Assembly: GCA_030645735.1 (NCBI GenBank)
Contig: JAUSNP010000006.1
Span: 196,095 to 260,094, forward strand
Length of the DNA: 64,000 nt
Source: Candidatus Moraniibacteriota bacterium
GTDB taxonomy: Bacteria; Patescibacteriota; Minisyncoccia; Moranbacterales; UBA2206
Direction of reading: 5' to 3'
Shown: in pieces, positions 1-64,000 of the stretch
Position numbering within the stretch: position 1 is the first letter of the stretch
Layout of the letters: the number at the start of each line of letters is the position of its first letter
The notes under the pieces: model-generated
The model's input: the letters and a program-made list of their open reading frames with translations, nothing else
Databases searched by the model: none
Told to the model about the DNA's origin: nothing
Program-made: the position numbers and the translations under genes

Positions 1-487
1 TATCTATGTGACCACTACTGGAAATCGGGACATCATCACTGTCTCACATATGGAACAAATGAAAGATGAGGCAATTGTCTGCAACATTGGACATTTTGAC
101 AATGAAATTCAAGTTGAAAAGTTAGAGAAATACAAAGGCATCAAAGAAATAAATATCAAACCGCAAGTGGATAAATTCGTATTTCCAGACGGACATGCAA
201 TTGTACTTCTTTCCCGCGGTCGTTTAGTGAATCTCGGAAACGCAACTGGCCATCCAAGCTTTGTGATGAGTGCTTCTTTCACTAATCAAGTGTTGGCACA
301 AATCAATCTTTGGGAGAAAAAATATGCAATCGGTGTTTATACCTTACCAAAAGAACTAGATGAAGAAGTGGCACGACTACACTTGAAAAACCTTGGCGTG
401 TCTTTGACAAAACTGACCAAGACACAAGCTGATTACATTGATGTCTCTATTGACGGTCCCTACAAACCGGAACGCTATCGCTATTAA
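1..487 (+). CDS. ahcY: S-adenosyl-L-homocysteine hydrolase, C-terminal part (5'-truncated by window edge)
   Basis: In-frame from nt 2: [12 protein letters not shown]...GHFDNEI...[30 protein letters not shown], the conserved SAHH C-terminal NAD-binding/catalytic region; ends with PERYRY stop at 487. Confidence 0.85.
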
Positions 488-547
488 AATTACTTTTATA
501 TAAACCGTAGATAAATGGACAAGCTATAGCATACTTTTGGAAGGGTG

Positions 548-556
548 TGCTATAAT
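548..556 (+). promoter_or_regulatory. extended -10 promoter element TGcTATAAT upstream of the SAM riboswitch/metK
   Basis: gtgcTATAAT at 548-556; same TGCTA(T/G)(A/T)AT extended -10 recurs before the SpoIID-like gene (15449-15457) and, on the minus strand, before rfbA-like and the 464-aa secreted protein gene. Confidence 0.5.
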
Positions 557-574
557 TGTATTACCTTACAATTT

Positions 575-735
575 AATAAATATTTATCAAGAGCGATGGT
601 AGAGCACTGGCTCACTGACCCATCCAGCAACCGTCTCGAAATGACTTTCGGGAAAGGGTGCTAATTCCAGCTCGGCTTGCTAGCGCTTTCCGAGAAGAGA
701 TAAATGGTCGATTTTTTATTTTCTCTTTCTCGATG
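575..735 (+). promoter_or_regulatory. SAM-I (S-box) riboswitch in metK leader
   Basis: TTATCAAGAGcgatGGtaGAGcaCTGGCtcactGAcCCatcCaGCAACC...GGTGCTAATTCCAGC...GAGAAGAGATAAA matches S-box consensus (P1 TTTATC/GATAAA 583-588/699-704, GGTGCYAAnTCCnGC box); followed by a GAGAAGAGA/TCTCTTTCTC helix and T-rich tract (expression platform) before metK ATG at 768. Confidence 0.75.
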
Positions 736-767
736 AAGGAGATTTTTTTATTTTTAATGTTAAATTT

Positions 768-1814
768 ATGTTCTACAAACCCAAAACATACACTGTGGAA
801 AGCGTTACTTCTGGTCATCCGGACAAAGTCTGTGATCAAATTTCCGATGCTATCCTGGACGCGTGTCTGAGAGTTGATCCAATGAGTCGCGTGGCGGTGG
901 AAACTTTTGGCGGTCATGGCACGCTACTTATTGGTGGCGAGGTCACAACAACCGCCGATGTTGATTTCGCTAAGATAGCTAGAGATGTATACAAGAAAAT
1001 TGGCTACGATCAAGATTTGGATATTTTGGTGAAAATCGTCAAACAATCACCAGACATTTCCCAAGGCGTGGACACGGGCGGGGCTGGAGATCAAGGCATC
1101 ATGTATGGTTATGCAACCGATGAGACTAAAGAGTTTATGCCCCTAGCGGTGGTGCAAGTTCATGCACTAGCGAAAAAACTGGAAGAACTGCGAAAAAATA
1201 ATCCAGCTTTTTCTTGGATGCGACCAGATGGAAAAACACAAATCAGCGTGCAGGATGGAAAAATATCTTCCGTGCTAGTGAGTTGCCAGCATGCTGAAAA
1301 TATTGACAGCGCGCAAATTCGCAAACAAATCATTGAACATGTCATCACTCCAATTATCGGAGATATCTCTGAAATTGAAATATTTATCAATCCAACTGGC
1401 CGATTCGTGCAAGGCGGTTTTGAAGGAGACACCGGACTCACAGGCAGAAAAATCATGGTGGACACCTATTGCGGTTTAGTGCCACACGGCGGAGGCGCTT
1501 TTTCCGGCAAAGATTCCACGAAAGTTGATCACAGTGCCGCCTACATGGCGCGCTTTGTCGCCAAGCAAATGGTAGCCCAAGGCCACGCCAAAGAATGCCT
1601 AGTCAGCGTGGCTTATGCTATTGGAAAAGCTGAACCGCTTATGGTTGAAGCGCTGAATGAAAAAGGTGAAAGCCTCGCGGAAATTGTCAAAAAGACTTTT
1701 GATTTCCGCCCACAAGCCATCATCAAAACACTTAATCTTCGCTCACCCATCTTTCAAAACACCGCAGCATATGGACATTTTGGGAAAGATGGTTTTCCGT
1801 GGGAGAAAATATAG
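768..1814 (+). CDS. metK: S-adenosylmethionine synthetase (short form, 348 aa)
   Basis: ESVTSGHPDKVCDQISDA, GGAGDQGIMYGYATDET, TGRKIMVDTYCG..GGGAFSGKD motifs of MetK. Confidence 0.9.
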   Translation: MFYKPKTYTVESVTSGHPDKVCDQISDAILDACLRVDPMSRVAVETFGGHGTLLIGGEVTTTADVDFAKIARDVYKKIGYDQDLDILVKIVKQSPDISQGVDTGGAGDQGIMYGYATDETKEFMPLAVVQVHALAKKLEELRKNNPAFSWMRPDGKTQISVQDGKISSVLVSCQHAENIDSAQIRKQIIEHVITPIIGDISEIEIFINPTGRFVQGGFEGDTGLTGRKIMVDTYCGLVPHGGGAFSGKDSTKVDHSAAYMARFVAKQMVAQGHAKECLVSVAYAIGKAEPLMVEALNEKGESLAEIVKKTFDFRPQAIIKTLNLRSPIFQNTAAYGHFGKDGFPWEKI

Positions 1815-1855
1815 ATACGCTACTTTGAATTGTATATCATATAAAAAGATACACT

Positions 1856-1886
1856 AAAAAAAATCGGAGCTTAGCTCCGATTTTTA
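1856..1886. terminator. bidirectional rho-independent terminator (metK / GT4 convergent)
   Basis: A-run, hairpin TCGGAGC-tta-GCTCCGA, T-run. Confidence 0.7.
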
Positions 1887-3029
1887 ATGTTTAATGATGC
1901 TTTTTTCCAACAAATCAATCGAGTTATTCCAATCCCATTTTTTAGTAGTTTCAAGTCCGGTTGTAATCAACTTATTTCGCAAAGATTCGTCAGATATTAA
2001 TCTCTCAATTGCTTTTTTAGCACTTTCAATATCCTCCACTATCAAACAATTTTCACCATCAACAGCATACTCCTCAATGCCAGTTACCCTTCTAATCACA
2101 GCCACGCCTCCGCAGGCCATCATTTCCAGTGGTGGGTAACAAAAACTTTCCACCTTACTCATTTTCAACAAGATATCACAGGAAGAATATATTTTTGGCA
2201 TATCTTGCAAAGAAACATTTTCAAAAAATCTATCATATTTCCAATCTCTTCTAGGCTTTCCATTGTTGCTCACTATCCAAAGTTCACAATCCAAATCCTT
2301 GACCACCGCATAAGCATCATCCATGCCTTTATATGAAATATTGATTCCGCCTTCAATCAAAATCCGAATCTTGTTGGCTTTCGGCTCAATGGCTTCCGTC
2401 TTGTGAAACATATTCAAATCCAGACCATTCGGCACACAATGAGCATCTTGTCCGAATTCTTTTTTCAGCCATTCCTGAAGCCAAGAAACCGCCACCACAT
2501 ATTCCAACGGGAGTTCATATGTTTTTTTTATTTTTTTAGTTAATTCCGCATCTTCTGGAAAAAAACGACTTTCATCTGATTGCACAAAATATAGTTTTCT
2601 TTTTGCTTTGGACATATCCACTGAAAATGCTGTGCTATAGGCGGTCGCAATCAACACATCCGCTTCATCACTCTCCAATATCTCTTGTGTTTGGCTGTAT
2701 GGCAGAATTTCCACTTCTTGATTTGGAAACCAACTCCCATCGTTGCTATTATTGAGCGACAAGATCTTGACATCATATCCTCTTTGCAACAATCCATTTG
2801 CATGTTGAAATACAACCGCAATTCCGCCAGAAATTTTCACCCCCGGAACCAAATAAAAAATCTTTTGCTCTTTTGCATTTTTTTCTATAAAACTGGCCGT
2901 TGTCTTTCTATCTGCATTAAACTTTTCCCATCTGGCATACTCTCCGTCAAAAAAGAAACGAGTCTTGATCGTTTTGTCATTCAAGCACAAATAGCTCTTT
3001 TTCAAAAATAACCTTATTTTTTGATTCAT
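1884..3029 (-). CDS. glycosyltransferase family 1 (GT4)
   Basis: C-terminal EX7E region ...ESFCYPPLEMMACGGVAVIRRVTGIEEYAVDGENCLIV typical of GT4 retaining glycosyltransferases. Confidence 0.8.
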   Translation of the reverse strand: MNQKIRLFLKKSYLCLNDKTIKTRFFFDGEYARWEKFNADRKTTASFIEKNAKEQKIFYLVPGVKISGGIAVVFQHANGLLQRGYDVKILSLNNSNDGSWFPNQEVEILPYSQTQEILESDEADVLIATAYSTAFSVDMSKAKRKLYFVQSDESRFFPEDAELTKKIKKTYELPLEYVVAVSWLQEWLKKEFGQDAHCVPNGLDLNMFHKTEAIEPKANKIRILIEGGINISYKGMDDAYAVVKDLDCELWIVSNNGKPRRDWKYDRFFENVSLQDMPKIYSSCDILLKMSKVESFCYPPLEMMACGGVAVIRRVTGIEEYAVDGENCLIVEDIESAKKAIERLISDESLRNKLITTGLETTKKWDWNNSIDLLEKSIIKH

Positions 3030-3035
3030 ACCGAA

Positions 3036-4007
3036 TTAACCTAAATATTTTTTCAAAAATTTTATTGGAGAAAATAACATAAACTGCAATTTAGATTTGA
3101 TTTCATTGTTATCAGAGATATGCCATGCCTTTGAATAATCAATTTCTGATTTATTATTTTTCAACCTATTCTCATTAGCTTTTTTGTTGGCAAATTTCAT
3201 CGCTTCTGTATACGGAGTTTGCTTCAAAAAAAACACCATCTTTTTATAAAAATTTGCCTCATTTCCCTCCAGTCTTCTTTTTGTTTCCATTGGCAATTCC
3301 TGCATCATCTTGATCCATAAAGCGTTACCTTCAACAACAACTTTTGGACTTATACTGGAAGCTTGAGATTTATGAACTCTATATTTGGCCAACACCGCTG
3401 GGAGATGAATGAACTTATATGTTTTCATCATTTCAAACCACTTTGCATAATCCTGAGTACATTTCAATTTCTCATCAAAAAAACCATATTGATCAAAAGC
3501 CTTCTTTGGTATTAGCAATGTGTTGCCATTTATGTGGCCATGAAACAAGGCATACTCGGGTTTGGACATCAGCATCTTATGATCCAATCTCATTGTTTTT
3601 ATTTTCCTTGCATTTTCATCTATGAATTCAAAATCTGAATATAATATAACATTCCTATCTTTCAGGGTTGCTAGAATTTCTATCTGCTTTTCAAGCCTAT
3701 TAGGCAAAAACAAATCATCATGGCTAAGCCACGAAAAATATTCGCCTTTCATTTCTTTGAGAGCTAAATTCAAAGCCGAAGATACTCCACCATTTTCCTT
3801 GGCAAAGTATCTAATTTTATCCCCATAAGATTTAGCGATTTTTTCCGTATCATCAGTTGATCCATCATTAACAATAATAGTCTCAATATTAACATATGTC
3901 TGAGCAGAAACGCTTTCTATGGCTTCCCTTAAATAATTAGCACCATTAAAAACTGGTATAATTATGGAAACTAATGGGTTAAATTTTTGATTATTAGATT
4001 GCAACAT
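3036..4007 (-). CDS. glycosyltransferase family 2
   Basis: N-terminal VSIIIPVFNGANYLREAIESVSAQTY..IVNDGSTDDT GT2/GT-A signature (DXD region). Confidence 0.85.
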   Translation of the reverse strand: MLQSNNQKFNPLVSIIIPVFNGANYLREAIESVSAQTYVNIETIIVNDGSTDDTEKIAKSYGDKIRYFAKENGGVSSALNLALKEMKGEYFSWLSHDDLFLPNRLEKQIEILATLKDRNVILYSDFEFIDENARKIKTMRLDHKMLMSKPEYALFHGHINGNTLLIPKKAFDQYGFFDEKLKCTQDYAKWFEMMKTYKFIHLPAVLAKYRVHKSQASSISPKVVVEGNALWIKMMQELPMETKRRLEGNEANFYKKMVFFLKQTPYTEAMKFANKKANENRLKNNKSEIDYSKAWHISDNNEIKSKLQFMLFSPIKFLKKYLG

Positions 4008-4019
4008 TTTGTAAATATT

Positions 4020-5117
4020 CTAATTTGTAGTTTTATCAATCATCACTATTTTCTTAAATTTAAATCGTAATATATCCGCTATATTTAGAATAAAAGGTGT
4101 TAAAATAAAATACAATTTTACCCGCAACGCTTCCACTGCAAGAGCAACTATCGCAACAAGAAAAATAAAAGATAAATCAATCAAAAAATAATACTTACTA
4201 CCAAAAAATATAGTGTACGGTAAAAATTTTTGCAAAAATGTAATAAAAAATACATGTATAATATATCCGCCATACACTAAGCCACCAATATAATTTATAA
4301 TTTCACTATTAAATTTCAATCTATAGAAAAAAAGAAACAGAAATATTCCCTGAATAACAATAAACAAAGAAGATAATTCCACATAATTAAGCGTGGTCTT
4401 ACTGGAATTGAAAATACAATATACAAATATAGATATAGGTATAATCATATAACCCAATAAAAAAAATTGTTTTTTAACCTTAATTTCATATTTACCAAAA
4501 TAAGCGCCTACAACATAAATCGCAATAAAAAGAAAAATGCGAGAACTTACTCCCAATAATCCAGTAAATAAGTGCTTATCAAGAAACAACGATGTTGTAG
4601 GATTAATTGTGGAAACAAATAATAGCAAAAGGAATAAATACAAATGCTGCTTCCTTGAACAGTACAATAAGAGCTTATTTATGTAAGGAATGAATAATGC
4701 TAAAATAACCAAGACCACGATGTACCATAAGTGATAAAAAGCACCTACCAAAGAGATGACATCACCAAAGACAAAAATAATTTTTTTAAAAATATCTCCA
4801 TGTATCGGAAGAATGGTCGAATAATCAAACAAAAACAATGCTGGTGCATATATTAAAAAAGGTGCTCCTAATTTCTTAAAATATTTTTTAATATTAAATT
4901 CTTTATTCACCATCAAAAAACCCGATATTAAAATGAAACCAATAACAGCAGGAGCGACAGAAATCCTCATTAGTGATGCATAATACCATGGAAATGAATT
5001 CTGTTGCATGCCACCACTTTTAAGAACGAGCCCCATAGTTGTTACATGTATTGAAATAACCATCAAGAATAACACTATTCTGAATAATTCGATATTGGAT
5101 TTAATTTTTATCATCAA
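4020..5117 (-). CDS. polytopic membrane protein, probable acyltransferase-3 (O-acetyltransferase) family
   Basis: ~10 predicted TM helices; N-term IELFRIVLFLMVISIHV resembles acyltransferase_3 start; sits among glycan genes. Confidence 0.45.
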   Translation of the reverse strand: MMIKIKSNIELFRIVLFLMVISIHVTTMGLVLKSGGMQQNSFPWYYASLMRISVAPAVIGFILISGFLMVNKEFNIKKYFKKLGAPFLIYAPALFLFDYSTILPIHGDIFKKIIFVFGDVISLVGAFYHLWYIVVLVILALFIPYINKLLLYCSRKQHLYLFLLLLFVSTINPTTSLFLDKHLFTGLLGVSSRIFLFIAIYVVGAYFGKYEIKVKKQFFLLGYMIIPISIFVYCIFNSSKTTLNYVELSSLFIVIQGIFLFLFFYRLKFNSEIINYIGGLVYGGYIIHVFFITFLQKFLPYTIFFGSKYYFLIDLSFIFLVAIVALAVEALRVKLYFILTPFILNIADILRFKFKKIVMIDKTTN

Positions 5118-5155
5118 CTTAAATTTAAATAAATATAACTAATTGACTAGAAAAT

Positions 5156-7606
5156 TTATTTCATTCCTATTTTCTTAAGATACTTTTTTATTTTATTGCC
5201 ATAACGAACTGCCCTGCAACTTGCTAATCTATCGTAAGTCATTTGCACATGCTGATACTGTAACTGCAACTGTTTTTTCTCATCTTGCAAATTATTGTTT
5301 TCTTTTTGCAATTGCGCTTTCTCAGATTGCAATACTATATTATCAGGACTATGCAATTTGCTTAAAATCAATTCTCGCTCTAAAAGTTCCACCTTATTGC
5401 AATCAGGCTTAGTTATTTTTAAACTATTGATTAAAAATTTTAGAGACTTTTCTTTTTCAATATCCAAGATTTTATGCACCATATTATAATCAATCAATTC
5501 TTTATAAATATCCAAATTTGTAATATCATCTATGCTTTTTAGAAACCTATTTTTAATATTTAAGGTAGTCAGTAAACTTTCAAGTCTATTATTTCCAGCA
5601 TAATCTCTAGCAATAACAATAAATTGCTTTTTGAATATGATTGCAAATATTACGCAATGATAGGAATCGGTTATGACAAATTCGCTATTCTTAATATAGT
5701 TCAACCAATGGGAAACACTATGATATACAAATCTTTTTTTACCAAATATTTCTTTTTCTATGCCTCTAATGTTCAAGAGGTTGCCATTCATTTTTTCAAT
5801 AACATTGGTCACGAATGGATTTATTTTTATAGCCTCTTCCAATTTTTCATCTAAGCTAAAATATGCTATATATTTTTCGGTGTGCTCCTCGATAATATCA
5901 TCATTTATTATTTCCTGATATCCACTCTCGTCTATTAGAAAAGTTGGATCTAACACGCATTGCGCATCAAAACCAAAAATATTTTTGCAAATATCAACAC
6001 CTTCTTTTTCACGTACAGATATCGCTGAAAAATTCGTTAGTGCATCCTTAACTTTTTTTATCTCATCAATTGTTCCTTTCCAATGGGTCTCAGCAAAGCT
6101 GGGTGCATAGGAAAAGATATTTTTTGAAGGAAAGACAAAATTTAAAAAATATTTTCCAATATCATTCTTAAATACATTACTTAGATAATTATAATTCCAG
6201 ACTTGATCACTGCCGACTACAAAAGTATCAAATTGCTCGTTCAATTTAACCAAATCATTATCGGTCTTGCATACATGTGTCGTTTTGATAAAATTTTCTC
6301 TAAATTTATAAAATCCTATCGCGCATAATTTATCCTCCTTGCTTTCAGGAATTTCAGAAATATAATTAATTATTTTTGCAGTATAGCCAAGATTTTCAAT
6401 ACTTTTCCACAATGCAAATGCCTGCAATGTTGCACCAAAATTACGGCTAGGGAGTCGCATATTGAAAATTCCCACGCAATTTTTCACTTTATCACCTTCA
6501 TTATTCAGATGCTTGGATATCAAATCTCCAATATTACCATCATGCATCAATAATTCTTCAAAAAATTCTTCTCTCTTGGGATGTTTATCGCATGGCAGAC
6601 TCAATGCAAGATTCCCCTGATGAGCTATAGCAAGAGGAACCTTCTCTGCGATTATTTTAGTTTTTATTTCATTAAAAACAGATTCCCCTTTTGCGCTATT
6701 TACTAAAATCAATGAGGTGCCTTTATCATCATCCAATTCATTCTTATAACTACCTATGGCCCAAAAATCCCCCAATGTTATATCTGATTGCCTCGGAAGT
6801 GTCGCAAATGGACAATTGGTACATAGAGGTTTAAGATATAAATTCCCCAAAAATCCTCTTCCAAAGACATCACCATTATTCATTATTTCTTTATGGATTG
6901 TATTATTATTTTCATCATTCATTGAAAAACTGTATGTTTTCCATCCCGTTGATTTGTCTCGAAATTCTATTTTTCTAACCCTTTCGCCAGTTAACTTCTC
7001 AACATCTTTCATATATTTATCAAAAACCAATGGCGAAGGAGTGCCATGACACATCACATCAACAGTGACCAATTTCTCATAATCTTCCTGCAAAAAAGCA
7101 CAAAGTCCAGCAACCTGGCATGGGGTTCCCACAAACAAAACCCAGTTATCCTCTTGGAGCAGTTTTTTGATGTCCAAAAATATGTCGCCAATTTCACTTT
7201 GTAGATACTTTGAGCCTCGCAATTTAGGCAAATCATTCTCGTCAGCTATTATTACATGTCTCAGTTTGTTATCAGCATCAAATCCAGCTCCACAAACAAA
7301 ACCATTCTTACTGAAAATATATTTCGCGATAATGGAAAATAGACCTCCTGACGAAGAATTTTTCCTAATAAACTCATCCTTACTCCACCCAGCATAGCAG
7401 GCAGGATCTGCACTTTGATTTTTTTTGATGTATTTATTGAGAACAGGGCAGGTTTTTCTGCATAAATTACAACTTGTGCATTTTACTTCATCGATAATAG
7501 GATACAAAAAACCTTCAATGTCTTTCTGCATTGAGATTGCTCCACTTGGACAAACACTATAGCAAGCGCTACATCCAGAACATTTATTTTTTGGAACTAT
7601 TTGCAT
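5156..7606 (-). CDS. fusion protein: 2x[4Fe-4S] ferredoxin + FrhB/FdhB-like (F420 hydrogenase beta-like) domain + polysaccharide pyruvyl transferase-like domain + C-terminal coiled coil
   Basis: N-term CSGCSACYSVCPSGAI...CTSCNLCRKTCPV (two Cx2Cx2Cx3CP); FrhB-like domains are known partners of CsaB/WcaK-type pyruvyl transferases in polysaccharide loci; last ~70 aa heptad-rich (ELLERELILSKL...LQKENNNLQDEKKQLQLQYQHVQ). Confidence 0.55.
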   Translation of the reverse strand: MQIVPKNKCSGCSACYSVCPSGAISMQKDIEGFLYPIIDEVKCTSCNLCRKTCPVLNKYIKKNQSADPACYAGWSKDEFIRKNSSSGGLFSIIAKYIFSKNGFVCGAGFDADNKLRHVIIADENDLPKLRGSKYLQSEIGDIFLDIKKLLQEDNWVLFVGTPCQVAGLCAFLQEDYEKLVTVDVMCHGTPSPLVFDKYMKDVEKLTGERVRKIEFRDKSTGWKTYSFSMNDENNNTIHKEIMNNGDVFGRGFLGNLYLKPLCTNCPFATLPRQSDITLGDFWAIGSYKNELDDDKGTSLILVNSAKGESVFNEIKTKIIAEKVPLAIAHQGNLALSLPCDKHPKREEFFEELLMHDGNIGDLISKHLNNEGDKVKNCVGIFNMRLPSRNFGATLQAFALWKSIENLGYTAKIINYISEIPESKEDKLCAIGFYKFRENFIKTTHVCKTDNDLVKLNEQFDTFVVGSDQVWNYNYLSNVFKNDIGKYFLNFVFPSKNIFSYAPSFAETHWKGTIDEIKKVKDALTNFSAISVREKEGVDICKNIFGFDAQCVLDPTFLIDESGYQEIINDDIIEEHTEKYIAYFSLDEKLEEAIKINPFVTNVIEKMNGNLLNIRGIEKEIFGKKRFVYHSVSHWLNYIKNSEFVITDSYHCVIFAIIFKKQFIVIARDYAGNNRLESLLTTLNIKNRFLKSIDDITNLDIYKELIDYNMVHKILDIEKEKSLKFLINSLKITKPDCNKVELLERELILSKLHSPDNIVLQSEKAQLQKENNNLQDEKKQLQLQYQHVQMTYDRLASCRAVRYGNKIKKYLKKIGMK

Positions 7607-7640
7607 ATTGTAGAAAAAATCATTTACCTCATTTTAAAAT

Positions 7641-9893
7641 TTACATTTTTTTATAAATTTTATAATAAATAATTTTAAATAAATTAAACATTGCTTTTCT
7701 AAAAGTAGTTCTGATTTTTTTAGGAATATGATTTTTATTTCTAAACACCGTGGATACAGGAAGATGAGAACAAATATACAATTCCCACTTTAAATACTCC
7801 CTGCTAAATCCTGATTCAATTGTATTATCGTTGCATATTAACCCCGTGGTTGTATTCTTTTTTAATTGTTGCAAAATCAATTCAGAGCTTTTATCAAGAT
7901 GATGATTTGACATTACTTCACCATAAATACTAATCATTTTTTTCACATAAATATCTTTGGAATAATTCTCCTTCGCAAACTCTAAGGATTTTTTACCTCG
8001 CTCAATAATTTCTTTAGGATTATCAATCAATTTTTGCAACTCTTCTGCAAAATATTTTTCACTAACCGCTAAACCACAACCTGGTGAATTAACAACCTCG
8101 GGTAATGCCGAGCCATCACTTTCTAGTGCCAACACCATCTTGCCACAACTCATAGCCTCAATTGCCATCATGCCAAATGTTTCCTGCCTAGAAGGCATTA
8201 GGAATATGTCACAAGCCTGATATAGTCTTGCCAACAATTTATCATCTTTAATCCAGCCATATTCGATGATATTAAATTTATCCTCAAATCCTTTTAACAA
8301 CCCTTTTTGTCCAACAGTAATTAATGTGATTGTTTTCAAATTTTTTAGTCGCGCTAGGGCGTGCTTTATTATATCTAGACCCTTGTACGAGCCAGCATCA
8401 GCTCTAAACATAATAGTAATTGATTTTTCCTGGATGTTAAATTTTGCTTTTGCTAATTTAATATCTACAGCATCAAACAATTTTTGATTAACACCAAATG
8501 GCAGTAAATAAGCCTTTTTTCCTTGCCAAATTGGTGATTGTTCAACTTTATTTTTCATCCAATTTGATGCTACGACAGCCGTAATTTGTGAATTTTGAAT
8601 AGCCTGCTTTTTTAATTCAAAATTTAATGCACTAATATCCTTATCAAGTACAAATGGCTCATTGATATATGAACAGTCCTTGCAATGAACTTGCCATTTT
8701 TTACAATCAAAATGGTGCACGCAATGGCCACCCAAAAAAAATGGATCATGCAATGATAAAATAGTAGGTTTTAATTTAGTCATAATCGGCAAATAATTCA
8801 AGTCTATAATGTTGTGAATTAGATGCAGATGCACAATATCCGATTCAAAAAATATTCTCTCTTGTATCAAGCCCTTTGTAGCGTCTTTAGTATTGAAATC
8901 ATAAGCATATGTGTTGAAATCATCAGACTCTTTAAATAAAACTAACTGTTTAGAATCTATTGCGTTTTTACGTAAATCCAGATGTAAATCATAGCCATTG
9001 AACTTATTTCCGATTAAATCATAGGAAGAAATTTGTAAATTTTTCACTATTTTTTTCTCTATATATTCTAGGGCTATACTATATTCTGCACACTGAAAGA
9101 AATCACGCATATCATGATAAAAAGTCAACTTATCTGAAGCAAGTAATTTTATATCTTCATCAGTTAAATTATTTATTACTGAGATAAATAACGCGCTGTA
9201 TTCCTCATTACCACGACTCTTACTCCGGATTCCTTGCCTCTTTGAAGAATCGCGAGCCGTAACCAACACTTCAGATATTAATTTGTGAGGAAATTTTAAA
9301 AAGGCTCTATAGAAAAATTCAAAATCTTGAGCAACCAACTGACTTTCATCAAACAAGCCAACCGTATCAAAACACACCTTGGGTATTAGCAACGTGCAAC
9401 CATGAGTTTGATTATAAATAACTGGATGAATATTTGATTTTAATCTTGGAGGATATTTGTCTATATGTTTTGCGTAATCAGTCTGATATATTTTTTTATA
9501 TTTTTCATTTATACCATCAAGATCAGACATTATGATAGTGTCTCTATTTTCCAGCTTACTCAACTCATCAACTTGCCGTGCAATCTTAGTTGGATAATAC
9601 ATATCATCGTGGCTTAACCATGAAAAATAGCTACCCTTCATATTTTTTATCCCAACATTCAATGCTGTCGTAGTTCCACCATTTTCTTTTGAAAAATATC
9701 GCACCTTATCCCCATATGATTTAACTATCTCTTCAGTATTGTCTTTCGAACCATCATTAACAACTATAATTTCAATATTTTTATATGTTTGGGCAAGCGC
9801 ACTGTCAATAGCCTCTCTCACATAGTTTGAACCATTATACACTGGTATAACTATTGATATTAAGGGATTGAAATTAATTGTTACCATAATCAT
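7641..9893 (-). CDS. bifunctional glycosyltransferase, N-terminal GT2 + C-terminal GT4 domains
   Basis: N-term ISIVIPVYNGSNYVREAIDSALAQTY..VVNDGSKDNT (GT2); C-term ...QETFGMMAIEAMSCGKMVLALESDGSALPEVV (GT4 EX7E). Confidence 0.8.
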   Translation of the reverse strand: MIMVTINFNPLISIVIPVYNGSNYVREAIDSALAQTYKNIEIIVVNDGSKDNTEEIVKSYGDKVRYFSKENGGTTTALNVGIKNMKGSYFSWLSHDDMYYPTKIARQVDELSKLENRDTIIMSDLDGINEKYKKIYQTDYAKHIDKYPPRLKSNIHPVIYNQTHGCTLLIPKVCFDTVGLFDESQLVAQDFEFFYRAFLKFPHKLISEVLVTARDSSKRQGIRSKSRGNEEYSALFISVINNLTDEDIKLLASDKLTFYHDMRDFFQCAEYSIALEYIEKKIVKNLQISSYDLIGNKFNGYDLHLDLRKNAIDSKQLVLFKESDDFNTYAYDFNTKDATKGLIQERIFFESDIVHLHLIHNIIDLNYLPIMTKLKPTILSLHDPFFLGGHCVHHFDCKKWQVHCKDCSYINEPFVLDKDISALNFELKKQAIQNSQITAVVASNWMKNKVEQSPIWQGKKAYLLPFGVNQKLFDAVDIKLAKAKFNIQEKSITIMFRADAGSYKGLDIIKHALARLKNLKTITLITVGQKGLLKGFEDKFNIIEYGWIKDDKLLARLYQACDIFLMPSRQETFGMMAIEAMSCGKMVLALESDGSALPEVVNSPGCGLAVSEKYFAEELQKLIDNPKEIIERGKKSLEFAKENYSKDIYVKKMISIYGEVMSNHHLDKSSELILQQLKKNTTTGLICNDNTIESGFSREYLKWELYICSHLPVSTVFRNKNHIPKKIRTTFRKAMFNLFKIIYYKIYKKM

Positions 9894-9908
9894 TGTGTTA
9901 CAAATTAT

Positions 9909-11009
9909 CTACAATAAGGTAGTTTTGTTTATCTTTTTAATCCAAAAGCCATTTGAACCCCAGAATGCCACATTTTTTCCATGGAAAAATAATTCTTTGT
10001 GTAAATCACTATAATTTCTGCTGATGTGTGCATTAGGCAATATAATTTCGAAATCCTTATTGCACGATAAAAAAGCTTGCAAAAGGTAACTCTCAGTCCA
10101 AAACATTCTAAAGGTTGGCGTTGTAAACAACGCCTTGCAATACTCGCGAGGTAAATCTATATCATGAAAATGAATAATCACTCCCTTATTTAAAATAGGT
10201 AATACTTCGAGTATTTCAAAATTAACATCACTTCCTGCCTTACAGACATGCGAAGAATCAATAAATAAGATATCATTTTCTTTAAGTCCAAGGAAAAACT
10301 CTGGATTAAGTAGCTCTACTGGTTGTTTTAGTACCGTAGTGCAATTAGGGTATCCATCTAAATCTACCAAAGAATATGGATCTACAATTGTGTAATTTTC
10401 ACATTTAAATCCATCCTTTTCATTTAATTTTACTGCCTCGCGAATAATCTTCGAGGAATTACCAGAGCCAATCTCAATTATTCTTCTGGGTTTATTTTCC
10501 CTTATCATAGAATGCAAAGCAGAAGCACATCCATAAGAAAAGCACCTATTATTTAAATAAAATTCCCTAGGATCGCTAGTTGGATCCTCACTCCACCTAC
10601 ACTCATCTGCCCATTTTGCAAGTTCTTTTAAATTATTTAAAAAAACATTATCATCGAACTTAATTCCGCTTAGCGCACTCACCTTGTCCCAAGCTTTTCT
10701 TTTTTCAAGTTCTTTTATATCTGGTATTGGTTGGTAAAAATGTACTGGTACAAGTAAAAAATTATTTTCTAAACATTTATCTGAATTATCTCCGGTAGTT
10801 GCCCAATCTTTTATCACCTCAATAATATCACCTATCTGTTCCTCATTTAATACCATTTTTTTTTCAACTTCTATACTTTGTTTATCTTTTTTTTGATTTA
10901 CCATTTGATTAAGAGCACTCGTAGAACTCTCTACCAATTTTGCTACATTTGAAGATAATTTCCCTAATCTGTTAAAGCCCTTTTTTTTAAAAAAATTAGT
11001 TATATGCAT
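9909..11009 (-). CDS. putative class I SAM-dependent methyltransferase (glycan-modifying)
   Basis: RRIIEIGSGNSS glycine-rich SAM-binding motif I; acidic motif II region; ~110-aa N-terminal extension. Confidence 0.5.
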   Translation of the reverse strand: MHITNFFKKKGFNRLGKLSSNVAKLVESSTSALNQMVNQKKDKQSIEVEKKMVLNEEQIGDIIEVIKDWATTGDNSDKCLENNFLLVPVHFYQPIPDIKELEKRKAWDKVSALSGIKFDDNVFLNNLKELAKWADECRWSEDPTSDPREFYLNNRCFSYGCASALHSMIRENKPRRIIEIGSGNSSKIIREAVKLNEKDGFKCENYTIVDPYSLVDLDGYPNCTTVLKQPVELLNPEFFLGLKENDILFIDSSHVCKAGSDVNFEILEVLPILNKGVIIHFHDIDLPREYCKALFTTPTFRMFWTESYLLQAFLSCNKDFEIILPNAHISRNYSDLHKELFFHGKNVAFWGSNGFWIKKINKTTLL

Positions 11010-11025
11010 TGAATTTTTTTATTAA

Positions 11026-12153
11026 TTAACTCGCTTTTTTTCCCCATGTTCTTGTATTAACAATATTGGTGTAACTTTGGATTATTTTTATAACTTTTTC
11101 TGAAACATTATTATCCTGATAATCTTTCACGAGGTTTTTTCTTTCTGCAGAATGTGTCTTGACGGCGATTTCGATGGCACTCAACATATTGTCCGCATCA
11201 ATTCCGCCCAACACGATACTGCCAGCATCCAGTGCTTCTGGCCGCTCTTGGCTTGTTCTGATTGAAACGGCCGGAAAATTCAAAATTGCCGATTCTTCTG
11301 AAATCGTTCCACTATCCGACAACACGCAATAGGCATCTTTCTGCAATTTCACATAATCAAAAAATCCCAATGGCTCAACATTCCTAATCAAATCGTTGAA
11401 TTTGATATTTTTTTCAGCTATTTTTTTAGCAGTCCGCGGGTGTGTTGAAAAGATAATTGGCATTTGATATTTTTCTGCCACCGCATTCAAAGAATTTGCC
11501 AAGATTTCAAAATTATTCCCAACATCTAAATTTTCTTCCCTATGTGAACTAACAACGAAATATTTTTTTTCTGTAATGTCTAATTTTTCCAAAACATTTG
11601 ATTGCTCAATTTTTTCCTTATATGCGTGCAGAACTTCGGTCATTGGTGAGCCTGTCACATACACAAAGTCGTTTTTCATGCCTTCAGCAACCAAATATCT
11701 CCGAGCATTTTCCGTGTAGGCCAAATTAACATCGCTCACATGATCAATGATTTTCCGATTGATTTCTTCCGGTACATTGAAATCGAAACAGCGATTGCCA
11801 GCTTCCATATGGAAAATCGGAATCTTGAGTCTCTTGGCGGAAATTGCCGCCAAACCACTGTTGGTGTCACCGAGAATTAAAAGCGCATCAGGCTTTTCTT
11901 TGAGCATCACCTCATACGATTTTGCAATCACATTACCCATCGTTTGACCCAAATTTTCGCCAGGGGTTTCCAAATAATAATCCGGTTTTCGCAAATCAAA
12001 ATCTTTAAAAAAAACTTCGTTCAGATTATAGTCATAATTTTGCCCCGTGTGCACAAAAACAACCTCAAAAAAGTTTTCCATTTTCTGAATCGTCAGCGCC
12101 AGGCGAATAATTTCCGGCCGCGTGCCAACAATGACCATTACCTTTTTTTTCAT
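11026..12153 (-). CDS. UDP-N-acetylglucosamine 2-epimerase (non-hydrolysing; FnlC/WbvD/Cap5G-like)
   Basis: MKKKVMVIVGTRPEIIRLA...HTGQNYDYNLNEVFF...HMEAGNRCFD...STHPRT WecB-family motifs. Confidence 0.85.
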   Translation of the reverse strand: MKKKVMVIVGTRPEIIRLALTIQKMENFFEVVFVHTGQNYDYNLNEVFFKDFDLRKPDYYLETPGENLGQTMGNVIAKSYEVMLKEKPDALLILGDTNSGLAAISAKRLKIPIFHMEAGNRCFDFNVPEEINRKIIDHVSDVNLAYTENARRYLVAEGMKNDFVYVTGSPMTEVLHAYKEKIEQSNVLEKLDITEKKYFVVSSHREENLDVGNNFEILANSLNAVAEKYQMPIIFSTHPRTAKKIAEKNIKFNDLIRNVEPLGFFDYVKLQKDAYCVLSDSGTISEESAILNFPAVSIRTSQERPEALDAGSIVLGGIDADNMLSAIEIAVKTHSAERKNLVKDYQDNNVSEKVIKIIQSYTNIVNTRTWGKKAS

Positions 12154-12157
12154 AAGT

Positions 12158-13027
12158 TTAGATATGCTTATTTAAAATAATTTGCTTATATTTTTCTTCA
12201 TGGTTGTCGATCCATTCAGACATCTCTTCAATCATCGTTTCATAAGTTGGAATCTGGAAATCAAAGTCGGTTCTGGAATTAATCAGACTCTTATTGCTCA
12301 CATATGCACTGTCTTCCTTGATGACAATATCCTTGCTCATATATTTTTTAAATAAATTGAGCAAGTCATATTTGTTTATTTTCTCATTATTCACCAAATG
12401 ATACAACCCTGTGACATTCCAATCAAAAGATTTTTCAATTGCCTTGGCCAATTCCAAAGTAGTTACACCCGTCCAAATTACCTTGCTAAAACCTTTGGTC
12501 TCGCCTTTTTGTTGCATGAACCAATTGAACAGCCCGAGGCCTTTTTCATTGACATCTGGCCCAACAATTGAAGTTCTAAATGTTACACTTCTTTCGTTAT
12601 TCACTTCCCCTAAAGACTTGGTTTTTCCATAAAAAGATGTGGCATCTGCAAAATCAGTTTCCCCATAATCTCCCTTTTCTCCTGAAAAAACACAGTCAGT
12701 GCTGATATGAACGAATTTGAATTGATATTTTTCAGAAAGCGAATCAATATAGTGAGGCAAAAATGAATTGATAAGCACTGCTCCAGATTTATTATCTTCT
12801 GCAAATTGATTCAAAACACCAATACAATTTATAACAAAATTTGGTTCTATTCTATCAATAATCACTTCCAACTCTTTGAAATCTCCGAGAACGTCAAAAA
12901 AACTATTTTTCTCCATAGTTTCTTTTCTGGTTGTAGCATAGACATCATATTCCTTTTCTTCCAAAAAAGTTTTAATCATATTCCCCGCCATGCCATCTGC
13001 GCCTAGAATTAATATTTTTTTATCCAT
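12158..13027 (-). CDS. RmlD-like NAD(P)-dependent sugar-nucleotide reductase (WbvR/FnlB-like, 289 aa)
   Basis: MDKKILILGADGMAGNMI Rossmann start, YGKTK catalytic motif; positioned between the CapD-like dehydratase and the 2-epimerase. Confidence 0.7.
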   Translation of the reverse strand: MDKKILILGADGMAGNMIKTFLEEKEYDVYATTRKETMEKNSFFDVLGDFKELEVIIDRIEPNFVINCIGVLNQFAEDNKSGAVLINSFLPHYIDSLSEKYQFKFVHISTDCVFSGEKGDYGETDFADATSFYGKTKSLGEVNNERSVTFRTSIVGPDVNEKGLGLFNWFMQQKGETKGFSKVIWTGVTTLELAKAIEKSFDWNVTGLYHLVNNEKINKYDLLNLFKKYMSKDIVIKEDSAYVSNKSLINSRTDFDFQIPTYETMIEEMSEWIDNHEEKYKQIILNKHI

Positions 13028-13034
13028 ATTGTTT

Positions 13035-14030
13035 TTATTTGAATAAATCCAATTTAAGTAATATTTTTTTCATCCCATCGACATCTAGTCGCTCAGTATT
13101 GTGCGAATTATATTCGTCTATTTTATCAAATTCAACATTACCCGCATTTTCATAATTAGTATAATTCAGGGTACGATTATCCGGAAATATTCGATAGTAC
13201 TCTCCTAAATCAGCTGAACTAGCCATTTCTTCCTTTGTCACCAAGACTTCGAATAATTTTTCTCCGTGACGCGTACCGATGTTTTTGATGTTAACATCCG
13301 AATTTTTCAATTCTTTGATGGCTTTTGCCAAAACATCGATTGTGGCGGCTGGTGCTTTTTGCACAAATAAATCGCCTTGCTCCCCATGCTCAAATGCGTA
13401 CAAAACCAGATCCACTGCGTCTTCCGCAGTCATCATGAAACGCGTCATATCCGGATTAGTAATAGTGATTGGTCCACCATTTTCAATCTGTTCCACAAAC
13501 AATGGGATGACTGAACCGCGTGATCCCATCACATTGCCATAGCGCGTTCGACATATAACTGTCTCGTCTTTTCTCAAATTGCGCCCCTTGGCAACTGCCA
13601 CCTTTTCCATAAGAGCCTTTGTCATGCCCATTGCGTTGATTGGATAGGCGGCTTTGTCTGTGCTAAGCACGATAACCTTTTTGACTTTTTTATTTATTGC
13701 AGCTTCCAAAACATTATCAGTTCCAAGTATGTTCGTTTTGACAGCCTCGATTGGGAAGAATTCACAGGACGGAACTTGTTTCAAGGCCGCAGCATGAAAA
13801 ACATAATCGACGCCTTCCATTGCATTCTCAATACTGCGATAGTCGCGGACATCACCTATATAGAATTTGATTTTTTCATTGTTATATGCTATTCGCATAT
13901 CCTCCTGTTTTTTTTCATCTCGAGAAAATATTCTTATTTCCCTTAAATCAGACTCTAGAAATGTCTTCAATACTGCATTTCCGAAAGTCCCTGTTCCACC
14001 AGTTATTAATAAAATCTTATCGTTAAACAT
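13035..14030 (-). CDS. UDP-N-acetylglucosamine 4,6-dehydratase/5-epimerase, short CapD/FnlA/WbvB/PseB family
   Basis: MFNDKILLITGGTGTFGNAVL..., STDKAAYPINAMGMTKALMEK, YGNVMGSRGSVIPLF motifs. Confidence 0.85.
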   Translation of the reverse strand: MFNDKILLITGGTGTFGNAVLKTFLESDLREIRIFSRDEKKQEDMRIAYNNEKIKFYIGDVRDYRSIENAMEGVDYVFHAAALKQVPSCEFFPIEAVKTNILGTDNVLEAAINKKVKKVIVLSTDKAAYPINAMGMTKALMEKVAVAKGRNLRKDETVICRTRYGNVMGSRGSVIPLFVEQIENGGPITITNPDMTRFMMTAEDAVDLVLYAFEHGEQGDLFVQKAPAATIDVLAKAIKELKNSDVNIKNIGTRHGEKLFEVLVTKEEMASSADLGEYYRIFPDNRTLNYTNYENAGNVEFDKIDEYNSHNTERLDVDGMKKILLKLDLFK

Positions 14031-14055
14031 ATTTTTAAAAAATTATTTATTAGAA

Positions 14056-15375
14056 TTATTTTAATAGCCATTCATGTTTAATATCACAAAGGCCTCTATA
14101 TTTAGCTTTTAATCCTACTGCAAATATTTTTAATTCTTTATATTTTTGTTTCACATCATAGTAAATTTTTTCGCTATCGTCAAAGCAAGCAACGTTCAAA
14201 TAATAATCTCCTTTTAATATCGGCATACTATCAAAATGCAAAACGATATAGTCGCTCCTATTGCCAATTTCAAAATTATCCATCTGAGTATTATAACTAA
14301 AAATTCTTTCGTCTTTCTCAATTCCATAAAGGCCTATGCCAATATTAACACCATTAGCTTCCTTATTAATTTTATAATAAATTTTTATATCCACTGATTC
14401 ACCTGTTTCAAAAGCATTTTTTACTTTTCCGTCCTTATCCAAAAATTCAATGTTGGTTATTTCTGCGACTTTATTTTTTCTTTCTTCCTCCAATTTTATT
14501 TTTTCCAATTCGATTCTTTTCTTTTCAAATTCCAACTCCCGTCCCTTCATATTCTTCAGGTTTTTTTCCGCTTGAATGATTTTCTGTTTTTCAATTTCTT
14601 CCATTCGCCTTTCCTCATCTGACATATTTTCATAAACATAAGCATTGCCCACCTCTTCAGCCTTTCCAATTTTCACAATTTTTCCGTTGCGCAAAAGCAT
14701 TGCTCGATCACAATATCTCTGCACCGTGCCAGTATCGTGCGTCACTAAAATAACCGTTTTACCCATTTTCTTATAACGATTAAATTCCGTCAGACATTTA
14801 CTCTGAAAATTTGAATCTCCTACTGCCAATACCTCATCCATCAGCAAAATCTCACGATTAGCATGAATAGAAACTGAGAAAGCTAAACGCACTTGCATAC
14901 CAGAAGAATAATTTTTCAATTTTTGATCGATGAATCGTTCTAACTCTGAAAAAGCTACGATTGAATCAAATTTTTCATCAATCTGTTTTTTGGTCATTCC
15001 TAAGACAGTTGCATTTAGATATACATTATCTCGTCCAGAAAGCTCGGGATTGAAACCAATGCCCAATTCCAAAAATGGTGAAATCATGCCGTCTATTTCC
15101 ACTTTTCCTTTGTCGGCCTGATAGATGCCAGCCAAAACCTTCAAAAGTGTTGACTTACCTGAACCATTGCGACCAATGATACCAAAAAACTCACCTTTCT
15201 TCACTTCAAAAGAAACATCGTCCAATGCTTGAAATTCCTCAAAACCGCCACTCTTAAAAAGACCCGTGACCGCGCCACGCACAGAAGTCACCTTTTCATG
15301 AGGGATGCGGAAGGTTTTTGAGACATTTTTGACTGAAATAGCAATATCTTTATCCATTTTTCTATTGTACAACAT
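14056..15375 (-). CDS. wzt: polysaccharide ABC exporter ATP-binding protein Wzt/TagH-like with coiled-coil linker and C-terminal putative glycan-binding domain
   Basis: Walker A GRNGSGKST, signature SSGMQVRLAF, Walker B LLMDEVLAVGD; then Glu/Lys-rich coiled coil and ~150-aa beta-rich C-terminal domain. Confidence 0.8.
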   Translation of the reverse strand: MLYNRKMDKDIAISVKNVSKTFRIPHEKVTSVRGAVTGLFKSGGFEEFQALDDVSFEVKKGEFFGIIGRNGSGKSTLLKVLAGIYQADKGKVEIDGMISPFLELGIGFNPELSGRDNVYLNATVLGMTKKQIDEKFDSIVAFSELERFIDQKLKNYSSGMQVRLAFSVSIHANREILLMDEVLAVGDSNFQSKCLTEFNRYKKMGKTVILVTHDTGTVQRYCDRAMLLRNGKIVKIGKAEEVGNAYVYENMSDEERRMEEIEKQKIIQAEKNLKNMKGRELEFEKKRIELEKIKLEEERKNKVAEITNIEFLDKDGKVKNAFETGESVDIKIYYKINKEANGVNIGIGLYGIEKDERIFSYNTQMDNFEIGNRSDYIVLHFDSMPILKGDYYLNVACFDDSEKIYYDVKQKYKELKIFAVGLKAKYRGLCDIKHEWLLK

Positions 15376-15427
15376 TTTTTACCCCCTATCAAGCCGGGTT
15401 TTCAGATACTTTTTAACTTTATGGACT

Positions 15428-15457
15428 TTCGACTTTATGGACTTATCATGCTATAAT
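15428..15457 (+). promoter_or_regulatory. candidate promoter (-35-like CGACTT, 17-nt spacer, extended -10 TGcTATAAT) giving a near-leaderless transcript for the SpoIID-like gene
   Basis: atgcTATAAT at 15449-15457, ATG at 15470; preceded by two GACTTTATGGACTT repeats. Confidence 0.45.
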
Positions 15458-15469
15458 ACCAATGAAATT

Positions 15470-16846
15470 ATGAAAAAAATACATACAAAAATTATAATTA
15501 CTTTGGCGATTTTTGCGTTTTTGCTGTCTGCCAAAAGTGTCTCAGCAGCCGCATCCTGTTCTGCGATTTCAGTTGTTGGCGATTGGAATGGTGACGGGAA
15601 AACCAAGATCGGCATCTTTAGAAATGGCAATTGGTACTTAGATAGCGACGGGAATGGCAAACTTGAATATGATAAGGATATTATTGGAAAACTTGGCATG
15701 TTGTCTGGAGATGTTCCTATTGTTGGCGATTGGAATGGTGACGGGAAAACCAAGATCGGCATCTTTAGAAATGGCAATTGGTACTTAGATATAAATGGAG
15801 ATAGTCTGTGGGATGGTGGCTTAGTTGATATTCTTTCTCCCAATTTTGGAATTGAATTAGCATGCCCAGCAAATATTGGACCAGATATTTCTGTTGGACT
15901 TTGGAGCTATACTCGAGATGACATACGCTCAACTGGAGAACCTTTTAAGATCACTGCTAACAAGAACTATGTCATAAAAAAGGGTGACGGAACCATCATA
16001 GCCACTGTCATATCAACTCAGCAAACAAGAGCTATTTATGAAAGCGCTGGCAATCTGCAGGTCTATAGTACCGATGATGGCATTCCACTGACAAACATGG
16101 GTGATAGAATTATTTTTGAATCGGCAGACGGAAACAACACTGATATGATATTTGATGCCCATCGCCCATCAATTCCAACACCGGAATATAGCAACTACAA
16201 CCACTATCGCGGAAAAATAGAATTGCGCTACACGGATAATTCAAAAAACAATGCCATCTATGGAGATGGTGAGACTAAGCGTATCTGGGTAATCAACGAA
16301 CTGCCCCTCGAACACTACACTTGGGGCATGGCAGAGTTGAATCTTGCTAATGTGACCGAACATAATAAAGTGATGGTGAGCATTTTCAGAACTTACGGAA
16401 AAAGTAAAACAGAACTAATCACATATTACAACCAACTAGGTTTTGATTTGGTTTCAACTCCCTCCTCACAAAAATACAACGGCTATGACTATGAAATATC
16501 TCATCCCACGATAAAAAAGGCAGCTGAAGAAACCAGCGGTAAAATCATCACTTATCAAGGCAAGACTGCTCTCACGGCCTATTCCTCTTGGAGTGACGGA
16601 AGAACCAGAGCGCTAGATCTCAATCTCTATCCTTACCTGAAACCAGTTGATGATCCGTATGGCGACTACAATGGGGCTTATTGGAATAATGCCTACAAAA
16701 GTACCAGTGACCTTCTTGCTAGTGGAAATCACATGAAAGGTCTAATCGCGCATGGCTCCGTCACACTTGCCTATGACTTCCATTGGGATTGGCAAAGAAT
16801 TCTGAAATATTATTACACTGGGATAGGAATAACTTCGGCATATTAA
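15470..16846 (+). CDS. secreted SpoIID/LytB-domain protein with two N-terminal FG-GAP-like repeats
   Basis: Signal peptide MKKIHTKIIITLAIFAFLLSAKSVSAAAS; duplicated VVGDWNGDGKTKIGIFRNGNWYLD; C-term TYQGKTALTAYSSWSDGRTRAL..YPYLKPVDDPY resembles SpoIID motif (tYnGkpi.A.fhSsSgGrTe...PYLrsV.dP); the ORF-track start at 15305 is a spurious extension overlapping wzt. Confidence 0.6.
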   Translation: MKKIHTKIIITLAIFAFLLSAKSVSAAASCSAISVVGDWNGDGKTKIGIFRNGNWYLDSDGNGKLEYDKDIIGKLGMLSGDVPIVGDWNGDGKTKIGIFRNGNWYLDINGDSLWDGGLVDILSPNFGIELACPANIGPDISVGLWSYTRDDIRSTGEPFKITANKNYVIKKGDGTIIATVISTQQTRAIYESAGNLQVYSTDDGIPLTNMGDRIIFESADGNNTDMIFDAHRPSIPTPEYSNYNHYRGKIELRYTDNSKNNAIYGDGETKRIWVINELPLEHYTWGMAELNLANVTEHNKVMVSIFRTYGKSKTELITYYNQLGFDLVSTPSSQKYNGYDYEISHPTIKKAAEETSGKIITYQGKTALTAYSSWSDGRTRALDLNLYPYLKPVDDPYGDYNGAYWNNAYKSTSDLLASGNHMKGLIAHGSVTLAYDFHWDWQRILKYYYTGIGITSAY

Positions 16847-16852
16847 ATCTTT

Positions 16853-17398
16853 ATGAAAACATCTTCAAAAATTTTTAGCGTTCTGTTCCTAGGTGCTTTA
16901 ATTGTACTTGCCTATTTTGCCTTTCCCATCATAAAACAGCGTTATTTTACAGATGAGCCGGTCACGCCCGTGAAAATTAATATCTCCACGGATGATTCAA
17001 CCGCAACAGAAAACACTAATCCCAATGATCAGGCAAGTCCAGAGATTTCCGATGACACTGAACAAACAGATGGATCTATCCCAGTTGAGCAAATAGATGT
17101 TTTCAAAACTATCACCAAGCAAGATTGTCTAAATGAATGCTCCGCGTTCAAAAGCACTTCCGACAAAGAATATTGCCTACAAGTCTGCAGTTCATCCTCC
17201 TCTACTGAAAATAACACTCAATGTTCTGAGAAATCCGGATTGCAAAAAGACTATTGCCACAAAACTCTTGGTATTACAAACAAAGATTTCGAAGAATGCA
17301 AAAAAATAACCGACAAAAACATACAAGAATCATGCATAAACACAGTCACTGATAAAATTCTTGAGCGGAGCGATTCAACGGAAGATCGAAATCCCTAA
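16853..17398 (+). CDS. small secreted/membrane-anchored cysteine-rich hypothetical protein
   Basis: N-terminal hydrophobic anchor, Ser/Thr/Asp-rich linker, 10 Cys in C-terminal 90 aa; 7 nt downstream of the SpoIID-like gene. Confidence 0.45.
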   Translation: MKTSSKIFSVLFLGALIVLAYFAFPIIKQRYFTDEPVTPVKINISTDDSTATENTNPNDQASPEISDDTEQTDGSIPVEQIDVFKTITKQDCLNECSAFKSTSDKEYCLQVCSSSSSTENNTQCSEKSGLQKDYCHKTLGITNKDFEECKKITDKNIQESCINTVTDKILERSDSTEDRNP

Positions 17399-17506
17399 AA
17401 ATGGCTGTTATTATCCCACTTGGCCAAAACCGCATCCTCGAAGACTCACTTGAAAACCAACCAAAATCCAACACGCTAGATTTCTAACCTCGCAAAAAAC
17501 TTTCCA

Positions 17507-17536
17507 CAAAAAAACGGAGTCGAACTCCGATTTTTT
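17507..17536. terminator. bidirectional rho-independent terminator
   Basis: A-run, CGGAGT-cgaa-CTCCG hairpin, T6. Confidence 0.65.
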
Positions 17537-17541
17537 GTGTA

Positions 17542-18579
17542 TTATTGCAACTTACTTAATTCGTAATATTTTTGCTTAAGCGTAATTGAAATTTTTCTGA
17601 GATATTCTGATGTGGCATGCGCTTCATCTTCCGGATTTATTTTAGTATTTTTATATTTTTTCAATACCTCTGCATAAATTTTTTCAATTTCATCGACTGC
17701 CTTTTGAATACTGACAATTGATCGAATTTTTTTGGTCAGCTCAGCAGAATCAGCCGCGGCATATTTGTTTATTTCCTCATAAATCAATTCAGAATCTACT
17801 TCAGCATACATAGTTGATGTTCCGAAATTGAAATTATACAATCTTTCTACATTGTCTGCTGTAACCATTGGGCCAATGCCGTGCTCATTGCAAATCACCA
17901 CCGCAGCTCCAACAGCCAAAGCTTCAATAGCGCTTCTGCCGACTGCAAAAACCAAATCATAATTTACCAGCACCTCTTCCGGCTTATCAGTCTGATTGCC
18001 CGTAGCTAAACCAACAACATCCAAATCAATTCCAGCTCTGTCGCAAGCCTTGCGAACCAATGAGACATAATTATTTTCACCAGCGCGATTGTTGAAAATC
18101 AAAGCTTTTTTAGGTTTTTCCGGCAAAGACTCCCGCTGTTTGAAACGCTCCAAATCTACAAAATTATGCACCAAACGAATATCATTTTCCGGCACATGAT
18201 GTTCCTCAATAGATTTTTTCAAAGTCAACAAATCAACTATTGCATATTCCATGATTCTCGGATGAAGTGGCGGAGTTTCCTGCCAAGGCCTCCAGCCATG
18301 GCAAAAATATACAACTGGAACACCTGGAAAATACGTCAGAGCTGTCATAGTGTCCAAATGATGTTGTCCATGAATAATGTCAGGCCTCCAAGAAAGTTTT
18401 GCTAAATCATCAACTGTCTGGATTCCCTCTTGATTCATAATCTCACCCAAGGCGCCCACAAATGTGCTATAGGCAGCCACGGTGTGCCCGCGACGCATCA
18501 ATTCTTCAGCCACCTCTCTGACATACAACTCACTTCCAGTGCGCTTAGTTAGATTGTTGTTGGTTATCAAGATCTTCAT
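17542..18579 (-). CDS. glycosyltransferase family 1 (GT4)-like
   Basis: MKILITNNNLTKRTGSELYVREVAEELMRRGHTV N-terminal GT-B start; ATG at 18579 preferred over upstream TTG at 18618. Confidence 0.6.
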   Translation of the reverse strand: MKILITNNNLTKRTGSELYVREVAEELMRRGHTVAAYSTFVGALGEIMNQEGIQTVDDLAKLSWRPDIIHGQHHLDTMTALTYFPGVPVVYFCHGWRPWQETPPLHPRIMEYAIVDLLTLKKSIEEHHVPENDIRLVHNFVDLERFKQRESLPEKPKKALIFNNRAGENNYVSLVRKACDRAGIDLDVVGLATGNQTDKPEEVLVNYDLVFAVGRSAIEALAVGAAVVICNEHGIGPMVTADNVERLYNFNFGTSTMYAEVDSELIYEEINKYAAADSAELTKKIRSIVSIQKAVDEIEKIYAEVLKKYKNTKINPEDEAHATSEYLRKISITLKQKYYELSKLQ

Positions 18580-18630
18580 AATATTCCAATCATAGCATAT
18601 TTTCACCGAATTGTTCAAAAATCCTCAAAT

Positions 18631-18666
18631 TCTGTAGGGGTTCTGTAGGGGTTTCCCTCCTACAGA
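18631..18666. repeat. REP palindromic element copy 1 (partial half-copy + full imperfect copy)
   Basis: tCTGTAGGGG + tCTGTAGGGGTTTCCctCCTACAGa immediately 3' of the RAYT stop codon. Confidence 0.8.
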
Positions 18667-19305
18667 TCACTCTTCCAGCAAATATCTTCTCATCTCACTT
18701 CTGCGTTGATTTATTTCTTTCGCGTTTATATCAACAAATTCACTATAATCACTCCTGTCTTTAAATTGACTTAAAATAATTTCTGAATTACATAATTTTT
18801 CAACACTATCATCCAAGTAGTTTTTCAAACTTGATCTAAATTCTCTTGAATTATGAATAATATTGTTGCCATTAACATAAGCTGACAGGTACAATAAATA
18901 TTCATTGCTATTTACATGCACAGCCTTGAATCTTCCTTGAAATAATGAACCACTTCTTTTGTTCCTGTGATTAAAATATCCTGTATAGCCACCGCTAATG
19001 CGTTTCATAAATTCAGATATACCGCCATCTCTCAACTGTTTTAATATGAAATGAAAATGATTTGGAAGTAAATTATAGGCAATTATCTCAACCAATGCAT
19101 CATTCTGTAGGGGTTTCACCCCTACAGAGTTTGTTTTACTTTTTATATATAAACTAATGACTGGCTCAATTTGATTAAATTCTCTTATTGATTTAAGAAA
19201 TCTTGAATAATCATATTTGTCCAAAAAAATATCTCGCTTCTCCACTCCGCGATTAAATATATGATAATATTCTCCATTTACAAACTCAAAAGAAAAATTT
19301 CCCAT
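18667..19305 (-). CDS. IS200/IS605-family Y1 (HuH) transposase, REP-associated tyrosine transposase (RAYT)-like, carrying an in-frame REP insertion
   Basis: N-term EYYHIFNRGVEKRDIF (YHV..RG..IF motif), HuH motif NHFHFIL, Tyr-containing helix YLLYLSAYVNGN; residues SVGVKPLQ are encoded by REP copy 2. Confidence 0.7.
   Translation of the reverse strand: MGNFSFEFVNGEYYHIFNRGVEKRDIFLDKYDYSRFLKSIREFNQIEPVISLYIKSKTNSVGVKPLQNDALVEIIAYNLLPNHFHFILKQLRDGGISEFMKRISGGYTGYFNHRNKRSGSLFQGRFKAVHVNSNEYLLYLSAYVNGNNIIHNSREFRSSLKNYLDDSVEKLCNSEIILSQFKDRSDYSEFVDINAKEINQRRSEMRRYLLEE
19105..19127. repeat. REP palindromic element copy 2 (inside RAYT ORF, in frame)
   Basis: CTGTAGGGGTTTCACCCCTACAG perfect 9-bp arms, 5-nt loop. 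Confidence 0.85.
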
Positions 19306-19327
19306 CTTTTTTGTTTTATTTTTATAT

Positions 19328-19349
19328 CTGTAGGGGTGAAACCCCTACG
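19328..19349. repeat. REP palindromic element copy 3 (degenerate right arm)
   Basis: CTGTAGGGGTGAAACCCCTACg followed by ttaCCCacac. Confidence 0.75.
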
Positions 19350-19372
19350 TTACCCACACATTATTATTTTTT

Positions 19373-19786
19373 TTAAAAACTCGTGAAAATTATAAATACC
19401 AGCCAAGCAAAAAGCAATGTCAAAACCAATAGCCCAACCAACCATATGATTAGAAAAAGAAACGCTGTTCTATTTAGCCAGATATGCTCTTTTAGAAATT
19501 TTGGCTTGTAATTTTTAAATCCCTTCCACAATCCCCCTGCAATGAAAATTGTATCTATTACAGGCCAAACAATGAGTATTATAAATCTAACAATACTATT
19601 GCGGGAAAAGTTAGTAGTTGAAGTCAACAACACAGATGCAACTAGAATATTAAATGCTATTGAACCCCACATAATCAAAGCCAACTTTCGCATGAAAACA
19701 AAAAGCAAAGCATTGGATATTGCGAACAAAACAAGCGCCAAAATCATAATATTGACCGTAAACTGATCCGGCCCTATATCACTCAT
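19373..19786 (-). CDS. small polytopic membrane protein (4 TM), hypothetical
   Basis: 137 aa, four hydrophobic segments; second gene downstream of the LCAT-like lipase gene on the same strand. Confidence 0.4.
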   Translation of the reverse strand: MSDIGPDQFTVNIMILALVLFAISNALLFVFMRKLALIMWGSIAFNILVASVLLTSTTNFSRNSIVRFIILIVWPVIDTIFIAGGLWKGFKNYKPKFLKEHIWLNRTAFLFLIIWLVGLLVLTLLFAWLVFIIFTSF

Positions 19787-19847
19787 ATTTTTACACTTAA
19801 TAATTAAACAAGTTAATCAAGCCTTATTTACTTTTTATTTCCTATAT

Positions 19848-19883
19848 CCGTAGGGGTTTCACCCCTACATTACCCCTACATTA
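19848..19883. repeat. REP palindromic element copy 4 (with duplicated right arm)
   Basis: CcGTAGGGGTTTCACCCCTACAttaCCCCTACAtta. Confidence 0.8.
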
Positions 19884-20291
19884 TTTCTTACTTTTATAAA
19901 CCGACATGATTTTGACTAGGGAGGTTACGATGAAGACGGCGTAGAAAATGCCAATTATCAGCATGTTGAAACTGCTGGATATAGCACCGCTGATGCCCAT
20001 GCCACCACTTCGGCCTTGAGAGTTGATCAAGAAAGTGACCAGCATAATCACCGGCACAAACCAGCGGGCAAATCTCCACCAAGCCTGAAAAACTTCGTCA
20101 CGCATTTTGTAGGTGATGAGAGAGAGGAGAAAAACAAACGGAAGAGGAGAAAAAGGATATACAATAAAACCAAAAGTTTCCTTACAAATACCCCGATATG
20201 CTCCGCAAAAATTATATAGAAGCGCGAGCAATAAAAACACAAATGCTCCCCCTGCTATCCCACTTATCCATAATACACTTTTTTTGCTCAT
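19881..20291 (-). CDS. small polytopic membrane protein (4 TM), hypothetical
   Basis: 136 aa, four hydrophobic segments; immediately downstream (18 nt) of the LCAT-like lipase gene. Confidence 0.4.
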   Translation of the reverse strand: MSKKSVLWISGIAGGAFVFLLLALLYNFCGAYRGICKETFGFIVYPFSPLPFVFLLSLITYKMRDEVFQAWWRFARWFVPVIMLVTFLINSQGRSGGMGISGAISSSFNMLIIGIFYAVFIVTSLVKIMSVYKSKK

Positions 20292-20308
20292 ATTTTTTAA
20301 TAAAAGAA

Positions 20309-23300
20309 TTAATACTTAATTTCGACTATGCCTTGTTTGGTTGTTAGCTCAGGAACAATCAACCCTACCAACTTCTGTTTGATTGCTCGCCTATCAGCAT
20401 CATCGTCATCATCCCTGTCATCATGCAATTCTTGCGGTCTAGTCATAATCATTGTGACATTTTGCTTTGGTCGATAGTGTGATTCGATGGCACTAGAAGA
20501 TGTGCGCAGATTAGTGGCGAACATCGAATATGTCGCGCCCTTTCTATTTAAGCTCCAGTTGTACTTTGCCATTGTATCATGAAGCTTGGTCACCACGCCA
20601 TTATAGCTAATTGAATTTAGCTCAACAGCCACCCTGCGATCATGGCTTACGAATTTTTCTGTATATTTGAGAATTGTGACATTTCCTGCTTGATCAGTGA
20701 TTGTGGCTGTGGTCATTTTGCCAACATATCTCTCATTTTCTCTTTCTCTGTCGCTATACTTTGAATTCTTTTTGGATATTGCGGAGGTGACATAAGTCAC
20801 TGTGGTTGGATTTTCGTCAATGCCTTCAACTCTCATTGAATTGGTCTGAGTGTCAAAAAATATTCTGGCTTCTGGCGGGGTTTGATCTGCTGTGGGTTGC
20901 ATGACTGTTTCGCCGACTTTCGGTTGCAAAGAAAAATCAATGACGCTGTTTCCATCAAAGTCCACTGCCAATGGTGAGGCATTTTGAATTGTCCCATCAA
21001 TCACTTCCATAGTAACCTTGGCCTTGTCAGAAGAAGGAACTCCGGCAAAAGTTGTTTTGGCCACCACCGCGTCATTTTCCACCTCTTGCATCTCCAAGGT
21101 AAATGAACCTTCGGCCAAGCCGTCCAGCGTCACTGTGTGCGCCACAGAGGCTGACAAAGAGATGAATTGCACTTCGCCAAAGCGTTTGTATATTGCCCCA
21201 GGAATGGTCGAAACTGAAGCACTGATTTCATTGCCAGAGGTGTCATGAGCTGACAGTGCCAAAGGTGAATGCAAGATATAATGCAAACGCTTTTCGGAAC
21301 TATTTGATGGTTTTGAATCTGAAATAAATTGAGGAAAAGATGTTGATGATTGAGTTAAAATATTATCTTTAATAAAACTTCGTAATTCTGAAACTTCTAG
21401 AATATCCGCATGCTCTATGCTTCTGACAACGGGAATATTATAATCATCCAAATCTACCCAATACCTCTTCACATTTTCATTTGCACTCATCGCCAACGCA
21501 CTTGGCGCCACCACTGTACCATCGCCATCAATCACTGTGTCCGGAGTATATTGAATCTTGTCCCGATATGCGAGACATTTGCCTTCAAACACCTCCGAAC
21601 ATTCGATGCCTGTCCAATATTTGATTGTTCCAAGCGTCTCTTCGCCAAAACCAGCGATTTGATAAACAGAAATTGATGCTGGCACTGTCCAATTGTCATC
21701 TAGTGCTTGATGCACATCTTCAGCATTACCTAACAGTTTTGCATTGATTGAACTTGGACTGACAACATCATTTGAATCAGCTGAAACTTTTCTTTCAGAA
21801 TCCAAAAGGAAATCATGCAATTCAGTTGGGTTGTCGATTTCATTGCCATATTTATTGATGAAAGATTGCGTAAGTGATCCATTTTCAAATGAAATCATTG
21901 GTGTGCTCGTTGAACTGCCATTTCCATTGAAATATGCGCTTGATGGCAAAAGATTGTATGCGCTTGGCATGTTATTAGCTAATGTTCGAGCAACTTTTGG
22001 AGCAAGCAGCAAGGGAAACCAATCTGCAGGCAAGCCTTGATCATAGCCATGCAAGATTCCACCAATTGCTTGTGGCGTTCCGACTTGTGGCACGGCCACC
22101 ATAACAATCTTGTCAATCAGACTCTCAGCCTCTGCTCCCAATTTGTTGGTCAACGCTTTTGCCAACAGCCCACCATTGGAATGCGCTACGATGGTCACTT
22201 TGCCAGTTTTGGAAGTTTCCGCCAATCGTCTCAACTCACGCACAATGTATGGCGAGATTGACGCTTGGGTATAAGAAATATTTTTCCCATCAAATGTTCC
22301 AGAAGTCAAAATATCTTCCAGTGACAATCGCCAATCATATGGCATAGCCACATAATCATTGATAATTTTGTCATCATTTTTCCATTTTTCCAAATCAGCC
22401 TTAAATGAATTGTAAATATTTTTTTGCCCAATGAGTGGCGATACATTCACCTCATCCAAAACATCTCTTGTATAAACATCTGGATCTAGACTTTTGCCGT
22501 TTTTATCTAGAAATAATTTTTCCACATCCGCATCGCGATTAGGTTCCCAAAGTTGATTCTCTGTTCCAATCACTCCATCAGTATACAACCGACTCGCCTC
22601 CAATCCTGGCAAGAAAAGGACGTTGGATGCGCCACTGGCTGTTACTGATGGCACAGAATTTTCAATTTCTGTGGCGCTCCAACTTTCTGAAGTATAGTCG
22701 CCAATTAGTTTTTCTCCGCCTACATTTGGCGCGGATTCAATTTCAGGTCCGGCTGGATCGCCGTACCAATTGCTTTTCAAAAGAACTTTGGTTTTGTCAT
22801 GAAAGCTCGGGTCACTGCCTGCGACATTGGTGCAATATCCACCACAAATCGGACCATAGATTCCATAGTCATCTGGATAATTCAGCTTGCACTCATTGAA
22901 ACAGTTTTCAAAAAGTGCATTATATACATCTGGCTTTGTGACTTTGGCTGTGACAGCCGTGTCTTGAGAATTGTTTTGGAAATTGGAGTTTTCTATGAAC
23001 AAATAACTTTGTGAATTCCATTCGCCATATTCCGTCTCAACTTTTATATCCGCATAGGCATTGTTTTTGAAATCACAGTTGCTCATTTTCACTCGGCCTG
23101 AATAGAGGGTCATAGCTGGAGCAGCCTCATTCACAGGCGCCGCGTAGGCTACTGGAAAAAACATATCCTTGAGGCCGTTATTCATTCCCAAGCCAGGACA
23201 GCTGTCCGTGTCATAGGAAAATTCATCACCCATCTGAGAAAATTCGACAAATTCAAAAATAGATTCTGGATCGTCCACATAATCCCCTGGGGCGCTGAAT

Positions 23301-23686
23301 TCAATCGTGGCGGTTGGCGACATAAAACAACGCGGATTATATGCTCCGCCCTCTTCAAAAGTCAGTGGGATTCCAGCCAATTTGATTTTTTCTTCTTTGG
23401 TGCCTTGAGCAATGACATTTCCACTGATGGACAAGTGACGAAAAGCTAATTGCGTTCCTTTTTCAATAGTCAAAGTCACGCCCCAATTGACATAAATGTT
23501 TCCATAGTTAGATAAATCCGTACTATTGTTCCAAGTGGTGTTTTCACTGATATACAAATCTTCCAATGGCAAAACTTCGCCAGCTACAATATTTTTCGAC
23601 AAAGCCATGAGATCAATCCGCAAAGGACTGATGGCAAAGATAACGATAAAAATTATGACACCCATGTTTTTGATTGTCTTGTGCAT
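20309..23686 (-). CDS. large secreted multidomain protein with LCAT/PGAP1-like alpha/beta-hydrolase (lipase/acyltransferase) domain
   Basis: N-terminal signal/anchor MGVIIFIVIFAISPL; central PYDWRLS motif (LCAT-family hallmark) followed by lipase nucleophile elbow VTIVAHSNGG (A-H-S-x-G as in Bacillus LipA); N-terminal region with beta-helix-like NxxN repeats; acidic DDRDDDDDADRR near C-terminus. Confidence 0.6.
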   Translation of the reverse strand: MHKTIKNMGVIIFIVIFAISPLRIDLMALSKNIVAGEVLPLEDLYISENTTWNNSTDLSNYGNIYVNWGVTLTIEKGTQLAFRHLSISGNVIAQGTKEEKIKLAGIPLTFEEGGAYNPRCFMSPTATIEFSAPGDYVDDPESIFEFVEFSQMGDEFSYDTDSCPGLGMNNGLKDMFFPVAYAAPVNEAAPAMTLYSGRVKMSNCDFKNNAYADIKVETEYGEWNSQSYLFIENSNFQNNSQDTAVTAKVTKPDVYNALFENCFNECKLNYPDDYGIYGPICGGYCTNVAGSDPSFHDKTKVLLKSNWYGDPAGPEIESAPNVGGEKLIGDYTSESWSATEIENSVPSVTASGASNVLFLPGLEASRLYTDGVIGTENQLWEPNRDADVEKLFLDKNGKSLDPDVYTRDVLDEVNVSPLIGQKNIYNSFKADLEKWKNDDKIINDYVAMPYDWRLSLEDILTSGTFDGKNISYTQASISPYIVRELRRLAETSKTGKVTIVAHSNGGLLAKALTNKLGAEAESLIDKIVMVAVPQVGTPQAIGGILHGYDQGLPADWFPLLLAPKVARTLANNMPSAYNLLPSSAYFNGNGSSTSTPMISFENGSLTQSFINKYGNEIDNPTELHDFLLDSERKVSADSNDVVSPSSINAKLLGNAEDVHQALDDNWTVPASISVYQIAGFGEETLGTIKYWTGIECSEVFEGKCLAYRDKIQYTPDTVIDGDGTVVAPSALAMSANENVKRYWVDLDDYNIPVVRSIEHADILEVSELRSFIKDNILTQSSTSFPQFISDSKPSNSSEKRLHYILHSPLALSAHDTSGNEISASVSTIPGAIYKRFGEVQFISLSASVAHTVTLDGLAEGSFTLEMQEVENDAVVAKTTFAGVPSSDKAKVTMEVIDGTIQNASPLAVDFDGNSVIDFSLQPKVGETVMQPTADQTPPEARIFFDTQTNSMRVEGIDENPTTVTYVTSAISKKNSKYSDRERENERYVGKMTTATITDQAGNVTILKYTEKFVSHDRRVAVELNSISYNGVVTKLHDTMAKYNWSLNRKGATYSMFATNLRTSSSAIESHYRPKQNVTMIMTRPQELHDDRDDDDDADRRAIKQKLVGLIVPELTTKQGIVEIKY

Positions 23687-23846
23687 GTTTTTGTTTGTTT
23701 TTTATTTTTTTAGATATTAAAAAACCACGGAGTTACCCGCGGTCGATTGGCATAAAAATATCGCACAACACAAAAGCTCTCAGATATCCTGAAAAATTTC
23801 TAGCGACTATCACAGTGCGTCTTGTATTTTTGTTTTTCACACCTAA

Positions 23847-23875
23847 ATTATACTAGATGCTCATTATTTTGACAA
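23847..23875 (-). promoter_or_regulatory. sigma70-type promoter for the LCAT-like gene (minus strand: TTGTCA-17nt-TATAAT) embedded in palindrome TTGACAaggTGTCAA
   Basis: plus-strand attata 23847-23852 (= TATAAT on minus), 17-nt spacer, tgacaa 23870-23875 (= TTGTCA); palindromic 15-mer 23869-23883. Confidence 0.5.
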
Positions 23876-23924
23876 GGTGTCAAGAATTCATCATGACCCA
23901 AAGTTATCCACAGCCCATCTGATT

Positions 23925-23947
23925 CTGTAGGGGTGAAACCCCTACAG
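23925..23947. repeat. REP palindromic element copy 5
   Basis: CTGTAGGGGTGAAACCCCTACAG perfect, immediately 3' of the wzm stop. Confidence 0.85.
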
Positions 23948-23949
23948 AG

Positions 23950-24774
23950 CTAGATGTCCTCCGCGATCCGTGGAGCCATTTTTCGGTAGGACCAGATGCT
24001 GAAGGCGAAAGCGCCGAGCACGATGGAGATAAAGGCAGTGTATTGAGTGGAGCTGGCGAAGTGATTATTAATCAAAGATTCTTTGGTGAAGTGGATGATG
24101 AAGGCCAAAGGATTGAGCAGAATCAATGTGTGATATTTAACTGGCAAAGTTACTAAAGGATAGATGATGGGTGAAGCATACATGATGATCATGAGAAGCA
24201 CTTCCCAAATCATGGAAAGGTCACGGAATTTCACGTAGAGTGGTGCCGTTATCAGAGCAAAAGACAGGATTATAATATAAATGAAAACTGAGAACAGCAG
24301 AAATACGCCAATGGCAGCAAGACTTGGCATGAAACCCTTGAGAGCGAAAAAGAAAACAATCACGACTAGATTCATTAGGAATATCAAGGTGGCGTTGATA
24401 GTGGAAGCCAAAATGATGGTCCAACGCGGAACATAAATTTTGGTCACCAATTGTGATTTGCTCAACAGCGAATTCATGCCGGCACCGGTACCCTCAGCAA
24501 AAAAATAGAACATCATCAAAGAAACCAAAAGTTGCAAAGAATAGGTATCTGTTCCATCGACATTTCTTAGATTGAAAACTGAAGAGAAAACAAAATTCAA
24601 AATCGCAAAAGTCAAAAGCGGTTTCAAAAGCGCCCATAAATAGCCCAAAACACTGCCATGATAGCGCAGTTTGAAATCGGTTTTGGCTAGCATCCAAATT
24701 AGCTCTTTGTAATTCTCATGTTGTCTCATATAGAAGTCCATAAAGTCCGTAAAGCTTAAAGTCCATAAAGCCAT
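23950..24774 (-). CDS. wzm: polysaccharide ABC exporter permease (ABC-2 family) Wzm/TagG-like
   Basis: YKELIWMLAKTDFKLRYHGSVLGYLWALLKPLL ABC-2 signature start, 6 TM; first ~14 codons overlap the decamer repeat array so true start may be at a downstream Met. Confidence 0.8.
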   Translation of the reverse strand: MALWTLSFTDFMDFYMRQHENYKELIWMLAKTDFKLRYHGSVLGYLWALLKPLLTFAILNFVFSSVFNLRNVDGTDTYSLQLLVSLMMFYFFAEGTGAGMNSLLSKSQLVTKIYVPRWTIILASTINATLIFLMNLVVIVFFFALKGFMPSLAAIGVFLLFSVFIYIIILSFALITAPLYVKFRDLSMIWEVLLMIIMYASPIIYPLVTLPVKYHTLILLNPLAFIIHFTKESLINNHFASSTQYTAFISIVLGAFAFSIWSYRKMAPRIAEDI

Positions 24775-24833
24775 CGGTCTTATTTTTTAATACAGTTCAA
24801 AAGCTTAAGGTCCGAAAGCTATTGGTCTAGCTT
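24733..24833. repeat. phased AAAGTCC / GGACTTT decamer array (imperfect large palindrome) B
   Basis: AAGTCCATAAAGTCCGTAAAGCTTAAAGTCCATAAAG...AAGGTCCGAAAGC. Confidence 0.7.
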
Positions 24834-25178
24834 TTTGATAAAACCAGAAAGCATCTTAGAAATTTCAAATGATAAATTATATAATCTTGTGAATTCCTCC
24901 TCTTTAATATAGCCTAGATCCAAAGATAGATAAAGCATGGAACGAACCTCGCCACACGAGCCCTTGGCAATAAATAAAAAGTGTTTAAATTCTTTATCAC
25001 CTTTTCTCTCAAACCCCTCAGCGATATTGTTCATCACCGAAACTGCCGCTCTTTGAATTTGGTCTCTAAAAGAAAAGTCCCTATTCAATTTAAAAATATT
25101 ATAGATATCCAAAGTGAGCATGCGCGACTTTTGCCAAGCAATAATATCCTCAAATTTTTCTATTTTTATATTTTGCAT
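24819..25178 (-). CDS. four-helix-bundle protein (TIGR02436 / 23S rRNA intervening-sequence protein family; Avd-like fold)
   Basis: AWQKSRMLTLDIYNI...FRDQIQRAAVSVMNNIAEGFERKGDKEFKHFLFIAKGSCGEV matches the family consensus. Confidence 0.8.
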   Translation of the reverse strand: MQNIKIEKFEDIIAWQKSRMLTLDIYNIFKLNRDFSFRDQIQRAAVSVMNNIAEGFERKGDKEFKHFLFIAKGSCGEVRSMLYLSLDLGYIKEEEFTRLYNLSFEISKMLSGFIKKLDQ

Positions 25179-25182
25179 TGAT

Positions 25183-25222
25183 AGACTTTATGAACCTTAT
25201 GGACTTGATGGACTTTTGACTG
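25183..25222. repeat. decamer array C
   Basis: GACTTTATGAACCTTATGGACTTGATGGACTTTTGAC. Confidence 0.6.
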
Positions 25223-25224
25223 TC

Positions 25225-26298
25225 TTATACATTATCCATTGTTTTGTACCACTCTGGCATCATTTGAAAGACTTCAACTTGCCTTCTAACACCTTCTTCC
25301 ATATTCATTTTTGGCTCATAGCCTAGCATCTCCCTGGCCTTGCTAATATCAGCCGAAGAAACTACATCTCCTTTGTCACTTTCTACTAGTTTATATTTCA
25401 CCGGAGTACCCAAAACCTTGCCAATGATATCCAGCCAAAGTCTGATCGGCTGCGGATCAGATGTTCCAATATTGAACACATCAAATTTCGTCTTGTGATC
25501 TAGGAGTAATAACAAACCATCTACCTGATCATCGATATAAGTGCTGTCTTTAGCTGTGTCTAATCCCTTGCTACCATAAATAGAAATTTCTTTCCCATTG
25601 TAGGCAAAATTGATGGCGCGTTGCATGAACATGCCATACATTCTTTGCAATGGTCCATAAATTGGTCCGAAAATTCGGTCCACACACACATCCAATCCAT
25701 ATACCACCGAAGCTGCGTGGCACAAAACCTCTCCGGAAACTTTCGTGGCGCCATAAGGAGAAACGGCATGCATCACATCATCAGTTTCTGAAACTTTTTT
25801 GTCATCGCGATTGCCATAGACCGATGAAGATCCACCGAATACAAATTTCTTGGTGCCAAAATTTCGGCAGGCATCCAGCAAGGTCACCGTTCCCACCACA
25901 TTAACATTGGCATAGGTCACTGGTTTTTGTACTGACATCGGCACGCCACCCCAAGCCGCCAAATGAATGACAGCATCAATGCCTTCAGTCCTAAACATTT
26001 CATTCACCTTTTCCGCATCCGTAATGTCCATTTCATAGAATTTGAAGCTTCCAAGCTTGCCAGTTGGTTTCGGATAGTAACTTTCCATCTTTTCAAAAAC
26101 ATTTTGGATTTCATCCAATGGAGTTTCAATCGGCAAGCCAGCTAAAATATTTATCAAATCAACATTAAATTGCTTGCAGCGTCTTGGATAATATTCGTTG
26201 AAATTGTCGATACCCACTACATCATCTCCACGGCGAATCAATGCTCGTGAAACATAGTTGCCGATAAAACCTGCTGCACCCGTGACTAATACTTTCAT
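25225..26298 (-). CDS. NAD-dependent nucleotide-sugar epimerase (UDP-glucuronate/UDP-hexose 4-epimerase-like)
   Basis: MKVLVTGAAGFIGNYVSRALIRRGDDVVGIDNFNEYY Rossmann/extended SDR start, YGATK catalytic motif; ~55-aa insertion after the first beta-alpha unit. Confidence 0.75.
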   Translation of the reverse strand: MKVLVTGAAGFIGNYVSRALIRRGDDVVGIDNFNEYYPRRCKQFNVDLINILAGLPIETPLDEIQNVFEKMESYYPKPTGKLGSFKFYEMDITDAEKVNEMFRTEGIDAVIHLAAWGGVPMSVQKPVTYANVNVVGTVTLLDACRNFGTKKFVFGGSSSVYGNRDDKKVSETDDVMHAVSPYGATKVSGEVLCHAASVVYGLDVCVDRIFGPIYGPLQRMYGMFMQRAINFAYNGKEISIYGSKGLDTAKDSTYIDDQVDGLLLLLDHKTKFDVFNIGTSDPQPIRLWLDIIGKVLGTPVKYKLVESDKGDVVSSADISKAREMLGYEPKMNMEEGVRRQVEVFQMMPEWYKTMDNV

Positions 26299-26307
26299 AT
26301 AAATTTT

Positions 26308-26392
26308 AGTTCATAAAGTTCGTAAAGTTAAAGGTTCGTAAAGTGTCGACTTTAAAAAACCTTATAAACTTGATGAACTTTATAACTTCGAT
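26308..26392. repeat. decamer array D (palindromic: AAAGTTC arm / GAACTTT arm)
   Basis: AGTTCATAAAGTTCGTAAAGTTAAAGGTTCGTAAAGTGTCGACTTT...CTTGATGAACTTTATAACTTCG. Confidence 0.7.
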
Positions 26393-27567
26393 CTTAAATA
26401 ATTATAATATTCTTCGTTATGACTATTTTTGTTGGTGTATTTTTCTATGGTTTTTTCTTGAGCTTTTTTGCCAATTTCTTCTCGAAGATTAGCATCGACA
26501 ACCAACTTTTCCAATTTTTCAACCCATTCAGCCGTTGTTTTTGCTACATAGCCGTCAATTCCATCAGCGATAGCCTCAGAAAATGTCTGGTTGGCCACGG
26601 CCACGGTCGGCACACCTAGAATTCCAGCTTCAAAAAATTTCAATTCCGATTTGGCTTCACAAAATGGATCACCTGGTTCAAGTGGAGCTAGATTGATATC
26701 CACTTTGCTAATATTTTCCAAGTGTTTCTCCCAAGGCGCCAAGGGAAATTGTTCAATTCGATCTTGAAATTTGTTCAGAGCATTTTCAACTTCCAGTGGC
26801 CCCACCAATACAAGTCTGACTTGCGGATATTTCTCCATAATTATCATCAACGCCTCCGTGATTGTAGCAAAATCTTTATTGTGGCTCATTGTGCCAGAAA
26901 AATAACCTATGCGTATCTTTTTTTGGTTTTTGGTTTTTGGTTTTTGGTTTTTATGAATATTTTCTGCCACAGTCACATCATATTCGGTGAGTTTATTGGG
27001 CACAATAAAAACCTTCTTGCCATAACTTTCCAAAACTTTCGCCAAATAGGTTGTCGTGGTGGTGCAAACTTTTACATAATCATCCCTCAAAATTTCTTCG
27101 CCCACACCTTTTGCATATTGTTTCTTTTCAAAGAAACTCATTTTTTTATACATATCTGTGGCGTGCATATATTTCGTATCAAAAACCAAATCATCTGTTT
27201 CAAAGATAATTTCCTTGCCTTGTTTTTTCACTCGCTCCAACAATTTCTTGACGGTCGGGGTGACGAGGGTGCGATGAAAAACAAAAACCTTAAACTTACT
27301 GGCAAACAATGCCAGAAATGGATTGTCTTGAATCATCACTTCAGCCTTGATGCCATGAAAATTCAATTCCTCGGCAACTTTGTAGGCTCGATATTTCGCG
27401 CTATCACCTACACCGCCTGTAATAAACAACACATCGCCAGATTTAAAAGTGGATATTGTTTTCAAAAATGTTGCAAAATAATTCAACACGCGACGACCGC
27501 CTACCAGGATTCCATCTCTTCTAATCGCAGTAAAGGCCTTGCCGATTTTGATTAAAAATAAATTCAT
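26380..27567 (-). CDS. glycosyltransferase family 1 (GT4) carrying an in-frame (CCAAAAA)4 heptamer tract
   Basis: GT4 C-terminal LAPLEPGDPFCEAKSELKFFEAGILGVPTVAV; heptamer tract at 26918-26952 encodes KNQKPKTKNQKK; ATG at 27567 preferred (MNLFLIKIGKAF). Confidence 0.75.
   Translation of the reverse strand: MNLFLIKIGKAFTAIRRDGILVGGRRVLNYFATFLKTISTFKSGDVLFITGGVGDSAKYRAYKVAEELNFHGIKAEVMIQDNPFLALFASKFKVFVFHRTLVTPTVKKLLERVKKQGKEIIFETDDLVFDTKYMHATDMYKKMSFFEKKQYAKGVGEEILRDDYVKVCTTTTTYLAKVLESYGKKVFIVPNKLTEYDVTVAENIHKNQKPKTKNQKKIRIGYFSGTMSHNKDFATITEALMIIMEKYPQVRLVLVGPLEVENALNKFQDRIEQFPLAPWEKHLENISKVDINLAPLEPGDPFCEAKSELKFFEAGILGVPTVAVANQTFSEAIADGIDGYVAKTTAEWVEKLEKLVVDANLREEIGKKAQEKTIEKYTNKNSHNEEYYNYLRSKL
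26918..26952. repeat. heptanucleotide tandem repeat (TTTTTGG)4 inside coding sequence
   Basis: GG dinucleotides at 26925, 26932, 26939, 26946 with period 7. Confidence 0.85.
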
Positions 27568-27576
27568 AAAAATTTT

Positions 27577-27670
27577 AGTCCGTAAAGTCTGAAAGTTCTT
27601 AAAGTCGAAAGCTAACAATGCTTTATGGACTTTATGAACTTTATGGACTTTTGGACTTAGTCGACTTTTA
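27577..27670. repeat. decamer array E (palindromic)
   Basis: AGTCCGTAAAGTCTGAAAGTTCTTAAAGTCGAAAGC-taacaatg-CTTTATGGACTTTATGAACTTTATGGACTTTTGGACTTAGTCGACTTT. Confidence 0.75.
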
Positions 27671-28843
27671 ATTTGTTATCTTTTTATAAATCTCATTTAT
27701 CTTTTCCGCCGAAGCTTCCCAGCTGAAATCCACGGCGCGCTTTTTGTTGTTGGCGCCTTTTTCCTGCGCTTCTTGTGGATTTTGCGCAAAATGCAAAATG
27801 CCTTTTGCAATGCCAGCAGCCGTTGATTCACAGAAATAACCGCCGTCATCCAAATATTTGCGATTATTATCTTTGTCAAAACATACCACCGGCAAACCCG
27901 CTGACATATAATTGAGCATCTTGCCACTGGCTTGATTGGTGTCCGTGTCTTTGGGATCCACTGCCACATCGGCCACGCAATTGAATTTCGGCAATTCAAA
28001 ATAGTTCAAAGGACTCACCACGCGAACAAATTTTTCCAATTGATTTTCTTTGACAAATTCTCTCACATGTTGATCTGGAAAACCGCCAATCAGGAAAAAC
28101 ACATTCGGATTTTGTTCCACTGTCGGCTTGATGGCTGCAAAAAGATGAGCGACGCCTTTGTTGGGCACCAAACCGCCAGAATATACAACCACAAACTTGT
28201 CTTCTGGAATTTCCATTTCTCTGCGCAACTCGCTCTTGCTTTGTTTCAAATTAAAACTCGCTAGACTTGTTCCGTCTAGCATCACTTCAGCACCCTCTCC
28301 GCCTCTAGCTGATTTGATTGGCTCCAAGCCCTCCCAAGAACTGACAATCGCCCAATCACCCCGACCATTGATAAATCTTTCAATAATTCTGAAAAGCCAT
28401 TTCAAACCTTTTTTCAAATAACCATGCGAAACCATCTCGCCTGTCAGACTGCCATGAAAATCAGCCACCAATTTGATGTCGCGCCAAAAAAGCAATTTCT
28501 GCACAATCCAGCCAATCAAAACACCTTCGTGCAAATGACCATGAATCACATCCGGTTTTTGCGTACGCGCTAAAAACAGAACTTTTTTAATAAGCGCCAA
28601 ATCCAAAATAATTTTTTGCCAATCTGGACCAGCTTCCAGCTTCTTATACCAAAAAAGTAGTCGCCTGATTCGTCGGACATCAATCTTGGTATCAATTTCA
28701 GCTGGAATGTCCTTGCCGATATGATAGGTGGCGATTGTAATTTGATTGCCCAATTTTTCCAAGGCCAGCGCTTCTTCTAGAATCCGAATGTGGGTTCCGC
28801 GATCAGCAAAAAATGGAGTTGGAGCAACGACTAAAATTTTCAT
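27668..28843 (-). CDS. glycosyltransferase family 1 (GT4)
   Basis: MKILVVAPTPFFADRGTHIRILEEALAL start (ATG 28843); C-term LVPNKGV...GGFPDQ...AGLPVVCFD GT4 features; upstream 43 codons of the ORF track lie in the repeat array. Confidence 0.8.
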   Translation of the reverse strand: MKILVVAPTPFFADRGTHIRILEEALALEKLGNQITIATYHIGKDIPAEIDTKIDVRRIRRLLFWYKKLEAGPDWQKIILDLALIKKVLFLARTQKPDVIHGHLHEGVLIGWIVQKLLFWRDIKLVADFHGSLTGEMVSHGYLKKGLKWLFRIIERFINGRGDWAIVSSWEGLEPIKSARGGEGAEVMLDGTSLASFNLKQSKSELRREMEIPEDKFVVVYSGGLVPNKGVAHLFAAIKPTVEQNPNVFFLIGGFPDQHVREFVKENQLEKFVRVVSPLNYFELPKFNCVADVAVDPKDTDTNQASGKMLNYMSAGLPVVCFDKDNNRKYLDDGGYFCESTAAGIAKGILHFAQNPQEAQEKGANNKKRAVDFSWEASAEKINEIYKKITN

Positions 28844-28935
28844 AAAGTTTATAAAATTCTTAAAGTTTATACGGTCAAAAGAGTACGGAATCCAACACTT
28901 TACGAACTTGGTGGACTTTATGAACTTTTGACTCT
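28841..28935. repeat. decamer array F
   Basis: CATAAAGTTTATAAAATTCTTAAAGTTTATACGGTCAAAAG...CTTTACGAACTTGGTGGACTTTATGAACTTTTGACTC. Confidence 0.65.
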
Positions 28936-28965
28936 GCCAACTAATTCTACCCCATAAATTCTCGT

Positions 28966-30807
28966 TTGGCAAAAGGCTGTTTAGGCTATATAATTACACC
29001 AATGATCAAATTTAAAATACCCGAGGTAAATTTAGATAAATTCCAGCTATTCACGGCTTTTGTCCTTTTTTGGATAGGCTTGGGATGGCTTGGCTTGGCC
29101 CTTTCACTTTTAGGGATTTTTTATAATGCAATTTTAGTTAGTTATATCCTCTTGGGTATTATATTCCTAGCTTATTTGATCAATTTCAATCAGACCAAGA
29201 TTGCCATCAATTTTCGTTTTTTTCTGATTTTCATCCTAACCTTGATTTCGATTTTCATTTTCTCATTCTATACTACGCCGACCATCTTTTCCGGACGCGA
29301 CCAAGGCTCACTCAGTGAAGCTGCTATCCGCCTGGCGCAAAATCATCATTTGTCTTTTGCTTCAGTTGCTTCCCAAGAATTTTTCAAAATCTATGGCGCT
29401 GGACCAGCATTGAATTTCCCTGGCTTTCATTATACTGCGCAGGGCAACCTTTCCACACAATTTCCGCTGGGCTACATTTCTTGGTTAGCAATTTTCTATT
29501 CCCTGATAGGTCTCAATGGTTTCGTGCTGGCCAACAGCATCACCTTTGCCATTTTTATTTTTTCTTTCTACCTAGTCGCCCGCTATTATTTGCGCGCCTC
29601 TTCAGCCATCATGGCAACTCTTCTGATTTTAAGCTCTTTTATTTTTGCTTGGTTTTTCAAATTCACGCTCAGTGAAAACCTCGCGATGATGCTGACTTGG
29701 TTTGGAATCTATGAGTTCGTGCTGTTTACTAAAAATAAGTCGCGTTTTTATCTTCTAGCGTCTTTGACCGCTTTCACTCTGCTTGTTTTCACTCGCGTAG
29801 AGGCTTTGGGATTTTTGGCGGTCGTCACTGCAATGCTACTCATCAAATACAAAGATTGGAAATATCTATTCTTTGTTGTAATTGGCAAAAAAATTCTGCT
29901 CGTTGCTGGCGGGTTTTTAGTATTATATTTTTTCAACTTGGCACTTGATAGCTCATCATATTATTCAATGTTGAAAGGCATCCTCAGTCCGTTCATTTCT
30001 CTGGGCTCTGGACTTAAAGATTATTCGTCAGCAGATTCTGTGCCATTTTTGGCCACCTCCTTTTATGTGCTCAAAGTTTTCTCAGCCTACGCGCTGTTCA
30101 ATTTCTTGCTATTTGGCATCATCGGATTTATTTATTTATGGCGCCACAAAAAATTTGAAATTTTGGTGCCATTTCTGATTATCCTGCCAACCTTTGCCTA
30201 CATCATACACCCCAGCATTTCAGCTGATCATCCTTGGATGTTGCGCCGCTTTGTTTTTTCCATCATTCCCGTCAGCATTCTTTATGCCGTTTGGTTTTTT
30301 GATCACTTCTTCAAGAAAAGAATGTATTTCTATTTTGTTATAGTCCTGCTCATTGCCACCAACCTGATGGTTTTTGTGCCCTTTCTGACAATCTCGCCCG
30401 ACAAAAATCTGTTGCCACAAATTGAAAAAATTTCCGAAAACTTTGTTGAATCAGACTTGATTTTAGTTGATCGCGATGCCACCGGTGATGGTTGGTCAAT
30501 GATGACTGGGCCGTTGAATTTCTTGTTCGACAAACAAGCAGTCTATTTTTTCAATCCCAAAGATTTGGCAAAGATTGATCAGAAAAAATTCAGTGCCATC
30601 TATTTCATCATTCCTGACAACAAATTAGACTTCTACCGTCAAGGCGGAATTTTGCAAAGACTAGTGCCTGTTCAAGATTATTCAATTGAAAACAAAATGC
30701 TCAGCCTGAAGACCGGCGAGAAACAAGAAATGTTTAGCGCGCCAATCGAGTTGCCAAAAATGCAAGATAACGCAGTTTATGGTAAAATTTATTTATTAAA
30801 AAACTAG
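28966..30807 (+). CDS. polytopic membrane protein (~12 TM + C-terminal soluble domain), putative GT-C-fold glycosyltransferase or O-antigen ligase-like
   Basis: Hydrophobicity pattern; first extracytoplasmic loop with SGRDQGS acidic motif; C-terminal ~200-aa non-membrane domain; alternative ATG at 29002. Confidence 0.35.
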   Translation: MAKGCLGYIITPMIKFKIPEVNLDKFQLFTAFVLFWIGLGWLGLALSLLGIFYNAILVSYILLGIIFLAYLINFNQTKIAINFRFFLIFILTLISIFIFSFYTTPTIFSGRDQGSLSEAAIRLAQNHHLSFASVASQEFFKIYGAGPALNFPGFHYTAQGNLSTQFPLGYISWLAIFYSLIGLNGFVLANSITFAIFIFSFYLVARYYLRASSAIMATLLILSSFIFAWFFKFTLSENLAMMLTWFGIYEFVLFTKNKSRFYLLASLTAFTLLVFTRVEALGFLAVVTAMLLIKYKDWKYLFFVVIGKKILLVAGGFLVLYFFNLALDSSSYYSMLKGILSPFISLGSGLKDYSSADSVPFLATSFYVLKVFSAYALFNFLLFGIIGFIYLWRHKKFEILVPFLIILPTFAYIIHPSISADHPWMLRRFVFSIIPVSILYAVWFFDHFFKKRMYFYFVIVLLIATNLMVFVPFLTISPDKNLLPQIEKISENFVESDLILVDRDATGDGWSMMTGPLNFLFDKQAVYFFNPKDLAKIDQKKFSAIYFIIPDNKLDFYRQGGILQRLVPVQDYSIENKMLSLKTGEKQEMFSAPIELPKMQDNAVYGKIYLLKN

Positions 30808-30813
30808 GAGATT

Positions 30814-30896
30814 AGTCAAAAGTCCATCAAGTCAATAAAGTCCGTAAAGTTATAGGAACTTTCGACTTTACGGACTTTGGACTTTACGGACTTTGA
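30814..30896. repeat. decamer array G (palindromic)
   Basis: GTCAAAAGTCCATCAAGTCAATAAAGTCCGTAAAGTTATAGGAACTTTCGACTTTACGGACTTTGGACTTTACGGACTTTGAAC. Confidence 0.75.
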
Positions 30897-32236
30897 ACAT
30901 TATGACTCTGGATTTAACCGCTCACATCAAACTCGACAAAAAAAATCTTCGACTCTACCGCATCCTGCAGGTTATTTTTTATTTATCCGCCATTTCTTTG
31001 GCAACCTATTTTGCTATCCGCATTCTTTTTCCAACCTCCTATTTCATATTTGATTTTAACAAGCCCTTTGCCAAAAGCAACAATATTTATGATATGCATG
31101 ATAACACCAAGCTTGTGCCCGGAAAAGGAATATTGCCCGCCAATGCAACTTTGAATTTCAATGCTTCTCTCTTTGATTTCTTTTCTAAAGCGCTAGTGAC
31201 TTTTTCCCTGGATAAAAAATCCGCACCACTTCAATCTGGTTCAGTTCTGGTTAAAAAATCTTTTCGAGCTTTTCTCTATCCAGATGGAGCCATCATGGGC
31301 TTCAAGGATGGCACGCTCCTCAAAAGCGAAGGAAATTATTATATAGTTTTTAATGGCAAGATGCATAAGTTTGCCAAGCCGAATTTGGTGACTGAACTGG
31401 GTTATGCGCCAGAAGCTTTTCGAGAGGTCACACCAATTGAAATCAATTATAACAAAAAAGGTGATTCCATCACCAAAGCGCAATATCCCAACAAAACTTT
31501 TTTTAGAGTTAATGATGAATATTATTTATTGCAAAGCGAACACTTACAAAAATTTATCAGCGCCAACGCTTTCCTCAGCCAATATGATTCCAATCAAGCC
31601 ATCGTGAAAGATACCAGCTTTCTATCAACCTTCAAGCCGTCGAATAATTTGATTGGTTTTGCCGATGGCTCGATCCTGTCATATGGTGACACAATTTATA
31701 TTACTAACGGTAAAAATATTCTGCCCGTCGATAGTCCTGAAACCTTTCTTAGCAAGGGCTATGCCTGGGAAGATGTCATTCCAGTCAGTCCGGAAGAAAT
31801 CGCCCTCTATGTCAAAGAGAAAAATTTCACCATAGCCAGCTTGCATTCCAACGGTACAATTTTCAAGACCAGCGAAAGTGGCAATCATTATTTGATTCAA
31901 GATGGCAAAAAAAGACTCTTGCCTTCAACCAATGTCGTGGCTTCCTGGCTCAAGAAAAATCCAATCATGGTTTCACGCGATAGTCTCAGTCTGACAAATT
32001 CCTGCCTGCTCAAAAAAGACGCGCTCAGCGCCAATTCATATTCCTGTGAAATTCCAATTGCCAATATGCAAAATTTGCTTGGCAGTGACTATGAATTTTT
32101 TGCCAAATCAAGCTCTGCCATTCAAATCGATACTGTCAACATTGAATTCAAAAAAGATGTCACCCGCGACAATTTATTGCTAACTCTCAGCCGCATATTT
32201 AATCGCGTAAAAAACAATTATGTTCCCACAAATTAA
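30893..32236 (+). CDS. membrane-anchored (single N-terminal TM) hypothetical extracytoplasmic protein
   Basis: TM LQVIFYLSAISLATYFAIRILF then 400-aa soluble region; no recognisable motifs. Confidence 0.4.
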   Translation: MNIMTLDLTAHIKLDKKNLRLYRILQVIFYLSAISLATYFAIRILFPTSYFIFDFNKPFAKSNNIYDMHDNTKLVPGKGILPANATLNFNASLFDFFSKALVTFSLDKKSAPLQSGSVLVKKSFRAFLYPDGAIMGFKDGTLLKSEGNYYIVFNGKMHKFAKPNLVTELGYAPEAFREVTPIEINYNKKGDSITKAQYPNKTFFRVNDEYYLLQSEHLQKFISANAFLSQYDSNQAIVKDTSFLSTFKPSNNLIGFADGSILSYGDTIYITNGKNILPVDSPETFLSKGYAWEDVIPVSPEEIALYVKEKNFTIASLHSNGTIFKTSESGNHYLIQDGKKRLLPSTNVVASWLKKNPIMVSRDSLSLTNSCLLKKDALSANSYSCEIPIANMQNLLGSDYEFFAKSSSAIQIDTVNIEFKKDVTRDNLLLTLSRIFNRVKNNYVPTN

Positions 32237-32624
32237 ATTCAGTGCCGGACCAAAAGTAGTCATTCTATACAAACTTCTCAATGATAGTCTATTGGTTATG
32301 CTAACATTTTTCATGCTTACCCTGCTGGCTGAAGGTGCATTGCCAGGAATCATTTCCTCCCACATTGGACTCTACAAAATTGTAATTGCCATTCTTGTGA
32401 ATATTTTAGCTATCACAGCGATTGGAAAAATCATCAAGGCGCCTGAAAACGCAACCAACAAAAAAATAGTAGAGACGCGATTAATCGCGTCTCTACTTAT
32501 CATCTGCGCGCTATTGCTTTTCAACAGTCTGCTCAAGCTCAATATATACTTGAATATTTTTATTCTAATCACACTCTTTGTGATTAGCTATTTTTTGATT
32601 AGAGTTTTTCAAGAAGAAAAATAA
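32220..32624 (+). CDS. small membrane protein (3-4 TM), hypothetical
   Basis: hydrophobic segments; overlaps end of preceding gene by 17 nt. Confidence 0.3.
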   Translation: MFPQIKFSAGPKVVILYKLLNDSLLVMLTFFMLTLLAEGALPGIISSHIGLYKIVIAILVNILAITAIGKIIKAPENATNKKIVETRLIASLLIICALLLFNSLLKLNIYLNIFILITLFVISYFLIRVFQEEK

Positions 32625-32704
32625 GTCCATAAAGTCTTTAAAGTCAAAAGTCCGAAAGCACTGGAGCTTTTGACTTTATGGACTTGACGGACTTTAAGGA
32701 CTCT
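32624..32704. repeat. decamer array H (palindromic)
   Basis: AAGTCCATAAAGTCTTTAAAGTCAAAAGTCCGAAAGCactggaGCTTTTGACTTTATGGACTTGACGGACTTTAAGGACTC. Confidence 0.75.
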
Positions 32705-33812
32705 CTATGTATTCCAAAGTCTCCTTGGCGCATTTCTCCCAAGAGAATTTTTGCAACTGCTGTTTGCCTTTGACAATCAATTCGGCGCGCAATTTTTCAT
32801 CCGTCAAAAGCCGCTCCATCTGTTCACTCATCTCAGAAACATTCTCAGCGTCAAAATACATTGCCGCGTCGCCACCCACTTCTCGCAAGGATGAATTGTC
32901 CGCGGTCAAAAGTGGCACGCCTGCCGCAAAGGCTTCCAGAACCGTGATGCCAAAACCCTCATAAAGCGAGGGGTGGGCAAAGACAGTGGCCCCCCGGAAC
33001 AAGTGCCCTATATCGCAAAATTTGAGCCTACCGGGCATCACAATGTCCTCACTATATGGGCTTTGCTTGGCCTTTTTCTCAATATTTTCGCAGAGCCAGG
33101 CCTTTTCTCCAGCCAAAACCAGTTTAATGCTCGATTTTGAGCGAGTTTTATAGGCGTCATACGCCTCAATCAATCTTTCAATGTTTTTTCGCGGTTGCAA
33201 GGCGCCCGTATATAAAATATAATCACCCACAATTCCCGCTTCTTTTTTAGCTCTTTCTTCTTCCGAAAAATCACGCGGCTGCGAAAAAACTCCCTCAGTG
33301 AAGCCGTGATAAATGACTTTGATTTTGTCTGCTGCGACTTCTGGATAGAATTTCAAGATGTCTTGCTTGGTTGATTGCGAAACGGCAATAATTTTGTCAG
33401 AATTTCTGATTGAATAGTCCGCAAAAAAATTCAACTTGCGTAAATCTTTTTTGGTGAAATATTGCGGAAAATATTTGAAAGCCAAATCATGGATTGTGAT
33501 GACAGTTTTCAAATTCTTGCGACGCACCAACGGCAAAGCTGCCATCGGCATCCACAAAACATCTGGCGCATCTTTCCACAACTCTGCCGCAAAACAAATT
33601 TGGGTCCACAAAAAAGGAAAGTTTTTTTGAATGATTTTATAATTGAAAAATGCAGGCGGAGTCAGTTCTAGATTGAAATCATTTTTATGATATAACAAAA
33701 ACTCGCTGTCAGAATCTAATTGGCCAAAATGTTTCAGCAAATTGAGAATATAGACGCGAGTTCCGTCGATGCGCTTGTGATCAAGATCAGCAACCTGAAT
33801 TGCTATTTTCAT
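32694..33812 (-). CDS. glycosyltransferase family 1 (GT4)
   Basis: FAHPSLYEGFGITVLEAFAAGVPLLTADNSSLREVGGDAAMYFD EX7E motif. Confidence 0.85.
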   Translation of the reverse strand: MKIAIQVADLDHKRIDGTRVYILNLLKHFGQLDSDSEFLLYHKNDFNLELTPPAFFNYKIIQKNFPFLWTQICFAAELWKDAPDVLWMPMAALPLVRRKNLKTVITIHDLAFKYFPQYFTKKDLRKLNFFADYSIRNSDKIIAVSQSTKQDILKFYPEVAADKIKVIYHGFTEGVFSQPRDFSEEERAKKEAGIVGDYILYTGALQPRKNIERLIEAYDAYKTRSKSSIKLVLAGEKAWLCENIEKKAKQSPYSEDIVMPGRLKFCDIGHLFRGATVFAHPSLYEGFGITVLEAFAAGVPLLTADNSSLREVGGDAAMYFDAENVSEMSEQMERLLTDEKLRAELIVKGKQQLQKFSWEKCAKETLEYIESP

Positions 33813-34679
33813 TTATACTTTCAAATCTTTTAAAAAGGCTTTCAATTTTTCTCCGATTTCTGGATGCTTCATGCCTAACTTAATTGTTGCTTTAACAAAA
33901 TTGAATTTATCTCCTGTGTCCAGCCATTCACCATCCAAAATCTTTCCATATAGTGGGCGATTATTTTCCAACATAATTTCAAAAGCATCAGCCAATCGGA
34001 TTTCTCCGGATTTACCAGTTTTCATATTTTTCAAGACATCCATAATCTCCGGGGTTATAATATACTTACCGACCGCAACTAGATTTGATGGCGCGTCCTC
34101 CATCTTCGGCTTTTCCACAATTTTTTTGATTTCAATCGTGCTTGCATCAATTTTCACTCCATCAATCACACCGAATTTTGAAACTTCACTCATAGGAACT
34201 TCGCTAAGCCCGATAACTGGGTCTCCATATTTCTCAAAAACATCCATCAATTGCCTTGAAGCTGGAATCTCACTATCATACAAACAATCTCCAAAAATAA
34301 CCAAAGCTGGTTCATCACCCAACAAATGTGCCGCTTGCAAAAGCGCATGCCCATCGCCTAACGGCATGGATTGACGCACATAGGAAAATTTAGCTAGACC
34401 AGAAATTTTTTGCACAACCTCCAAAAGATCCTGCTTATTTTTTTCTACCAAAGTATCTTCGAGTTCATATGAAACATCAAAATGATCCTCAATTGCTCTC
34501 TTGCCACGCCCAGTAACAAAAATGATTTCTTCGATTCCAGAAGCCACTGCCTCTTCAACTAAATATTGAATAACTGGCTTATCAATGACAGGCAACATTT
34601 CTTTTGGTTGCGCCTTAGTGGCTGGCAAAAATCTTGTTCCAAAACCAGCAACTGGCAAAATAGCTTTTTTGATTTTCAT
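33813..34679 (-). CDS. galU: UTP--glucose-1-phosphate uridylyltransferase
   Basis: AILPVAGFGTRFLPATKAQPKEMLPVIDKPVIQYLVEEA... and C-terminal GalU-type region. Confidence 0.85.
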   Translation of the reverse strand: MKIKKAILPVAGFGTRFLPATKAQPKEMLPVIDKPVIQYLVEEAVASGIEEIIFVTGRGKRAIEDHFDVSYELEDTLVEKNKQDLLEVVQKISGLAKFSYVRQSMPLGDGHALLQAAHLLGDEPALVIFGDCLYDSEIPASRQLMDVFEKYGDPVIGLSEVPMSEVSKFGVIDGVKIDASTIEIKKIVEKPKMEDAPSNLVAVGKYIITPEIMDVLKNMKTGKSGEIRLADAFEIMLENNRPLYGKILDGEWLDTGDKFNFVKATIKLGMKHPEIGEKLKAFLKDLKV

Positions 34680-34724
34680 ATTGTATAAATTTAAAAATAA
34701 TTTTTTATTTTTTTCAAACTAAAC

Positions 34725-35855
34725 CTAAACTTTCTTGTTTTGCTCTTCACGCAAGAAGATATTGTAGGCTTCTAGGTTTCTTTTTAACCGTGTCTTCATC
34801 TCTTCATTGAACTTTCTAACTGCATCTTTGATGATTGGATGAAAGTTGGCGGAGATACCTTTATCCTTTACTATTTTACCAGCTTCCAGCAAAGAATCAA
34901 ATGTTCCCGCATCCAACCATTCTCCGTCAAATACGGTGACTTTCAATTTTTCTTTATTCAAATAGAAATTATGCAAATCAACAATTTCCAATTCGCCTCT
35001 TTCAGACGGCGCAAGGCTTTTCGCCACTTTCACAACTTCACTATCATAAAGATACAATCCTGTGATAGCATAATCACTAATCCATTCTTTTGGTTTTTCC
35101 ACAATTTGCACAGCTTTGTTATTTTCATCAAATTTAACTACGCCTGATCTTTCTGGATCTGAAACTTTTTTAGCAAAAACATGACCGCCTGATTTGAAGT
35201 TTTTAATGGCTTCAGAAAAATTATCTTCAAAAATATTATCGCCCAAAACCAAGGCCACACTATCATTGCCGATAAATTTTTCGGCTAGGATGAAAGCGTC
35301 CGCCAAACCACGGGGAACTTTTTGCACTTCGAAATATATGTTGATGCCATATTCTTTGAAAATTGATCCGAGCAAATTCAAAAACGGTCCACTGTTTTCT
35401 GGACTTACAATCATAAAGATATCTTTGATGCCAGCGCTGATCAAAGTGTTCAATGGATAGAAAATCATTTGATAGTCATAGATTGGCAAAAGTTGTTTGC
35501 TGGTAGTGATGGTCAACGGAAAAAGTCTGGTGGCCGTTCCGCCAGCCAGAATAATTCCTTTCATACCGGCTGTAGCACTTTTGAAATATGATAGGTTGTG
35601 TACATCCTCTTCAATTTTTTGCAAAATCTTTGAATCAGATTCTTTTTCTTTGATGATGATTCGCAAACGATTGAACTCATTCAACAGAAAAATAGCTGCG
35701 AAAAATTCCATCGTCAAAAATACGGCCTGCACAACTTCTCGTGGAACTATTCCTGTGCCAGAACTGATTAGAAATGGCGTGCAAAGCATCAATAAAACAA
35801 TACCAATCATTGCGCTCATGACCACCCAAACCTTTGTTTTTGGAGTTAGAAACAT
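34725..35855 (-). CDS. rfbA: glucose-1-phosphate thymidylyltransferase (RmlA-like) with ~97-aa N-terminal two-TM extension in the same ORF
   Basis: MKGIILAGGTATRLFPLTITTSKQLLPIYDYQMIFYPL (internal Met) through C-terminal; upstream in-frame MFLTPKTKVWVVMSAMIGIVLLMLCTPFLI...AAIFLLNEF hydrophobic segments. Confidence 0.7.
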   Translation of the reverse strand: MFLTPKTKVWVVMSAMIGIVLLMLCTPFLISSGTGIVPREVVQAVFLTMEFFAAIFLLNEFNRLRIIIKEKESDSKILQKIEEDVHNLSYFKSATAGMKGIILAGGTATRLFPLTITTSKQLLPIYDYQMIFYPLNTLISAGIKDIFMIVSPENSGPFLNLLGSIFKEYGINIYFEVQKVPRGLADAFILAEKFIGNDSVALVLGDNIFEDNFSEAIKNFKSGGHVFAKKVSDPERSGVVKFDENNKAVQIVEKPKEWISDYAITGLYLYDSEVVKVAKSLAPSERGELEIVDLHNFYLNKEKLKVTVFDGEWLDAGTFDSLLEAGKIVKDKGISANFHPIIKDAVRKFNEEMKTRLKRNLEAYNIFLREEQNKKV

Positions 35856-35892
35856 AATATTTTTACTTAATTGTTTAAAATCACAACCTAGT

Positions 35893-35925
35893 ATACTAGC
35901 ACATATTTAGAAAAAAAGCAAGTGT
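35893..35925 (-). promoter_or_regulatory. candidate extended -10 promoter (TGcTAGTAT, minus strand) for rfbA-like gene, with upstream GGCTCAAA direct repeats (35941-35990)
   Basis: plus-strand atactagca 35893-35901. Confidence 0.35.
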
Positions 35926-36061
35926 TTTGGGGTCAATTCAACGCTTTGAGCCAAATATTGACAATTATGCCTTATTTGAGCCAAAAACACTCAAATCCCC
36001 CTTAAAAATAGGATAGCATGGGATATGGAAAAATGCAAAACAAAATTAATGCGTATTTTTA

Positions 36062-36105
36062 CAAAAAAACACCCCCGGCTTCCAGATTTGACTGGATGCC
36101 GGGGG
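36062..36105 (-). terminator. rho-independent terminator of the 184-aa GC-rich gene
   Basis: 8-bp GC stem CCCCCGGC/GCCGGGGG, on minus strand followed by T8. Confidence 0.75.
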
Positions 36106-36139
36106 CAAAACACACTTCTGCAGAAGAGGCTGATTGATG

Positions 36140-36694
36140 TTAGTTGGCTTTGAGCCAGCGACGCAGAGCCATGACCGCCTCGCGCTCGACGCCGTCACGG
36201 ACAGTGTCGTAAAGCTCAAGCCATTCGTCGGCCTTGAGTTTTTTGAACTTCTCGGTGTCCGCGACGCTGATAGTCACGGCCGATGGTTCCTCGACCCTGT
36301 CGGGCGTGGCCTCAATCACGCCCACGATCATATGCCCGTCTGGTAGGGCATCGTTTTCCGTCGTCCGACGACGACTGCTCATCACTGGCTTATTGCTGGC
36401 GTCAAAAGCGAAATTAACCACGCCACACACCAGCTCGCCACCAAACGGGAGCTTGAATCCACACACTTTCCAGGCGCCATACGGAGGCCGCGATTCAATC
36501 GCGCAATTATAGAAAGGCGACAAAAATTTTGTGTCCTCAAGCCTGGGCCCAACCTGGAGTGCCCAATTCTTTGGTCCAAGGTCAATTTTTACCACCTTAC
36601 CTCCCTGGGCAAACCATGCAAGAAAGCCTTCAGGATCCCCAAACTCTACTGGCTGTTGCTTGACTCCTGTCATAATAATCCTCCCTTCCTCCAC
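36140..36694 (-). CDS. hypothetical cytoplasmic protein (184 aa), GC-rich (>55% vs ~35% background)
   Basis: Long ORF with strong Shine-Dalgarno GGAGGAAGGGAGG 5 nt before ATG (unusual here); no recognisable motifs. Confidence 0.5.
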   Translation of the reverse strand: MEEGRIIMTGVKQQPVEFGDPEGFLAWFAQGGKVVKIDLGPKNWALQVGPRLEDTKFLSPFYNCAIESRPPYGAWKVCGFKLPFGGELVCGVVNFAFDASNKPVMSSRRRTTENDALPDGHMIVGVIEATPDRVEEPSAVTISVADTEKFKKLKADEWLELYDTVRDGVEREAVMALRRWLKAN

Positions 36695-36879
36695 TACTTA
36701 ATTATAGTGGCTGAAGTTGTCAGTAGGGTAAGGTCGCAGGACCCATTCCCAAAACCGACCTACTGACTTACTGCAAAGAGCAAAGCTAATCAGGAACAAA
36801 AGTTCCAAAATCAACTTCCCAACAGTTTAGCATGTAAAGTGATTTTAGTCAATAGACCAAAAATAGGTCTTGTTTTAGC

Positions 36880-37833
36880 CTATTTTTGTTTAATCCTAGG
36901 TAATTTTTCCATAATATCAGCTTCATTGCGGTATTTTTCAGCTTTTTGAAGATTGCCTTGTAAAACATAAATTCTGTGTAAAACTTTGTGCGCCCGAATA
37001 ATAGCATTGGTGTAGCTTCCCAAATCGTGGGATTTTTTCAAGGATTCTAAAGCTAAAAACTCTGCCCTATCCAGATTATCAAAATCAATTATTTTTTTCG
37101 ATTCTTTCAACTGTCGCTCTGCTAAACTTGTGTAAGCGTCAGCCGCCTCATTCATGGCTCGAGCCGCCTCAATCTCATCACCATTCTCTTCAAACACTTT
37201 TTGATATTTTTCAAACGCAATCGCCTTGTCTTTGGGTTTCAATACTCTATTATATGTCATTCCAAAGCCAACTTTAGCCTCTAGCACTTGATCCCCTATT
37301 TCCCTAGCCAATCCAACAACTTTTTTATTCGTCTCAACAGCTGCATTTGGATTTTTCTCAACCATTGATTGCCAAGTAGCCAAATCATGCATTGCCCTTG
37401 TATAAACTGACGGATCTGAAAATTTGTTTTCATTTGCAAAAACAATATTTATCAACCTGAAAAATCGCAATTCATCGCGCGTATAATAGGCCAAGCCAAT
37501 CATTTCGTTCAAAATATTTTCCGGCCAACCGATTTTGTGAATCCAATCCAAAACTTTTCCGCTATCTACATAATATATGTCGTCCATCTTTCCAAATTCT
37601 TCTTCAAACATCCGGTCAAAACCAGCCCGCAAAAGAAGCAAATTCTGGTTATTATTTTCCCGATTCAACATAGCACCCCGCCACAAACCAGGGTTTTTCA
37701 AAATCTCCTGAATCCGACTTAGATCCTTACTCGCCAGCGCTTCTGGCATAGATCCAACAGTCTCAATAACCTCTTTGGGAGGCTTAGCTATCCATTTCTC
37801 TTTATGATCAATTGGTCCAGATTCAATTCCCAT
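36880..37833 (-). CDS. hypothetical cytoplasmic alpha-helical protein (317 aa)
   Basis: Long ORF, helical/TPR-like C-terminal half; no recognisable catalytic motif. Confidence 0.45.
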   Translation of the reverse strand: MGIESGPIDHKEKWIAKPPKEVIETVGSMPEALASKDLSRIQEILKNPGLWRGAMLNRENNNQNLLLLRAGFDRMFEEEFGKMDDIYYVDSGKVLDWIHKIGWPENILNEMIGLAYYTRDELRFFRLINIVFANENKFSDPSVYTRAMHDLATWQSMVEKNPNAAVETNKKVVGLAREIGDQVLEAKVGFGMTYNRVLKPKDKAIAFEKYQKVFEENGDEIEAARAMNEAADAYTSLAERQLKESKKIIDFDNLDRAEFLALESLKKSHDLGSYTNAIIRAHKVLHRIYVLQGNLQKAEKYRNEADIMEKLPRIKQK

Positions 37834-37906
37834 AAGTTTAACAAAAAATTACATAGATATTTTTGAAAAATATCCTTCTTTAGATATTCTAACATATTCT
37901 CTAGCA

Positions 37907-37958
37907 AAATAAAAAAGGCCGGCAGGATTTCTCGCGAATGCGAAATTTCCTGCCGGCC
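37907..37958 (-). terminator. rho-independent terminator of Nudix gene
   Basis: 11-bp stem GGCCGGCAGGA/TCCTGCCGGCC with inner TTCGC/GCGAA hairpin; on minus strand followed by TTTTTTATTTT. Confidence 0.75.
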
Positions 37959-37969
37959 ACGTCAACACA

Positions 37970-38641
37970 CTAAATAATTTTGGCAAGCAATCTGGAGATT
38001 GCAGCAAGGGAAAACATATCACCAACTTTGGTTGCTATTTTCCAGGGCAATAGGTAACAATCTTCAACCCCTTCATCATCCATCGACTTATTGCGACAAA
38101 CAATAAATGGGTCAATTTTGTACAAACCTAGAATGCCATCGAAAATAATTAGATTTGAATCAAGTTCACAAGCAAATACTTGTACGCCATCATCTCCACT
38201 TGTCTTAAAGTGGGTACTGTTAGGATTCATGGGGTCACCGTCCAAGATCGTCAAGCTCGATGAGCTAATTCCTAGCTCTTCAGCCAACTCACGTTCCGCA
38301 GCCTGCATATGAGTTTCTCCCTTTCTTTTTCCCCCTCGTGGAATGTTGAGTGTCCAGCCGTCTTGATTGGGTCGATGTTGTAAAAGCATACCAACATAAA
38401 ATTGCTGGTCAATGAAGGCATACGGAACAATAATTGAACCGCCGCCGCCTTCTTCCTTGAAACTCCAGAAAACTTTTCCGTCCAAAGTCCTCCAAACAGA
38501 AAGCTCTCCTGAAGCCGTCTTGATTTGCAAATCCATCTCTAGCTTGATCACGGTCATCCCCCTCATTATATTGGGTATCTTTTTAATATTTTTAATAAAG
38601 AAGCTTTGCTTCTTATTTTTTAATGAACCATCAAGGGCCAC
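37970..38641 (-). CDS. NUDIX hydrolase
   Basis: Nudix box GGKRKGETHMQAAERELAEELGI (Gx5Ex7REuxEExGu). Confidence 0.8.
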   Translation of the reverse strand: MALDGSLKNKKQSFFIKNIKKIPNIMRGMTVIKLEMDLQIKTASGELSVWRTLDGKVFWSFKEEGGGGSIIVPYAFIDQQFYVGMLLQHRPNQDGWTLNIPRGGKRKGETHMQAAERELAEELGISSSSLTILDGDPMNPNSTHFKTSGDDGVQVFACELDSNLIIFDGILGLYKIDPFIVCRNKSMDDEGVEDCYLLPWKIATKVGDMFSLAAISRLLAKII

Positions 38642-38695
38642 CTTTCAATGTACGATTTTAGCATAAGTAAATTATACAGTCAATGTTTTGACAAT

Positions 38696-38723
38696 ACAAA
38701 AAATGGCTTTTTTCAAGCCATTA
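38696..38723 (-). terminator. rho-independent terminator of glyA
   Basis: AATGGCTT-ttttca-AAGCCATT then T-run on minus strand. Confidence 0.6.
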
Positions 38724-38741
38724 TTTGATTAGATAATATCT

Positions 38742-40004
38742 TTATTTCAAGCCTTTATATAGGGGGAATTTTTTGCACAAGGTGATCACTTCTTTGTGAA
38801 TTTCTCGCAACTTCTTTTCATCAGTGTGATTTTCAATCACCTGTGTGATCCACAAAGCAATTTTGCGAATTTCTTTTTCTTTCATACCTCGACTAGTGAT
38901 AGCTGGCACACCGATGCGCACGCCACTTGGATCCATCGGGCTTCGCGGATCATCGGGAATCATATTTTTGTTCAAGGTGATGCCAACTTTGTCCAAAGCT
39001 TTCTCCGCTTCTTTGCCAGTCACACCCTTTGATCCAAAAACATCCACCAAAACCATATGGTTGTCGGTGCCGCCAAACATCAATTTGAAGCCATGTTTTT
39101 TGAGTTCAATTTCCAAAACCTTGGCGTTGGTAATCACTTGCTTGGCATATTTTTGGAAAGATGGTTTCAAAGCTTCACCAAAAGCCACCGCCTTGGCGGC
39201 AATGATTTGTTCGTGTGGTCCGCCTTGGAAACCTGGGAAAGTGGCTTTGTCGATTGCGCTGGCAAATTTTTCTTTGCACATAATCATGCCTCCACGTGGT
39301 CCACGCAAAGTTTTGTGGGTGGTGGTGGTCACAATATCAAAATATGGAACTGGATTTGGCAAAGCCTTGCCCGCAATGAGTCCTGCAATATGCGCAATGT
39401 CAAACATGGTGATGGCTCCAACTTTTTTGGCAATGGCCGCGAATTTCTTATAGTCCAATTGGCGAGTATAAGCTGAGAATCCTGCCAAAATCATTTGTGG
39501 TTTTTCTTTTAAAGCCATCTTCTCCAATTCTTTATAATCTATCTTGCCATTCTTGTCAGTTTTATAGCGCACGAAGTTATAAATCTTGGCTGACAAAGTC
39601 ACTGGATGACCATGGGTCAAATGTCCACCATGTGACAAATCCATACCCAAAACTTTGTCGCCTGGTTTCAACACGGCGCTGTAGGCAATCATATTAGCTG
39701 GCGCGCCAGACAATGGTTGCACATTCACGTGTTCTGCTCCAAAAAGTTCCTTAGCTCGATCAATGGCCAATTGTTCCACAATATCAATATATTCCTGACC
39801 ACCATAATATCTTTTTCCGGGATAACCTTCCGAATATTTGTTGGTCAAAACTGAACCCATTGCTTCCAACACCGCCTCAGAAACATAATTTTCTGACGCA
39901 ATCAATTCCATACCCTCGCGTTGTCTTTTCAATTCTCCTTGGATCGCTTTATACACCTTTGAATCCTGTTTTTTCAATATTGACATAGGATTTTTTATTG
40001 TCAT
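38742..40004 (-). CDS. glyA: serine hydroxymethyltransferase
   Basis: [41 protein letters not shown] (PLP-lysine region). Confidence 0.95.
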
Positions 40005-40099
40005 CCCGGGCTTGACCCGGGATCTACTCTGCGTTTCACTGAATTAAATTTAGATTCGCAATTACAGTGAGCAGATTCCGGCTCAAGGCCGGAATGACA
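39999..40099. repeat. GC-rich 101-bp extended palindromic element with TGTCATCCCGG / CCGGAATGACA terminal inverted repeats (MITE-like)
   Basis: hairpins CCCGGG-cttga-CCCGGG and CCGGC-tcaag-GCCGG, central TCACTG...CAGTGA; a related copy lies at 43504-43576. Confidence 0.55.
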
Positions 40100-40108
40100 G
40101 TTTATTTA

Positions 40109-41044
40109 TTATTTTTTAGTTGATTTTAAATACTCCTTTAGAGCATCTTTATAACTCCGCATCGGATTCAATTTCGTGTTGAGCAAAACTGAATAGTGCG
40201 GTCTAGCTGCTGGTCTGGGAAATTCTGAACCCAGAACTGGAGTGACTTTAGTTTTCACTTTAGTCTGCTTATACAATTCTAGAACAGCTTCGTACCAAGT
40301 GCAAGCATCGCCATTCATGATGTGATAGATGCCAAATGGCTTTTCCGCCTCGATGATTTCTTTGGTTTTTTGAGCCAAATCTGGCGCATAGGTGAAACAA
40401 CTCGTTTCTTCATCCACCACTTTGACTTCTTTGTTTTTCTTACCCACCTCCAACATTATATCAAAAAAACTCCGCTTAGCTCCCTCACTAGTAGCTGGCT
40501 TACCGAAAAGTTTTGAGAGTCGGATAATATAAAAATTCTTGGAATTTTTGGCTACTTCTTTTTCGCCCATCAATTTTGTTTTGCCATACTTGGAAATCGG
40601 ATTGGGTTTCGCCTCTTCATCAAAACCGATCTGTGGCACAAAATCTTCATGCAGACTGCAAGTTGAACAGCGATGTGAACATCCATTTGGTTCTGGAATT
40701 TCGGGTTGACCATCAAAAACATAATCCGTCGAATAGTGCACCAATGTGGCTTTGATTTTTTGGGCCACTTTTGCCAAATAGCCTGGCGCACTGCCGTTCA
40801 GTTTTTTCGCCAAAGCTAATTCTTTTTTGTCTTCCTCGCATTTGTCCACTGCGTTATAGGCAGCAGAGTTGATAATCACATCTGGTTTCAACTTGGAAAT
40901 TTTTGTATTCACTTCTTTTTCTGAAGTCACATCAATATCCCCGCGATCCCACGCCACAACCTCATAGTCAGAATCTTTTTTGAAAACTCTGACGAGCTCT
41001 TGCCCCAGCATACCATTGGCGCCAATTATTAGAATTTTTTTCAT
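40109..41044 (-). CDS. rfbD: dTDP-4-dehydrorhamnose reductase with ~30-aa Cys-rich insertion
   Basis: MKKILIIGANGMLGQELV..., HYSTDYVFDG...YGKTK RmlD motifs; inserted PEPNGCSHRCSTCSLHEDF (Cx3Cx2C) between them. Confidence 0.8.
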   Translation of the reverse strand: MKKILIIGANGMLGQELVRVFKKDSDYEVVAWDRGDIDVTSEKEVNTKISKLKPDVIINSAAYNAVDKCEEDKKELALAKKLNGSAPGYLAKVAQKIKATLVHYSTDYVFDGQPEIPEPNGCSHRCSTCSLHEDFVPQIGFDEEAKPNPISKYGKTKLMGEKEVAKNSKNFYIIRLSKLFGKPATSEGAKRSFFDIMLEVGKKNKEVKVVDEETSCFTYAPDLAQKTKEIIEAEKPFGIYHIMNGDACTWYEAVLELYKQTKVKTKVTPVLGSEFPRPAARPHYSVLLNTKLNPMRSYKDALKEYLKSTKK

Positions 41045-41058
41045 ATTATTTTTTTTAT

Positions 41059-41787
41059 TTAAACATTAATAATTCCTTCAAGATATTTTTTAACTTCCAG
41101 TTGCTCCTTAAACGAGTTTTCTAATTCGATGCTGATAATATCCGGCAGATATTGTAAATATTTTTTTATATAATTCACTTCGGAAAGGTCTTTCAACCAA
41201 TGATCTGAGCATATCACATTGCCTGGGAGATGTGGGTCTTCTTTGGGATGATTAACAGCTGAGATATGCGCGCAACCAACAGGAAATTTCTCCAATATCT
41301 TCATTATTACATCTTTTTTTACATCATAATCCGACCCACACTGGAAAATATAATCCTCCCAGTGGCTAACATCCAAACAGAAGCCGCCATAAAATGCCAG
41401 CTCATCGGCTGTAGGCACAACGATTGAATTTTCAACATAAATCCGTTTGGCATATTTTGAAAAATTATCAACCAATGGATATTGACTTGTTGCGGAGTGT
41501 ATATTGAAAACTTTCACATCATATCTTTCAACCAAATAATCAACTTCGGCAAGTGTCATATCGCCTCTGAGATGGACATGCGGCACACTGCGCAAAGGAG
41601 TTTCTTCAAGCCTTTTATACAACTCCTGCCGATCTTCAACAGCTAGGTTAGTGAGGAATAAAGATATCTCCGTTAAATTGTATAATTTTATTTCTTCAAT
41701 TTTTTCCCTCCAATTTGAACCCTCTGTCGTTGTCAGACTGAGAAGGATTTTTTTATTTCCCGTACTGTTTTTCATAATATTTGGCAT
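41059..41787 (-). CDS. hypothetical protein (243 aa from MPNIMK)
   Basis: ORF between rfbD and rfbB; ATG at 41787 chosen to avoid overlap with rfbB; several His/Asp/Cys residues (HWEDY, GCAHISAVNHPKEDPH) suggest a metal-dependent enzyme. Confidence 0.4.
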   Translation of the reverse strand: MPNIMKNSTGNKKILLSLTTTEGSNWREKIEEIKLYNLTEISLFLTNLAVEDRQELYKRLEETPLRSVPHVHLRGDMTLAEVDYLVERYDVKVFNIHSATSQYPLVDNFSKYAKRIYVENSIVVPTADELAFYGGFCLDVSHWEDYIFQCGSDYDVKKDVIMKILEKFPVGCAHISAVNHPKEDPHLPGNVICSDHWLKDLSEVNYIKKYLQYLPDIISIELENSFKEQLEVKKYLEGIINV

Positions 41788-42757
41788 ATTCACCGCTTTT
41801 GATGTCTTTCCACCAAGCCTCATTGTTTTTGTACCATTCAATTGTTTTTTGTAGCCCTTCTTCAAAACTCACACTTGGTTCCCATCCCAATTCATTCTTG
41901 ATTTTAGAAAAATCAATTGCATAGCGCCTATCATGTCCTGGACGATCTTTTACGAATTCGATCATATCCTCACCTTTACCCATCAATTCTAAAATTTTGT
42001 AAGTAATCTCCTTGTTATTCTTTTCCGCATCACCTCCCACACAATAGGTCTCGCCAATTCTGCCCTTGTGAATAATTGCATCAATCGCAACGCAATGATC
42101 TTCCACATAGAGCCAATCACGCACATTCATGCCATCACCATACAATGGAACTTTTTTATCTTCAATCAGATTAGTAATAAACAATGGGAAAAGTTTTTCT
42201 GGAAACATATATGGTCCATAATTATTGGAACAATTGGAAATTGTTATTGGCAAATTATAGGTGTGAAAATAGGCTCGCACCAAATGATCTGATGAAGCCT
42301 TGGAAGCTGAATATGGACTGCGTGGATCATAGGGAGTTTTTTCATTGAATTTTGGATCATCCATTTTCAACGCGCCAAAAACTTCATCCGTTGAAACATG
42401 ATGAAATCTTTTGTTGCCGTTGTTTTTTGCGGCTTCCAAAAGCGTGTGTGTGCCGATCACATTGGTGCGAATAAATTCTTCTGAATCCAGAATTGAACGA
42501 TCTACATGTGATTCAGCCGCAAAATGCACGATTATATCACAATCTTTCACGAGATTATTCACCAATTCAAAATCAGCAATGTCCCCTTTTACAAATTTAT
42601 AATTTGGATTGTTCTCAAGCTCTTTCAAATTCTCCAAATTTCCAGCATAGGTCAAAAGATCCAAATTGACCACCTGATAATCCGGATATTTTTTGAGAAT
42701 ATAATGCACAAAGTTTGAACCAATAAAACCTGCGCCACCTGTGACTAATAATTTCAT
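41753..42757 (-). CDS. rfbB: dTDP-glucose 4,6-dehydratase
   Basis: MKLLVTGGAGFIGSNFV..., HVSTDEVFG, YSASKASSDHLVRAY. Confidence 0.95.
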   Translation of the reverse strand: MKLLVTGGAGFIGSNFVHYILKKYPDYQVVNLDLLTYAGNLENLKELENNPNYKFVKGDIADFELVNNLVKDCDIIVHFAAESHVDRSILDSEEFIRTNVIGTHTLLEAAKNNGNKRFHHVSTDEVFGALKMDDPKFNEKTPYDPRSPYSASKASSDHLVRAYFHTYNLPITISNCSNNYGPYMFPEKLFPLFITNLIEDKKVPLYGDGMNVRDWLYVEDHCVAIDAIIHKGRIGETYCVGGDAEKNNKEITYKILELMGKGEDMIEFVKDRPGHDRRYAIDFSKIKNELGWEPSVSFEEGLQKTIEWYKNNEAWWKDIKSGEYAKYYEKQYGK

Positions 42758-42764
42758 AAAAAAT

Positions 42765-42848
42765 AGTCTATAAAGCTGAAAGTCTATAAAGTCTATAAAG
42801 CATTTTGCTTGACGGACTTGATGGACTTTACGACTTTATGGACTCTGC
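42765..42848. repeat. decamer array I (palindromic)
   Basis: CTATAAAGCTGAAAGTCTATAAAGTCTATAAAGC-attttgc-TTGACGGACTTGATGGACTTTACGACTTTATGGACTC. Confidence 0.75.
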
Positions 42849-42850
42849 AA

Positions 42851-43396
42851 TTAAAACGGTGAATTAAAATCTCTAAAAAACTGTTGCTTCTGATCTTTTT
42901 CTGACAAAATCGGATTTTCAATCGGCCAATAGATTTTCAAATCGGGATCGTTCCAGGCAATTCCACTATCTTGCGTGGGCGCATAAAAATTGTCGCATTT
43001 ATATTGAAATTCAGTATAGTCTTCCAAAGTACAATAACCATGCGCAAACCCGCGTGGGACAAACAGCATCCAAAAGTTTTTAGCCGTCAACTCAAAAGCT
43101 TCCCACTTGCCATAGGTTTCTGAATCTTTGCGCAGATCAACTATCACATCATAAACCGCGCCTTTAGTCACCCGCACCAACTTAGCTTGCGCCGCGTCTC
43201 CCAATTGAAAATGCAAGCCACGCAACACACCCTTGGTGACTGACATGGCATGATTATCTTGCACGAAATCCGCTTCAATTCCAGCGGCCTTGAAATCCTT
43301 TTCGGAATAAGTCTCCATGAAAAAGCCTCGTTCATCTTGAAAAACTCTGGGCTTGATTATGTAAGCACCTTTGAGCGTTGTTTCTATGATTTCCAT
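42851..43396 (-). CDS. rfbC: dTDP-4-dehydrorhamnose 3,5-epimerase
   Basis: cupin RmlC motifs: RGFFMETY, GVLRGLHFQ, AQAKLVRVTKGAVYDVIVDLR. Confidence 0.9.
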   Translation of the reverse strand: MEIIETTLKGAYIIKPRVFQDERGFFMETYSEKDFKAAGIEADFVQDNHAMSVTKGVLRGLHFQLGDAAQAKLVRVTKGAVYDVIVDLRKDSETYGKWEAFELTAKNFWMLFVPRGFAHGYCTLEDYTEFQYKCDNFYAPTQDSGIAWNDPDLKIYWPIENPILSEKDQKQQFFRDFNSPF

Positions 43397-43469
43397 ATAT
43401 ATTTTAGGCTTATTTTGCTTAATTCACTGCTTCCCCATTTTACCTCAAATCAGCTTTTTTGACAAAAAA

Positions 43470-43500
43470 ACCGCCTTGCCTGCGCAAAACGGTTTTTTTA
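43470..43500. terminator. bidirectional terminator
   Basis: A-run, AACCG...CGGTT hairpin, T7. Confidence 0.5.
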
Positions 43501-43503
43501 TAT

Positions 43504-43576
43504 TGTCATTCCGGCCTCCCGCCTCGCTTCGACGAGCAATCGTCTTTGCGAGTCGAGGCGGGTGAGCCGGAATCCA
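43504..43576. repeat. GC-rich palindromic element, second copy of the TGTCATTCCGG...CCGGAAT family
   Basis: TTCCGGC/GCCGGAA outer stem, CCCGCCTCG/CGAGGCGGG inner stem. Confidence 0.5.
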
Positions 43577-43585
43577 CTCAAAAGC

Positions 43586-44572
43586 TTATTTAAAAATTCC
43601 TCCACTCAAAAGCTTGTTCAATCTTTCCTTGACCTCCTCTGGAGTGGCTTCATGAGTGGTGTCTTTGGCTACCGCGTCAGAAACAATCATTTCGGCTGAT
43701 TCAGTTTTTTCAACTGGTTGCGCAGGTGTCGCGCTGAAAGAAAAATCTTCTTCGGCGATTGGCAAATTGGCTGGCGCAGCGGCTTTCTTTTCACCGCCAA
43801 TCAACTCATTCATTTTCGGAGCCACCAAAGCAGCTTCTTCTTCAATATTGAAATCTAGAGTTTTTTTATCTCCAAAAGCTTGTCCAAAATCCGGAAAAGA
43901 AAACTTTGGAAACGAGAATGATTTTTTTTCATCTTCCATTTCTCTAGGTTGTTCTACAAATTCTTCAACCATCAAATCTTCCCCATCTGAATTTTTTGCA
44001 AACAAAGTTAGTAAAAATTGAAATAACAATCCCACCAACAACCCCAACACCAAACTGATCATTGCAACTTTTGCAACTGAATCTTTTTTTGTAACTGCGG
44101 AAACGATTGGGCCATCGATCTTTTTCATGCCCAAATCCTCCATCGTATAATATTTACCCATCACAAAAATCAAGTCCGCTGCTGTTTGTTTGTTTACAAT
44201 TTCAGCTTGCAATTGAACATCATTGAAAGTCTTGACTCGCACCACTCCACTTCGACGAATTTGTTCCACTGAAACCATTGCGTTCCAAGCAGACTTTCTT
44301 TGGGCATCTGCCAATTGTGATGCTGAGTCTTCAATGTCAGAATTTTTTTCCAACAGCTTATCATAGAAAGACAACGACATCGGAATCTGCTTAGCATTGC
44401 CAATGATCTGGTCAATATTGCGCGCTGTCCAGTCATTCTTTGGCAACAGCAAGATGTCCGTTTCCACTTGAAAAGTCTTGTTTGTTCCCATCGCAACCAC
44501 AAAAAACACCACTGCCACTACCACGGTAGCGAGCCAAAAAGTCACTGCTTTGAATGTTTGTCGCATGTCCAT
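43586..44572 (-). CDS. bitopic membrane protein with two TM helices flanking a ~180-aa extracytoplasmic domain and acidic C-terminal tail; possible Wzz-like chain-length regulator
   Basis: TM1 TFWLATVVVAVVFFVVAM, TM2 VAMISLVLGLLVGLLFQFLLTLF; start MDMRQ chosen because the upstream in-frame extension contains REP copy 6. Confidence 0.35.
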   Translation of the reverse strand: MDMRQTFKAVTFWLATVVVAVVFFVVAMGTNKTFQVETDILLLPKNDWTARNIDQIIGNAKQIPMSLSFYDKLLEKNSDIEDSASQLADAQRKSAWNAMVSVEQIRRSGVVRVKTFNDVQLQAEIVNKQTAADLIFVMGKYYTMEDLGMKKIDGPIVSAVTKKDSVAKVAMISLVLGLLVGLLFQFLLTLFAKNSDGEDLMVEEFVEQPREMEDEKKSFSFPKFSFPDFGQAFGDKKTLDFNIEEEAALVAPKMNELIGGEKKAAAPANLPIAEEDFSFSATPAQPVEKTESAEMIVSDAVAKDTTHEATPEEVKERLNKLLSGGIFK

Positions 44573-44659
44573 ATTATTTGAAAAATTATGATAATTTACT
44601 CGATTACATAGCTTAGCACTCCGCCCAAAAAAGTCAATAGGCAAACCCACCAAACATTC

Positions 44660-44682
44660 CTGTAGGGGTTTCACCCCTACAG
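44660..44682. repeat. REP palindromic element copy 6
   Basis: CTGTAGGGGTTTCACCCCTACAG perfect. Confidence 0.85.
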
Positions 44683-44775
44683 AACTAATTTTTCCAAATT
44701 TAAAGGGCAGTTGTCGTAATAGACTTCTGCCCTTCATTGGCCTGGTGGTTTCCTAAACCAACCTTAGCCAAAATC

Positions 44776-45309
44776 TTAGTGTTTGTGGAATGGCTTCCAC
44801 CCCATGACGGTTGCCAAGCCGATATAGACGAACCCTACCAGCACCAGCAAGGCTAGCCACCCCAGCCAGACAATGCTACTGGATGCGTTATTCTTGGCCT
44901 CGGAAGCATTGGCCTTGGCCTCAGTGACTCCCGTATTGAGAGTCGCATCTTCAGCCCTGAGCTCATCCAAGGCGCTATCGGTGGCCGCGCGATAATCTTC
45001 ATCACTCTTGATGTGATTCGCGAGACCATCCTCGACGCCTTTGACTCGTGTGTCGAGCTTCGCAACTCCCTCGTCGGTAGCCGCCTGCTTTTTGGCAAGG
45101 GCGGACAAATCTTTCTGCAACTTCGAAATTTTGTGACTCTCCTCCCGTTTGAAAGACTTCATTTCATCTGCTGTCGCCCAATAACCCTCGGCGACTCCAG
45201 ACGATTTGACTGCCACTTCACCGGCAGTTGTGAAAGCCTGCGCCATAATCGGCACAAACAACGTTGCCAATATTGCCCACACTACCATTATTTGTTTCAT
45301 GTGCTTCAC
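44776..45309 (-). CDS. secreted coiled-coil protein with C-terminal TM anchor, Ala-rich, hypothetical
   Basis: Signal peptide MKHMKQIMVVWAILATLFVPIMAQA; heptad-rich middle; C-terminal IVWLGWLALLVLVGFVYIGLATVMGW. Confidence 0.45.
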   Translation of the reverse strand: MKHMKQIMVVWAILATLFVPIMAQAFTTAGEVAVKSSGVAEGYWATADEMKSFKREESHKISKLQKDLSALAKKQAATDEGVAKLDTRVKGVEDGLANHIKSDEDYRAATDSALDELRAEDATLNTGVTEAKANASEAKNNASSSIVWLGWLALLVLVGFVYIGLATVMGWKPFHKH

Positions 45310-45354
45310 CTCTGAAAAATTTTTGGAACGGGCTTCGCGTGAAGCCCGTCCTGG

Positions 45355-46749
45355 TTACGGGTTGAATTCGGTTGGGACTTTCCTTCCGTCCTCGATGCGC
45401 TTTCTGACCACAAAGTCATTCAACGCATTTTGGCCATGCAGAACATAGGTCACTCCCGCCCAAGTCATATATCCGTCAGCCATAAGCTTGTCGGCCTCTA
45501 CTTGATGCTTGGAGATGTCCCATCCCAACTGATGATTGCTCTCTGCGATCTGATAATCATTTTCTGCCAGACGCAGATATTTCACGTCACGCGTACAAGC
45601 ATACAGCTCGATATAATCATGCGCACGCTCCAACCGCTTAGTCATGTTGTAGAAAGACCAGCGATCACAACCATCAATCTCGTCTGAGTGCTTTTTGAGC
45701 AACTCATTGAACTTGGTAATTGTTTCGTTGGAGCATTTTGAACACGGTGGTTCCGCAATCTTCGCAGGCGGCGGAACAGCGGGTGTGGTTGTCGCAAGTG
45801 CCGGCTCACTCTTGCAAGTGACATTGACATTAATCGTCCTTTCCTCAGAACGAGTGTCAGCCAGCGGCGTGGATGTAACCGGCTTTTCATCGGCCAGCGG
45901 TTTTTTCTCAGCCTTCACAGGCGGAGATGTGACCAGAAACGCTGCATACTCGTCACTGAGACAAACCGCCTCAGCTTCCCAGTATCTCTCATTTCGCACT
46001 CGATTATTTCCGAGTTGACCGCCAACTGCGGCTGCTGTTCCTGTTTTAGAACCAACCTCCGAGGCCGCTGCTGACAATCCTAATGAGTTACCATAAGTAG
46101 CCGTCTCATGCTGGCGTCCACCACGGATTGCATAATACTGAAATCCGAGATTCACGCAAGCGTCCTCAATAGACGCCTCAACCCGAGCCTGCGGAGCTCT
46201 GGTGTCGCCCGCCAATGTCATGCTAGCAGTACTCCACTTTTCATCCTTTGGCCAAGGCAGGCACTGCACCTCTTTGACCTCACGATCAATCGGTTCGGAA
46301 ATTTCCGTGATGTCCAAAGACTTTCGCCCCTTGAACAAGTCATGAAAAAATCCCGTACCCCCTTTGGCGCGCCTAATCTTCTCGACTGAAACTGGCTCGG
46401 AGCTCGGGCAATATTCTGCCCATTCTCCACTCTCGGGAGCTGTTCCTGGAATAATCCCAGTCACAAACCCCGGCGCCGCAAGAAACTGGCGCGGAGTATT
46501 GACATGTTGCCCACCGCCATTAACAGCAATGTCGCCAATGGTCGCATCGGCGTCGCCGCCAGTGCCGATAGCCAAGCTTTCGGCGTCGCCACCGGTTGCG
46601 GTGTTGTTGTTGGTATTGGTACTGGTATTGTCCAGACCAATACCGATGTTGTTTCCGCTTCCCGATACATCGCCGACATCGCCGGCGAATACATTAGCAG
46701 AGAACAACAACGCCATAGCCATCACTACAAAAATCTGCATCCTTTTCAT
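45355..46749 (-). CDS. secreted hypothetical protein (464 aa) with Thr/Asn/Gly-rich N-terminal module paralogous to the LPXTG protein
   Basis: Signal peptide MKRMQIFVVMAMALLFSANVFA; shared module NTSTNTNNNTATGGDAESLAIGTGGDADATIGDIAVNGGG; strong RBS AGGAGA. Confidence 0.5.
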   Translation of the reverse strand: MKRMQIFVVMAMALLFSANVFAGDVGDVSGSGNNIGIGLDNTSTNTNNNTATGGDAESLAIGTGGDADATIGDIAVNGGGQHVNTPRQFLAAPGFVTGIIPGTAPESGEWAEYCPSSEPVSVEKIRRAKGGTGFFHDLFKGRKSLDITEISEPIDREVKEVQCLPWPKDEKWSTASMTLAGDTRAPQARVEASIEDACVNLGFQYYAIRGGRQHETATYGNSLGLSAAASEVGSKTGTAAAVGGQLGNNRVRNERYWEAEAVCLSDEYAAFLVTSPPVKAEKKPLADEKPVTSTPLADTRSEERTINVNVTCKSEPALATTTPAVPPPAKIAEPPCSKCSNETITKFNELLKKHSDEIDGCDRWSFYNMTKRLERAHDYIELYACTRDVKYLRLAENDYQIAESNHQLGWDISKHQVEADKLMADGYMTWAGVTYVLHGQNALNDFVVRKRIEDGRKVPTEFNP

Positions 46750-46964
46750 GGTGTCTCTCCTGAAATCTTATTGGCACGATTGCGCGAACACACCCCTACG
46801 GCGGTCCATCAGCAATCGGCGAATTCTTCACTACAATATATATCATCCGAATTCATAACTGAGTATTCGGTTGTCAAGGGACATAAAAATCTATAATTTC
46901 ACAGCGTCCGTCAAAAAACGACCGACACTGAATCGAACATAGATAGAACTTTAAGGAACCTCGT

Positions 46965-46993
46965 ATTCTAGCAAAAATTTTGGTTTTTGTCAA
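46965..46993 (-). promoter_or_regulatory. sigma70-type promoter (minus strand TTGACA-17nt-TAGAAT with TGc extended -10) for the 464-aa secreted protein gene; GGCTCAAAttGGCTCAAA direct repeat immediately upstream of -35
   Basis: plus-strand attcta 46965-46970 and tgtcaa 46988-46993; repeats at 46997-47020. Confidence 0.5.
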
Positions 46994-47037
46994 TGGCTAG
47001 GCTGTTTTGAGCCAATTTGAGCCTCCGAATGGCTATG

Positions 47038-47160
47038 CTTAATAAAATCACTGTCATTGCGAATGAGTTCCGCCGCAGAACGACTGTGTGGCAATCTCAA
47101 GTTTCAGTGCATAGAACAAAGGGATTGCCACACTCCTTTCAGTCGCTCGCAATGACAAAT
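47038..47160 (-). terminator. long compound hairpin + U-tract, probable terminator of the sortase operon
   Basis: outer stem GTCATTGCGA/TCGCAATGAC (47055-64/47148-57), inner stem GTGTGGCAATC/GATTGCCACAC; minus-strand downstream GAUUUUAUU. Confidence 0.45.
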
Positions 47161-47165
47161 AAATG

Positions 47166-48062
47166 TTATTTCATCAACTCTGCTTTCACGATGAGTCTTT
47201 TGAAGTTTGTGCCCAACGGCCAACAAGTGGAAAGTGTCAAAGATGAATTCTGTGTCTCAGCAAAAATTCGCTCATCGTCTGGCACGGTCACAAATTTGTC
47301 GCCCACCGCATAACGATTCACAATTATTTTGCCATTTTTTTGCATAGATCTAACAATGATTGTATCGCCTTGTTCCAAATCATTTAGATTTTTGAAGATG
47401 TGATTGAAGTTTCCCTTGGCCCAAATATAATTGCTAGAATGGCCAGAAATGACCGCGTTGCCATTTTGTCCTGGAGCGGCCGTCTTGAAGAAATGACTCA
47501 CGCCATTTTCCAATTCCGACAACATATTCTTTTCATCATTGCTCAATGACCAAACCATTGGCGCCTCCACACCGATTTTTTCAATTTGAATGTTTACCAT
47601 CGGTTTGGAATCTCCAGGTGCGTCTGGATCATAGCCATTGGCAATTTCCTGTTTGTCAGAAAAACCATCTTTGTCAGTGTCGACATTGTTCGGATCCGTG
47701 CCGTGCGTATATTCCAAATAGTTCGCTAGGCCGTCGCCATCCGCATCAGCGTCATAGATGTTGGCGCCGGTTAGATTGTTGGCTCTGGCCCAATCGACAA
47801 ACCCAATCGAACCAACTTCAGTTGAGCCAATTCTTTTTTGCAATTCATCATCAGTTTGAGTCTTTTGAATCGACCCTGTGATCTGAGTTGTTTTTCCAGT
47901 CAAGAAAGAAAAATCCAAATTAACCAGATAGAATGCCCCCATGAATACAGCCAAAGAAAGGCTGGCGATAAGCGCAGCCCTCTTGGAATACTGTTTGATT
48001 TTAACCAGTATTTTGCTCATTTTATATAAATGAAACGATTTATTATTTTGTGCGAGTTGCAA
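47166..48062 (-). CDS. sortase (transpeptidase) with N-terminal TM anchor and thrombospondin type-3-like Ca-binding repeats
   Basis: Sortase His region AVISGHSSNY and TLxTC motif SSLTLSTCWP; TSP3-like DADADGDGLANYLEYTHGTDPNNVDTDKDGFSDKQE. Confidence 0.75.
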   Translation of the reverse strand: MQLAQNNKSFHLYKMSKILVKIKQYSKRAALIASLSLAVFMGAFYLVNLDFSFLTGKTTQITGSIQKTQTDDELQKRIGSTEVGSIGFVDWARANNLTGANIYDADADGDGLANYLEYTHGTDPNNVDTDKDGFSDKQEIANGYDPDAPGDSKPMVNIQIEKIGVEAPMVWSLSNDEKNMLSELENGVSHFFKTAAPGQNGNAVISGHSSNYIWAKGNFNHIFKNLNDLEQGDTIIVRSMQKNGKIIVNRYAVGDKFVTVPDDERIFAETQNSSLTLSTCWPLGTNFKRLIVKAELMK

Positions 48063-48618
48063 ATTTCTTCACACCTACAACTGTAGCAAACAAAGCTAGG
48101 CCAGCGATTGACGCCAACACAAGACTATCACTTCCAGTAGCTGGCAATCTTTTCTTATATACAACCCTACGCACCTTTTTATCGCGATGATCAATTTTGC
48201 CGTCATGATTAGTATCTTCACGAACAATTTCCACTTCTGTATTTATGCGCGAGTTTGTATTTGAACTACTTGATCCGCCAGTACTAGCTGTCGATGTAAA
48301 GCTTGACCCGCCAGTTGAACTAGCAGATACAGCACCCACTGTAGCAGAGCTAGAACCACCATCAACAGAGATGTCACCGACACTAGCAGTCGCATTGCCA
48401 CCCGTAGCAATTGCCGTGCTAGAAGCACTGCCACCTGTAGCAGTATTTGTGTTGGTATTGGTGCTAGTGTTATCAAGATCAATCTCAATATTATCCGCTG
48501 ACACAAAATTCACCGCGAATGTCATTGCCAACACTGCAAGCACTGCTACGAAGATTAAAGTTTTTTTACTCATACATTTATTTATCCCGTTAAATTGCGC
48601 CTTATAGCGCGTATTCAA
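48043..48618 (-). CDS. LPXTG-type cell-wall-anchored surface protein (sortase substrate)
   Basis: Signal peptide, Thr/Ser/Gly/Ala-rich region, C-terminal RLPATGSDSLVLASIAGLALFATVVGVKKFATRTK (LPXTG + hydrophobic span + basic tail); 20-nt overlap with sortase gene. Confidence 0.75.
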   Translation of the reverse strand: MNTRYKAQFNGINKCMSKKTLIFVAVLAVLAMTFAVNFVSADNIEIDLDNTSTNTNTNTATGGSASSTAIATGGNATASVGDISVDGGSSSATVGAVSASSTGGSSFTSTASTGGSSSSNTNSRINTEVEIVREDTNHDGKIDHRDKKVRRVVYKKRLPATGSDSLVLASIAGLALFATVVGVKKFATRTK

Positions 48619-48781
48619 CTGAGATCTTATTTATTACTTAAATTATATTAAAATTCTGAGATATTACAGACTATCATAAAGGCTGATTTTTGTCAATGCA
48701 TAATTTTTTAAACGCAAAAAAACGCGTTAACAAGGCGTTTTTTGTGTGTTTGTTTTGGTTTTATTTTTAGAGCAGCTTTGG

Positions 48782-49936
48782 CTACAACTGCACCGCAACC
48801 TTCATTTCTTGCCCATCGCGCAAAACTGTCAGTTCAATTTGCTCGCCTTTTTTGTGTTGATAGAGCAAATCTGAGAAAGATTTTTCCAAAGTAATTTTTT
48901 GTTCCCCCACTGCAGTGATGATGTCATTCAATTTGAGTCCAGCTTTTTGGGCGGGAGAATTGGCAATGACAGCAAGGCCTTGTTGGCCGGAAGCGGAATA
49001 GATCAATGCCCCCGTTTCCACGCTCAAATTATTTTCCAAAGCATAGGTTTTGGAAAGTGGTATATAGTAGGCGCCCAGCACTGGATTTGCTTCCAGTTCT
49101 TTTCGGATCGCGCGTTCAATCACCAATTTAACTTTGTTGGAAGGAATCAAGAAAAAACTTGACGCTCCATTTTTTTCAACCACACCAGCCATGCCCACAA
49201 TTTGTCCGCTATAATCCACAGCTGGTCCGCCGATGAAATATTTTTGGAAATTGAAATCAGCTTCGTAGACGCCTTCCAATTTTTCAGAAGATGATATGGC
49301 CAATCCCGCCAAATTATATTCTGGATTGAAATCACTAATAAGCCCGGCCGCATAACGATTTGCATATGAGCCAAAGCTGTTGGCGATAGTTATCACTTTC
49401 TCACCCGCTTTGATGCTATTGGAATCTGCAAAGGAAGCCGCGGAAAGGTTGTTGGCATTCACTTTCAAGAAGGCTAAATTGCTATAGCTATCAACGCCCA
49501 AAAGACTGGCTTCATAAACTGCGCCGTCATAAGTCATGACTTGATATTTGGAATCCGCCAAATTGATAGCCGAAGCATAAGTCAGAATCATACCGTCGCC
49601 TGTCACAATCACGCCGGTGCCATTTTTGGAAGCCACGGCTTTTTTCGCAGTCACGTTCTTAGCATCCTTGTTGGTATAGGAAACAATGTTGACCACCGAA
49701 GACGAGACTTGATTGGCGATTTTGCTGATGGAAGTTTCTTCTTTGACTGTCAATTGTTCCGTTCGGTTGATAATGGTGATGTCTTCTGAGCCTTTTTTCA
49801 AAAATTCATATTGCGAGAAAAACTTGGTCGTGCTGAGATATGGAAAAAAATAGCGATCCGCGATGATGCCACCCAATCCACCAAAAACCATTAGAACTAG
49901 AATAAAGATAACTTTTTTCGTAATTTTTTTTGTCAT
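48782..49936 (-). CDS. HtrA/DegP-family trypsin-like serine protease with PDZ domain
   Basis: N-terminal TM; GTGVIVTGDGMILTYASAI (His region), GGPAVDYSGQIVGM (Ser nucleophile GxSGGP-like), C-terminal PDZ GLKLNDIITAVGEQKI. Confidence 0.8.
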   Translation of the reverse strand: MTKKITKKVIFILVLMVFGGLGGIIADRYFFPYLSTTKFFSQYEFLKKGSEDITIINRTEQLTVKEETSISKIANQVSSSVVNIVSYTNKDAKNVTAKKAVASKNGTGVIVTGDGMILTYASAINLADSKYQVMTYDGAVYEASLLGVDSYSNLAFLKVNANNLSAASFADSNSIKAGEKVITIANSFGSYANRYAAGLISDFNPEYNLAGLAISSSEKLEGVYEADFNFQKYFIGGPAVDYSGQIVGMAGVVEKNGASSFFLIPSNKVKLVIERAIRKELEANPVLGAYYIPLSKTYALENNLSVETGALIYSASGQQGLAVIANSPAQKAGLKLNDIITAVGEQKITLEKSFSDLLYQHKKGEQIELTVLRDGQEMKVAVQL

Positions 49937-49969
49937 TTTTTTAACTTTAAAAACTTTATGGACTTTTGG

Positions 49970-50710
49970 CTATACCACTGGCAACCATTTCGCGCTCAGT
50001 AGCACCAAACTAATTATCACTGAGAAAAAAATCATATTAGCCACTACCCGCTTTTTGCTCAATAAATTGAGTAAAAAACTCTGCACGAGATCCCACAGAA
50101 CATAGTATAGTATAAGGGCAATCACGCCTGTCGTCAAATAGCCAAATGGCCAAAAATTCATCGTCCAAACAAGTTCAGCCATCACCAATGCCAACAGAAA
50201 GCTATAAATCCAGGCGGTTTTTCGATCATCTGGCTTGATAATTAGAAAATATTGATAACTCACCAACAGTGTTACCACCAGATACACTAGCATCAAATAA
50301 TAGAGGGGTACGAAAAAATTCAGATACAAGCCGTAAGCGCCTGAATAGGTGAAGAAAATCGTGGCTGCCATAGCGGCCATATTCATACCCTTGGCTGTTT
50401 GATCGCCCGCATACAATCCCAATCGATAGGCGCCAAAAAGCGCCAAATAATACATACCGCTGGCTAGGAATATAAAAATTTGTTCTTCAAAAGACAGGGT
50501 TATTAGATATAAAAGTGCTGCCGAAGACAAGGTGAAGAAAATTGGCAAAACCGCGAAAAACCATTTACCGCCAATTTTTCTGGCTCCGTAGGCCGAAATT
50601 ACAAGCAAAGACAAAATTATCCAAACTACCAAATCTTCCTTCCACAAAATCAACTCCAAACCAAGGAGAAAAATGAGGCTTTGCAAGAGTGGTTGTAATC
50701 GTAGAAACAT
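49970..50710 (-). CDS. polytopic membrane protein (~7 TM), hypothetical
   Basis: hydrophobicity pattern only. Confidence 0.4.
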   Translation of the reverse strand: MFLRLQPLLQSLIFLLGLELILWKEDLVVWIILSLLVISAYGARKIGGKWFFAVLPIFFTLSSAALLYLITLSFEEQIFIFLASGMYYLALFGAYRLGLYAGDQTAKGMNMAAMAATIFFTYSGAYGLYLNFFVPLYYLMLVYLVVTLLVSYQYFLIIKPDDRKTAWIYSFLLALVMAELVWTMNFWPFGYLTTGVIALILYYVLWDLVQSFLLNLLSKKRVVANMIFFSVIISLVLLSAKWLPVV

Positions 50711-50722
50711 CCGAAAAATTTA

Positions 50723-50906
50723 GAGCCTGTTCAAAATCTCATGCCTAGATAAAATTTTCTAATTTCGAGCGAAAACCATGAAAAGTGAGAAAGGCTATCG
50801 AGATAACCTGACGAGCTTTGAAGGGTTTGCAGTCGAAATTAGAAGATTTTAGCAGGCAAGCAATATATTAGTTTTTAAAATAAGCGGTGAGATTTTGAAC
50901 AGGCTC
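50723..50906. repeat. 184-nt element bounded by perfect 19-bp terminal inverted repeats (GAGCCTGTTCAAAATCTCA / TGAGATTTTGAACAGGCTC) with nested inner inverted repeat
   Basis: seen directly; inner CTAATTTCGAG/GTCGAAATTAG pair; candidate structured ncRNA or MITE. Confidence 0.6.
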
Positions 50907-50972
50907 TTATTACTTAATATCCTTACTATATCATTTTCCCGTGGCAAAAACAAATTTCATGACTTTGCCACA

Positions 50973-51010
50973 AAAAAAGACCTGCATTTTCATAGCAGGT
51001 CTTTTTTCTG
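50973..51010. terminator. bidirectional rho-independent terminator
   Basis: A7, AGACCTGC-attttcatag-GCAGGTCT, T6. Confidence 0.7.
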
Positions 51011-51025
51011 AAATATCAAATCAAT

Positions 51026-51205
51026 TTATTCAACTGAAATTGCGCTCACTGGGCAGCTGTCAGCTGCTTCTTGACAATTGCAATCGCCACATTCCTCGGA
51101 GATAACCTTAGATTTTCCATCCTCGATTTTGAACACTGTTGGACAAAGTGACTCACAAGTCCCACATCCGATGCAAAGGTCTTCATTTACTACTGCTTTT
51201 GACAT
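51026..51205 (-). CDS. small [4Fe-4S] ferredoxin (59 aa), not in ORF track
   Basis: MSKAVVNEDLCIGCGTCESLCPTVFKIEDGKSKVISEECGDCNCQEAADSCPVSAISVE: Cx2Cx2Cx3CP and a second C-cluster. Confidence 0.65.
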   Translation of the reverse strand: MSKAVVNEDLCIGCGTCESLCPTVFKIEDGKSKVISEECGDCNCQEAADSCPVSAISVE

Positions 51206-51249
51206 ATATTTTTTATTAAAAAATTAATTATTTAACCTCTATTTGATAT

Positions 51250-52290
51250 CTAAAATATCACGGAAATATCTCCAGCCGAATTGGTATCAAGATTTTTTTC
51301 AAAATCTTGCATATCAGCCTTCACAAAATCAACTATGGCCGTCTCTTTGTTCCAGCGATAATCTTTAAGCAAAATCAAAACACTCATATTTTTTTCTTGT
51401 TCCAACAGCCAATCAGCAAAATCCTTTTGACGCACTATAACTTGGCTAATCTTAACCTTATCTATGCCATCTTCAGTCTTTTTATCATCCACTTGGACAA
51501 TGTGAAATCCAATGGAACTTTCAATCACATCACTTTGATCGCCTTTTTTCATAATGAAAGCCGCTGTAGCAATTTCCGGCATCATTTGATCAGCTGTAAA
51601 CCAACCTAAGTCTCCGCCATTGCGCCCACTCTCACCTTCCGAATATTTTTTGGCCACCTCTGCAAAAACTGCGCCGCTTTTCAATTCCGTTTGTGCTTGG
51701 GTTATTTTATTTTTTGCCTTAGTAAAATCCGCATCATTCTCACGCATATTTTTTTCCAATTCAGCGCGGTACATATCCGGTCGCACAATTTTGTCTTCAA
51801 AATCACTCATTGTCCAACCATACAAATCAAGCATAGTTTTGGACACATCCGTTCCTCCATTAGACAGTTGCGAAATTTCCCGATCAACATTTTGTGAAAC
51901 CATAGCTTTGCTGATAACAATATTTCTGTCCGTCGCCAATTTTTCAATAATCTTATTTTCGATCAATTTGTTCAGCAAATCTTTTTCTTTGATTTTCAGT
52001 CTCTTTTGCCCATCAGCTGTGGCAAAATCAACTCGATAGCCAATGTCCGAAAAATTTTGATTTTCATAGAATTTTTTGACTGAGGCTAAATTGTCCGCCA
52101 ATTCACCAGAGACCACTAAAGCATTTCCAGAAACAATCGCCACTGGAAAATGCAACAAATTAGCTGCCTTGCTTACTGCTGAATTGCGCATGCCAAAACC
52201 ATAGAACAAAATTGCCATCGCCAAAACAAACGCCAAAAGTATAGCCAGACAGGATATGATAATTGTGCTTAGTTTGATATTTTTTTCCAT
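51250..52290 (-). CDS. membrane-anchored parvulin-type peptidyl-prolyl cis-trans isomerase (PrsA/SurA-like foldase)
   Basis: N-terminal TM; C-terminal NGGDLGWFTADQMMPEIATAAFIMKKGDQSDVIESSIGFHIVQV parvulin signature; ATG at 52290 (upstream ORF extension overlaps FtsB-like gene). Confidence 0.75.
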   Translation of the reverse strand: MEKNIKLSTIIISCLAILLAFVLAMAILFYGFGMRNSAVSKAANLLHFPVAIVSGNALVVSGELADNLASVKKFYENQNFSDIGYRVDFATADGQKRLKIKEKDLLNKLIENKIIEKLATDRNIVISKAMVSQNVDREISQLSNGGTDVSKTMLDLYGWTMSDFEDKIVRPDMYRAELEKNMRENDADFTKAKNKITQAQTELKSGAVFAEVAKKYSEGESGRNGGDLGWFTADQMMPEIATAAFIMKKGDQSDVIESSIGFHIVQVDDKKTEDGIDKVKISQVIVRQKDFADWLLEQEKNMSVLILLKDYRWNKETAIVDFVKADMQDFEKNLDTNSAGDISVIF

Positions 52291-52303
52291 TGTGACTATA
52301 TAC

Positions 52304-52699
52304 TTAATATTTGAATAAATAATTCCACCACTTTTGATAATTCGGCAAAGATTCTTTCTTTTCTGGGCTGCTAATTCTGACGGGTTGTTCAACTGCGCTC
52401 TCCTTAACCATATTTGGCCGCACCACAATCAAGTGTTCGTCTGGCTTTTGCTTGTTCAATTCCTTGCTTTGTTTTTCAGCATAATCACTGCTTCCATAAT
52501 AGGCCAATTTTTCTTGTAGCATGGAATTGTCTCGACTGATGCGGTCTTTTTCTTCTATCAAAGCATTGATGATGTCTTGTTTTTGTTTTTTCTGCTGTGT
52601 TTCTTTGTAGATTGAAAAAATAACCAATCCCAGAATTACCACTCCCACCAGCAAACCGATTTTTATCAAAATTGGACTGATATTTATTTTGTCGCGCAT
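52304..52699 (-). CDS. FtsB/DivIC-like septum formation initiator (TM + coiled coil)
   Basis: single TM ILIKIGLLVGVVILGLVIFSI then coiled coil KKQKQDIINALIEEKDRISRDNSMLQEKLAY. Confidence 0.5.
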   Translation of the reverse strand: MRDKINISPILIKIGLLVGVVILGLVIFSIYKETQQKKQKQDIINALIEEKDRISRDNSMLQEKLAYYGSSDYAEKQSKELNKQKPDEHLIVVRPNMVKESAVEQPVRISSPEKKESLPNYQKWWNYLFKY

Positions 52700-52886
52700 A
52701 ATCTACATATTCATTAAGGCTGGAGCGACTGTAAAACCAATCATCGCCAAAACCGCCAAGATGGAAATTACCACCCAAAGCTTATGCATCAGCTTAGTTC
52801 TCTTTTTTATACTCATAAAAAACAACTTTAAATTTCATTTAAAACCATATGGTTATTTTAGCAAATTTTGCCTCGCAAGACAACTA

Positions 52887-53630
52887 TTAGAACAACTTGT
52901 TTGGACTTAGATATTTATCCAGGGTGAAAATCCAATTTTCATCGTTTTCTAAGCCATTCTCACGCGCCATCACTTTTTGATTGAAAAGCCATGCTAAATA
53001 GCCCACGTCTTTTTTGGCCACTTCACTCACCTTCTCGCCCATATATTTTCCAAAATTGAATTTTTTGATCAAAACCGGACGAGCGGAAATTTCCATCATT
53101 TCTTGCAAAACTCTTTCTTCAGAGCTAAGGTCAATTAGCATTTGTTGAAAATATCTTTCGAAAAGTCGTTCCAAAACCCGCACATCTCCCAAGGCATCAT
53201 GCGCTGAAGCGTTCTCGACTTCTAAATCAAAATAGTAACGCAAATATTGCAAATTATATTTCGGAATCTCGCCATCCACATCCAAGTGTTGCGCGATTTT
53301 CAAAGTATCGATAATATTTTTGATCTCAATATTTTCTCGTTTCAAAATCCCCGCGTCAAACTGCGCATTGTGTGCCACCAAAATATTGTCGCCAGCAAAA
53401 ATGTTTTCCACATCCGTTTTCATCTGTGAGCCCTCGAAAGATTCTTTGTCAGCCACCATTTTGTTGGTGATATGCGTCACTGACATCGCTTCAATTTCAA
53501 TCGGCACTGGCGGTTTGAAAAGCGCCTCAACTTCTTTGCCAGCAAATGAATAGGCCACCTGACACAATCGCCCATCTGCGCCAATACCAGTGGTCTCTGT
53601 GTCCAAAAATACTAAATTGCTTTTATTCAT
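52887..53630 (-). CDS. DEDDh 3'-5' exonuclease (DnaQ/RNase T-like)
   Basis: Exo I FLDTETTG, Exo II HNAQFDAGIL, Exo III SAHDALGDV. Confidence 0.8.
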   Translation of the reverse strand: MNKSNLVFLDTETTGIGADGRLCQVAYSFAGKEVEALFKPPVPIEIEAMSVTHITNKMVADKESFEGSQMKTDVENIFAGDNILVAHNAQFDAGILKRENIEIKNIIDTLKIAQHLDVDGEIPKYNLQYLRYYFDLEVENASAHDALGDVRVLERLFERYFQQMLIDLSSEERVLQEMMEISARPVLIKKFNFGKYMGEKVSEVAKKDVGYLAWLFNQKVMARENGLENDENWIFTLDKYLSPNKLF

Positions 53631-53709
53631 ATTTTTTTATTTTTATTATATTAGAAGTGATTTGCATATTCGCATCATTCGCATACATTCGTAGATTTGT
53701 ATTATATTT

Positions 53710-55530
53710 TTATTTCTTCAACACCGCCAAAAAAGCATCCGATGGAATGTTGACCTTGCCGAGACTTTTCATTTTTTTCTTGCCGCGCTTTTGTTTGTCC
53801 AAAAGCTTATTTTTTCGCGTTACATCGCCGCCGTATAGATAGCCTGTCACATCCTTGCGATAGGGCTGAATGTTTTCACGCGCGATGATTTTTCCACCAA
53901 TGGCTGCCTGCAAAATAATCAAAAAGTTTTGTTTCGGCACTGAATTTTTCAATTTTTCTACAATCGCCTTGCCTTCGCTGACCGCCTTTTCTCTCGGCAC
54001 GATGCGAGAAAAAGCTTCATATTTCTCACCAGCGACCAAAATATCCATCTTCACCAAATCGTTCGGTCGATAGTCTCTGATTTCATAATTGAGTGATGCA
54101 TAGCCCGAAGACGCGCTTTTCAAATCATCATGCAAATTCGTAATCACATCCGTCAGTGGACAATCGAAAGTCAAAATGATTCTTTCGCTATCGATATATT
54201 CCGTATTCACATATTGTCCGCGCGTGTTGCGCATCACTTCCATAATTGAACCGAGATAGTTAGCTGGCGAAATGACATCTAATTTAGCATAGGGTTCATA
54301 AATTTTGTCCAAAACTGAAGCATCAGGCATTTCCGTGGCTGAATAAATCTTGGTGCGCCCAGGTTTATTTTTGACTTCAATTTCATACACAACACTGGGC
54401 GTGGTGATGGTTGGACTAATTTCAAATTCTCGTTCCAATCTTGATTGAATGATTTCCAAATGCAACATACCCAAAAATCCGCAACGAAAACCACGGCCAA
54501 GTGCCTGGCTCGACTCTGGTTCAAATTCAAAAGCGGCGTCATTGAGTTTCAATTTATCCAATGCGTCGCGCATGAAGTTATAATCATCACCTTCAGTTGG
54601 ATAGAAAGACGCATACACCATTGGGGTCACTTTCTTGTAACCTGGCAACGGCGTGATCAAATTGGTTTTGGCGCGCTTATCTTTTTCATACATCAGAGTG
54701 TTGGTGATGGTGTCACCCACGCGGCAAAACTCCACGCTTTTGAAACCCGTCGCCAAATAACCAATGTCGCCTGCTGTCAAAAGATCAAACTTTTGCATAT
54801 CTGGCTTGAAATATCCCACTTCCACCACATCACTATCTGCCATACCAGCCATCATCGTCACTTCGTCATCACGCTTCACTCGACCATCCAAAACTCGCAC
54901 ATAGGCCACCACGCCTTTATAGGTGTCATATTTTGAATCAAAAATCAAAGCGCGCAAAGGTTTTTCAGCGTCGCCTCGCGGATGTGGAATTGTGCGCACA
55001 ATTTCTTCCAAAAGTTTATCCACGCCCAAACCAGTCTTGCCAGACACTTCAAAAATTTCTTCTTCTTTGCAACCCAAAACATGAATAATTTCTTTTTTGA
55101 CTTTCGGCGCATCGGCATTGGGCAAATCCACCTTGTTGACCACGGGAATGATTTCCAAACCCTGCTCAATCGCTAGATATAAATTCGACAAAGTCTGCGC
55201 CTGCACGCCCTTGGTGGCATCCACCAACAGCACCACGCCTTCCACTGCGGCCAATGACCTTGAGACTTCATAACCAAAGTCGACATGTCCTGGAGTGTCG
55301 ATCAAATTCAAAACATATTTTTGCCCATCCAATTCATAATTCATTCGCACGGGTTGCAATTTGATGGTGATGCCACGCTCGCGCTCCAAGTCCATTTGGT
55401 CCAATAGTTGCGCCTTCATATCGCGTTTTTCCACGGTTTTTGTCAATTCCAAAAAACGATCAGACAAGGTAGATTTCCCGTGATCGATATGCGCGATTAT
55501 GGCAAAATTTCGAACATTTTTCTGATTCAT
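53710..55530 (-). CDS. lepA: translation elongation factor 4
   Basis: RNFAIIAHIDHGKSTLSDRFLELT, DTPGHVDF, NKVD; LepA-specific C-terminal domain. Confidence 0.95.
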   Translation of the reverse strand: MNQKNVRNFAIIAHIDHGKSTLSDRFLELTKTVEKRDMKAQLLDQMDLERERGITIKLQPVRMNYELDGQKYVLNLIDTPGHVDFGYEVSRSLAAVEGVVLLVDATKGVQAQTLSNLYLAIEQGLEIIPVVNKVDLPNADAPKVKKEIIHVLGCKEEEIFEVSGKTGLGVDKLLEEIVRTIPHPRGDAEKPLRALIFDSKYDTYKGVVAYVRVLDGRVKRDDEVTMMAGMADSDVVEVGYFKPDMQKFDLLTAGDIGYLATGFKSVEFCRVGDTITNTLMYEKDKRAKTNLITPLPGYKKVTPMVYASFYPTEGDDYNFMRDALDKLKLNDAAFEFEPESSQALGRGFRCGFLGMLHLEIIQSRLEREFEISPTITTPSVVYEIEVKNKPGRTKIYSATEMPDASVLDKIYEPYAKLDVISPANYLGSIMEVMRNTRGQYVNTEYIDSERIILTFDCPLTDVITNLHDDLKSASSGYASLNYEIRDYRPNDLVKMDILVAGEKYEAFSRIVPREKAVSEGKAIVEKLKNSVPKQNFLIILQAAIGGKIIARENIQPYRKDVTGYLYGGDVTRKNKLLDKQKRGKKKMKSLGKVNIPSDAFLAVLKK

Positions 55531-55585
55531 AGTATATCTAGCTTAGCCTAGAATCGCAGAATAATCAAGAATTATGAATAAACTC

Positions 55586-57232
55586 CTAAATCCCACTTAC
55601 CTCTTCTGTGCTTTCGAGGATGATTTGTTTGTTTTTGAAAATCTTGCGAGTGAAGGAGTCACGGAACAAGATGAATTCTTCCAGCTTGAGTAGATAGCTA
55701 ATCCCGATGAAAATGGCAAAGCCTACGATTAGTGAAATGACTAGTTGCGCAAAAACACCCACGAAAGTGTCGAGATTTGCAAAGGAAGCAACTAGGTATT
55801 TTGTAATTTGAATTCCAACACCCGCCACAACTGAAGCCACCGCAATTTTAGAAAGCGATTTGATGATATTTTTGTCATCCAGATTATCAAAACGCGCGCG
55901 CAAGAAAAACAACAACAAAAACATTTGCACAATATTGGCCAGTGAAAAAGCGATAGCTAAGCTCAAAATCTGAACATGACCAATCAGCAAAACCACTGTG
56001 ATAATATTTATTGCTTCCACCACAATAGCAATGTAAAAAGGGGTTTTTGTATCTTGCAAAGCATAAAAAGATCTGGCGAGAAGTTGCACTGCACTTTGCG
56101 CAAACAAACTAAAAGCCAAGATTCCCAAACATTGAAAAGTCAAAATGGTGTCCTCCCAATCGAATTTACCGGCACCTAGGACTACTCGCACAATTTGTGC
56201 CCGCAACACAATCATAAACACACTCAGCGGAATAACGAAGAACAAAATCTGACGGAAAGTTTCCGAAAATGCTTGCACAAATTTTTCTTTTTCATCCTTA
56301 GCTGCCAAAGCCGCTAGAGTTGGAAAAACGGCAATGGAAAAAGAAATACCAAACACACTAAATGGCACACTGGCCAAGTTCTGGGAAAAATTAAAAACAG
56401 CCAAACTACCGGCAGCCAAAGTTGAAGCAAAGATCGTGATGATCATCAAGTTGAACTGACTAATAGCAATGCCAGTCATTCTCGGCAACATCAAAGTGAA
56501 AACTTTGCGCACATTCTTGTTTTTCCAGGCTGAAACAAATTCCCAATTGTGCTGATAGCCCAATTTTCGCACCGTCACATATTGCAACAACATGTGCATC
56601 AAAGCGCCAAACACCACGCCCCAAGCCAAACCAACTGGTCCCAAAAATCTCACCAACACTGCAATACCAAAAATAATTCCAATGTTATACAACAGTGGCG
56701 CCACGGAATAGACTACGAAATGCTTCATAGATGTCAACACTCCACCCATAATCCCGCTGATGCCCAACAGAATCGGACTCAAAAACATAATGCGCGTAAA
56801 CAACACTACGCTTTCAATTTTTTCCGGTGAAAATCCCGGCGTAAGCAGTTTCATCAAAAATGGCGCAAAAATCGCACACACAGCAGAAACCAACACAATA
56901 AACAGCAAGGCTAGATTCATAATGCCATTAGTCAATTTCCAAGCTTCTTCATCATTATCTTGACTGCGTAGTCCCGTAAACACTGGAATAAAAGCCGCGC
57001 TCATCGCGCCCAAAATCAACAAATTGTAAATCAAATCTGGCACCCGAAAAGCCGCATAATAGACATCCAGTGTGTCGCCTGCGCCAAAAGTTGAAGCCAG
57101 CATACGATCGCGCACCAGACCCAAGAGATTGCTCAATAAGCCAGCTACCGTAATTACGAAAGCAGCTGAAATCACCGACTCAGTCGGCCGAGAATTCATA
57201 AGGAAATTATTTTTAAAAAGTTTTTGAATCAT
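55586..57232 (-). CDS. murJ: lipid II flippase MurJ (MviN family)
   Basis: 14-TM MOP-family pattern; LGLVRDRMLASTFGAGDTLDVYYAAFRVPDLIYNLL matches MurJ N-terminal conserved region. Confidence 0.85.
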   Translation of the reverse strand: MIQKLFKNNFLMNSRPTESVISAAFVITVAGLLSNLLGLVRDRMLASTFGAGDTLDVYYAAFRVPDLIYNLLILGAMSAAFIPVFTGLRSQDNDEEAWKLTNGIMNLALLFIVLVSAVCAIFAPFLMKLLTPGFSPEKIESVVLFTRIMFLSPILLGISGIMGGVLTSMKHFVVYSVAPLLYNIGIIFGIAVLVRFLGPVGLAWGVVFGALMHMLLQYVTVRKLGYQHNWEFVSAWKNKNVRKVFTLMLPRMTGIAISQFNLMIITIFASTLAAGSLAVFNFSQNLASVPFSVFGISFSIAVFPTLAALAAKDEKEKFVQAFSETFRQILFFVIPLSVFMIVLRAQIVRVVLGAGKFDWEDTILTFQCLGILAFSLFAQSAVQLLARSFYALQDTKTPFYIAIVVEAINIITVVLLIGHVQILSLAIAFSLANIVQMFLLLFFLRARFDNLDDKNIIKSLSKIAVASVVAGVGIQITKYLVASFANLDTFVGVFAQLVISLIVGFAIFIGISYLLKLEEFILFRDSFTRKIFKNKQIILESTEEVSGI

Positions 57233-57244
57233 ATTTTTATTTAG

Positions 57245-59848
57245 TTACAGAGCCTTAACAAACGCTACGCCTAAAAATTTATCTGTTTTCAAATCAGTTT
57301 CTTTTTTAATAGAGTTGCCTTCTCGAACAGCATCTTCTGGATAATTCCAAATTGTTTTTAAATTATCAGGATAAATAATTTGTGAAATAAACTGGCTGCC
57401 CACACTGCCAGATTGTTTTTGCGCTAGCAATGAATAGCTATCCGCCGCCGTGCCAGAAGTCGAATTTGAGAAAATTTTGAAAGGTAATAAATATTTATAT
57501 GTCACTTCCACTGTTTCCTGCGGACTGACATAAATCCAATTGGCAAACACGGTTTTATCGGAATCTTCATAAACTCGCGTGCCACTCTCTTCATCAATTA
57601 CAATTGAATCTTCTTCTGTCTGCACTTGCGCGTCATGTTTGAAGGCCAACGCCGCATAATCTAACGGCGGAGTATTGAACTCACGGGTCTGTCCCTGCGC
57701 TGAAATCAAAGTTGAGCCTTTCGGTACATAAACGCGCATATAATCCGCGTTAACTTTGTTCCACCATTCCTTGTCCAAATTACCTCCATTATGATGACGC
57801 TTAACCGTCACCGTGTCAATCACTGAGCCATCAGATTGAATCTCAGCTTTGTGCGAAATGGTTTCGTCCACCACGCCATCCGTCTTATAACCATTTATAT
57901 TAGTATTGATTATGCTCAGATAATCTTTTTGCGTGTTCAAAACTTCGCCCGACCAACCGGCTTGCGACAAGATTTTTTCAATGTCATAATTTTTTGAATA
58001 AATCAAAATTTGTTTTTCATTCAAACTTTGCATCAAGACATTCATCGTCTTGGCCATATCAGCAAAATTTTTCGTCGTGAAAATTTTGTCTAAAATTTTC
58101 GGCGCTAAATCCGCCAAAATCTTTTTCGGTTCGTTCAATTCCTTATCATAATCCACTTCCACTTCATATTGAATTTGCTCGATGAAATTCTCGCTGTCCA
58201 CTGTCACGCCATAGTCTGGCATTTCAATCGGTCCAGTTACTGCCAAAAGTTTCTGCATCACCACTGGGGTCATCGTGATTACGCCGTCCACCGTAGGCCC
58301 ACCCGTTTTTTCATAAAACCAAGCAGCCTTTTCGGCCGATTTTGGAAAATCAGGAAACCAATTACTGTCGTGCAAACTCCAAGCCGCGGAAATTTTTTGA
58401 ATTGGCGCTGGTGGAATAATCTGTGCTCGCAATTGTCCATCTGGATTGAAGATTCCGTCAATGAAAAATTTCTTGATGCTGCCATTGGAAATGTCCATCA
58501 GGCCATAGGTTCCAATAAATCCTCCTGTAGCGCGCATCTCTTGATTGTTTTGAAAAAGAAAAAGATATTTTCTTGGACCATTGCCACCCAGCACATCGAT
58601 GAAAATTTTACTATTATCCAGAAAATTAGACACGAAGTATTTTGCATCTGGTAATTTACCTTTCAACTCCACAAACTGCGCTCTTTGTGCTTCTGGAATA
58701 TCAGAAACATCCACCTTGTCCAAATTATCTTGCAAGTCATCTACTAGAGTTTTGATTTCTTGCAAATTGTTATCCGCATCTTGGAATATCTTCAAAAAAG
58801 AAACAGGCTCGCTATTCTTGTCCAAAGGATTTTTAATGCCATCCGCCGATTGCATAATCTCTCCAGCCAAAACTCCCATGCGCGACACATCCTTGCCAGC
58901 TTGCGCAATGTGCGCGCCGGAAGAAATTTTAGACAAACCTGGAATGAAATGAGAAGACTCCACCAAAATTTTTCCCAGACTATCAATATCTTTGGAAATT
59001 TCGCCAAATTTATCATAGGCCTCATTGAATTCAAATTTTGATTTGGCAAAATCCTTACCCGCCATACCATCCTTAGCCAGCGACAAATTCGCATAAGCAT
59101 CCTTGCCCGTACCCAAAACATCATATTTGATTTTCATGCCACGATTGAAAAATCCAATGCCGAAAACCAAAACGAAAATGATGGTCGCCATGCCAGAAAA
59201 GGAAAAAGCAAATTTTTTATAATTATTTAGCGTGAATATTTCAGTCCAAGGAATTTCATTTTGTTCCTTATATTCATCAATTCTTTCAAAAAAATTATTC
59301 TGTGAAATTTCACTGTCTATTTGACTTTTCTGTGCAAATTCCACATTCACATTTTGCACATTTTCCAATTCCGGATAGAGCGACACTTCTTCATGCAGAA
59401 CCATCCTCTCTGGTGCGGATTTTTCTTGTGGCATAAAATATTCAGAATCAAATACAACTGATTCCTGCGGAACTTTTTTAATCTCCGCAATTACTGGTAC
59501 ACTTTCTCGTCGCACGGCTGGCTCTGGAGCTTGGTATTCAGATTTAAAAACTACTGGTACGCTGTCTGACCGAAAGGTTTCACCAAAACGATACACCATC
59601 GCCATTTGCTCTTCCTTTGGCTTTGCTATAACATTCTGCACGATACCATCGCTTCTCCTGACATCTTGGAAATTTTGTCCACCATGTTGCAGTGGAACAG
59701 TTTTCTGTTTTGCAACTTTTTCAGTTCTTTCAAATTGCAAAACCGCACCACTTAGTTTGATTTTTTCCAAATCCAAATCACCCGCCGCATTGACTGGTTT
59801 TACATCAAACATCTGTGGGATTATTTTATTTCGATTTTTGTTTTGCAT
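57245..59848 (-). CDS. large membrane-anchored hypothetical protein with DUF4012-like extracytoplasmic domain
   Basis: TM FAFSFSGMATIIFVLVFGIGFF; RATGGFIGTYGLMDI motif typical of DUF4012; start uncertain (ATG ~59848 avoids overlap with upstream GT4). Confidence 0.5.
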   Translation of the reverse strand: MQNKNRNKIIPQMFDVKPVNAAGDLDLEKIKLSGAVLQFERTEKVAKQKTVPLQHGGQNFQDVRRSDGIVQNVIAKPKEEQMAMVYRFGETFRSDSVPVVFKSEYQAPEPAVRRESVPVIAEIKKVPQESVVFDSEYFMPQEKSAPERMVLHEEVSLYPELENVQNVNVEFAQKSQIDSEISQNNFFERIDEYKEQNEIPWTEIFTLNNYKKFAFSFSGMATIIFVLVFGIGFFNRGMKIKYDVLGTGKDAYANLSLAKDGMAGKDFAKSKFEFNEAYDKFGEISKDIDSLGKILVESSHFIPGLSKISSGAHIAQAGKDVSRMGVLAGEIMQSADGIKNPLDKNSEPVSFLKIFQDADNNLQEIKTLVDDLQDNLDKVDVSDIPEAQRAQFVELKGKLPDAKYFVSNFLDNSKIFIDVLGGNGPRKYLFLFQNNQEMRATGGFIGTYGLMDISNGSIKKFFIDGIFNPDGQLRAQIIPPAPIQKISAAWSLHDSNWFPDFPKSAEKAAWFYEKTGGPTVDGVITMTPVVMQKLLAVTGPIEMPDYGVTVDSENFIEQIQYEVEVDYDKELNEPKKILADLAPKILDKIFTTKNFADMAKTMNVLMQSLNEKQILIYSKNYDIEKILSQAGWSGEVLNTQKDYLSIINTNINGYKTDGVVDETISHKAEIQSDGSVIDTVTVKRHHNGGNLDKEWWNKVNADYMRVYVPKGSTLISAQGQTREFNTPPLDYAALAFKHDAQVQTEEDSIVIDEESGTRVYEDSDKTVFANWIYVSPQETVEVTYKYLLPFKIFSNSTSGTAADSYSLLAQKQSGSVGSQFISQIIYPDNLKTIWNYPEDAVREGNSIKKETDLKTDKFLGVAFVKAL

Positions 59849-60981
59849 CAATTTAAAACATTTTTGTAAATTTCTTGGGTTTCCTGCGCCATTTTTTTCC
59901 AACTATAAATCTTGGTTTGTTCAAAGCCTTTCTTAATCAAATCTGCGCGCAGTTCATTGTTGCTGATTATTTCCTGCATTGCCCGCGCAATCGCCGTCAT
60001 GTCGAGACCATCAAAGAAATGCGCGCTTTCACCCAACACTTCTCGCATACATGGATGATCCGAAGAAATGACCGGCACGCCCTTGCTCATTGCTTCTAGG
60101 GGTGGCAAACCAAAACCCTCATAGAGTGACGGGAAAACATTGGCCAATGACTGATGAAACAACAAGTCCAATGTGTGATCAGAAATGTCTGACAGCAGGA
60201 TGATGTTGCCGATTTTCTGATCAGTTATCAAGTTGCGCAAACGATCATAAAAATAATCCCGCTTACCTACCAACACCAATTGCAAATCGCTATTTTTTTG
60301 TAAAACCTGAGCAAAAGCCAACACCAACCGCTCCAAATTTTTGTGTGGATAGGCATTGCCGACATAAATCAGATATGGTTTTATTATACCATATTTTTGC
60401 AAAATTTCTTGCGCATTTTTAGCGCTGAACATACAATGATCTTCGGCTGATTCGTAGGTCACAAAAATTTTATTTTCTACTGCCGTGCCATAGTTTTCTA
60501 TGATATCTTTTTTGGTGAATTGCGAGATAGTGACAATGCGCTTAGCGCGTGTAATAGCTAACTTAATAGCCATGCGATAAGCTAAAAATTTCAAACGATA
60601 AAAAATTGGATGCAAAGTGCTATTCCTCACAGTCGGAAAATGCAATAAGGTCAAATCATGAATGGTCACTACAAACTTCTTGCAATACAAAATCGGCACA
60701 TTGAAATGTGGGAAGTGCATCAAATCCAAATTATATTTATACAAAGTCCAAGGGAAATATATTTGTTCAGCAAAAGTGTACCACTGATAGTCAGCTAGAA
60801 CTTTTTTGAAATTGGGATTCTGGGGCTGATATTCTTCAAAATTTTCCTTTTTGAGAAACACAAAATACTCGTTCCCGTCACCCACCGAAACCTTTTCCAA
60901 ATTCTCTACCAATTTTTGTGTATAGCGCCCCAAGCCCTTTTGTTTGATCCCAAAAAAGCGCGCATCAATGCCAATCCTCAT
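59848..60981 (-). CDS. glycosyltransferase family 1 (GT4)
   Basis: ANVFPSLYEGFGLPPLEAMSKGVPVISSDHPCMREVLGESAHFFD EX7E motif. Confidence 0.85.
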   Translation of the reverse strand: MRIGIDARFFGIKQKGLGRYTQKLVENLEKVSVGDGNEYFVFLKKENFEEYQPQNPNFKKVLADYQWYTFAEQIYFPWTLYKYNLDLMHFPHFNVPILYCKKFVVTIHDLTLLHFPTVRNSTLHPIFYRLKFLAYRMAIKLAITRAKRIVTISQFTKKDIIENYGTAVENKIFVTYESAEDHCMFSAKNAQEILQKYGIIKPYLIYVGNAYPHKNLERLVLAFAQVLQKNSDLQLVLVGKRDYFYDRLRNLITDQKIGNIILLSDISDHTLDLLFHQSLANVFPSLYEGFGLPPLEAMSKGVPVISSDHPCMREVLGESAHFFDGLDMTAIARAMQEIISNNELRADLIKKGFEQTKIYSWKKMAQETQEIYKNVLN

Positions 60982-61051
60982 AGTCCAATTATACCACTAA
61001 AACGCCAAAAAAAGGAGCTTATCTCCCTCCGTAGAAACGCTTGAAATTATC

Positions 61052-61723
61052 CTATTTATACATATTCAAAAAAGTCACAACCTCATTGAAATCTCTAGCA
61101 ATAAAATCAGCTTGAGAAACAACCTTGTCGCGAAAAACATTCTCCACATAGGCAATGAACTTGTGAGCCATGCCAGCTTCTCGAATTTGAAAATCCGTCC
61201 AGCCATCCCCAATAGCCACAATTTCACCGTCCAGCGCCAACGCCTCCAATTGTCTAACTTTTCCATTTTCCATCGCCAAAAAGTTTCGCTCATCAAATCC
61301 AATGATTTTCCCAGCTTCATCAAAAACAAAATCATTGGCCAATACATTTTCACCCTTGATTCCAAATTCAGCCACCACTGGCACAATGAAATCACGAAAT
61401 CCTCCGGAAATTATAAAAATATTTTCTGAGTTTTCTTGAAACCATTTTTTATTTTCCAAAAAAGATTGCGAGATATTGTCTTTCAAATATTGCACCAATT
61501 CCTGCAAATGATCTTTCGTCGCTGGCAAAACTGCAAATCGCATATGCAAAGACTGTGGAAATGAAATTTTTCCTTCCATTCCAAGATCAGTGATATCCGC
61601 AATGTTTTTGGCAATTTCATTTTTGCGTGGATTTCCTTGCAACGCAATATCCGCTAAATCACACAATGATTCGCTTTTCACAAAAGTACTATCAAAATCA
61701 ATGATAATCTTTTTAATTTTCAT
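61052..61723 (-). CDS. HAD-superfamily hydrolase, phosphoserine-phosphatase-like
   Basis: motif I IIDFDST, motif III/IV VAIGDGWTDF. Confidence 0.7.
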   Translation of the reverse strand: MKIKKIIIDFDSTFVKSESLCDLADIALQGNPRKNEIAKNIADITDLGMEGKISFPQSLHMRFAVLPATKDHLQELVQYLKDNISQSFLENKKWFQENSENIFIISGGFRDFIVPVVAEFGIKGENVLANDFVFDEAGKIIGFDERNFLAMENGKVRQLEALALDGEIVAIGDGWTDFQIREAGMAHKFIAYVENVFRDKVVSQADFIARDFNEVVTFLNMYK

Positions 61724-62610
61724 TGTTTTTTATTTTTACTTAACAGTATCATCCCAAAAAACATTGGAATAAATGAAAGTAGTTGAAATTTAGTTGGTAT
61801 ATCACCCAACATAACCCAGGCAAAAAATAATGTTAGCAATGGCGAGATTCCACCGATAGCGCCAGCCTTAGCAACATTAATCCGATGAATTCCTTCTATC
61901 CATAAAAATTTAGAAAGTCCCAATAAGAAAAACCCGTTGATTACCAAAAATATAAAAGTTCTTTCGGCATGCACCATTGCAAAACTGACTTTAGCGAAAT
62001 AAGCCACACCAAATATAACAACCGCTCCAATTAAACTTCTAACAAATAATATGGTTTCGCTATTTACCTTTCTCCTCGCTCTTCTTTGAAAGAAATTACC
62101 CAATGGCGCGATGAAGGCTGCTGACAAAATAAGCAAATCACCCAGCCTAAACTCATGCACGTTGGGATAAAAAACAATGCTCGCACCCAAAATCATCAAC
62201 ACTGCTCCGGCGATATGTGCCACAGAAATGCATTCTTTTCGCCAAACATTGAAAAAAATAAAGCTAAAAAATATTTCACTCAAACCAATCAAACTTGCAT
62301 TACCAGAACTAGTATATCTAAGTCCAAAAAAAACAAGCAAGTAAAAAGCGACTCCCTGAATAAATGTCGCCATCATTATATCAAAAAAAGCGTCCCTGTC
62401 TCCAATTTGTTGCCAACCTTTTTTGATAGACACGATAATCGCAAAAAATATAGCTGCAAAAAGTGTACTCCAAGCAAGCGCCAACATAGTCGGGACATCT
62501 CGCAAAGAAAGAATTGTAATAACTGGAAACAACCCCCATAAAAGAGCTTCGAAAAAAATAATAATTTCCCCCTTTCTTTCTTCAGACAATACTCTTCCTG
62601 AAATCAACAT
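61720..62610 (-). CDS. EamA/DMT-family transporter (10 TM)
   Basis: two-fold repeated 5-TM hydrophobic pattern. Confidence 0.5.
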   Translation of the reverse strand: MLISGRVLSEERKGEIIIFFEALLWGLFPVITILSLRDVPTMLALAWSTLFAAIFFAIIVSIKKGWQQIGDRDAFFDIMMATFIQGVAFYLLVFFGLRYTSSGNASLIGLSEIFFSFIFFNVWRKECISVAHIAGAVLMILGASIVFYPNVHEFRLGDLLILSAAFIAPLGNFFQRRARRKVNSETILFVRSLIGAVVIFGVAYFAKVSFAMVHAERTFIFLVINGFFLLGLSKFLWIEGIHRINVAKAGAIGGISPLLTLFFAWVMLGDIPTKFQLLSFIPMFFGMILLSKNKKQ

Positions 62611-62682
62611 ACTCTTTATAAAAACTTTTTTAACTTATGCATTTATATTCTAACTCTATTTACTGTCCTCTACAACTTGTCT

Positions 62683-63960
62683 CTATTTTAATTTATTTTT
62701 GGCTAACTTATGTTCAACAACATTTTCTTGTGAAAGCTCTTTTAATTTTTTATCCAATTCATAGACCTTCGGGTTCACTTGCAAAGCGCGCGAATTGATG
62801 CCGAGCAGTTTGATGCCAGCCAAGGTGCGGACGCGCGACAAGGCCACATAGCCCATGCCGTATTCAAAGGCCTTGCTCAGATCCATTTCCACGGCATCCA
62901 GGGTCATGCCTTGGCTTTTGTGAATGGTGATGGCCCACGCCAAGCGCAATGGCACTTGACTGATGGTGGCCAGCGGCGAACCATCTTCTTCAATCGACCA
63001 TTTCTCCGGTGTGGCAATGATCATCTTGCCGGCCATGGTGTGCACAATTGGAATGCCTTTGGCCGTGAAGCCCGTGACTTCACCCAAAGTGCCGTTGACA
63101 TAGCCAGCTTCAAAATTGTTCTTCACAAACATCACTACAGCACCTTTTTTGAGCACCAGAGTTTCCGGCGCCAAGCAACCCTTCTTCACTGAGTTGGCGA
63201 TATATTCTATTCCGGTGCAAGTCATCTTGAATGTGCGTGGCTCTTCTTTGATTTTTTGCAATTCTAAATCATTGATCACATCCACATTGGCATTATGCGT
63301 ATAAAGTTTGGTTGGGGTGATTTTGTTTTTGATGACTTTGTTTTCTCGCGCTGTCAAAAGTTGCATAGTTTTTTCATCACAAGACCGCGAACGAATGTCG
63401 CTCAAAATTTTCAACATTTGCCGATCCTCTTGTCGATGTTGTTCTTCCAGATAGCAAACTTTTGGACGCATCTCTTCCCAAGCATCCGATTGATTGACCA
63501 AAAAAGTTTCTTGACCAAATTTCGTGATGGGTGGCAACTGAAAAAAGTCACCACACAAGATGACTTGCAATCCACCAAACGGCAAAAATGGTTCTCTGAA
63601 TTTTTTGCAAATACTGTTGATGATATCTAACTGATGCGCATGCAACATTGAAACTTCATCAATAATCAAAACTTGAGTTTTTTCAAAACGCTTTTGATGA
63701 TAGGCACGACTTTTGAGTTTTTTGAAATCCGCTTCCGTGAAAGTCTCACTGATGCCCATACCCGACCAGCTGTGAATAGTTTGGCCATTCATGTGTGTAG
63801 CAGCAATGCCAGTGGAGGCTGTGATAGCCACGCCAATGTTTCGCTCTTTGAGATGGTCAATATATTGTTTCAACAAATAGGTCTTACCGCTGCCGGCTGG
63901 ACCCGTCAAAAAAACATTGTGTCCAAGTTTCAAAATTTCTAAAGCTGTTTTTTGTTTCAT
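62683..63960 (-). CDS. PIF1/RecD-family ATP-dependent DNA helicase
   Basis: Walker A GPAGSGKT, Walker B LIIDEVSML, PIF1-like motifs ITIHKSQGMT. Confidence 0.8.
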   Translation of the reverse strand: MKQKTALEILKLGHNVFLTGPAGSGKTYLLKQYIDHLKERNIGVAITASTGIAATHMNGQTIHSWSGMGISETFTEADFKKLKSRAYHQKRFEKTQVLIIDEVSMLHAHQLDIINSICKKFREPFLPFGGLQVILCGDFFQLPPITKFGQETFLVNQSDAWEEMRPKVCYLEEQHRQEDRQMLKILSDIRSRSCDEKTMQLLTARENKVIKNKITPTKLYTHNANVDVINDLELQKIKEEPRTFKMTCTGIEYIANSVKKGCLAPETLVLKKGAVVMFVKNNFEAGYVNGTLGEVTGFTAKGIPIVHTMAGKMIIATPEKWSIEEDGSPLATISQVPLRLAWAITIHKSQGMTLDAVEMDLSKAFEYGMGYVALSRVRTLAGIKLLGINSRALQVNPKVYELDKKLKELSQENVVEHKLAKNKLK

Positions 63961-64000
63961 ATTTTATTGACCAGCTTCAAAAAATCTTCAGCTGGTTTTG

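Follow-up and report, generated by a model that had tools for sequence, protein, structure and literature searches.

Why should a sortase gene in a Candidatus Moranbacteria genome lie between genes for two exported proteins that share an N-terminal module and nothing else? The question is raised by a window of 64 kb (the whole stretch of DNA analysed), on whose minus strand we found four open reading frames at the coordinates below, as a sequence-only reading had claimed: genes for an LPXTG protein, a sortase-TSP3 fusion, a 464-aa secreted protein (P4) and a coiled-coil anchor protein (D5). Its core interpretation, a sortase-dependent surface module in which an LPXTG substrate and a sortase-TSP3 fusion are joined by a module-sharing secreted protein and a coiled-coil anchor protein, is upheld here; what was absent from it is that the shared module co-varies genome by genome, in a hypervariable locus around a conserved sortase. 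The features are, in gene order:

48043–48573, minus strand: small LPXTG stalk protein, 176 aa, most likely from ATG 48573 (mechanical open reading frame to 48618)
48355–48495, minus strand: N-terminal module of the LPXTG protein (DNIEIDLDNTSTNTNTNTATGGSASSTAIATGGNATASVGDISVDGG), directly after the predicted cleavage site between VSA and D (BLASTP)
48043–48147, minus strand: cell-wall sorting signal of LPATG, hydrophobic segment and positively charged tail (sequence reading and anchor HMMs)
47166–48020, minus strand: membrane-anchored sortase with TSP3 repeats, 284 aa from ATG 48020 (Pfam, homologues, alignment)
47625–47759, minus strand: TSP3-type, predicted Ca-binding repeat region of the sortase (DADADGDGLANYLEY...DTDKDGFSDKQE...DPDAPGD; PF18884)
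47051–47156, minus strand: long imperfect hairpin just 3' of the sortase stop (fold and arms)
46750–46993, minus strand: promoter-like site and ~215-nt P4 leader (consensus match, conservation)
45355–46749, minus strand: P4, 464-aa secreted protein of an orphan family (family alignment, AF2 model)
46513–46653, minus strand: N-terminal module of P4 (NNIGIGLDNTSTNTNNNTATGGDAESLAIGTGGDADATIGDIAVNGG), matching that of the LPXTG protein (BLASTP)
44776–45300, minus strand: D5, 174 aa, most likely from ATG 45300 (open reading frame, same-slot relatives)
44660–44682, no strand assigned: palindromic REP-like element or terminator-like hairpin 3' of D5 (copy count, terminator-like call)

Of 67 Moranbacteria-type loci, 34 show synteny for the order HtrA–LPXTG–sortase/TSP3–P4–D5–p383. 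It recurs in L001 and in genome loci L002–L066, P4 being present in 34/67, and the closest loci, L002–L004, keep the block and differ only in the content of variable segments. Downstream come the Wzz-like p383 gene and a dTDP-4-dehydrorhamnose epimerase gene.

The LPXTG protein begins with a signal peptide (by sequence reading MSKKTLIFVAVLAVLAMTFAVNFVSA, cleaved before D), followed by the module, an S/T/G-rich low-complexity spacer, an EF-hand-like DTNHDGKIDHRD loop, and KRLPATG with a hydrophobic stretch and KKFATRTK. The tripartite C-terminal sorting signal (KRLPATGSDSLVLASIAGLALFATVVGVKKFATRTK) is present with all the elements previously described, KRLPATGS, hydrophobic stretch and KKFATRTK tail; TIGR01167 passes marginally (16.0, cut-off 15.9), the Pfam Gram_pos_anchor score of 17.1 stays under its cut-off of 20, and NF053819 matches at 2e-6. 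In related loci a homologous LPXTG gene lies directly upstream of the sortase gene. It is well supported that the protein is built like a stalk, with a wall-sorting signal at its C-terminus, an S/T/G/Q-rich low-complexity middle and a polar N-terminal module of ~45 aa at its tip.

The sortase comprises an N-terminal TM anchor, TSP3 repeats and a catalytic domain carrying the SGHSS His, the TLSTCWP Cys and the KR Arg. The Sortase HMM PF04203 clears its cut-off widely (1.1e-22, 80.5 bits against 26.6), TIGR01076 does so at 45 against 39.35, and H194, C266 and R275 are invariant in an alignment of 21 family sequences, confirming the claim of a sortase with a TLxTC motif. PF18884 (TSP3_bac) matches the same protein in two stretches (38.3 bits against a cut-off of 25, 1.1e-9), and the Asp and Gly columns of its DxDxDG motifs are invariant (alignment A2), from which Ca binding is predicted only. 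The window sortase has 360 homologues, and the 120 listed are mostly ~283 aa over their full length, most of them with PF18884. Both domains thus do reside in one protein as claimed, but the supposed oddity of the fusion falls away, as it is the norm among homologues in the lineage; in Saccharibacteria and Doudnabacteria relatives the match is limited to the catalytic domain, and the TSP3-bearing N-terminal half appears as a trait of the Moranbacteria/Parcubacteria sortase family. The claimed 20-nt overlap and translational coupling with the LPXTG gene depends on a mechanical TTG start at 48062 and is not borne out: the conserved start is ATG 48020 (MSKILVK), with which the 284-aa protein at NCBI and some 120 homologues of ~283 aa begin, and it lies 22 nt past the stop of the LPXTG gene (48043). 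Class assignment by HMM, suggested as a check, gave no class, every class-specific score falling far under its cut-off: class D 62.7 against 165 (NF033746) and 66.8 against 140 (NF058671), class C 59 against 160, and classes E, F and GN likewise far below. The nearest PDB sequences are 4d70 and 2ln7, which we take to be SrtD of C. perfringens and of B. anthracis, class D sortases; the database label is sortase/LPXTG-site transpeptidase family protein.

Just beyond the sortase gene lies the hairpin (−45.3 kcal/mol, z = −3.7), missing from the equivalent intergenic region of L002–L004 and specific to the window genome; of the long hairpin terminator proposed earlier the hairpin stands, and its role as a terminator is putative. 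A promoter match, TTGACA-17-TGcTAGAAT at 46993–46965, scores 11/12 against the consensus, in line with the sigma70 promoter (TTGACA-17-TAGAAT with TG) proposed there. At the same position in L002–L004, 46994–46837 is 69–73% identical, the first ~130 nt being conserved in the nearest relatives. It is well supported that P4 and D5 make up a separate transcription unit after the sortase gene, served by a conserved promoter region of its own. Beyond D5, the palindromic REP copy that was said to mark the left border is present; the element (CTGTAGGGGTTTCACCCCTACAG) occurs 6 times in the window, where 0 copies are expected.

P4 belongs to a family with its own signature: signal peptide, variable tag, a middle domain with a GxSxGxG...GGxxG hairpin, a Pro-rich linker and a Cys-containing helical C-terminal domain. 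In the window protein, the module is followed by an alpha/beta middle domain with a long Gly-rich beta-hairpin (aa ~84–290), the linker (aa ~291–340) and a five-helix C-terminal domain (aa 341–449; C..C.NN..LR...CTGD..YL..AI..Y..AERNY). Its alignment with 33 family members from the loci and 83 from databases covers the full length, and 167 relatives were found at E ≤ 1e-3 among 1.84 billion representative proteins; searches of Pfam, NCBIfam and PHROG returned no match, and the AF2 model (mean pLDDT 72.9; C-terminal domain >90) matches no fold in PDB or BFVD. The paralogy claimed between P4 and the LPXTG protein thus holds for the N-terminal module but not for the remainder, a separate conserved family. 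We reject P4 as an LPXTG paralogue that lost its sorting signal: it has no LPXTG, yet it belongs to a family of its own. D5 consists of a signal peptide, an AQAFTTAGE motif, a helical/coiled-coil ectodomain and a C-terminal TM anchor; AF2 models it, with low confidence, as entirely helical. In 26 of 32 loci the protein that occupies the D5 position, in a short TM-anchored or a long form, is linked to the others by blastp single linkage (E<1e-4).

Within the window, the N-terminal regions of the LPXTG protein and P4 match at 54% over 80 aa (BLASTP, E = 9e-12) and at 70% over a 47-aa core (E = 5e-19), and these two copies have no third in the 64 kb. The module, ~45 polar residues, has an alternating hydrophobic/polar start, an N-rich turn and ATGGxA or Q-rich repeats. 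DNA-level similarity, claimed for 46540–46700 against 48300–48480, holds for the core but not beyond it; differences there fall mostly at third codon positions. Across 32 genomes, a module finds its own genome's partner at rank 1 in 18/32 cases by row and 22 by column, and own-genome pairs score 99.3 on average against 53.8±3.2 when permuted (10,000 permutations; permuted maximum 69). Low complexity inflates alignment scores of such modules, but the shuffle control was passed as well as the permutations: 27 of the 32 pairs score above every one of 200 shuffles that preserve composition (median z 9.7). Four or five pairs are unmatched (L014, L033, L048; weakly L019 and L029), so the match is not obligatory. 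Where a locus has two LPXTG genes, both bear the module of their genome, and L024 has a further matched module type.

The two modules also change together. Between close relatives, HtrA is 93–97% and the sortase 91–94% identical, against 19–40% for the mature LPXTG part, P4 and D5; blastn similarity is retained in both signal peptides, the LPXTG C-terminus and the sortase, and breaks exactly at the mature LPXTG part and at mature P4 and D5. For L003/L004, L009/L012 and L009/L010, own-genome module scores are 104–171 and cross-genome scores 30–57, with the sortase 91–94% identical in all three and HtrA 93–97% in the two pairs measurable. There is good support, then, for a joint change of type at the LPXTG tip and the P4 N-terminus, around a sortase that is itself conserved. 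The type of module does not depend on that of the P4 middle domain: both L010/L012 and L015/L021 share a module, with middle domains only 28–31% identical. This speaks for pairing of module with module rather than for a tag that inserts into the middle domain.

The best reading of the locus, to which we give a probability of roughly one half, is that these tags would dock secreted P4 onto a sortase-anchored, wall-attached stalk; we infer this from the co-variation alone. The sortase would covalently join the LPXTG stalk to the cell wall, and a non-covalent, like-with-like pairing of the two modules would hold P4 at the stalk tip. Such contact might be of polar-zipper or cross-beta type, needing near-identical sequences, the AF2 confidence of the module (pLDDT ~40) lending no structural backing to any pairing mode.

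The co-variation would be explained equally well by a third component with which both proteins deal, for example a wall glycan particular to the strain, a modifying enzyme or D5. Under that account the module would be no docking surface but a common address or ligand-binding tag, co-varying with a strain-variable component that both proteins bind or by which both are processed or glycosylated; we hold this to be unlikely. The S/T/N-rich modules would suit glycosylation, and the Wzz-like p383 and rhamnose genes that follow the locus could supply a secondary wall glycan, but in module-switched pairs p383 remains 74–93% and the sortase 91–94% identical, so neither co-varies with the module. D5 is part of the variable cassette too, and its identity for the most part follows the similarity of the modules, though at times it departs from the module: in L029/L030 the LPXTG proteins are 72% and the D5 proteins 15% identical. 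Module matches are moreover position-specific beyond composition, as the 27/32 result attests, and a distal wall-binding tag would be of no obvious use to a protein already covalently anchored.

Alternatively, the two modules could resemble each other because adjacent genes evolve in concert: gene conversion, or a low-complexity leader segment duplicated again and again, would produce matches without functional need. The genes share a strand and are separated by 1.3 kb, repeats of low complexity promote recombination, and identical codons are slightly in excess in L009 (18 against 12) and L006 (15 against 9.8). Overall, however, 249 of 678 identical module residues share a codon against 251 expected from codon usage (12 against 11.2 in the window genome), which makes recent gene conversion unlikely, although old conversion followed by purifying selection would likewise leave saturated synonymous sites. 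Mean GC3 differs strongly (LPXTG 0.35, P4 0.49), neither the intervening sortase nor either signal peptide is homogenised, and similarity in 27/32 deeply diverged genomes needs at least purifying selection on both copies; we regard this explanation as improbable. Least credible is the accessory island bounded at 44.7 and 48.7 kb that the sequence-only reading implied, horizontally acquired as a coupled LPXTG–sortase pair followed by a high-GC paralogue minus its sorting signal, for which lineage-wide conservation had been named as counter-evidence. P4 and D5, with their own promoter, are indeed Ala-rich (10.6% and 15.5%) and GC outliers, as had been claimed (0.515 and 0.524 against a window gene mean of 0.396±0.051). 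The P4–D5 pair is also missing in one separate subclade, where a p383-like gene directly follows the sortase, so the pair was inserted at some time in the lineage's past. However, GC3 exceeds that of the sortase for P4 in 25/32 loci and for D5 in 23/32, and high GC/GC3 recurring in most loci is no evidence for recent acquisition in the window genome. With gene order kept in 34/67 related loci and flanking genes syntenic in relatives, the patchy presence in close relatives and joined flanks of a genomic island were not found. Together with the non-overlapping LPXTG and sortase genes and the confinement of homology to the N-terminal module, this conserved synteny refutes the island.

Docking of P4 onto the stalk by matched tags would have partial counterparts in known systems. 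Curli present a nucleator–subunit arrangement, CsgB–CsgA, like that of TapA–TasA. Cellulosome scaffoldins display tagged secreted proteins non-covalently, through cohesin and dockerin, on a wall-anchored scaffold with co-evolving specificity; the tag-based display and co-evolving partners are alike, but partners here carry the same sequence rather than complementary folds, and the Pfam scan found no cohesin or dockerin domain in the four proteins. In Streptomyces, long chaplins (ChpA–C) are sortase-anchored, short ones (ChpD–H) secreted, and both share one homologous assembly domain, much as the LPXTG protein and P4 share a module; short chaplins co-assemble with the chaplin domains of the long ones, proposed as a tether of the secreted component to the wall (PMC5618241). 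The shared element here, however, is a hypervariable, genome-specific, polar N/Q/S/T/G-rich tag rather than a hydrophobic amyloid domain, and what is secreted is a two-domain protein of 400–500 aa rather than a ~55-aa peptide. TapA of Bacillus subtilis, a surface accessory/nucleator protein, positions and anchors a secreted subunit of the same operon in TasA fibres (PMC5618241), whereas the anchor here is predicted to be covalent, via sortase, and P4 gives no sign of polymerisation. Pfam scans of the four proteins (E ≤ 0.1) found no chaplin DUF320, TasA/camelysin or curlin repeat, and as an analogy the resemblance to chaplin, TasA and curli systems is functional only.

Class D and housekeeping sortase–substrate pairs share the His-Cys-Arg triad, the TLxTC motif and an adjacent LPATG substrate gene, and class D gives the best PDB and NCBIfam matches; the window sortase differs in its sub-threshold score (62.7 against 165) and TSP3-bearing N-terminal half. 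Sortase-assembled Gram-positive pili likewise place a sortase gene between surface-protein genes in a variable locus, but the combination of class C sortase and LPXTG pilins that marks a pilus operon was not found: the class C score falls short (59 against 160), and P4 and D5 have neither an LPXTG signal nor, by Pfam scan, pilin domains.

We read the locus as one for surface display, its gene order conserved across a Moranbacteria clade and its content hypervariable. If matched tags do dock P4 on the stalk, its variable middle domain would thereby be displayed on the cell surface, where it would probably serve to contact a host or a partner cell. The exposed parts would be replaced through recombination and diversifying selection, and selection would keep the tags matched.

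The locus is a form of surface display based on a sortase, in which a matched tag is specific to each genome and hypervariability is coordinated; functions beyond domain identity are inferred. The four minus-strand open reading frames described in a sequence-only reading of this DNA are present as claimed, and it is strongly supported that a bona fide sortase adjoins a bona fide LPXTG substrate. That reading was right on the sortase module and wrong on gene overlap and island status.

Features of the locus and its surroundings, in window coordinates
48618/48573-48043 (-): LPXTG ORF, with C-terminal KRLPATGS, a hydrophobic stretch and KKFATRTK
48148-48200 (-): EF-hand-like loop DTNHDGKIDHRD, directly before KKRLPATG (LPXTG protein aa ~125-142)
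47051-47156: hairpin after the sortase gene
46993-46965 (-): promoter match upstream of P4
46837-46994 (-): promoter with the initial ~130 nt of the P4 leader
45355-46749 (-): P4, secreted protein of 464 aa
44776-45300 (-): D5, coiled-coil protein of ~175 aa
44660-44682: REP-like copy at the left border
43586-44572 (-): p383, Wzz-like gene
42851-43396: dTDP-4-dehydrorhamnose 3,5-epimerase gene
36140-36694 (-): ORF of 184 aa, GC outlier
581-706 (+): SAM riboswitch

The second ORF encodes a single protein in which a sortase domain (PF04203, 1.1e-22) is joined to TSP3 repeats of the bacterial type (PF18884, 1.1e-9), and the TLxTC and His motifs proposed as catalytic do correspond to the sortase catalytic residues, with His (SGHSS), Cys (TLSTCWP) and Arg invariant in a 21-member alignment. 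The fusion, earlier called not typical of sortases, is the norm in this lineage: 360 homologues were found, and the ~120 among the matches listed show 53-66% identity, full-length cover and mostly both Pfam domains. For relatives in Saccharibacteria and Doudnabacteria the match is limited to the catalytic domain. Among solved structures, 4d70 and 2ln7 are the best relatives, which we take to be class D sortases; every class-specific NCBIfam model scored far below its cut-off, and the only PHROG match was to a sortase-like PHROG, with no phage link. In a sister group (L046-L058) the sortases are long forms of 330-346 aa, and the upstream gene differs, encoding a 540-680-aa protein with the start ...FGSDGxMYAPNCHCxADV... 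and a hydrophobic C-terminal end, which points to another dedicated substrate.

The most probable starts are ATG 48573 for the LPXTG gene (176 aa) and ATG 45300 for D5 (174 aa). The 20-nt overlap proposed for the LPXTG and sortase genes rests on a TTG start at 48062, whereas homologues align from ATG 48020 (MSKILVK), and the NCBI sortase protein from the same contig has 284 aa, against ~283 aa for the ~120 homologues among the matches listed. With 22 nt between the LPXTG stop and this downstream ATG, the genes do not overlap, and the translational coupling that had been built on the overlap loses its ground. LPXTG anchor models match the substrate marginally (TIGR01167, 16.0 against 15.9; Pfam, 17.1 against 20). 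At the position of its EF-hand-like loop, relatives carry D/N/H/K-rich stretches, and the loop, together with the Ca-binding TSP3 repeats of the sortase, hints at Ca-dependent substrate handling.

Between sortase and P4, the predicted long hairpin was recovered (-45 kcal/mol, z=-3.7). It is an imperfect palindrome of ~105 nt, single-copy in the window and missing at the corresponding intergenic site of L002-L004, the nearest relatives; rather than a conserved terminator, it may be an inserted element. The promoter placed upstream of P4 was likewise matched (11/12, with TG), and a separate, conserved upstream promoter region for P4-D5 is strongly supported. Promoter and initial leader together show 69-73% identity to their L002-L004 counterparts. 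Two promoter-like boxes lie there, TTGACA-17-TAGAAT and TTGACAACCGAATAC...TATATAT, and between them is a short hairpin with a T-run (CAGTGTCGGTC-GTTTTTT-GACGGACGCTG), which might act as a small leader or an attenuator. The leader has no Rfam match, and the surface-gene region as a whole gave nothing at gathering or E<=1 level past chance matches; the window's sole Rfam match is the SAM riboswitch (RF00162, 50 bits, above gathering score).

P4 and D5 have signal-like N-termini, and no Pfam, NCBIfam or PHROG family matched either. D5 is predicted, at low confidence, to be all-helical, with a hydrophobic anchor at its end. Word-indexed searches with P4, as a single sequence or a 33-sequence profile, each returned the window protein and one relative; the family was uncovered through tblastn and phmmer on loci fetched via the sortase and by scanning all 1.84 billion representative proteins with HMMER, which gave 167 relatives at E<=1e-3, nearly all of 380-500 aa. 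Members are organised as follows.

Layout of P4, N- to C-terminal
Signal peptide, variable tag, then conserved boundary motif R.FL.AP.G
Alpha/beta middle domain with conserved Gly-rich hairpin GxSxGxG...GGxxG, then Pro-rich linker
C-terminal helical domain with conserved Cys, C..C.NN..LR...CTGD..YL..AI..Y..AERNY

An AlphaFold2 model of P4 (84 sequences) has a mean pLDDT of 72.9, with values >90 in the C-terminal five-helix domain, 80-96 in most of the middle domain and <50 in the tag, hairpin tip and linker. Foldseek against the PDB gave nothing at E<=1e-3, BFVD nothing usable, and the P4 profile matched no PDB sequences; the weak top Foldseek matches (TraT, anthrax PA pore, CDTb, NetB) have only the long beta-hairpin in common. 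A cryptic C-terminal sorting motif, for which the ERIPTGF-type tails of some members were the candidate, was rejected: [LIV]Px[TS]G is absent from the last 18 residues in 32 locus-derived and 84 aligned P4 members, with KVPTEFNP as the C-terminus of the window protein.

Sortase and P4 are both 100% identical to proteins of a Candidatus Moranbacteria MAG. Via the sortase, 80 loci were fetched and searched locally; in 34 of the 67 loci of Moranbacteria type, a P4 homologue comes directly after the sortase. Related loci carry a small LPXTG gene upstream of the sortase and an HtrA gene further upstream, a D5-slot gene after P4 (blastp single linkage joins 26 of 32 loci), and the Wzz-like p383 gene downstream. 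The sole relative from the indexed search (28% identity) lies on a contig with the order DUF5656-HtrA-LPXTG-sortase/TSP3-P4-D5, followed by one more gene for a membrane protein, with weak similarity to p383. The downstream genes are indeed high in GC, at 0.515 for P4 and 0.524 for D5 against 0.396±0.051 for 48 window genes, and the REP copy marking the left border of the supposed accessory island is a palindrome (CTGTAGGGGTTTCACCCCTACAG) with six copies in the window. The GC rise recurs in most related loci, however (mean 0.49 against a locus mean of 0.42), and GC3 exceeds that of the sortase for P4 in 25 and for D5 in 23 of 32 loci; recent horizontal transfer as its source was therefore rejected. 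Since module order and composition recur across the lineage, the island model is refuted as first put and now seems very improbable; the window is also without tRNAs, so there is no tRNA-linked island boundary.

The P4-D5 pair is lacking only from one separate Moranbacteria subclade (L034, L036-L042, L063, L065), in which a p383-like gene comes directly after the sortase; we therefore read P4-D5 as a clade-specific insertion between sortase and p383. Synteny of p383 downstream of D5 is conserved, and its Wzz-like layout (TM, ~250-aa extracytoplasmic domain, TM) is a topology read by eye, with no HMM match. As the epimerase gene comes after it, the surface-protein locus adjoins a surface-polysaccharide cluster. 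The REP copy at 44660 falls inside the mechanical p383 ORF, yet upstream of its likely true start, homologues aligning from about residue 41-58; four of the six copies cluster at 18.6-19.9 kb (within 18643-23947). The 184-aa ORF (GC 0.546, GC3 0.605, no Pfam match) is the only other window gene with P4/D5-like composition.

The paralogy claimed between P4 and the LPXTG protein holds for their N-terminal modules, stretches of ~45 residues directly after the signal peptides, which are homologous (BLASTP 54% over 80 aa, E=9e-12). Their 47-aa core shows 70% identity (E=5e-19) and has just these two copies in the window; a DNA-level repeat search left it undetected, and it is visible in directed alignment only. 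We compared ~70 residues past the signal peptides of both proteins across 32 genomes. The LPXTG module scored best against the P4 module of its own genome in 18/32 cases by row and 22/32 by column, with a mean own-genome Smith-Waterman score of 99.3 against 53.8±3.2 when permuted (maximum 69 in 10,000 permutations), and 27/32 own pairs exceeded all 200 composition-preserving shuffles (median z 9.7). Module types vary widely, including ATGGxA repeats, SQSQ/QEQ-rich runs, FSGTQTVTANP and DNDVNVGESSASATVGEITNTN, and each genome's type is mirrored in both proteins; loci with two LPXTG genes carry the genome's module on both. Of 678 aligned identical residues, 249 share the same codon where codon usage predicts 251, and mean GC3 is 0.35 for LPXTG against 0.49 for P4, so the similarity is maintained at the protein level rather than by recent gene conversion. 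Protein-level constraint on the matched tags is strongly supported.

This matching persists where the surface genes have diverged around a conserved sortase.

Protein identity in two pairs of related loci
L003/L004: HtrA 93%, sortase 92%, mature LPXTG 40%, P4 segments 20-32%, D5 31%
L009/L012: HtrA 97%, sortase 94%, mature LPXTG 23%, P4 segments 24-40%, D5 19%

L003 and L004 show a DNA similarity of 82-84% in the flanks. It breaks exactly inside the mature LPXTG segment (6553-6783) and again over 8183-10256, starting immediately past the P4 signal peptide and lasting to the D5 end, and is retained in the two signal peptides, at the C-terminus of the LPXTG protein, in the sortase and in the promoter region between the genes; L009/L012 break in the same pattern. 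In these switched pairs, module scores are 104-171 within genomes and 30-57 across them: the two tags flanking an unchanged sortase switched type in concert. Across genomes, sortase and P4 identity are almost uncorrelated (Spearman 0.10), and P4 is a mosaic.

P4 identity by domain in pairs of loci
L010/L012: middle domain 28%, C-terminal domain 87%
L015/L021: middle domain 31%, C-terminal domain 93%
L005/L032: middle domain 61%, C-terminal domain 20%

Since L010/L012 and L015/L021 keep their tag type despite unlike middle domains, the tag tracks its LPXTG partner and not P4's own body.

The reading that we favour, with a probability of about 0.5, is that the sortase anchors the LPXTG stalk to the wall and that P4 is docked at the stalk tip by like-with-like tag pairing of polar-zipper or cross-beta type. 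Because such pairing would need near-identical sequences, a change in one tag would require the same change in the other; selection would act on P4's variable middle domain as the exposed surface, and D5 may be a membrane-side partner. Donor-strand insertion of the tag into that middle domain was judged less likely, as tag and middle-domain types assort independently. Functionless concerted evolution of the two modules could also keep them alike, and appears improbable given chance-level codon identity and the sortase and signal peptides between or beside them, which are not homogenised. Somewhat less doubtful, though still unlikely, is that both proteins carry the tag as an address for a third partner, or for a modification, that varies by strain: D5 co-varies with it in part only, and p383 and the sortase do not.

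Tag-tag docking also has a more elaborate form, which we regard as tentative: the N/Q/S/T/G-rich tags would be a prion-like zipper or cross-beta 'Velcro' hanging P4, a secreted, rapidly diversifying effector or adhesin, on the sortase-anchored stalk, with tag type strain-specific and exchanged jointly in the two genes. The long Gly-rich beta-hairpin of P4 might in addition insert into a partner cell's envelope; its only fold resemblance, to TraT and pore-forming toxin stems, is weak.

Among known systems, CsgB-CsgA and cohesin-dockerin display are analogous to the locus. Closest by function are TapA-TasA and the chaplins (PMC5618241), whose long and short forms combine a sortase-anchored protein with secreted partners having a common assembly domain, and for which tethering has been proposed (PMC5618241). 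The locus belongs to none of these systems, because their defining domains are absent from its proteins (Pfam). Nor is it a pilus operon, in which a class C sortase accompanies LPXTG-bearing subunits, as there is no class C sortase here and P4 and D5 lack LPXTG. In literature searches, neither the locus nor a sortase-TSP3 fusion nor the P4 family was found described.

CPR/Patescibacteria presumably live attached to other cells, and to our knowledge little is known of their surface machinery beyond type IV pili. The locus offers a conserved sortase with a defined neighbouring substrate, and in P4 an orphan secreted family that ranks with the most variable genes of neighbourhoods that are nearly identical otherwise, the pattern expected of a determinant exposed to phage or involved in host contact. 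If true, the rule that tags must match would be a new docking principle and would predict which secreted proteins sit on which anchor in uncultured bacteria; the 'Velcro' and hairpin reading, if true, would amount to a previously undescribed non-covalent surface display in episymbiotic CPR bacteria.

Follow-up and report, generated by a model that had tools for sequence, protein, structure and literature searches.

The question raised by this locus is what kind of element occupies positions 50723-50906 of the window (the whole stretch of 64,000 nt analyzed here), where two 19-bp arms enclose 146 nt inside a gene-free gap. The first-pass annotation had left two possibilities side by side, a structured non-coding RNA of the 6S type and a miniature transposable element (MITE). 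Our analysis indicates with high confidence that the 184-bp element is a MITE, a non-autonomous derivative of an IS5-family IS of the IS1031/ISCaa8-like subgroup. The MITE alternative is supported because the element is flanked by a duplicated TNA target, its relatives occupy about 20 unrelated sites, orthologous sites are empty and IS5-family elements with the same ends exist.

The gap extends over 315 nt (50711-51025), from the ATG of a DUF5656 gene on one side to the stop codon of a ferredoxin gene on the other, in good agreement with the roughly 300 nt beside a membrane-protein gene and a bidirectional terminator that had been described. All local genes lie on the minus strand, the neighbors being ferredoxin, DUF5656, PpiC-type and HtrA-type genes. 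The names of homologous proteins place the host in Candidatus Moranbacteria (Patescibacteria/CPR), as a MAG. The immediate surroundings of the element are:

49970..50710, minus strand: DUF5656 membrane-protein gene (Pfam PF18900, E 5.5e-9)
50925..50933, minus strand: putative extended -10 element TGATATAGT of the DUF5656 gene, proposed from a motif in MITE-less orthologues
50973..51007, no strand assigned: bidirectional terminator-like hairpin AAAAAAGACCTGC / GCAGGTCTTTTTT with 13-nt arms, 100% complementary, and a 9-nt loop
51026-51205, minus strand: 59-aa ferredoxin gene, whose stop codon borders the gap

The DUF5656 protein has more than 700 homologues, and the named ones belong to Patescibacteria/CPR MAGs. 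The hairpin at 50973-51007 lies outside the MITE and ends the upstream ferredoxin gene; our terminator scanner, which has a loop limit of 8 nt, missed it. Likewise, the consensus promoter scan did not call TGATATAGT, for which a good -35 is absent. This putative box is located about 18 nt upstream of the MITE, which itself lies in the 5' leader of the DUF5656 gene; the ATG follows the TA(A) duplication at a distance of 11 nt. The initiation region of this gene is U-rich and has no Shine-Dalgarno sequence, and a U-tract UAAAUUUUU is found in the 50709-50717 region. Because the copy lies inside the 5' leader, it is very probably transcribed together with the DUF5656 gene as a hairpin of roughly 186 nt at the 5' end of the mRNA.

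Both terminal arms were found exactly where the annotation had placed them: GAGCCTGTTCAAAATCTCA occupies 50723-50741 and its exact reverse complement 50888-50906. An inverted-repeat search returned 20-nt arms with 100% complementarity (50722-50741 / 50888-50907, 146 nt between them), 20 bases instead of 19 being paired because the outer A/T of the flanking TTA duplication also pair. With up to 3 mismatches allowed, the 19-mer GAGCCTGTTCAAAATCTCA has two matches in the 64-kb window, one per strand, at a chance expectation of 0.03. The inner inverted pair that had been noticed in the core is real and longer than described, comprising 50-nt arms with 74% complementarity (50750-50799 / 50802-50851) that include TTCTAATTTCGA / TCGAAATTAGAA. 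In the canonical orientation of the family, in which GAGCCTGTTCAAAATCTCACCGC comes first, the element reads along the minus strand of the window, which is the sense strand of the downstream DUF5656 gene. Its parts are:

50720..50722, no strand assigned: target-site duplication copy 1, TTA on the plus strand (TAA in canonical orientation), from the sequence
50723..50906, minus strand: MITE of 184 bp with GAG...CTC ends, delimited by aligning it with copies found elsewhere, in genomes as well as metagenomes
50723..50741, no strand assigned: terminal inverted repeat, DUF5656-side arm (GAGCCTGTTCAAAATCTCA on the plus strand), from the repeat search
50742..50856, minus strand: interior foldback, a stack of helices separated by small internal loops, from predicted folds and compensatory changes
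50857..50887, minus strand: asymmetric bulge CCGCUUAUUUUAAAAACUAAUAUAUUGCU, on the minus strand only, from predicted folds and pairwise alignment
50888..50906, no strand assigned: terminal inverted repeat, promoter-side arm, exact reverse complement of the DUF5656-side arm
50907..50909, no strand assigned: target-site duplication copy 2, TTA on the plus strand, from the sequence

Folding of a 201-nt segment (50715-50915) predicted a single long hairpin on both strands, with -76.6 kcal/mol (z -9.0) for the plus strand and -70.7 kcal/mol (z -10.8) for the minus strand, and none of 200 shuffled sequences folded as well. The predicted structure is a nearly continuous helix that is interrupted, on a single strand only, by an asymmetric bulge (50857-50887) comprising about 28-30 nt. 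This differs from the 6S architecture with a central bulge that had been proposed: the two-sided bubble is absent, and a single-sided bulge sits in otherwise stacked helices. A 6S-like or other free-standing structured RNA, with a closing helix that merely resembles terminal repeats, would agree with the length of about 185 nt, the very stable and overall rod-like fold, the covariation of the interior helices described below and the promoter-like extended -10 box just upstream on the minus strand. However, we consider this very improbable. Unlike 6S RNA (RF00013), the element is present in many copies at unrelated sites and carries 3-bp target duplications, its closing helix is invariant in sequence, does not covary and matches the ends of IS5-family elements, and it is missing at the syntenic site in relatives whose flanking protein is 76-84% identical. 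Rfam searches of the whole window at the gathering score yielded a SAM riboswitch at 581-706 as the only hit and no 6S, and in 50600-51050 at E<=10 no match of RF00013, of another 6S model or of a bacterial non-coding RNA to the element was obtained. The sub-threshold matches were terminator-type sRNAs at 50906-51050, corresponding to the neighboring terminator, and plant and animal microRNA hairpins far below threshold. What holds of the structured-RNA proposal takes another form, that of a probable RNA hairpin, which lies inside a 5' leader and looks selectively constrained; its 6S part has to be abandoned.

Still harder to credit is a retron-type msr-msd template on the minus strand. It resembles the element in layout only (an a1/a2 inverted repeat, a short 5' unpaired region and a long hairpin), but the adjacent genes encode a ferredoxin and a membrane protein of the DUF5656 type rather than a reverse transcriptase, and the target duplications, multiple copies and association with IS5 transposases already account for the inverted repeat. 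A hammerhead candidate, CTGACGAG...GAAA on the plus strand, was rejected: the intervening sequence has no stem II and there is no Rfam ribozyme match. No ORF of at least 40 aa was found inside the 184-bp element, nor did consensus scans reveal a promoter or terminator within it. A 24-codon ORF on the plus strand (ATG at 50778, stop at 50850-50852) was judged unlikely to be a gene; it runs antisense to local transcription, shows one synonymous and one V-to-A change in the sister species and, according to our own reading, does not keep its ATG and frame in other subfamilies.

The flanks of the element, TTA|GAGCC...GGCTC|TTA, form a 3-bp direct duplication. Since the middle base is repeated directly rather than complemented, they represent a duplication made on insertion, which a longer inverted repeat would not explain. 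In the elements that we compared, the element proper always reads GAG...CTC and is bordered by three bases of the form TNA. Identical TNA flanks (TTA/TTA, TAA/TAA, TGA/TGA or TCA/TCA) surround 35 of 45 two-armed elements that we collected. Most of the exceptions have one flank in common with another contig, a pattern typical of assembly chimeras joined through the repeat. Beyond TNA, the target sites have no consensus.

Further copies of the 19-bp repeat had been suggested as a check of the MITE alternative. Locally the window pair is the only one, and a family profile (nhmmer) detects exactly one copy in the 64 kb; elsewhere, the 19-mer was found at 61 loci of the JGI metagenomes, and five contigs with copies come from one metagenome sample. 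We also searched one genome per species from 185,579 species, which probably do not include the window's own genome, for two 12-nt inner arm halves spaced 140-170 nt apart. This yielded seven loci: four contig matches in the MAG bacterium CG2_30_37_16 and one locus each in Moranbacteria RIFCSPLOWO2_12_FULL_48_12, a Howlettbacteria MAG and the sister-species MAG GWA2_39_41. The four matches in CG2_30_37_16 may represent fewer than four independent sites because two of them (L011 and L012) share their right flank. De-duplication left about 20 distinct sites of insertion, all of them intergenic, whose elements have interiors of 150-250 bp that are homologous. Relative to neighboring genes, the copies occur in both orientations (about five sense and about four antisense by hand reading, with ORFs below 80 aa not called). 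Apart from the orthologous copy in the sister species, no further copy of the subfamily of the window element was detected in the 185,579 species genomes or the JGI metagenomes. Viral contigs scanned with the two-arm pattern and the apical core gave no match, and the element has no phage link. Six loci (L028, L040, L043, L045, L051 and L057) contain MITEs with the same ends and unrelated GC-rich tandem-repeat interiors.

Candidates for the autonomous partner of these MITEs were found among IS5-family elements, whose ends are identical or nearly identical to those of the MITE; some of the 19-mer matches proved to be termini of such full-length IS. A full-length IS at L058 (107-1200, 1094 bp, TTA flanks) encodes a 262-aa transposase that scores 209 bits against NF033580 (IS5-family transposase; cutoff 110) and also matches DDE_Tnp_1 and DUF4096; homologues of this type of transposase occur in CPR MAGs. 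An element of 863 bp at L066 (2267-3129) with TAA flanks has two frameshifted ORFs of the same transposase family. In a Candidatus Spechtbacteria MAG, an 840-bp element with TAA flanks (L080, 253-1092) ends in GAGCCTGTTCAAAATCT; here identity with the MITE extends over 17 of the 19 terminal bases, namely the first 17 nt. A similar element is present in a Nomurabacteria MAG (L081). The full-length relatives of 840-1094 bp thus encode DUF4096 and DDE_Tnp_1 (NF033580) in a single ORF or in two frameshifted ones. Annotated relatives on plasmids of L. plantarum and Spiroplasma have GAACCTGTTTAAAATCT ends and TAA/TTA flanks, and the Spiroplasma one is named ISCaa8. GAG ends and a 3-bp duplication are features of the IS1031 group in the ISfinder table. 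The ends of IS1031-group elements (ISCaa8-like, ISWpi1-like) begin with GAG or GAA and read GARCCTGTTYAAAATCT, as do those of the MITE, and both duplicate a 3-bp TNA target. Within the IS5 family, ISCaa8 is assigned to the IS1031 group (PMC3196728), whose elements commonly have an insertion site of 3 nt (PMC2516522). In contrast to the full-length IS, the window element lacks a transposase, and it resembles them in the 19-bp ends but not in the interior; instead, its interior is a conserved, covarying foldback, unlike that of full-length IS1031-group elements. No IS5 transposase was found in the window (tblastn) or in the fetched loci that carry a homologous MITE. Because the element is non-autonomous and lacks a DDE transposase, we classify it as a derivative of the IS5 family and not as a member IS.

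The following scenario would agree with these features. The element itself encodes nothing, and its 19-bp ends would be the sites that are bound and cut in trans by the DDE transposase of a full-length IS with the same ends. Insertion takes place at a TNA trinucleotide that is duplicated in the process, giving TTA...TTA in the window. This copy entered the short DUF5656 leader between the presumed extended -10 box (about 18 nt upstream) and the ATG (11 nt downstream). Any effect of it on DUF5656 expression is one that we only infer.

Elements of this kind have counterparts in other organisms. Correia elements of Neisseria and the enterobacterial ERIC/IRU sequences are bacterial MITEs in transcribed intergenic regions. 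Like the present family, they measure about 100-200 bp, have terminal inverted repeats and short target duplications, form long imperfect palindromes that become RNA hairpins when co-transcribed and often lie beside start codons. However, they differ in their ends, their duplication (TA in the case of Correia) and their hosts, and there is no sequence similarity. RNase III processing, promoter activity and IHF binding belong to the Correia/ERIC/IRU side of this comparison, whereas the present family is known from sequence alone. The transposases of PIF/Harbinger elements are related to those of the IS5 family, and the corresponding Tourist-type MITEs share with the window element a 3-bp TWA/TNA duplication, short terminal repeats, a length of about 100-300 bp and, as proposed here, mobilization in trans. 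They are eukaryotic, though, and unrelated in sequence at the ends as well as in the interior. Nothing relevant on the sequence of the terminal repeat, or on MITEs of Patescibacteria/CPR, emerged from searches of the literature.

An alignment of ten diverse copies revealed different modes of conservation in the ends and the interior. In the terminal helix (helix 1), 13 of 19 pairs never vary and compensatory changes are absent. Sequence conservation of a helix in the absence of covariation would be expected for the binding site of a protein, here the transposase. In the interior helices 3-7, 14 of 56 pairs have changed on both sides and are still paired, and 95% of cells are paired. In 500 shuffles, no covariation score as high as that of these helices was obtained, and sliding of the 3' partners abolished the signal. 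Such a covarying interior would mean selection on the fold itself in addition to the transposase-binding ends, either in RNA or in single-stranded DNA during transposition. Homogenization of one arm by the other could alternatively produce covariation, but wholesale homogenization is disfavored by the conserved asymmetric bulge and the persistence of G.U positions. Across the family, about 14 G.U-versus-A.C events favor one strand and about 10 the other (counted by hand).

Filled and empty versions of the same locus can be compared directly. In the closest species, Moranbacteria GW2011_GWA2_39_41, whose DUF5656 protein is 88% identical, the element is found at exactly the same place (L001, L016, L054), this being the one copy in that MAG in the genome scan. 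It is absent from eight more distant orthologous loci with 76-84% protein identity (L003, L004, L006-L009, L082, L083), where the spacer or leader comprises just 44-160 nt. One of these (L082) has an empty site despite the same ferredoxin-DUF5656 gene order. Most MITE-less orthologues contain a TGnTAnnAT-like motif about 30-45 nt before the ATG (e.g. L003, L006, L007, L009, L082), with about 25-35 nt between this box and the ATG. Removal of the element and one TAA from the window sequence restores ...TGATATAGTAAGGATATTAAGTAATAAATTTTTCGGATG, which has the same layout as the empty sites. From this distribution, the insertion probably dates to the common ancestor of the window genome and Moranbacteria GW2011_GWA2_39_41.

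Between these two species the copies are identical at 177 of 183 aligned bases (96.7%) and differ by three further indels. In comparison, four-fold sites are identical at 52.5% in the DUF5656 gene, 35.6% in HtrA, 40.7% in PpiC and 70% in ferredoxin (n=20). Codon positions 1 and 2 of DUF5656 are about 90.6% identical, whole coding sequences 76-88% and the promoter flank about 89%; the spacer farther upstream is unalignable. When 184-nt windows of a 12-kb syntenic alignment (81% identity overall) were ranked by substitution-only identity, the MITE came first with 97.0%, followed by windows of 94-95% in conserved coding genes, and the island of conservation stops at the ends of the element. The binomial probability of at most six substitutions in 183 positions is 1e-3 relative to codon positions 1 and 2, 1e-4 relative to the promoter flank and 1e-10 relative to the regional mean. 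Not one of the apical 49 nt differs in the sister-species copy, for which P is about 0.003-0.008. None of the six substitutions breaks a pair. Two of them are located in stems, where one creates a G.U pair on the sense strand and one replaces an ancestral G.U by A-U; the remaining four and all three indels fall into the bulge or internal loops. The bulge at 50857-50887 alone holds three of the six substitutions and one of the three indels. A 16-nt insertion in the sister-species copy is self-complementary and forms its own small hairpin branch, the fold otherwise being intact.

By these comparisons, the conservation appears unlike that of a neutrally decaying transposon remnant and would need an explanation beyond the presence of a MITE. 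An orthologous, immobile copy cannot be maintained by selection for transposition, which leaves selection at the level of the host or a sequence that is younger than its flanks. One explanation, which adds to the MITE interpretation and does not replace it, is that the element was domesticated, i.e. that after insertion it came under purifying selection of the host as a structured RNA in the DUF5656 5' leader. We advance this tentatively, as a real possibility somewhat short of probable. It could have happened in two ways. A tight foldback could shield the short U-rich initiation region from the 184-nt insertion, and the hairpin may also act as a 5' stabilizer or, together with the U-tract, as an attenuator. 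Alternatively, the apical part could have acquired a binding function. Domestication would agree with the excess of identity in the MITE over the four-fold sites of the flanking genes (36-53%, ferredoxin 70%), with its first rank in conservation among the 184-nt stretches of the 12 kb, the island ending with the element, with the low P values for six substitutions and for an unchanged apex, and with the preservation of all pairs while changes accumulated mostly in the bulge or internal loops. Moreover, two independent insertions into one and the same TAA are unlikely when target sites have no consensus beyond TNA. On the other hand, a single species pair is the whole basis of this reading. Across the family, the G.U-versus-A.C events show no clear preference for one strand, and since its copies lie in both orientations, the family at large does not consist of dedicated leader elements. 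In addition, a strain-level comparison of L013 and L067 gave two differences within the MITE but, one 39-nt indel aside, no difference over about 640 nt of flank.

The second explanation is that the MITE sequence alone was shared recently between the two species, whether through separate recent insertions into one TAA, through ectopic gene conversion from other copies or through recombination of a short tract between the lineages. We regard this as rather unlikely. Near-identical copies do occur at several sites within one MAG and one metagenome sample, a sign of recent activity of the family elsewhere, and the distribution of the family across several CPR lineages implies horizontal spread. 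The coincidence of the conservation island with the ends of the element is also what transposition or conversion would give. However, both species share the same TAA and the same orientation although target specificity is limited to TNA, no donor copy of the subfamily is present in the 185,579 genomes or the JGI metagenomes, and the three indels, including the 16-nt insertion, indicate that the copies are not very recent. Since target specificity stops at TNA and no donor copy of the subfamily was found, we favor selection at the host level, which in the simplest case would act on a compact RNA foldback beside the U-rich initiation region.

Taken by itself, the recognition that a perfect inverted repeat in a gene-free gap is a small transposon is an ordinary finding, which removes a false lead towards a 6S-like RNA. 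It also documents that MITEs of one family, together with their likely partners of the IS5 family, circulate among several CPR lineages whose genomes are very small. The copy described here offers a clean comparison of filled and empty sites in a 5' leader, with an unusually strong signal of conservation. If selection is indeed the cause, this copy would have been kept nearly unchanged since two Moranbacteria species diverged, while synonymous sites became nearly saturated. The RNA foldback including its invariant 49-nt apical region might then, as we tentatively suggest, be a functional part of the DUF5656 leader, and the locus would represent a compact case of a mobile element co-opted into gene expression in a yet-uncultured organism.

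In a Moranbacteria population, a single insertion site flanked by TGA was found to be filled in L056 (2878-3191), L013 (7085-7271) and L067 (2902-3088), contigs from outside the window. The L056 copy is a 314-bp variant in which most of the element is duplicated internally. The 187-bp copies of L013 and L067 differ at two positions, and their flanks, over about 640 nt, are identical save one 39-nt indel.

The copy at the orthologous locus of the sister species Moranbacteria GW2011_GWA2_39_41 (L001) carries a 16-nt insertion, CCTGCCTGCTGGCAGG, at 2414-2429, orthologous to window position ~50772. Alone, CCTGCCTGCTGGCAGG forms a perfect 6-bp hairpin; it is sited in an internal loop, and the main fold of the element persists around it. 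In the sister species the insertion also creates an AGGA five bases upstream of the ATG of a small open reading frame that lies within the element:

50778-50852, + strand: 24-codon ORF MKSEKGYRDNLTSFEGFAVEIRRF, antisense to local transcription

Between the window and the sister species, this ORF differs by one synonymous and one V-to-A change. It is not retained among the other MITE subfamilies compared and is therefore probably fortuitous.

The window holds further structured or repeated sequences. The sole Rfam family detected in it is a SAM riboswitch:

581-706, + strand: RF00162; bit score 50, gathering score 44.4

A repeat family unrelated to the MITE occupies about 12 intergenic sites between 15416 and 49965. 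Allowing up to two mismatches, its 13-mer AAGTCCATAAAGT occurs 38 times in the window (2.2 expected). The family consists of tandem 9-nt units, (AAGTYCRTA)n, which are frequently arranged as two inverted clusters face to face that can fold into long hairpins. Example sites are:

24734-24771
25185-25215
27576-27650
30820-30893
32623-32703
42780-42845

One unit (49953-49965) lies in the spacer between the DUF5656 gene and HtrA and is kept in the sister species. Near 19 kb, a palindrome of about 21 nt, GTAGGGGT(TTC/GAA)ACCCCTAC, is present in three copies that look like REP-like or terminator-like hairpins:

19107-19128: within the called ORF 18667-19305
19327-19349 and 19849-19869: between short - strand ORFs

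The 19-bp end of the element also occurs on other mobile elements. The exact 19-mer terminates an IS5-family element of a different type with HTH_Tnp_4 and DDE_Tnp_4 domains (L020, 195-1693); its partial ORF scored 126 bits against NF033581, slightly below the cutoff of 140, and its second end was not found within the 1.7-kb contig. The same ends bound other MITEs, of 314-612 bp:

L028, 8046-8461
L040, 8431-8914
L043, 1763-2175
L045, 615-1226
L051, 580-893
L057, 7156-7571

Their flanks match (TTA or TCA), L043 being the exception (TTA/TTG). Their interiors are unrelated, GC-rich (GC content of 63-66%) and, in those read (L028, L040 and L045), made up of tandem repeats. These MITEs lie in high-GC contigs, some of them approaching 1 Mb; identical transposase-recognition ends thus serve very different hosts.
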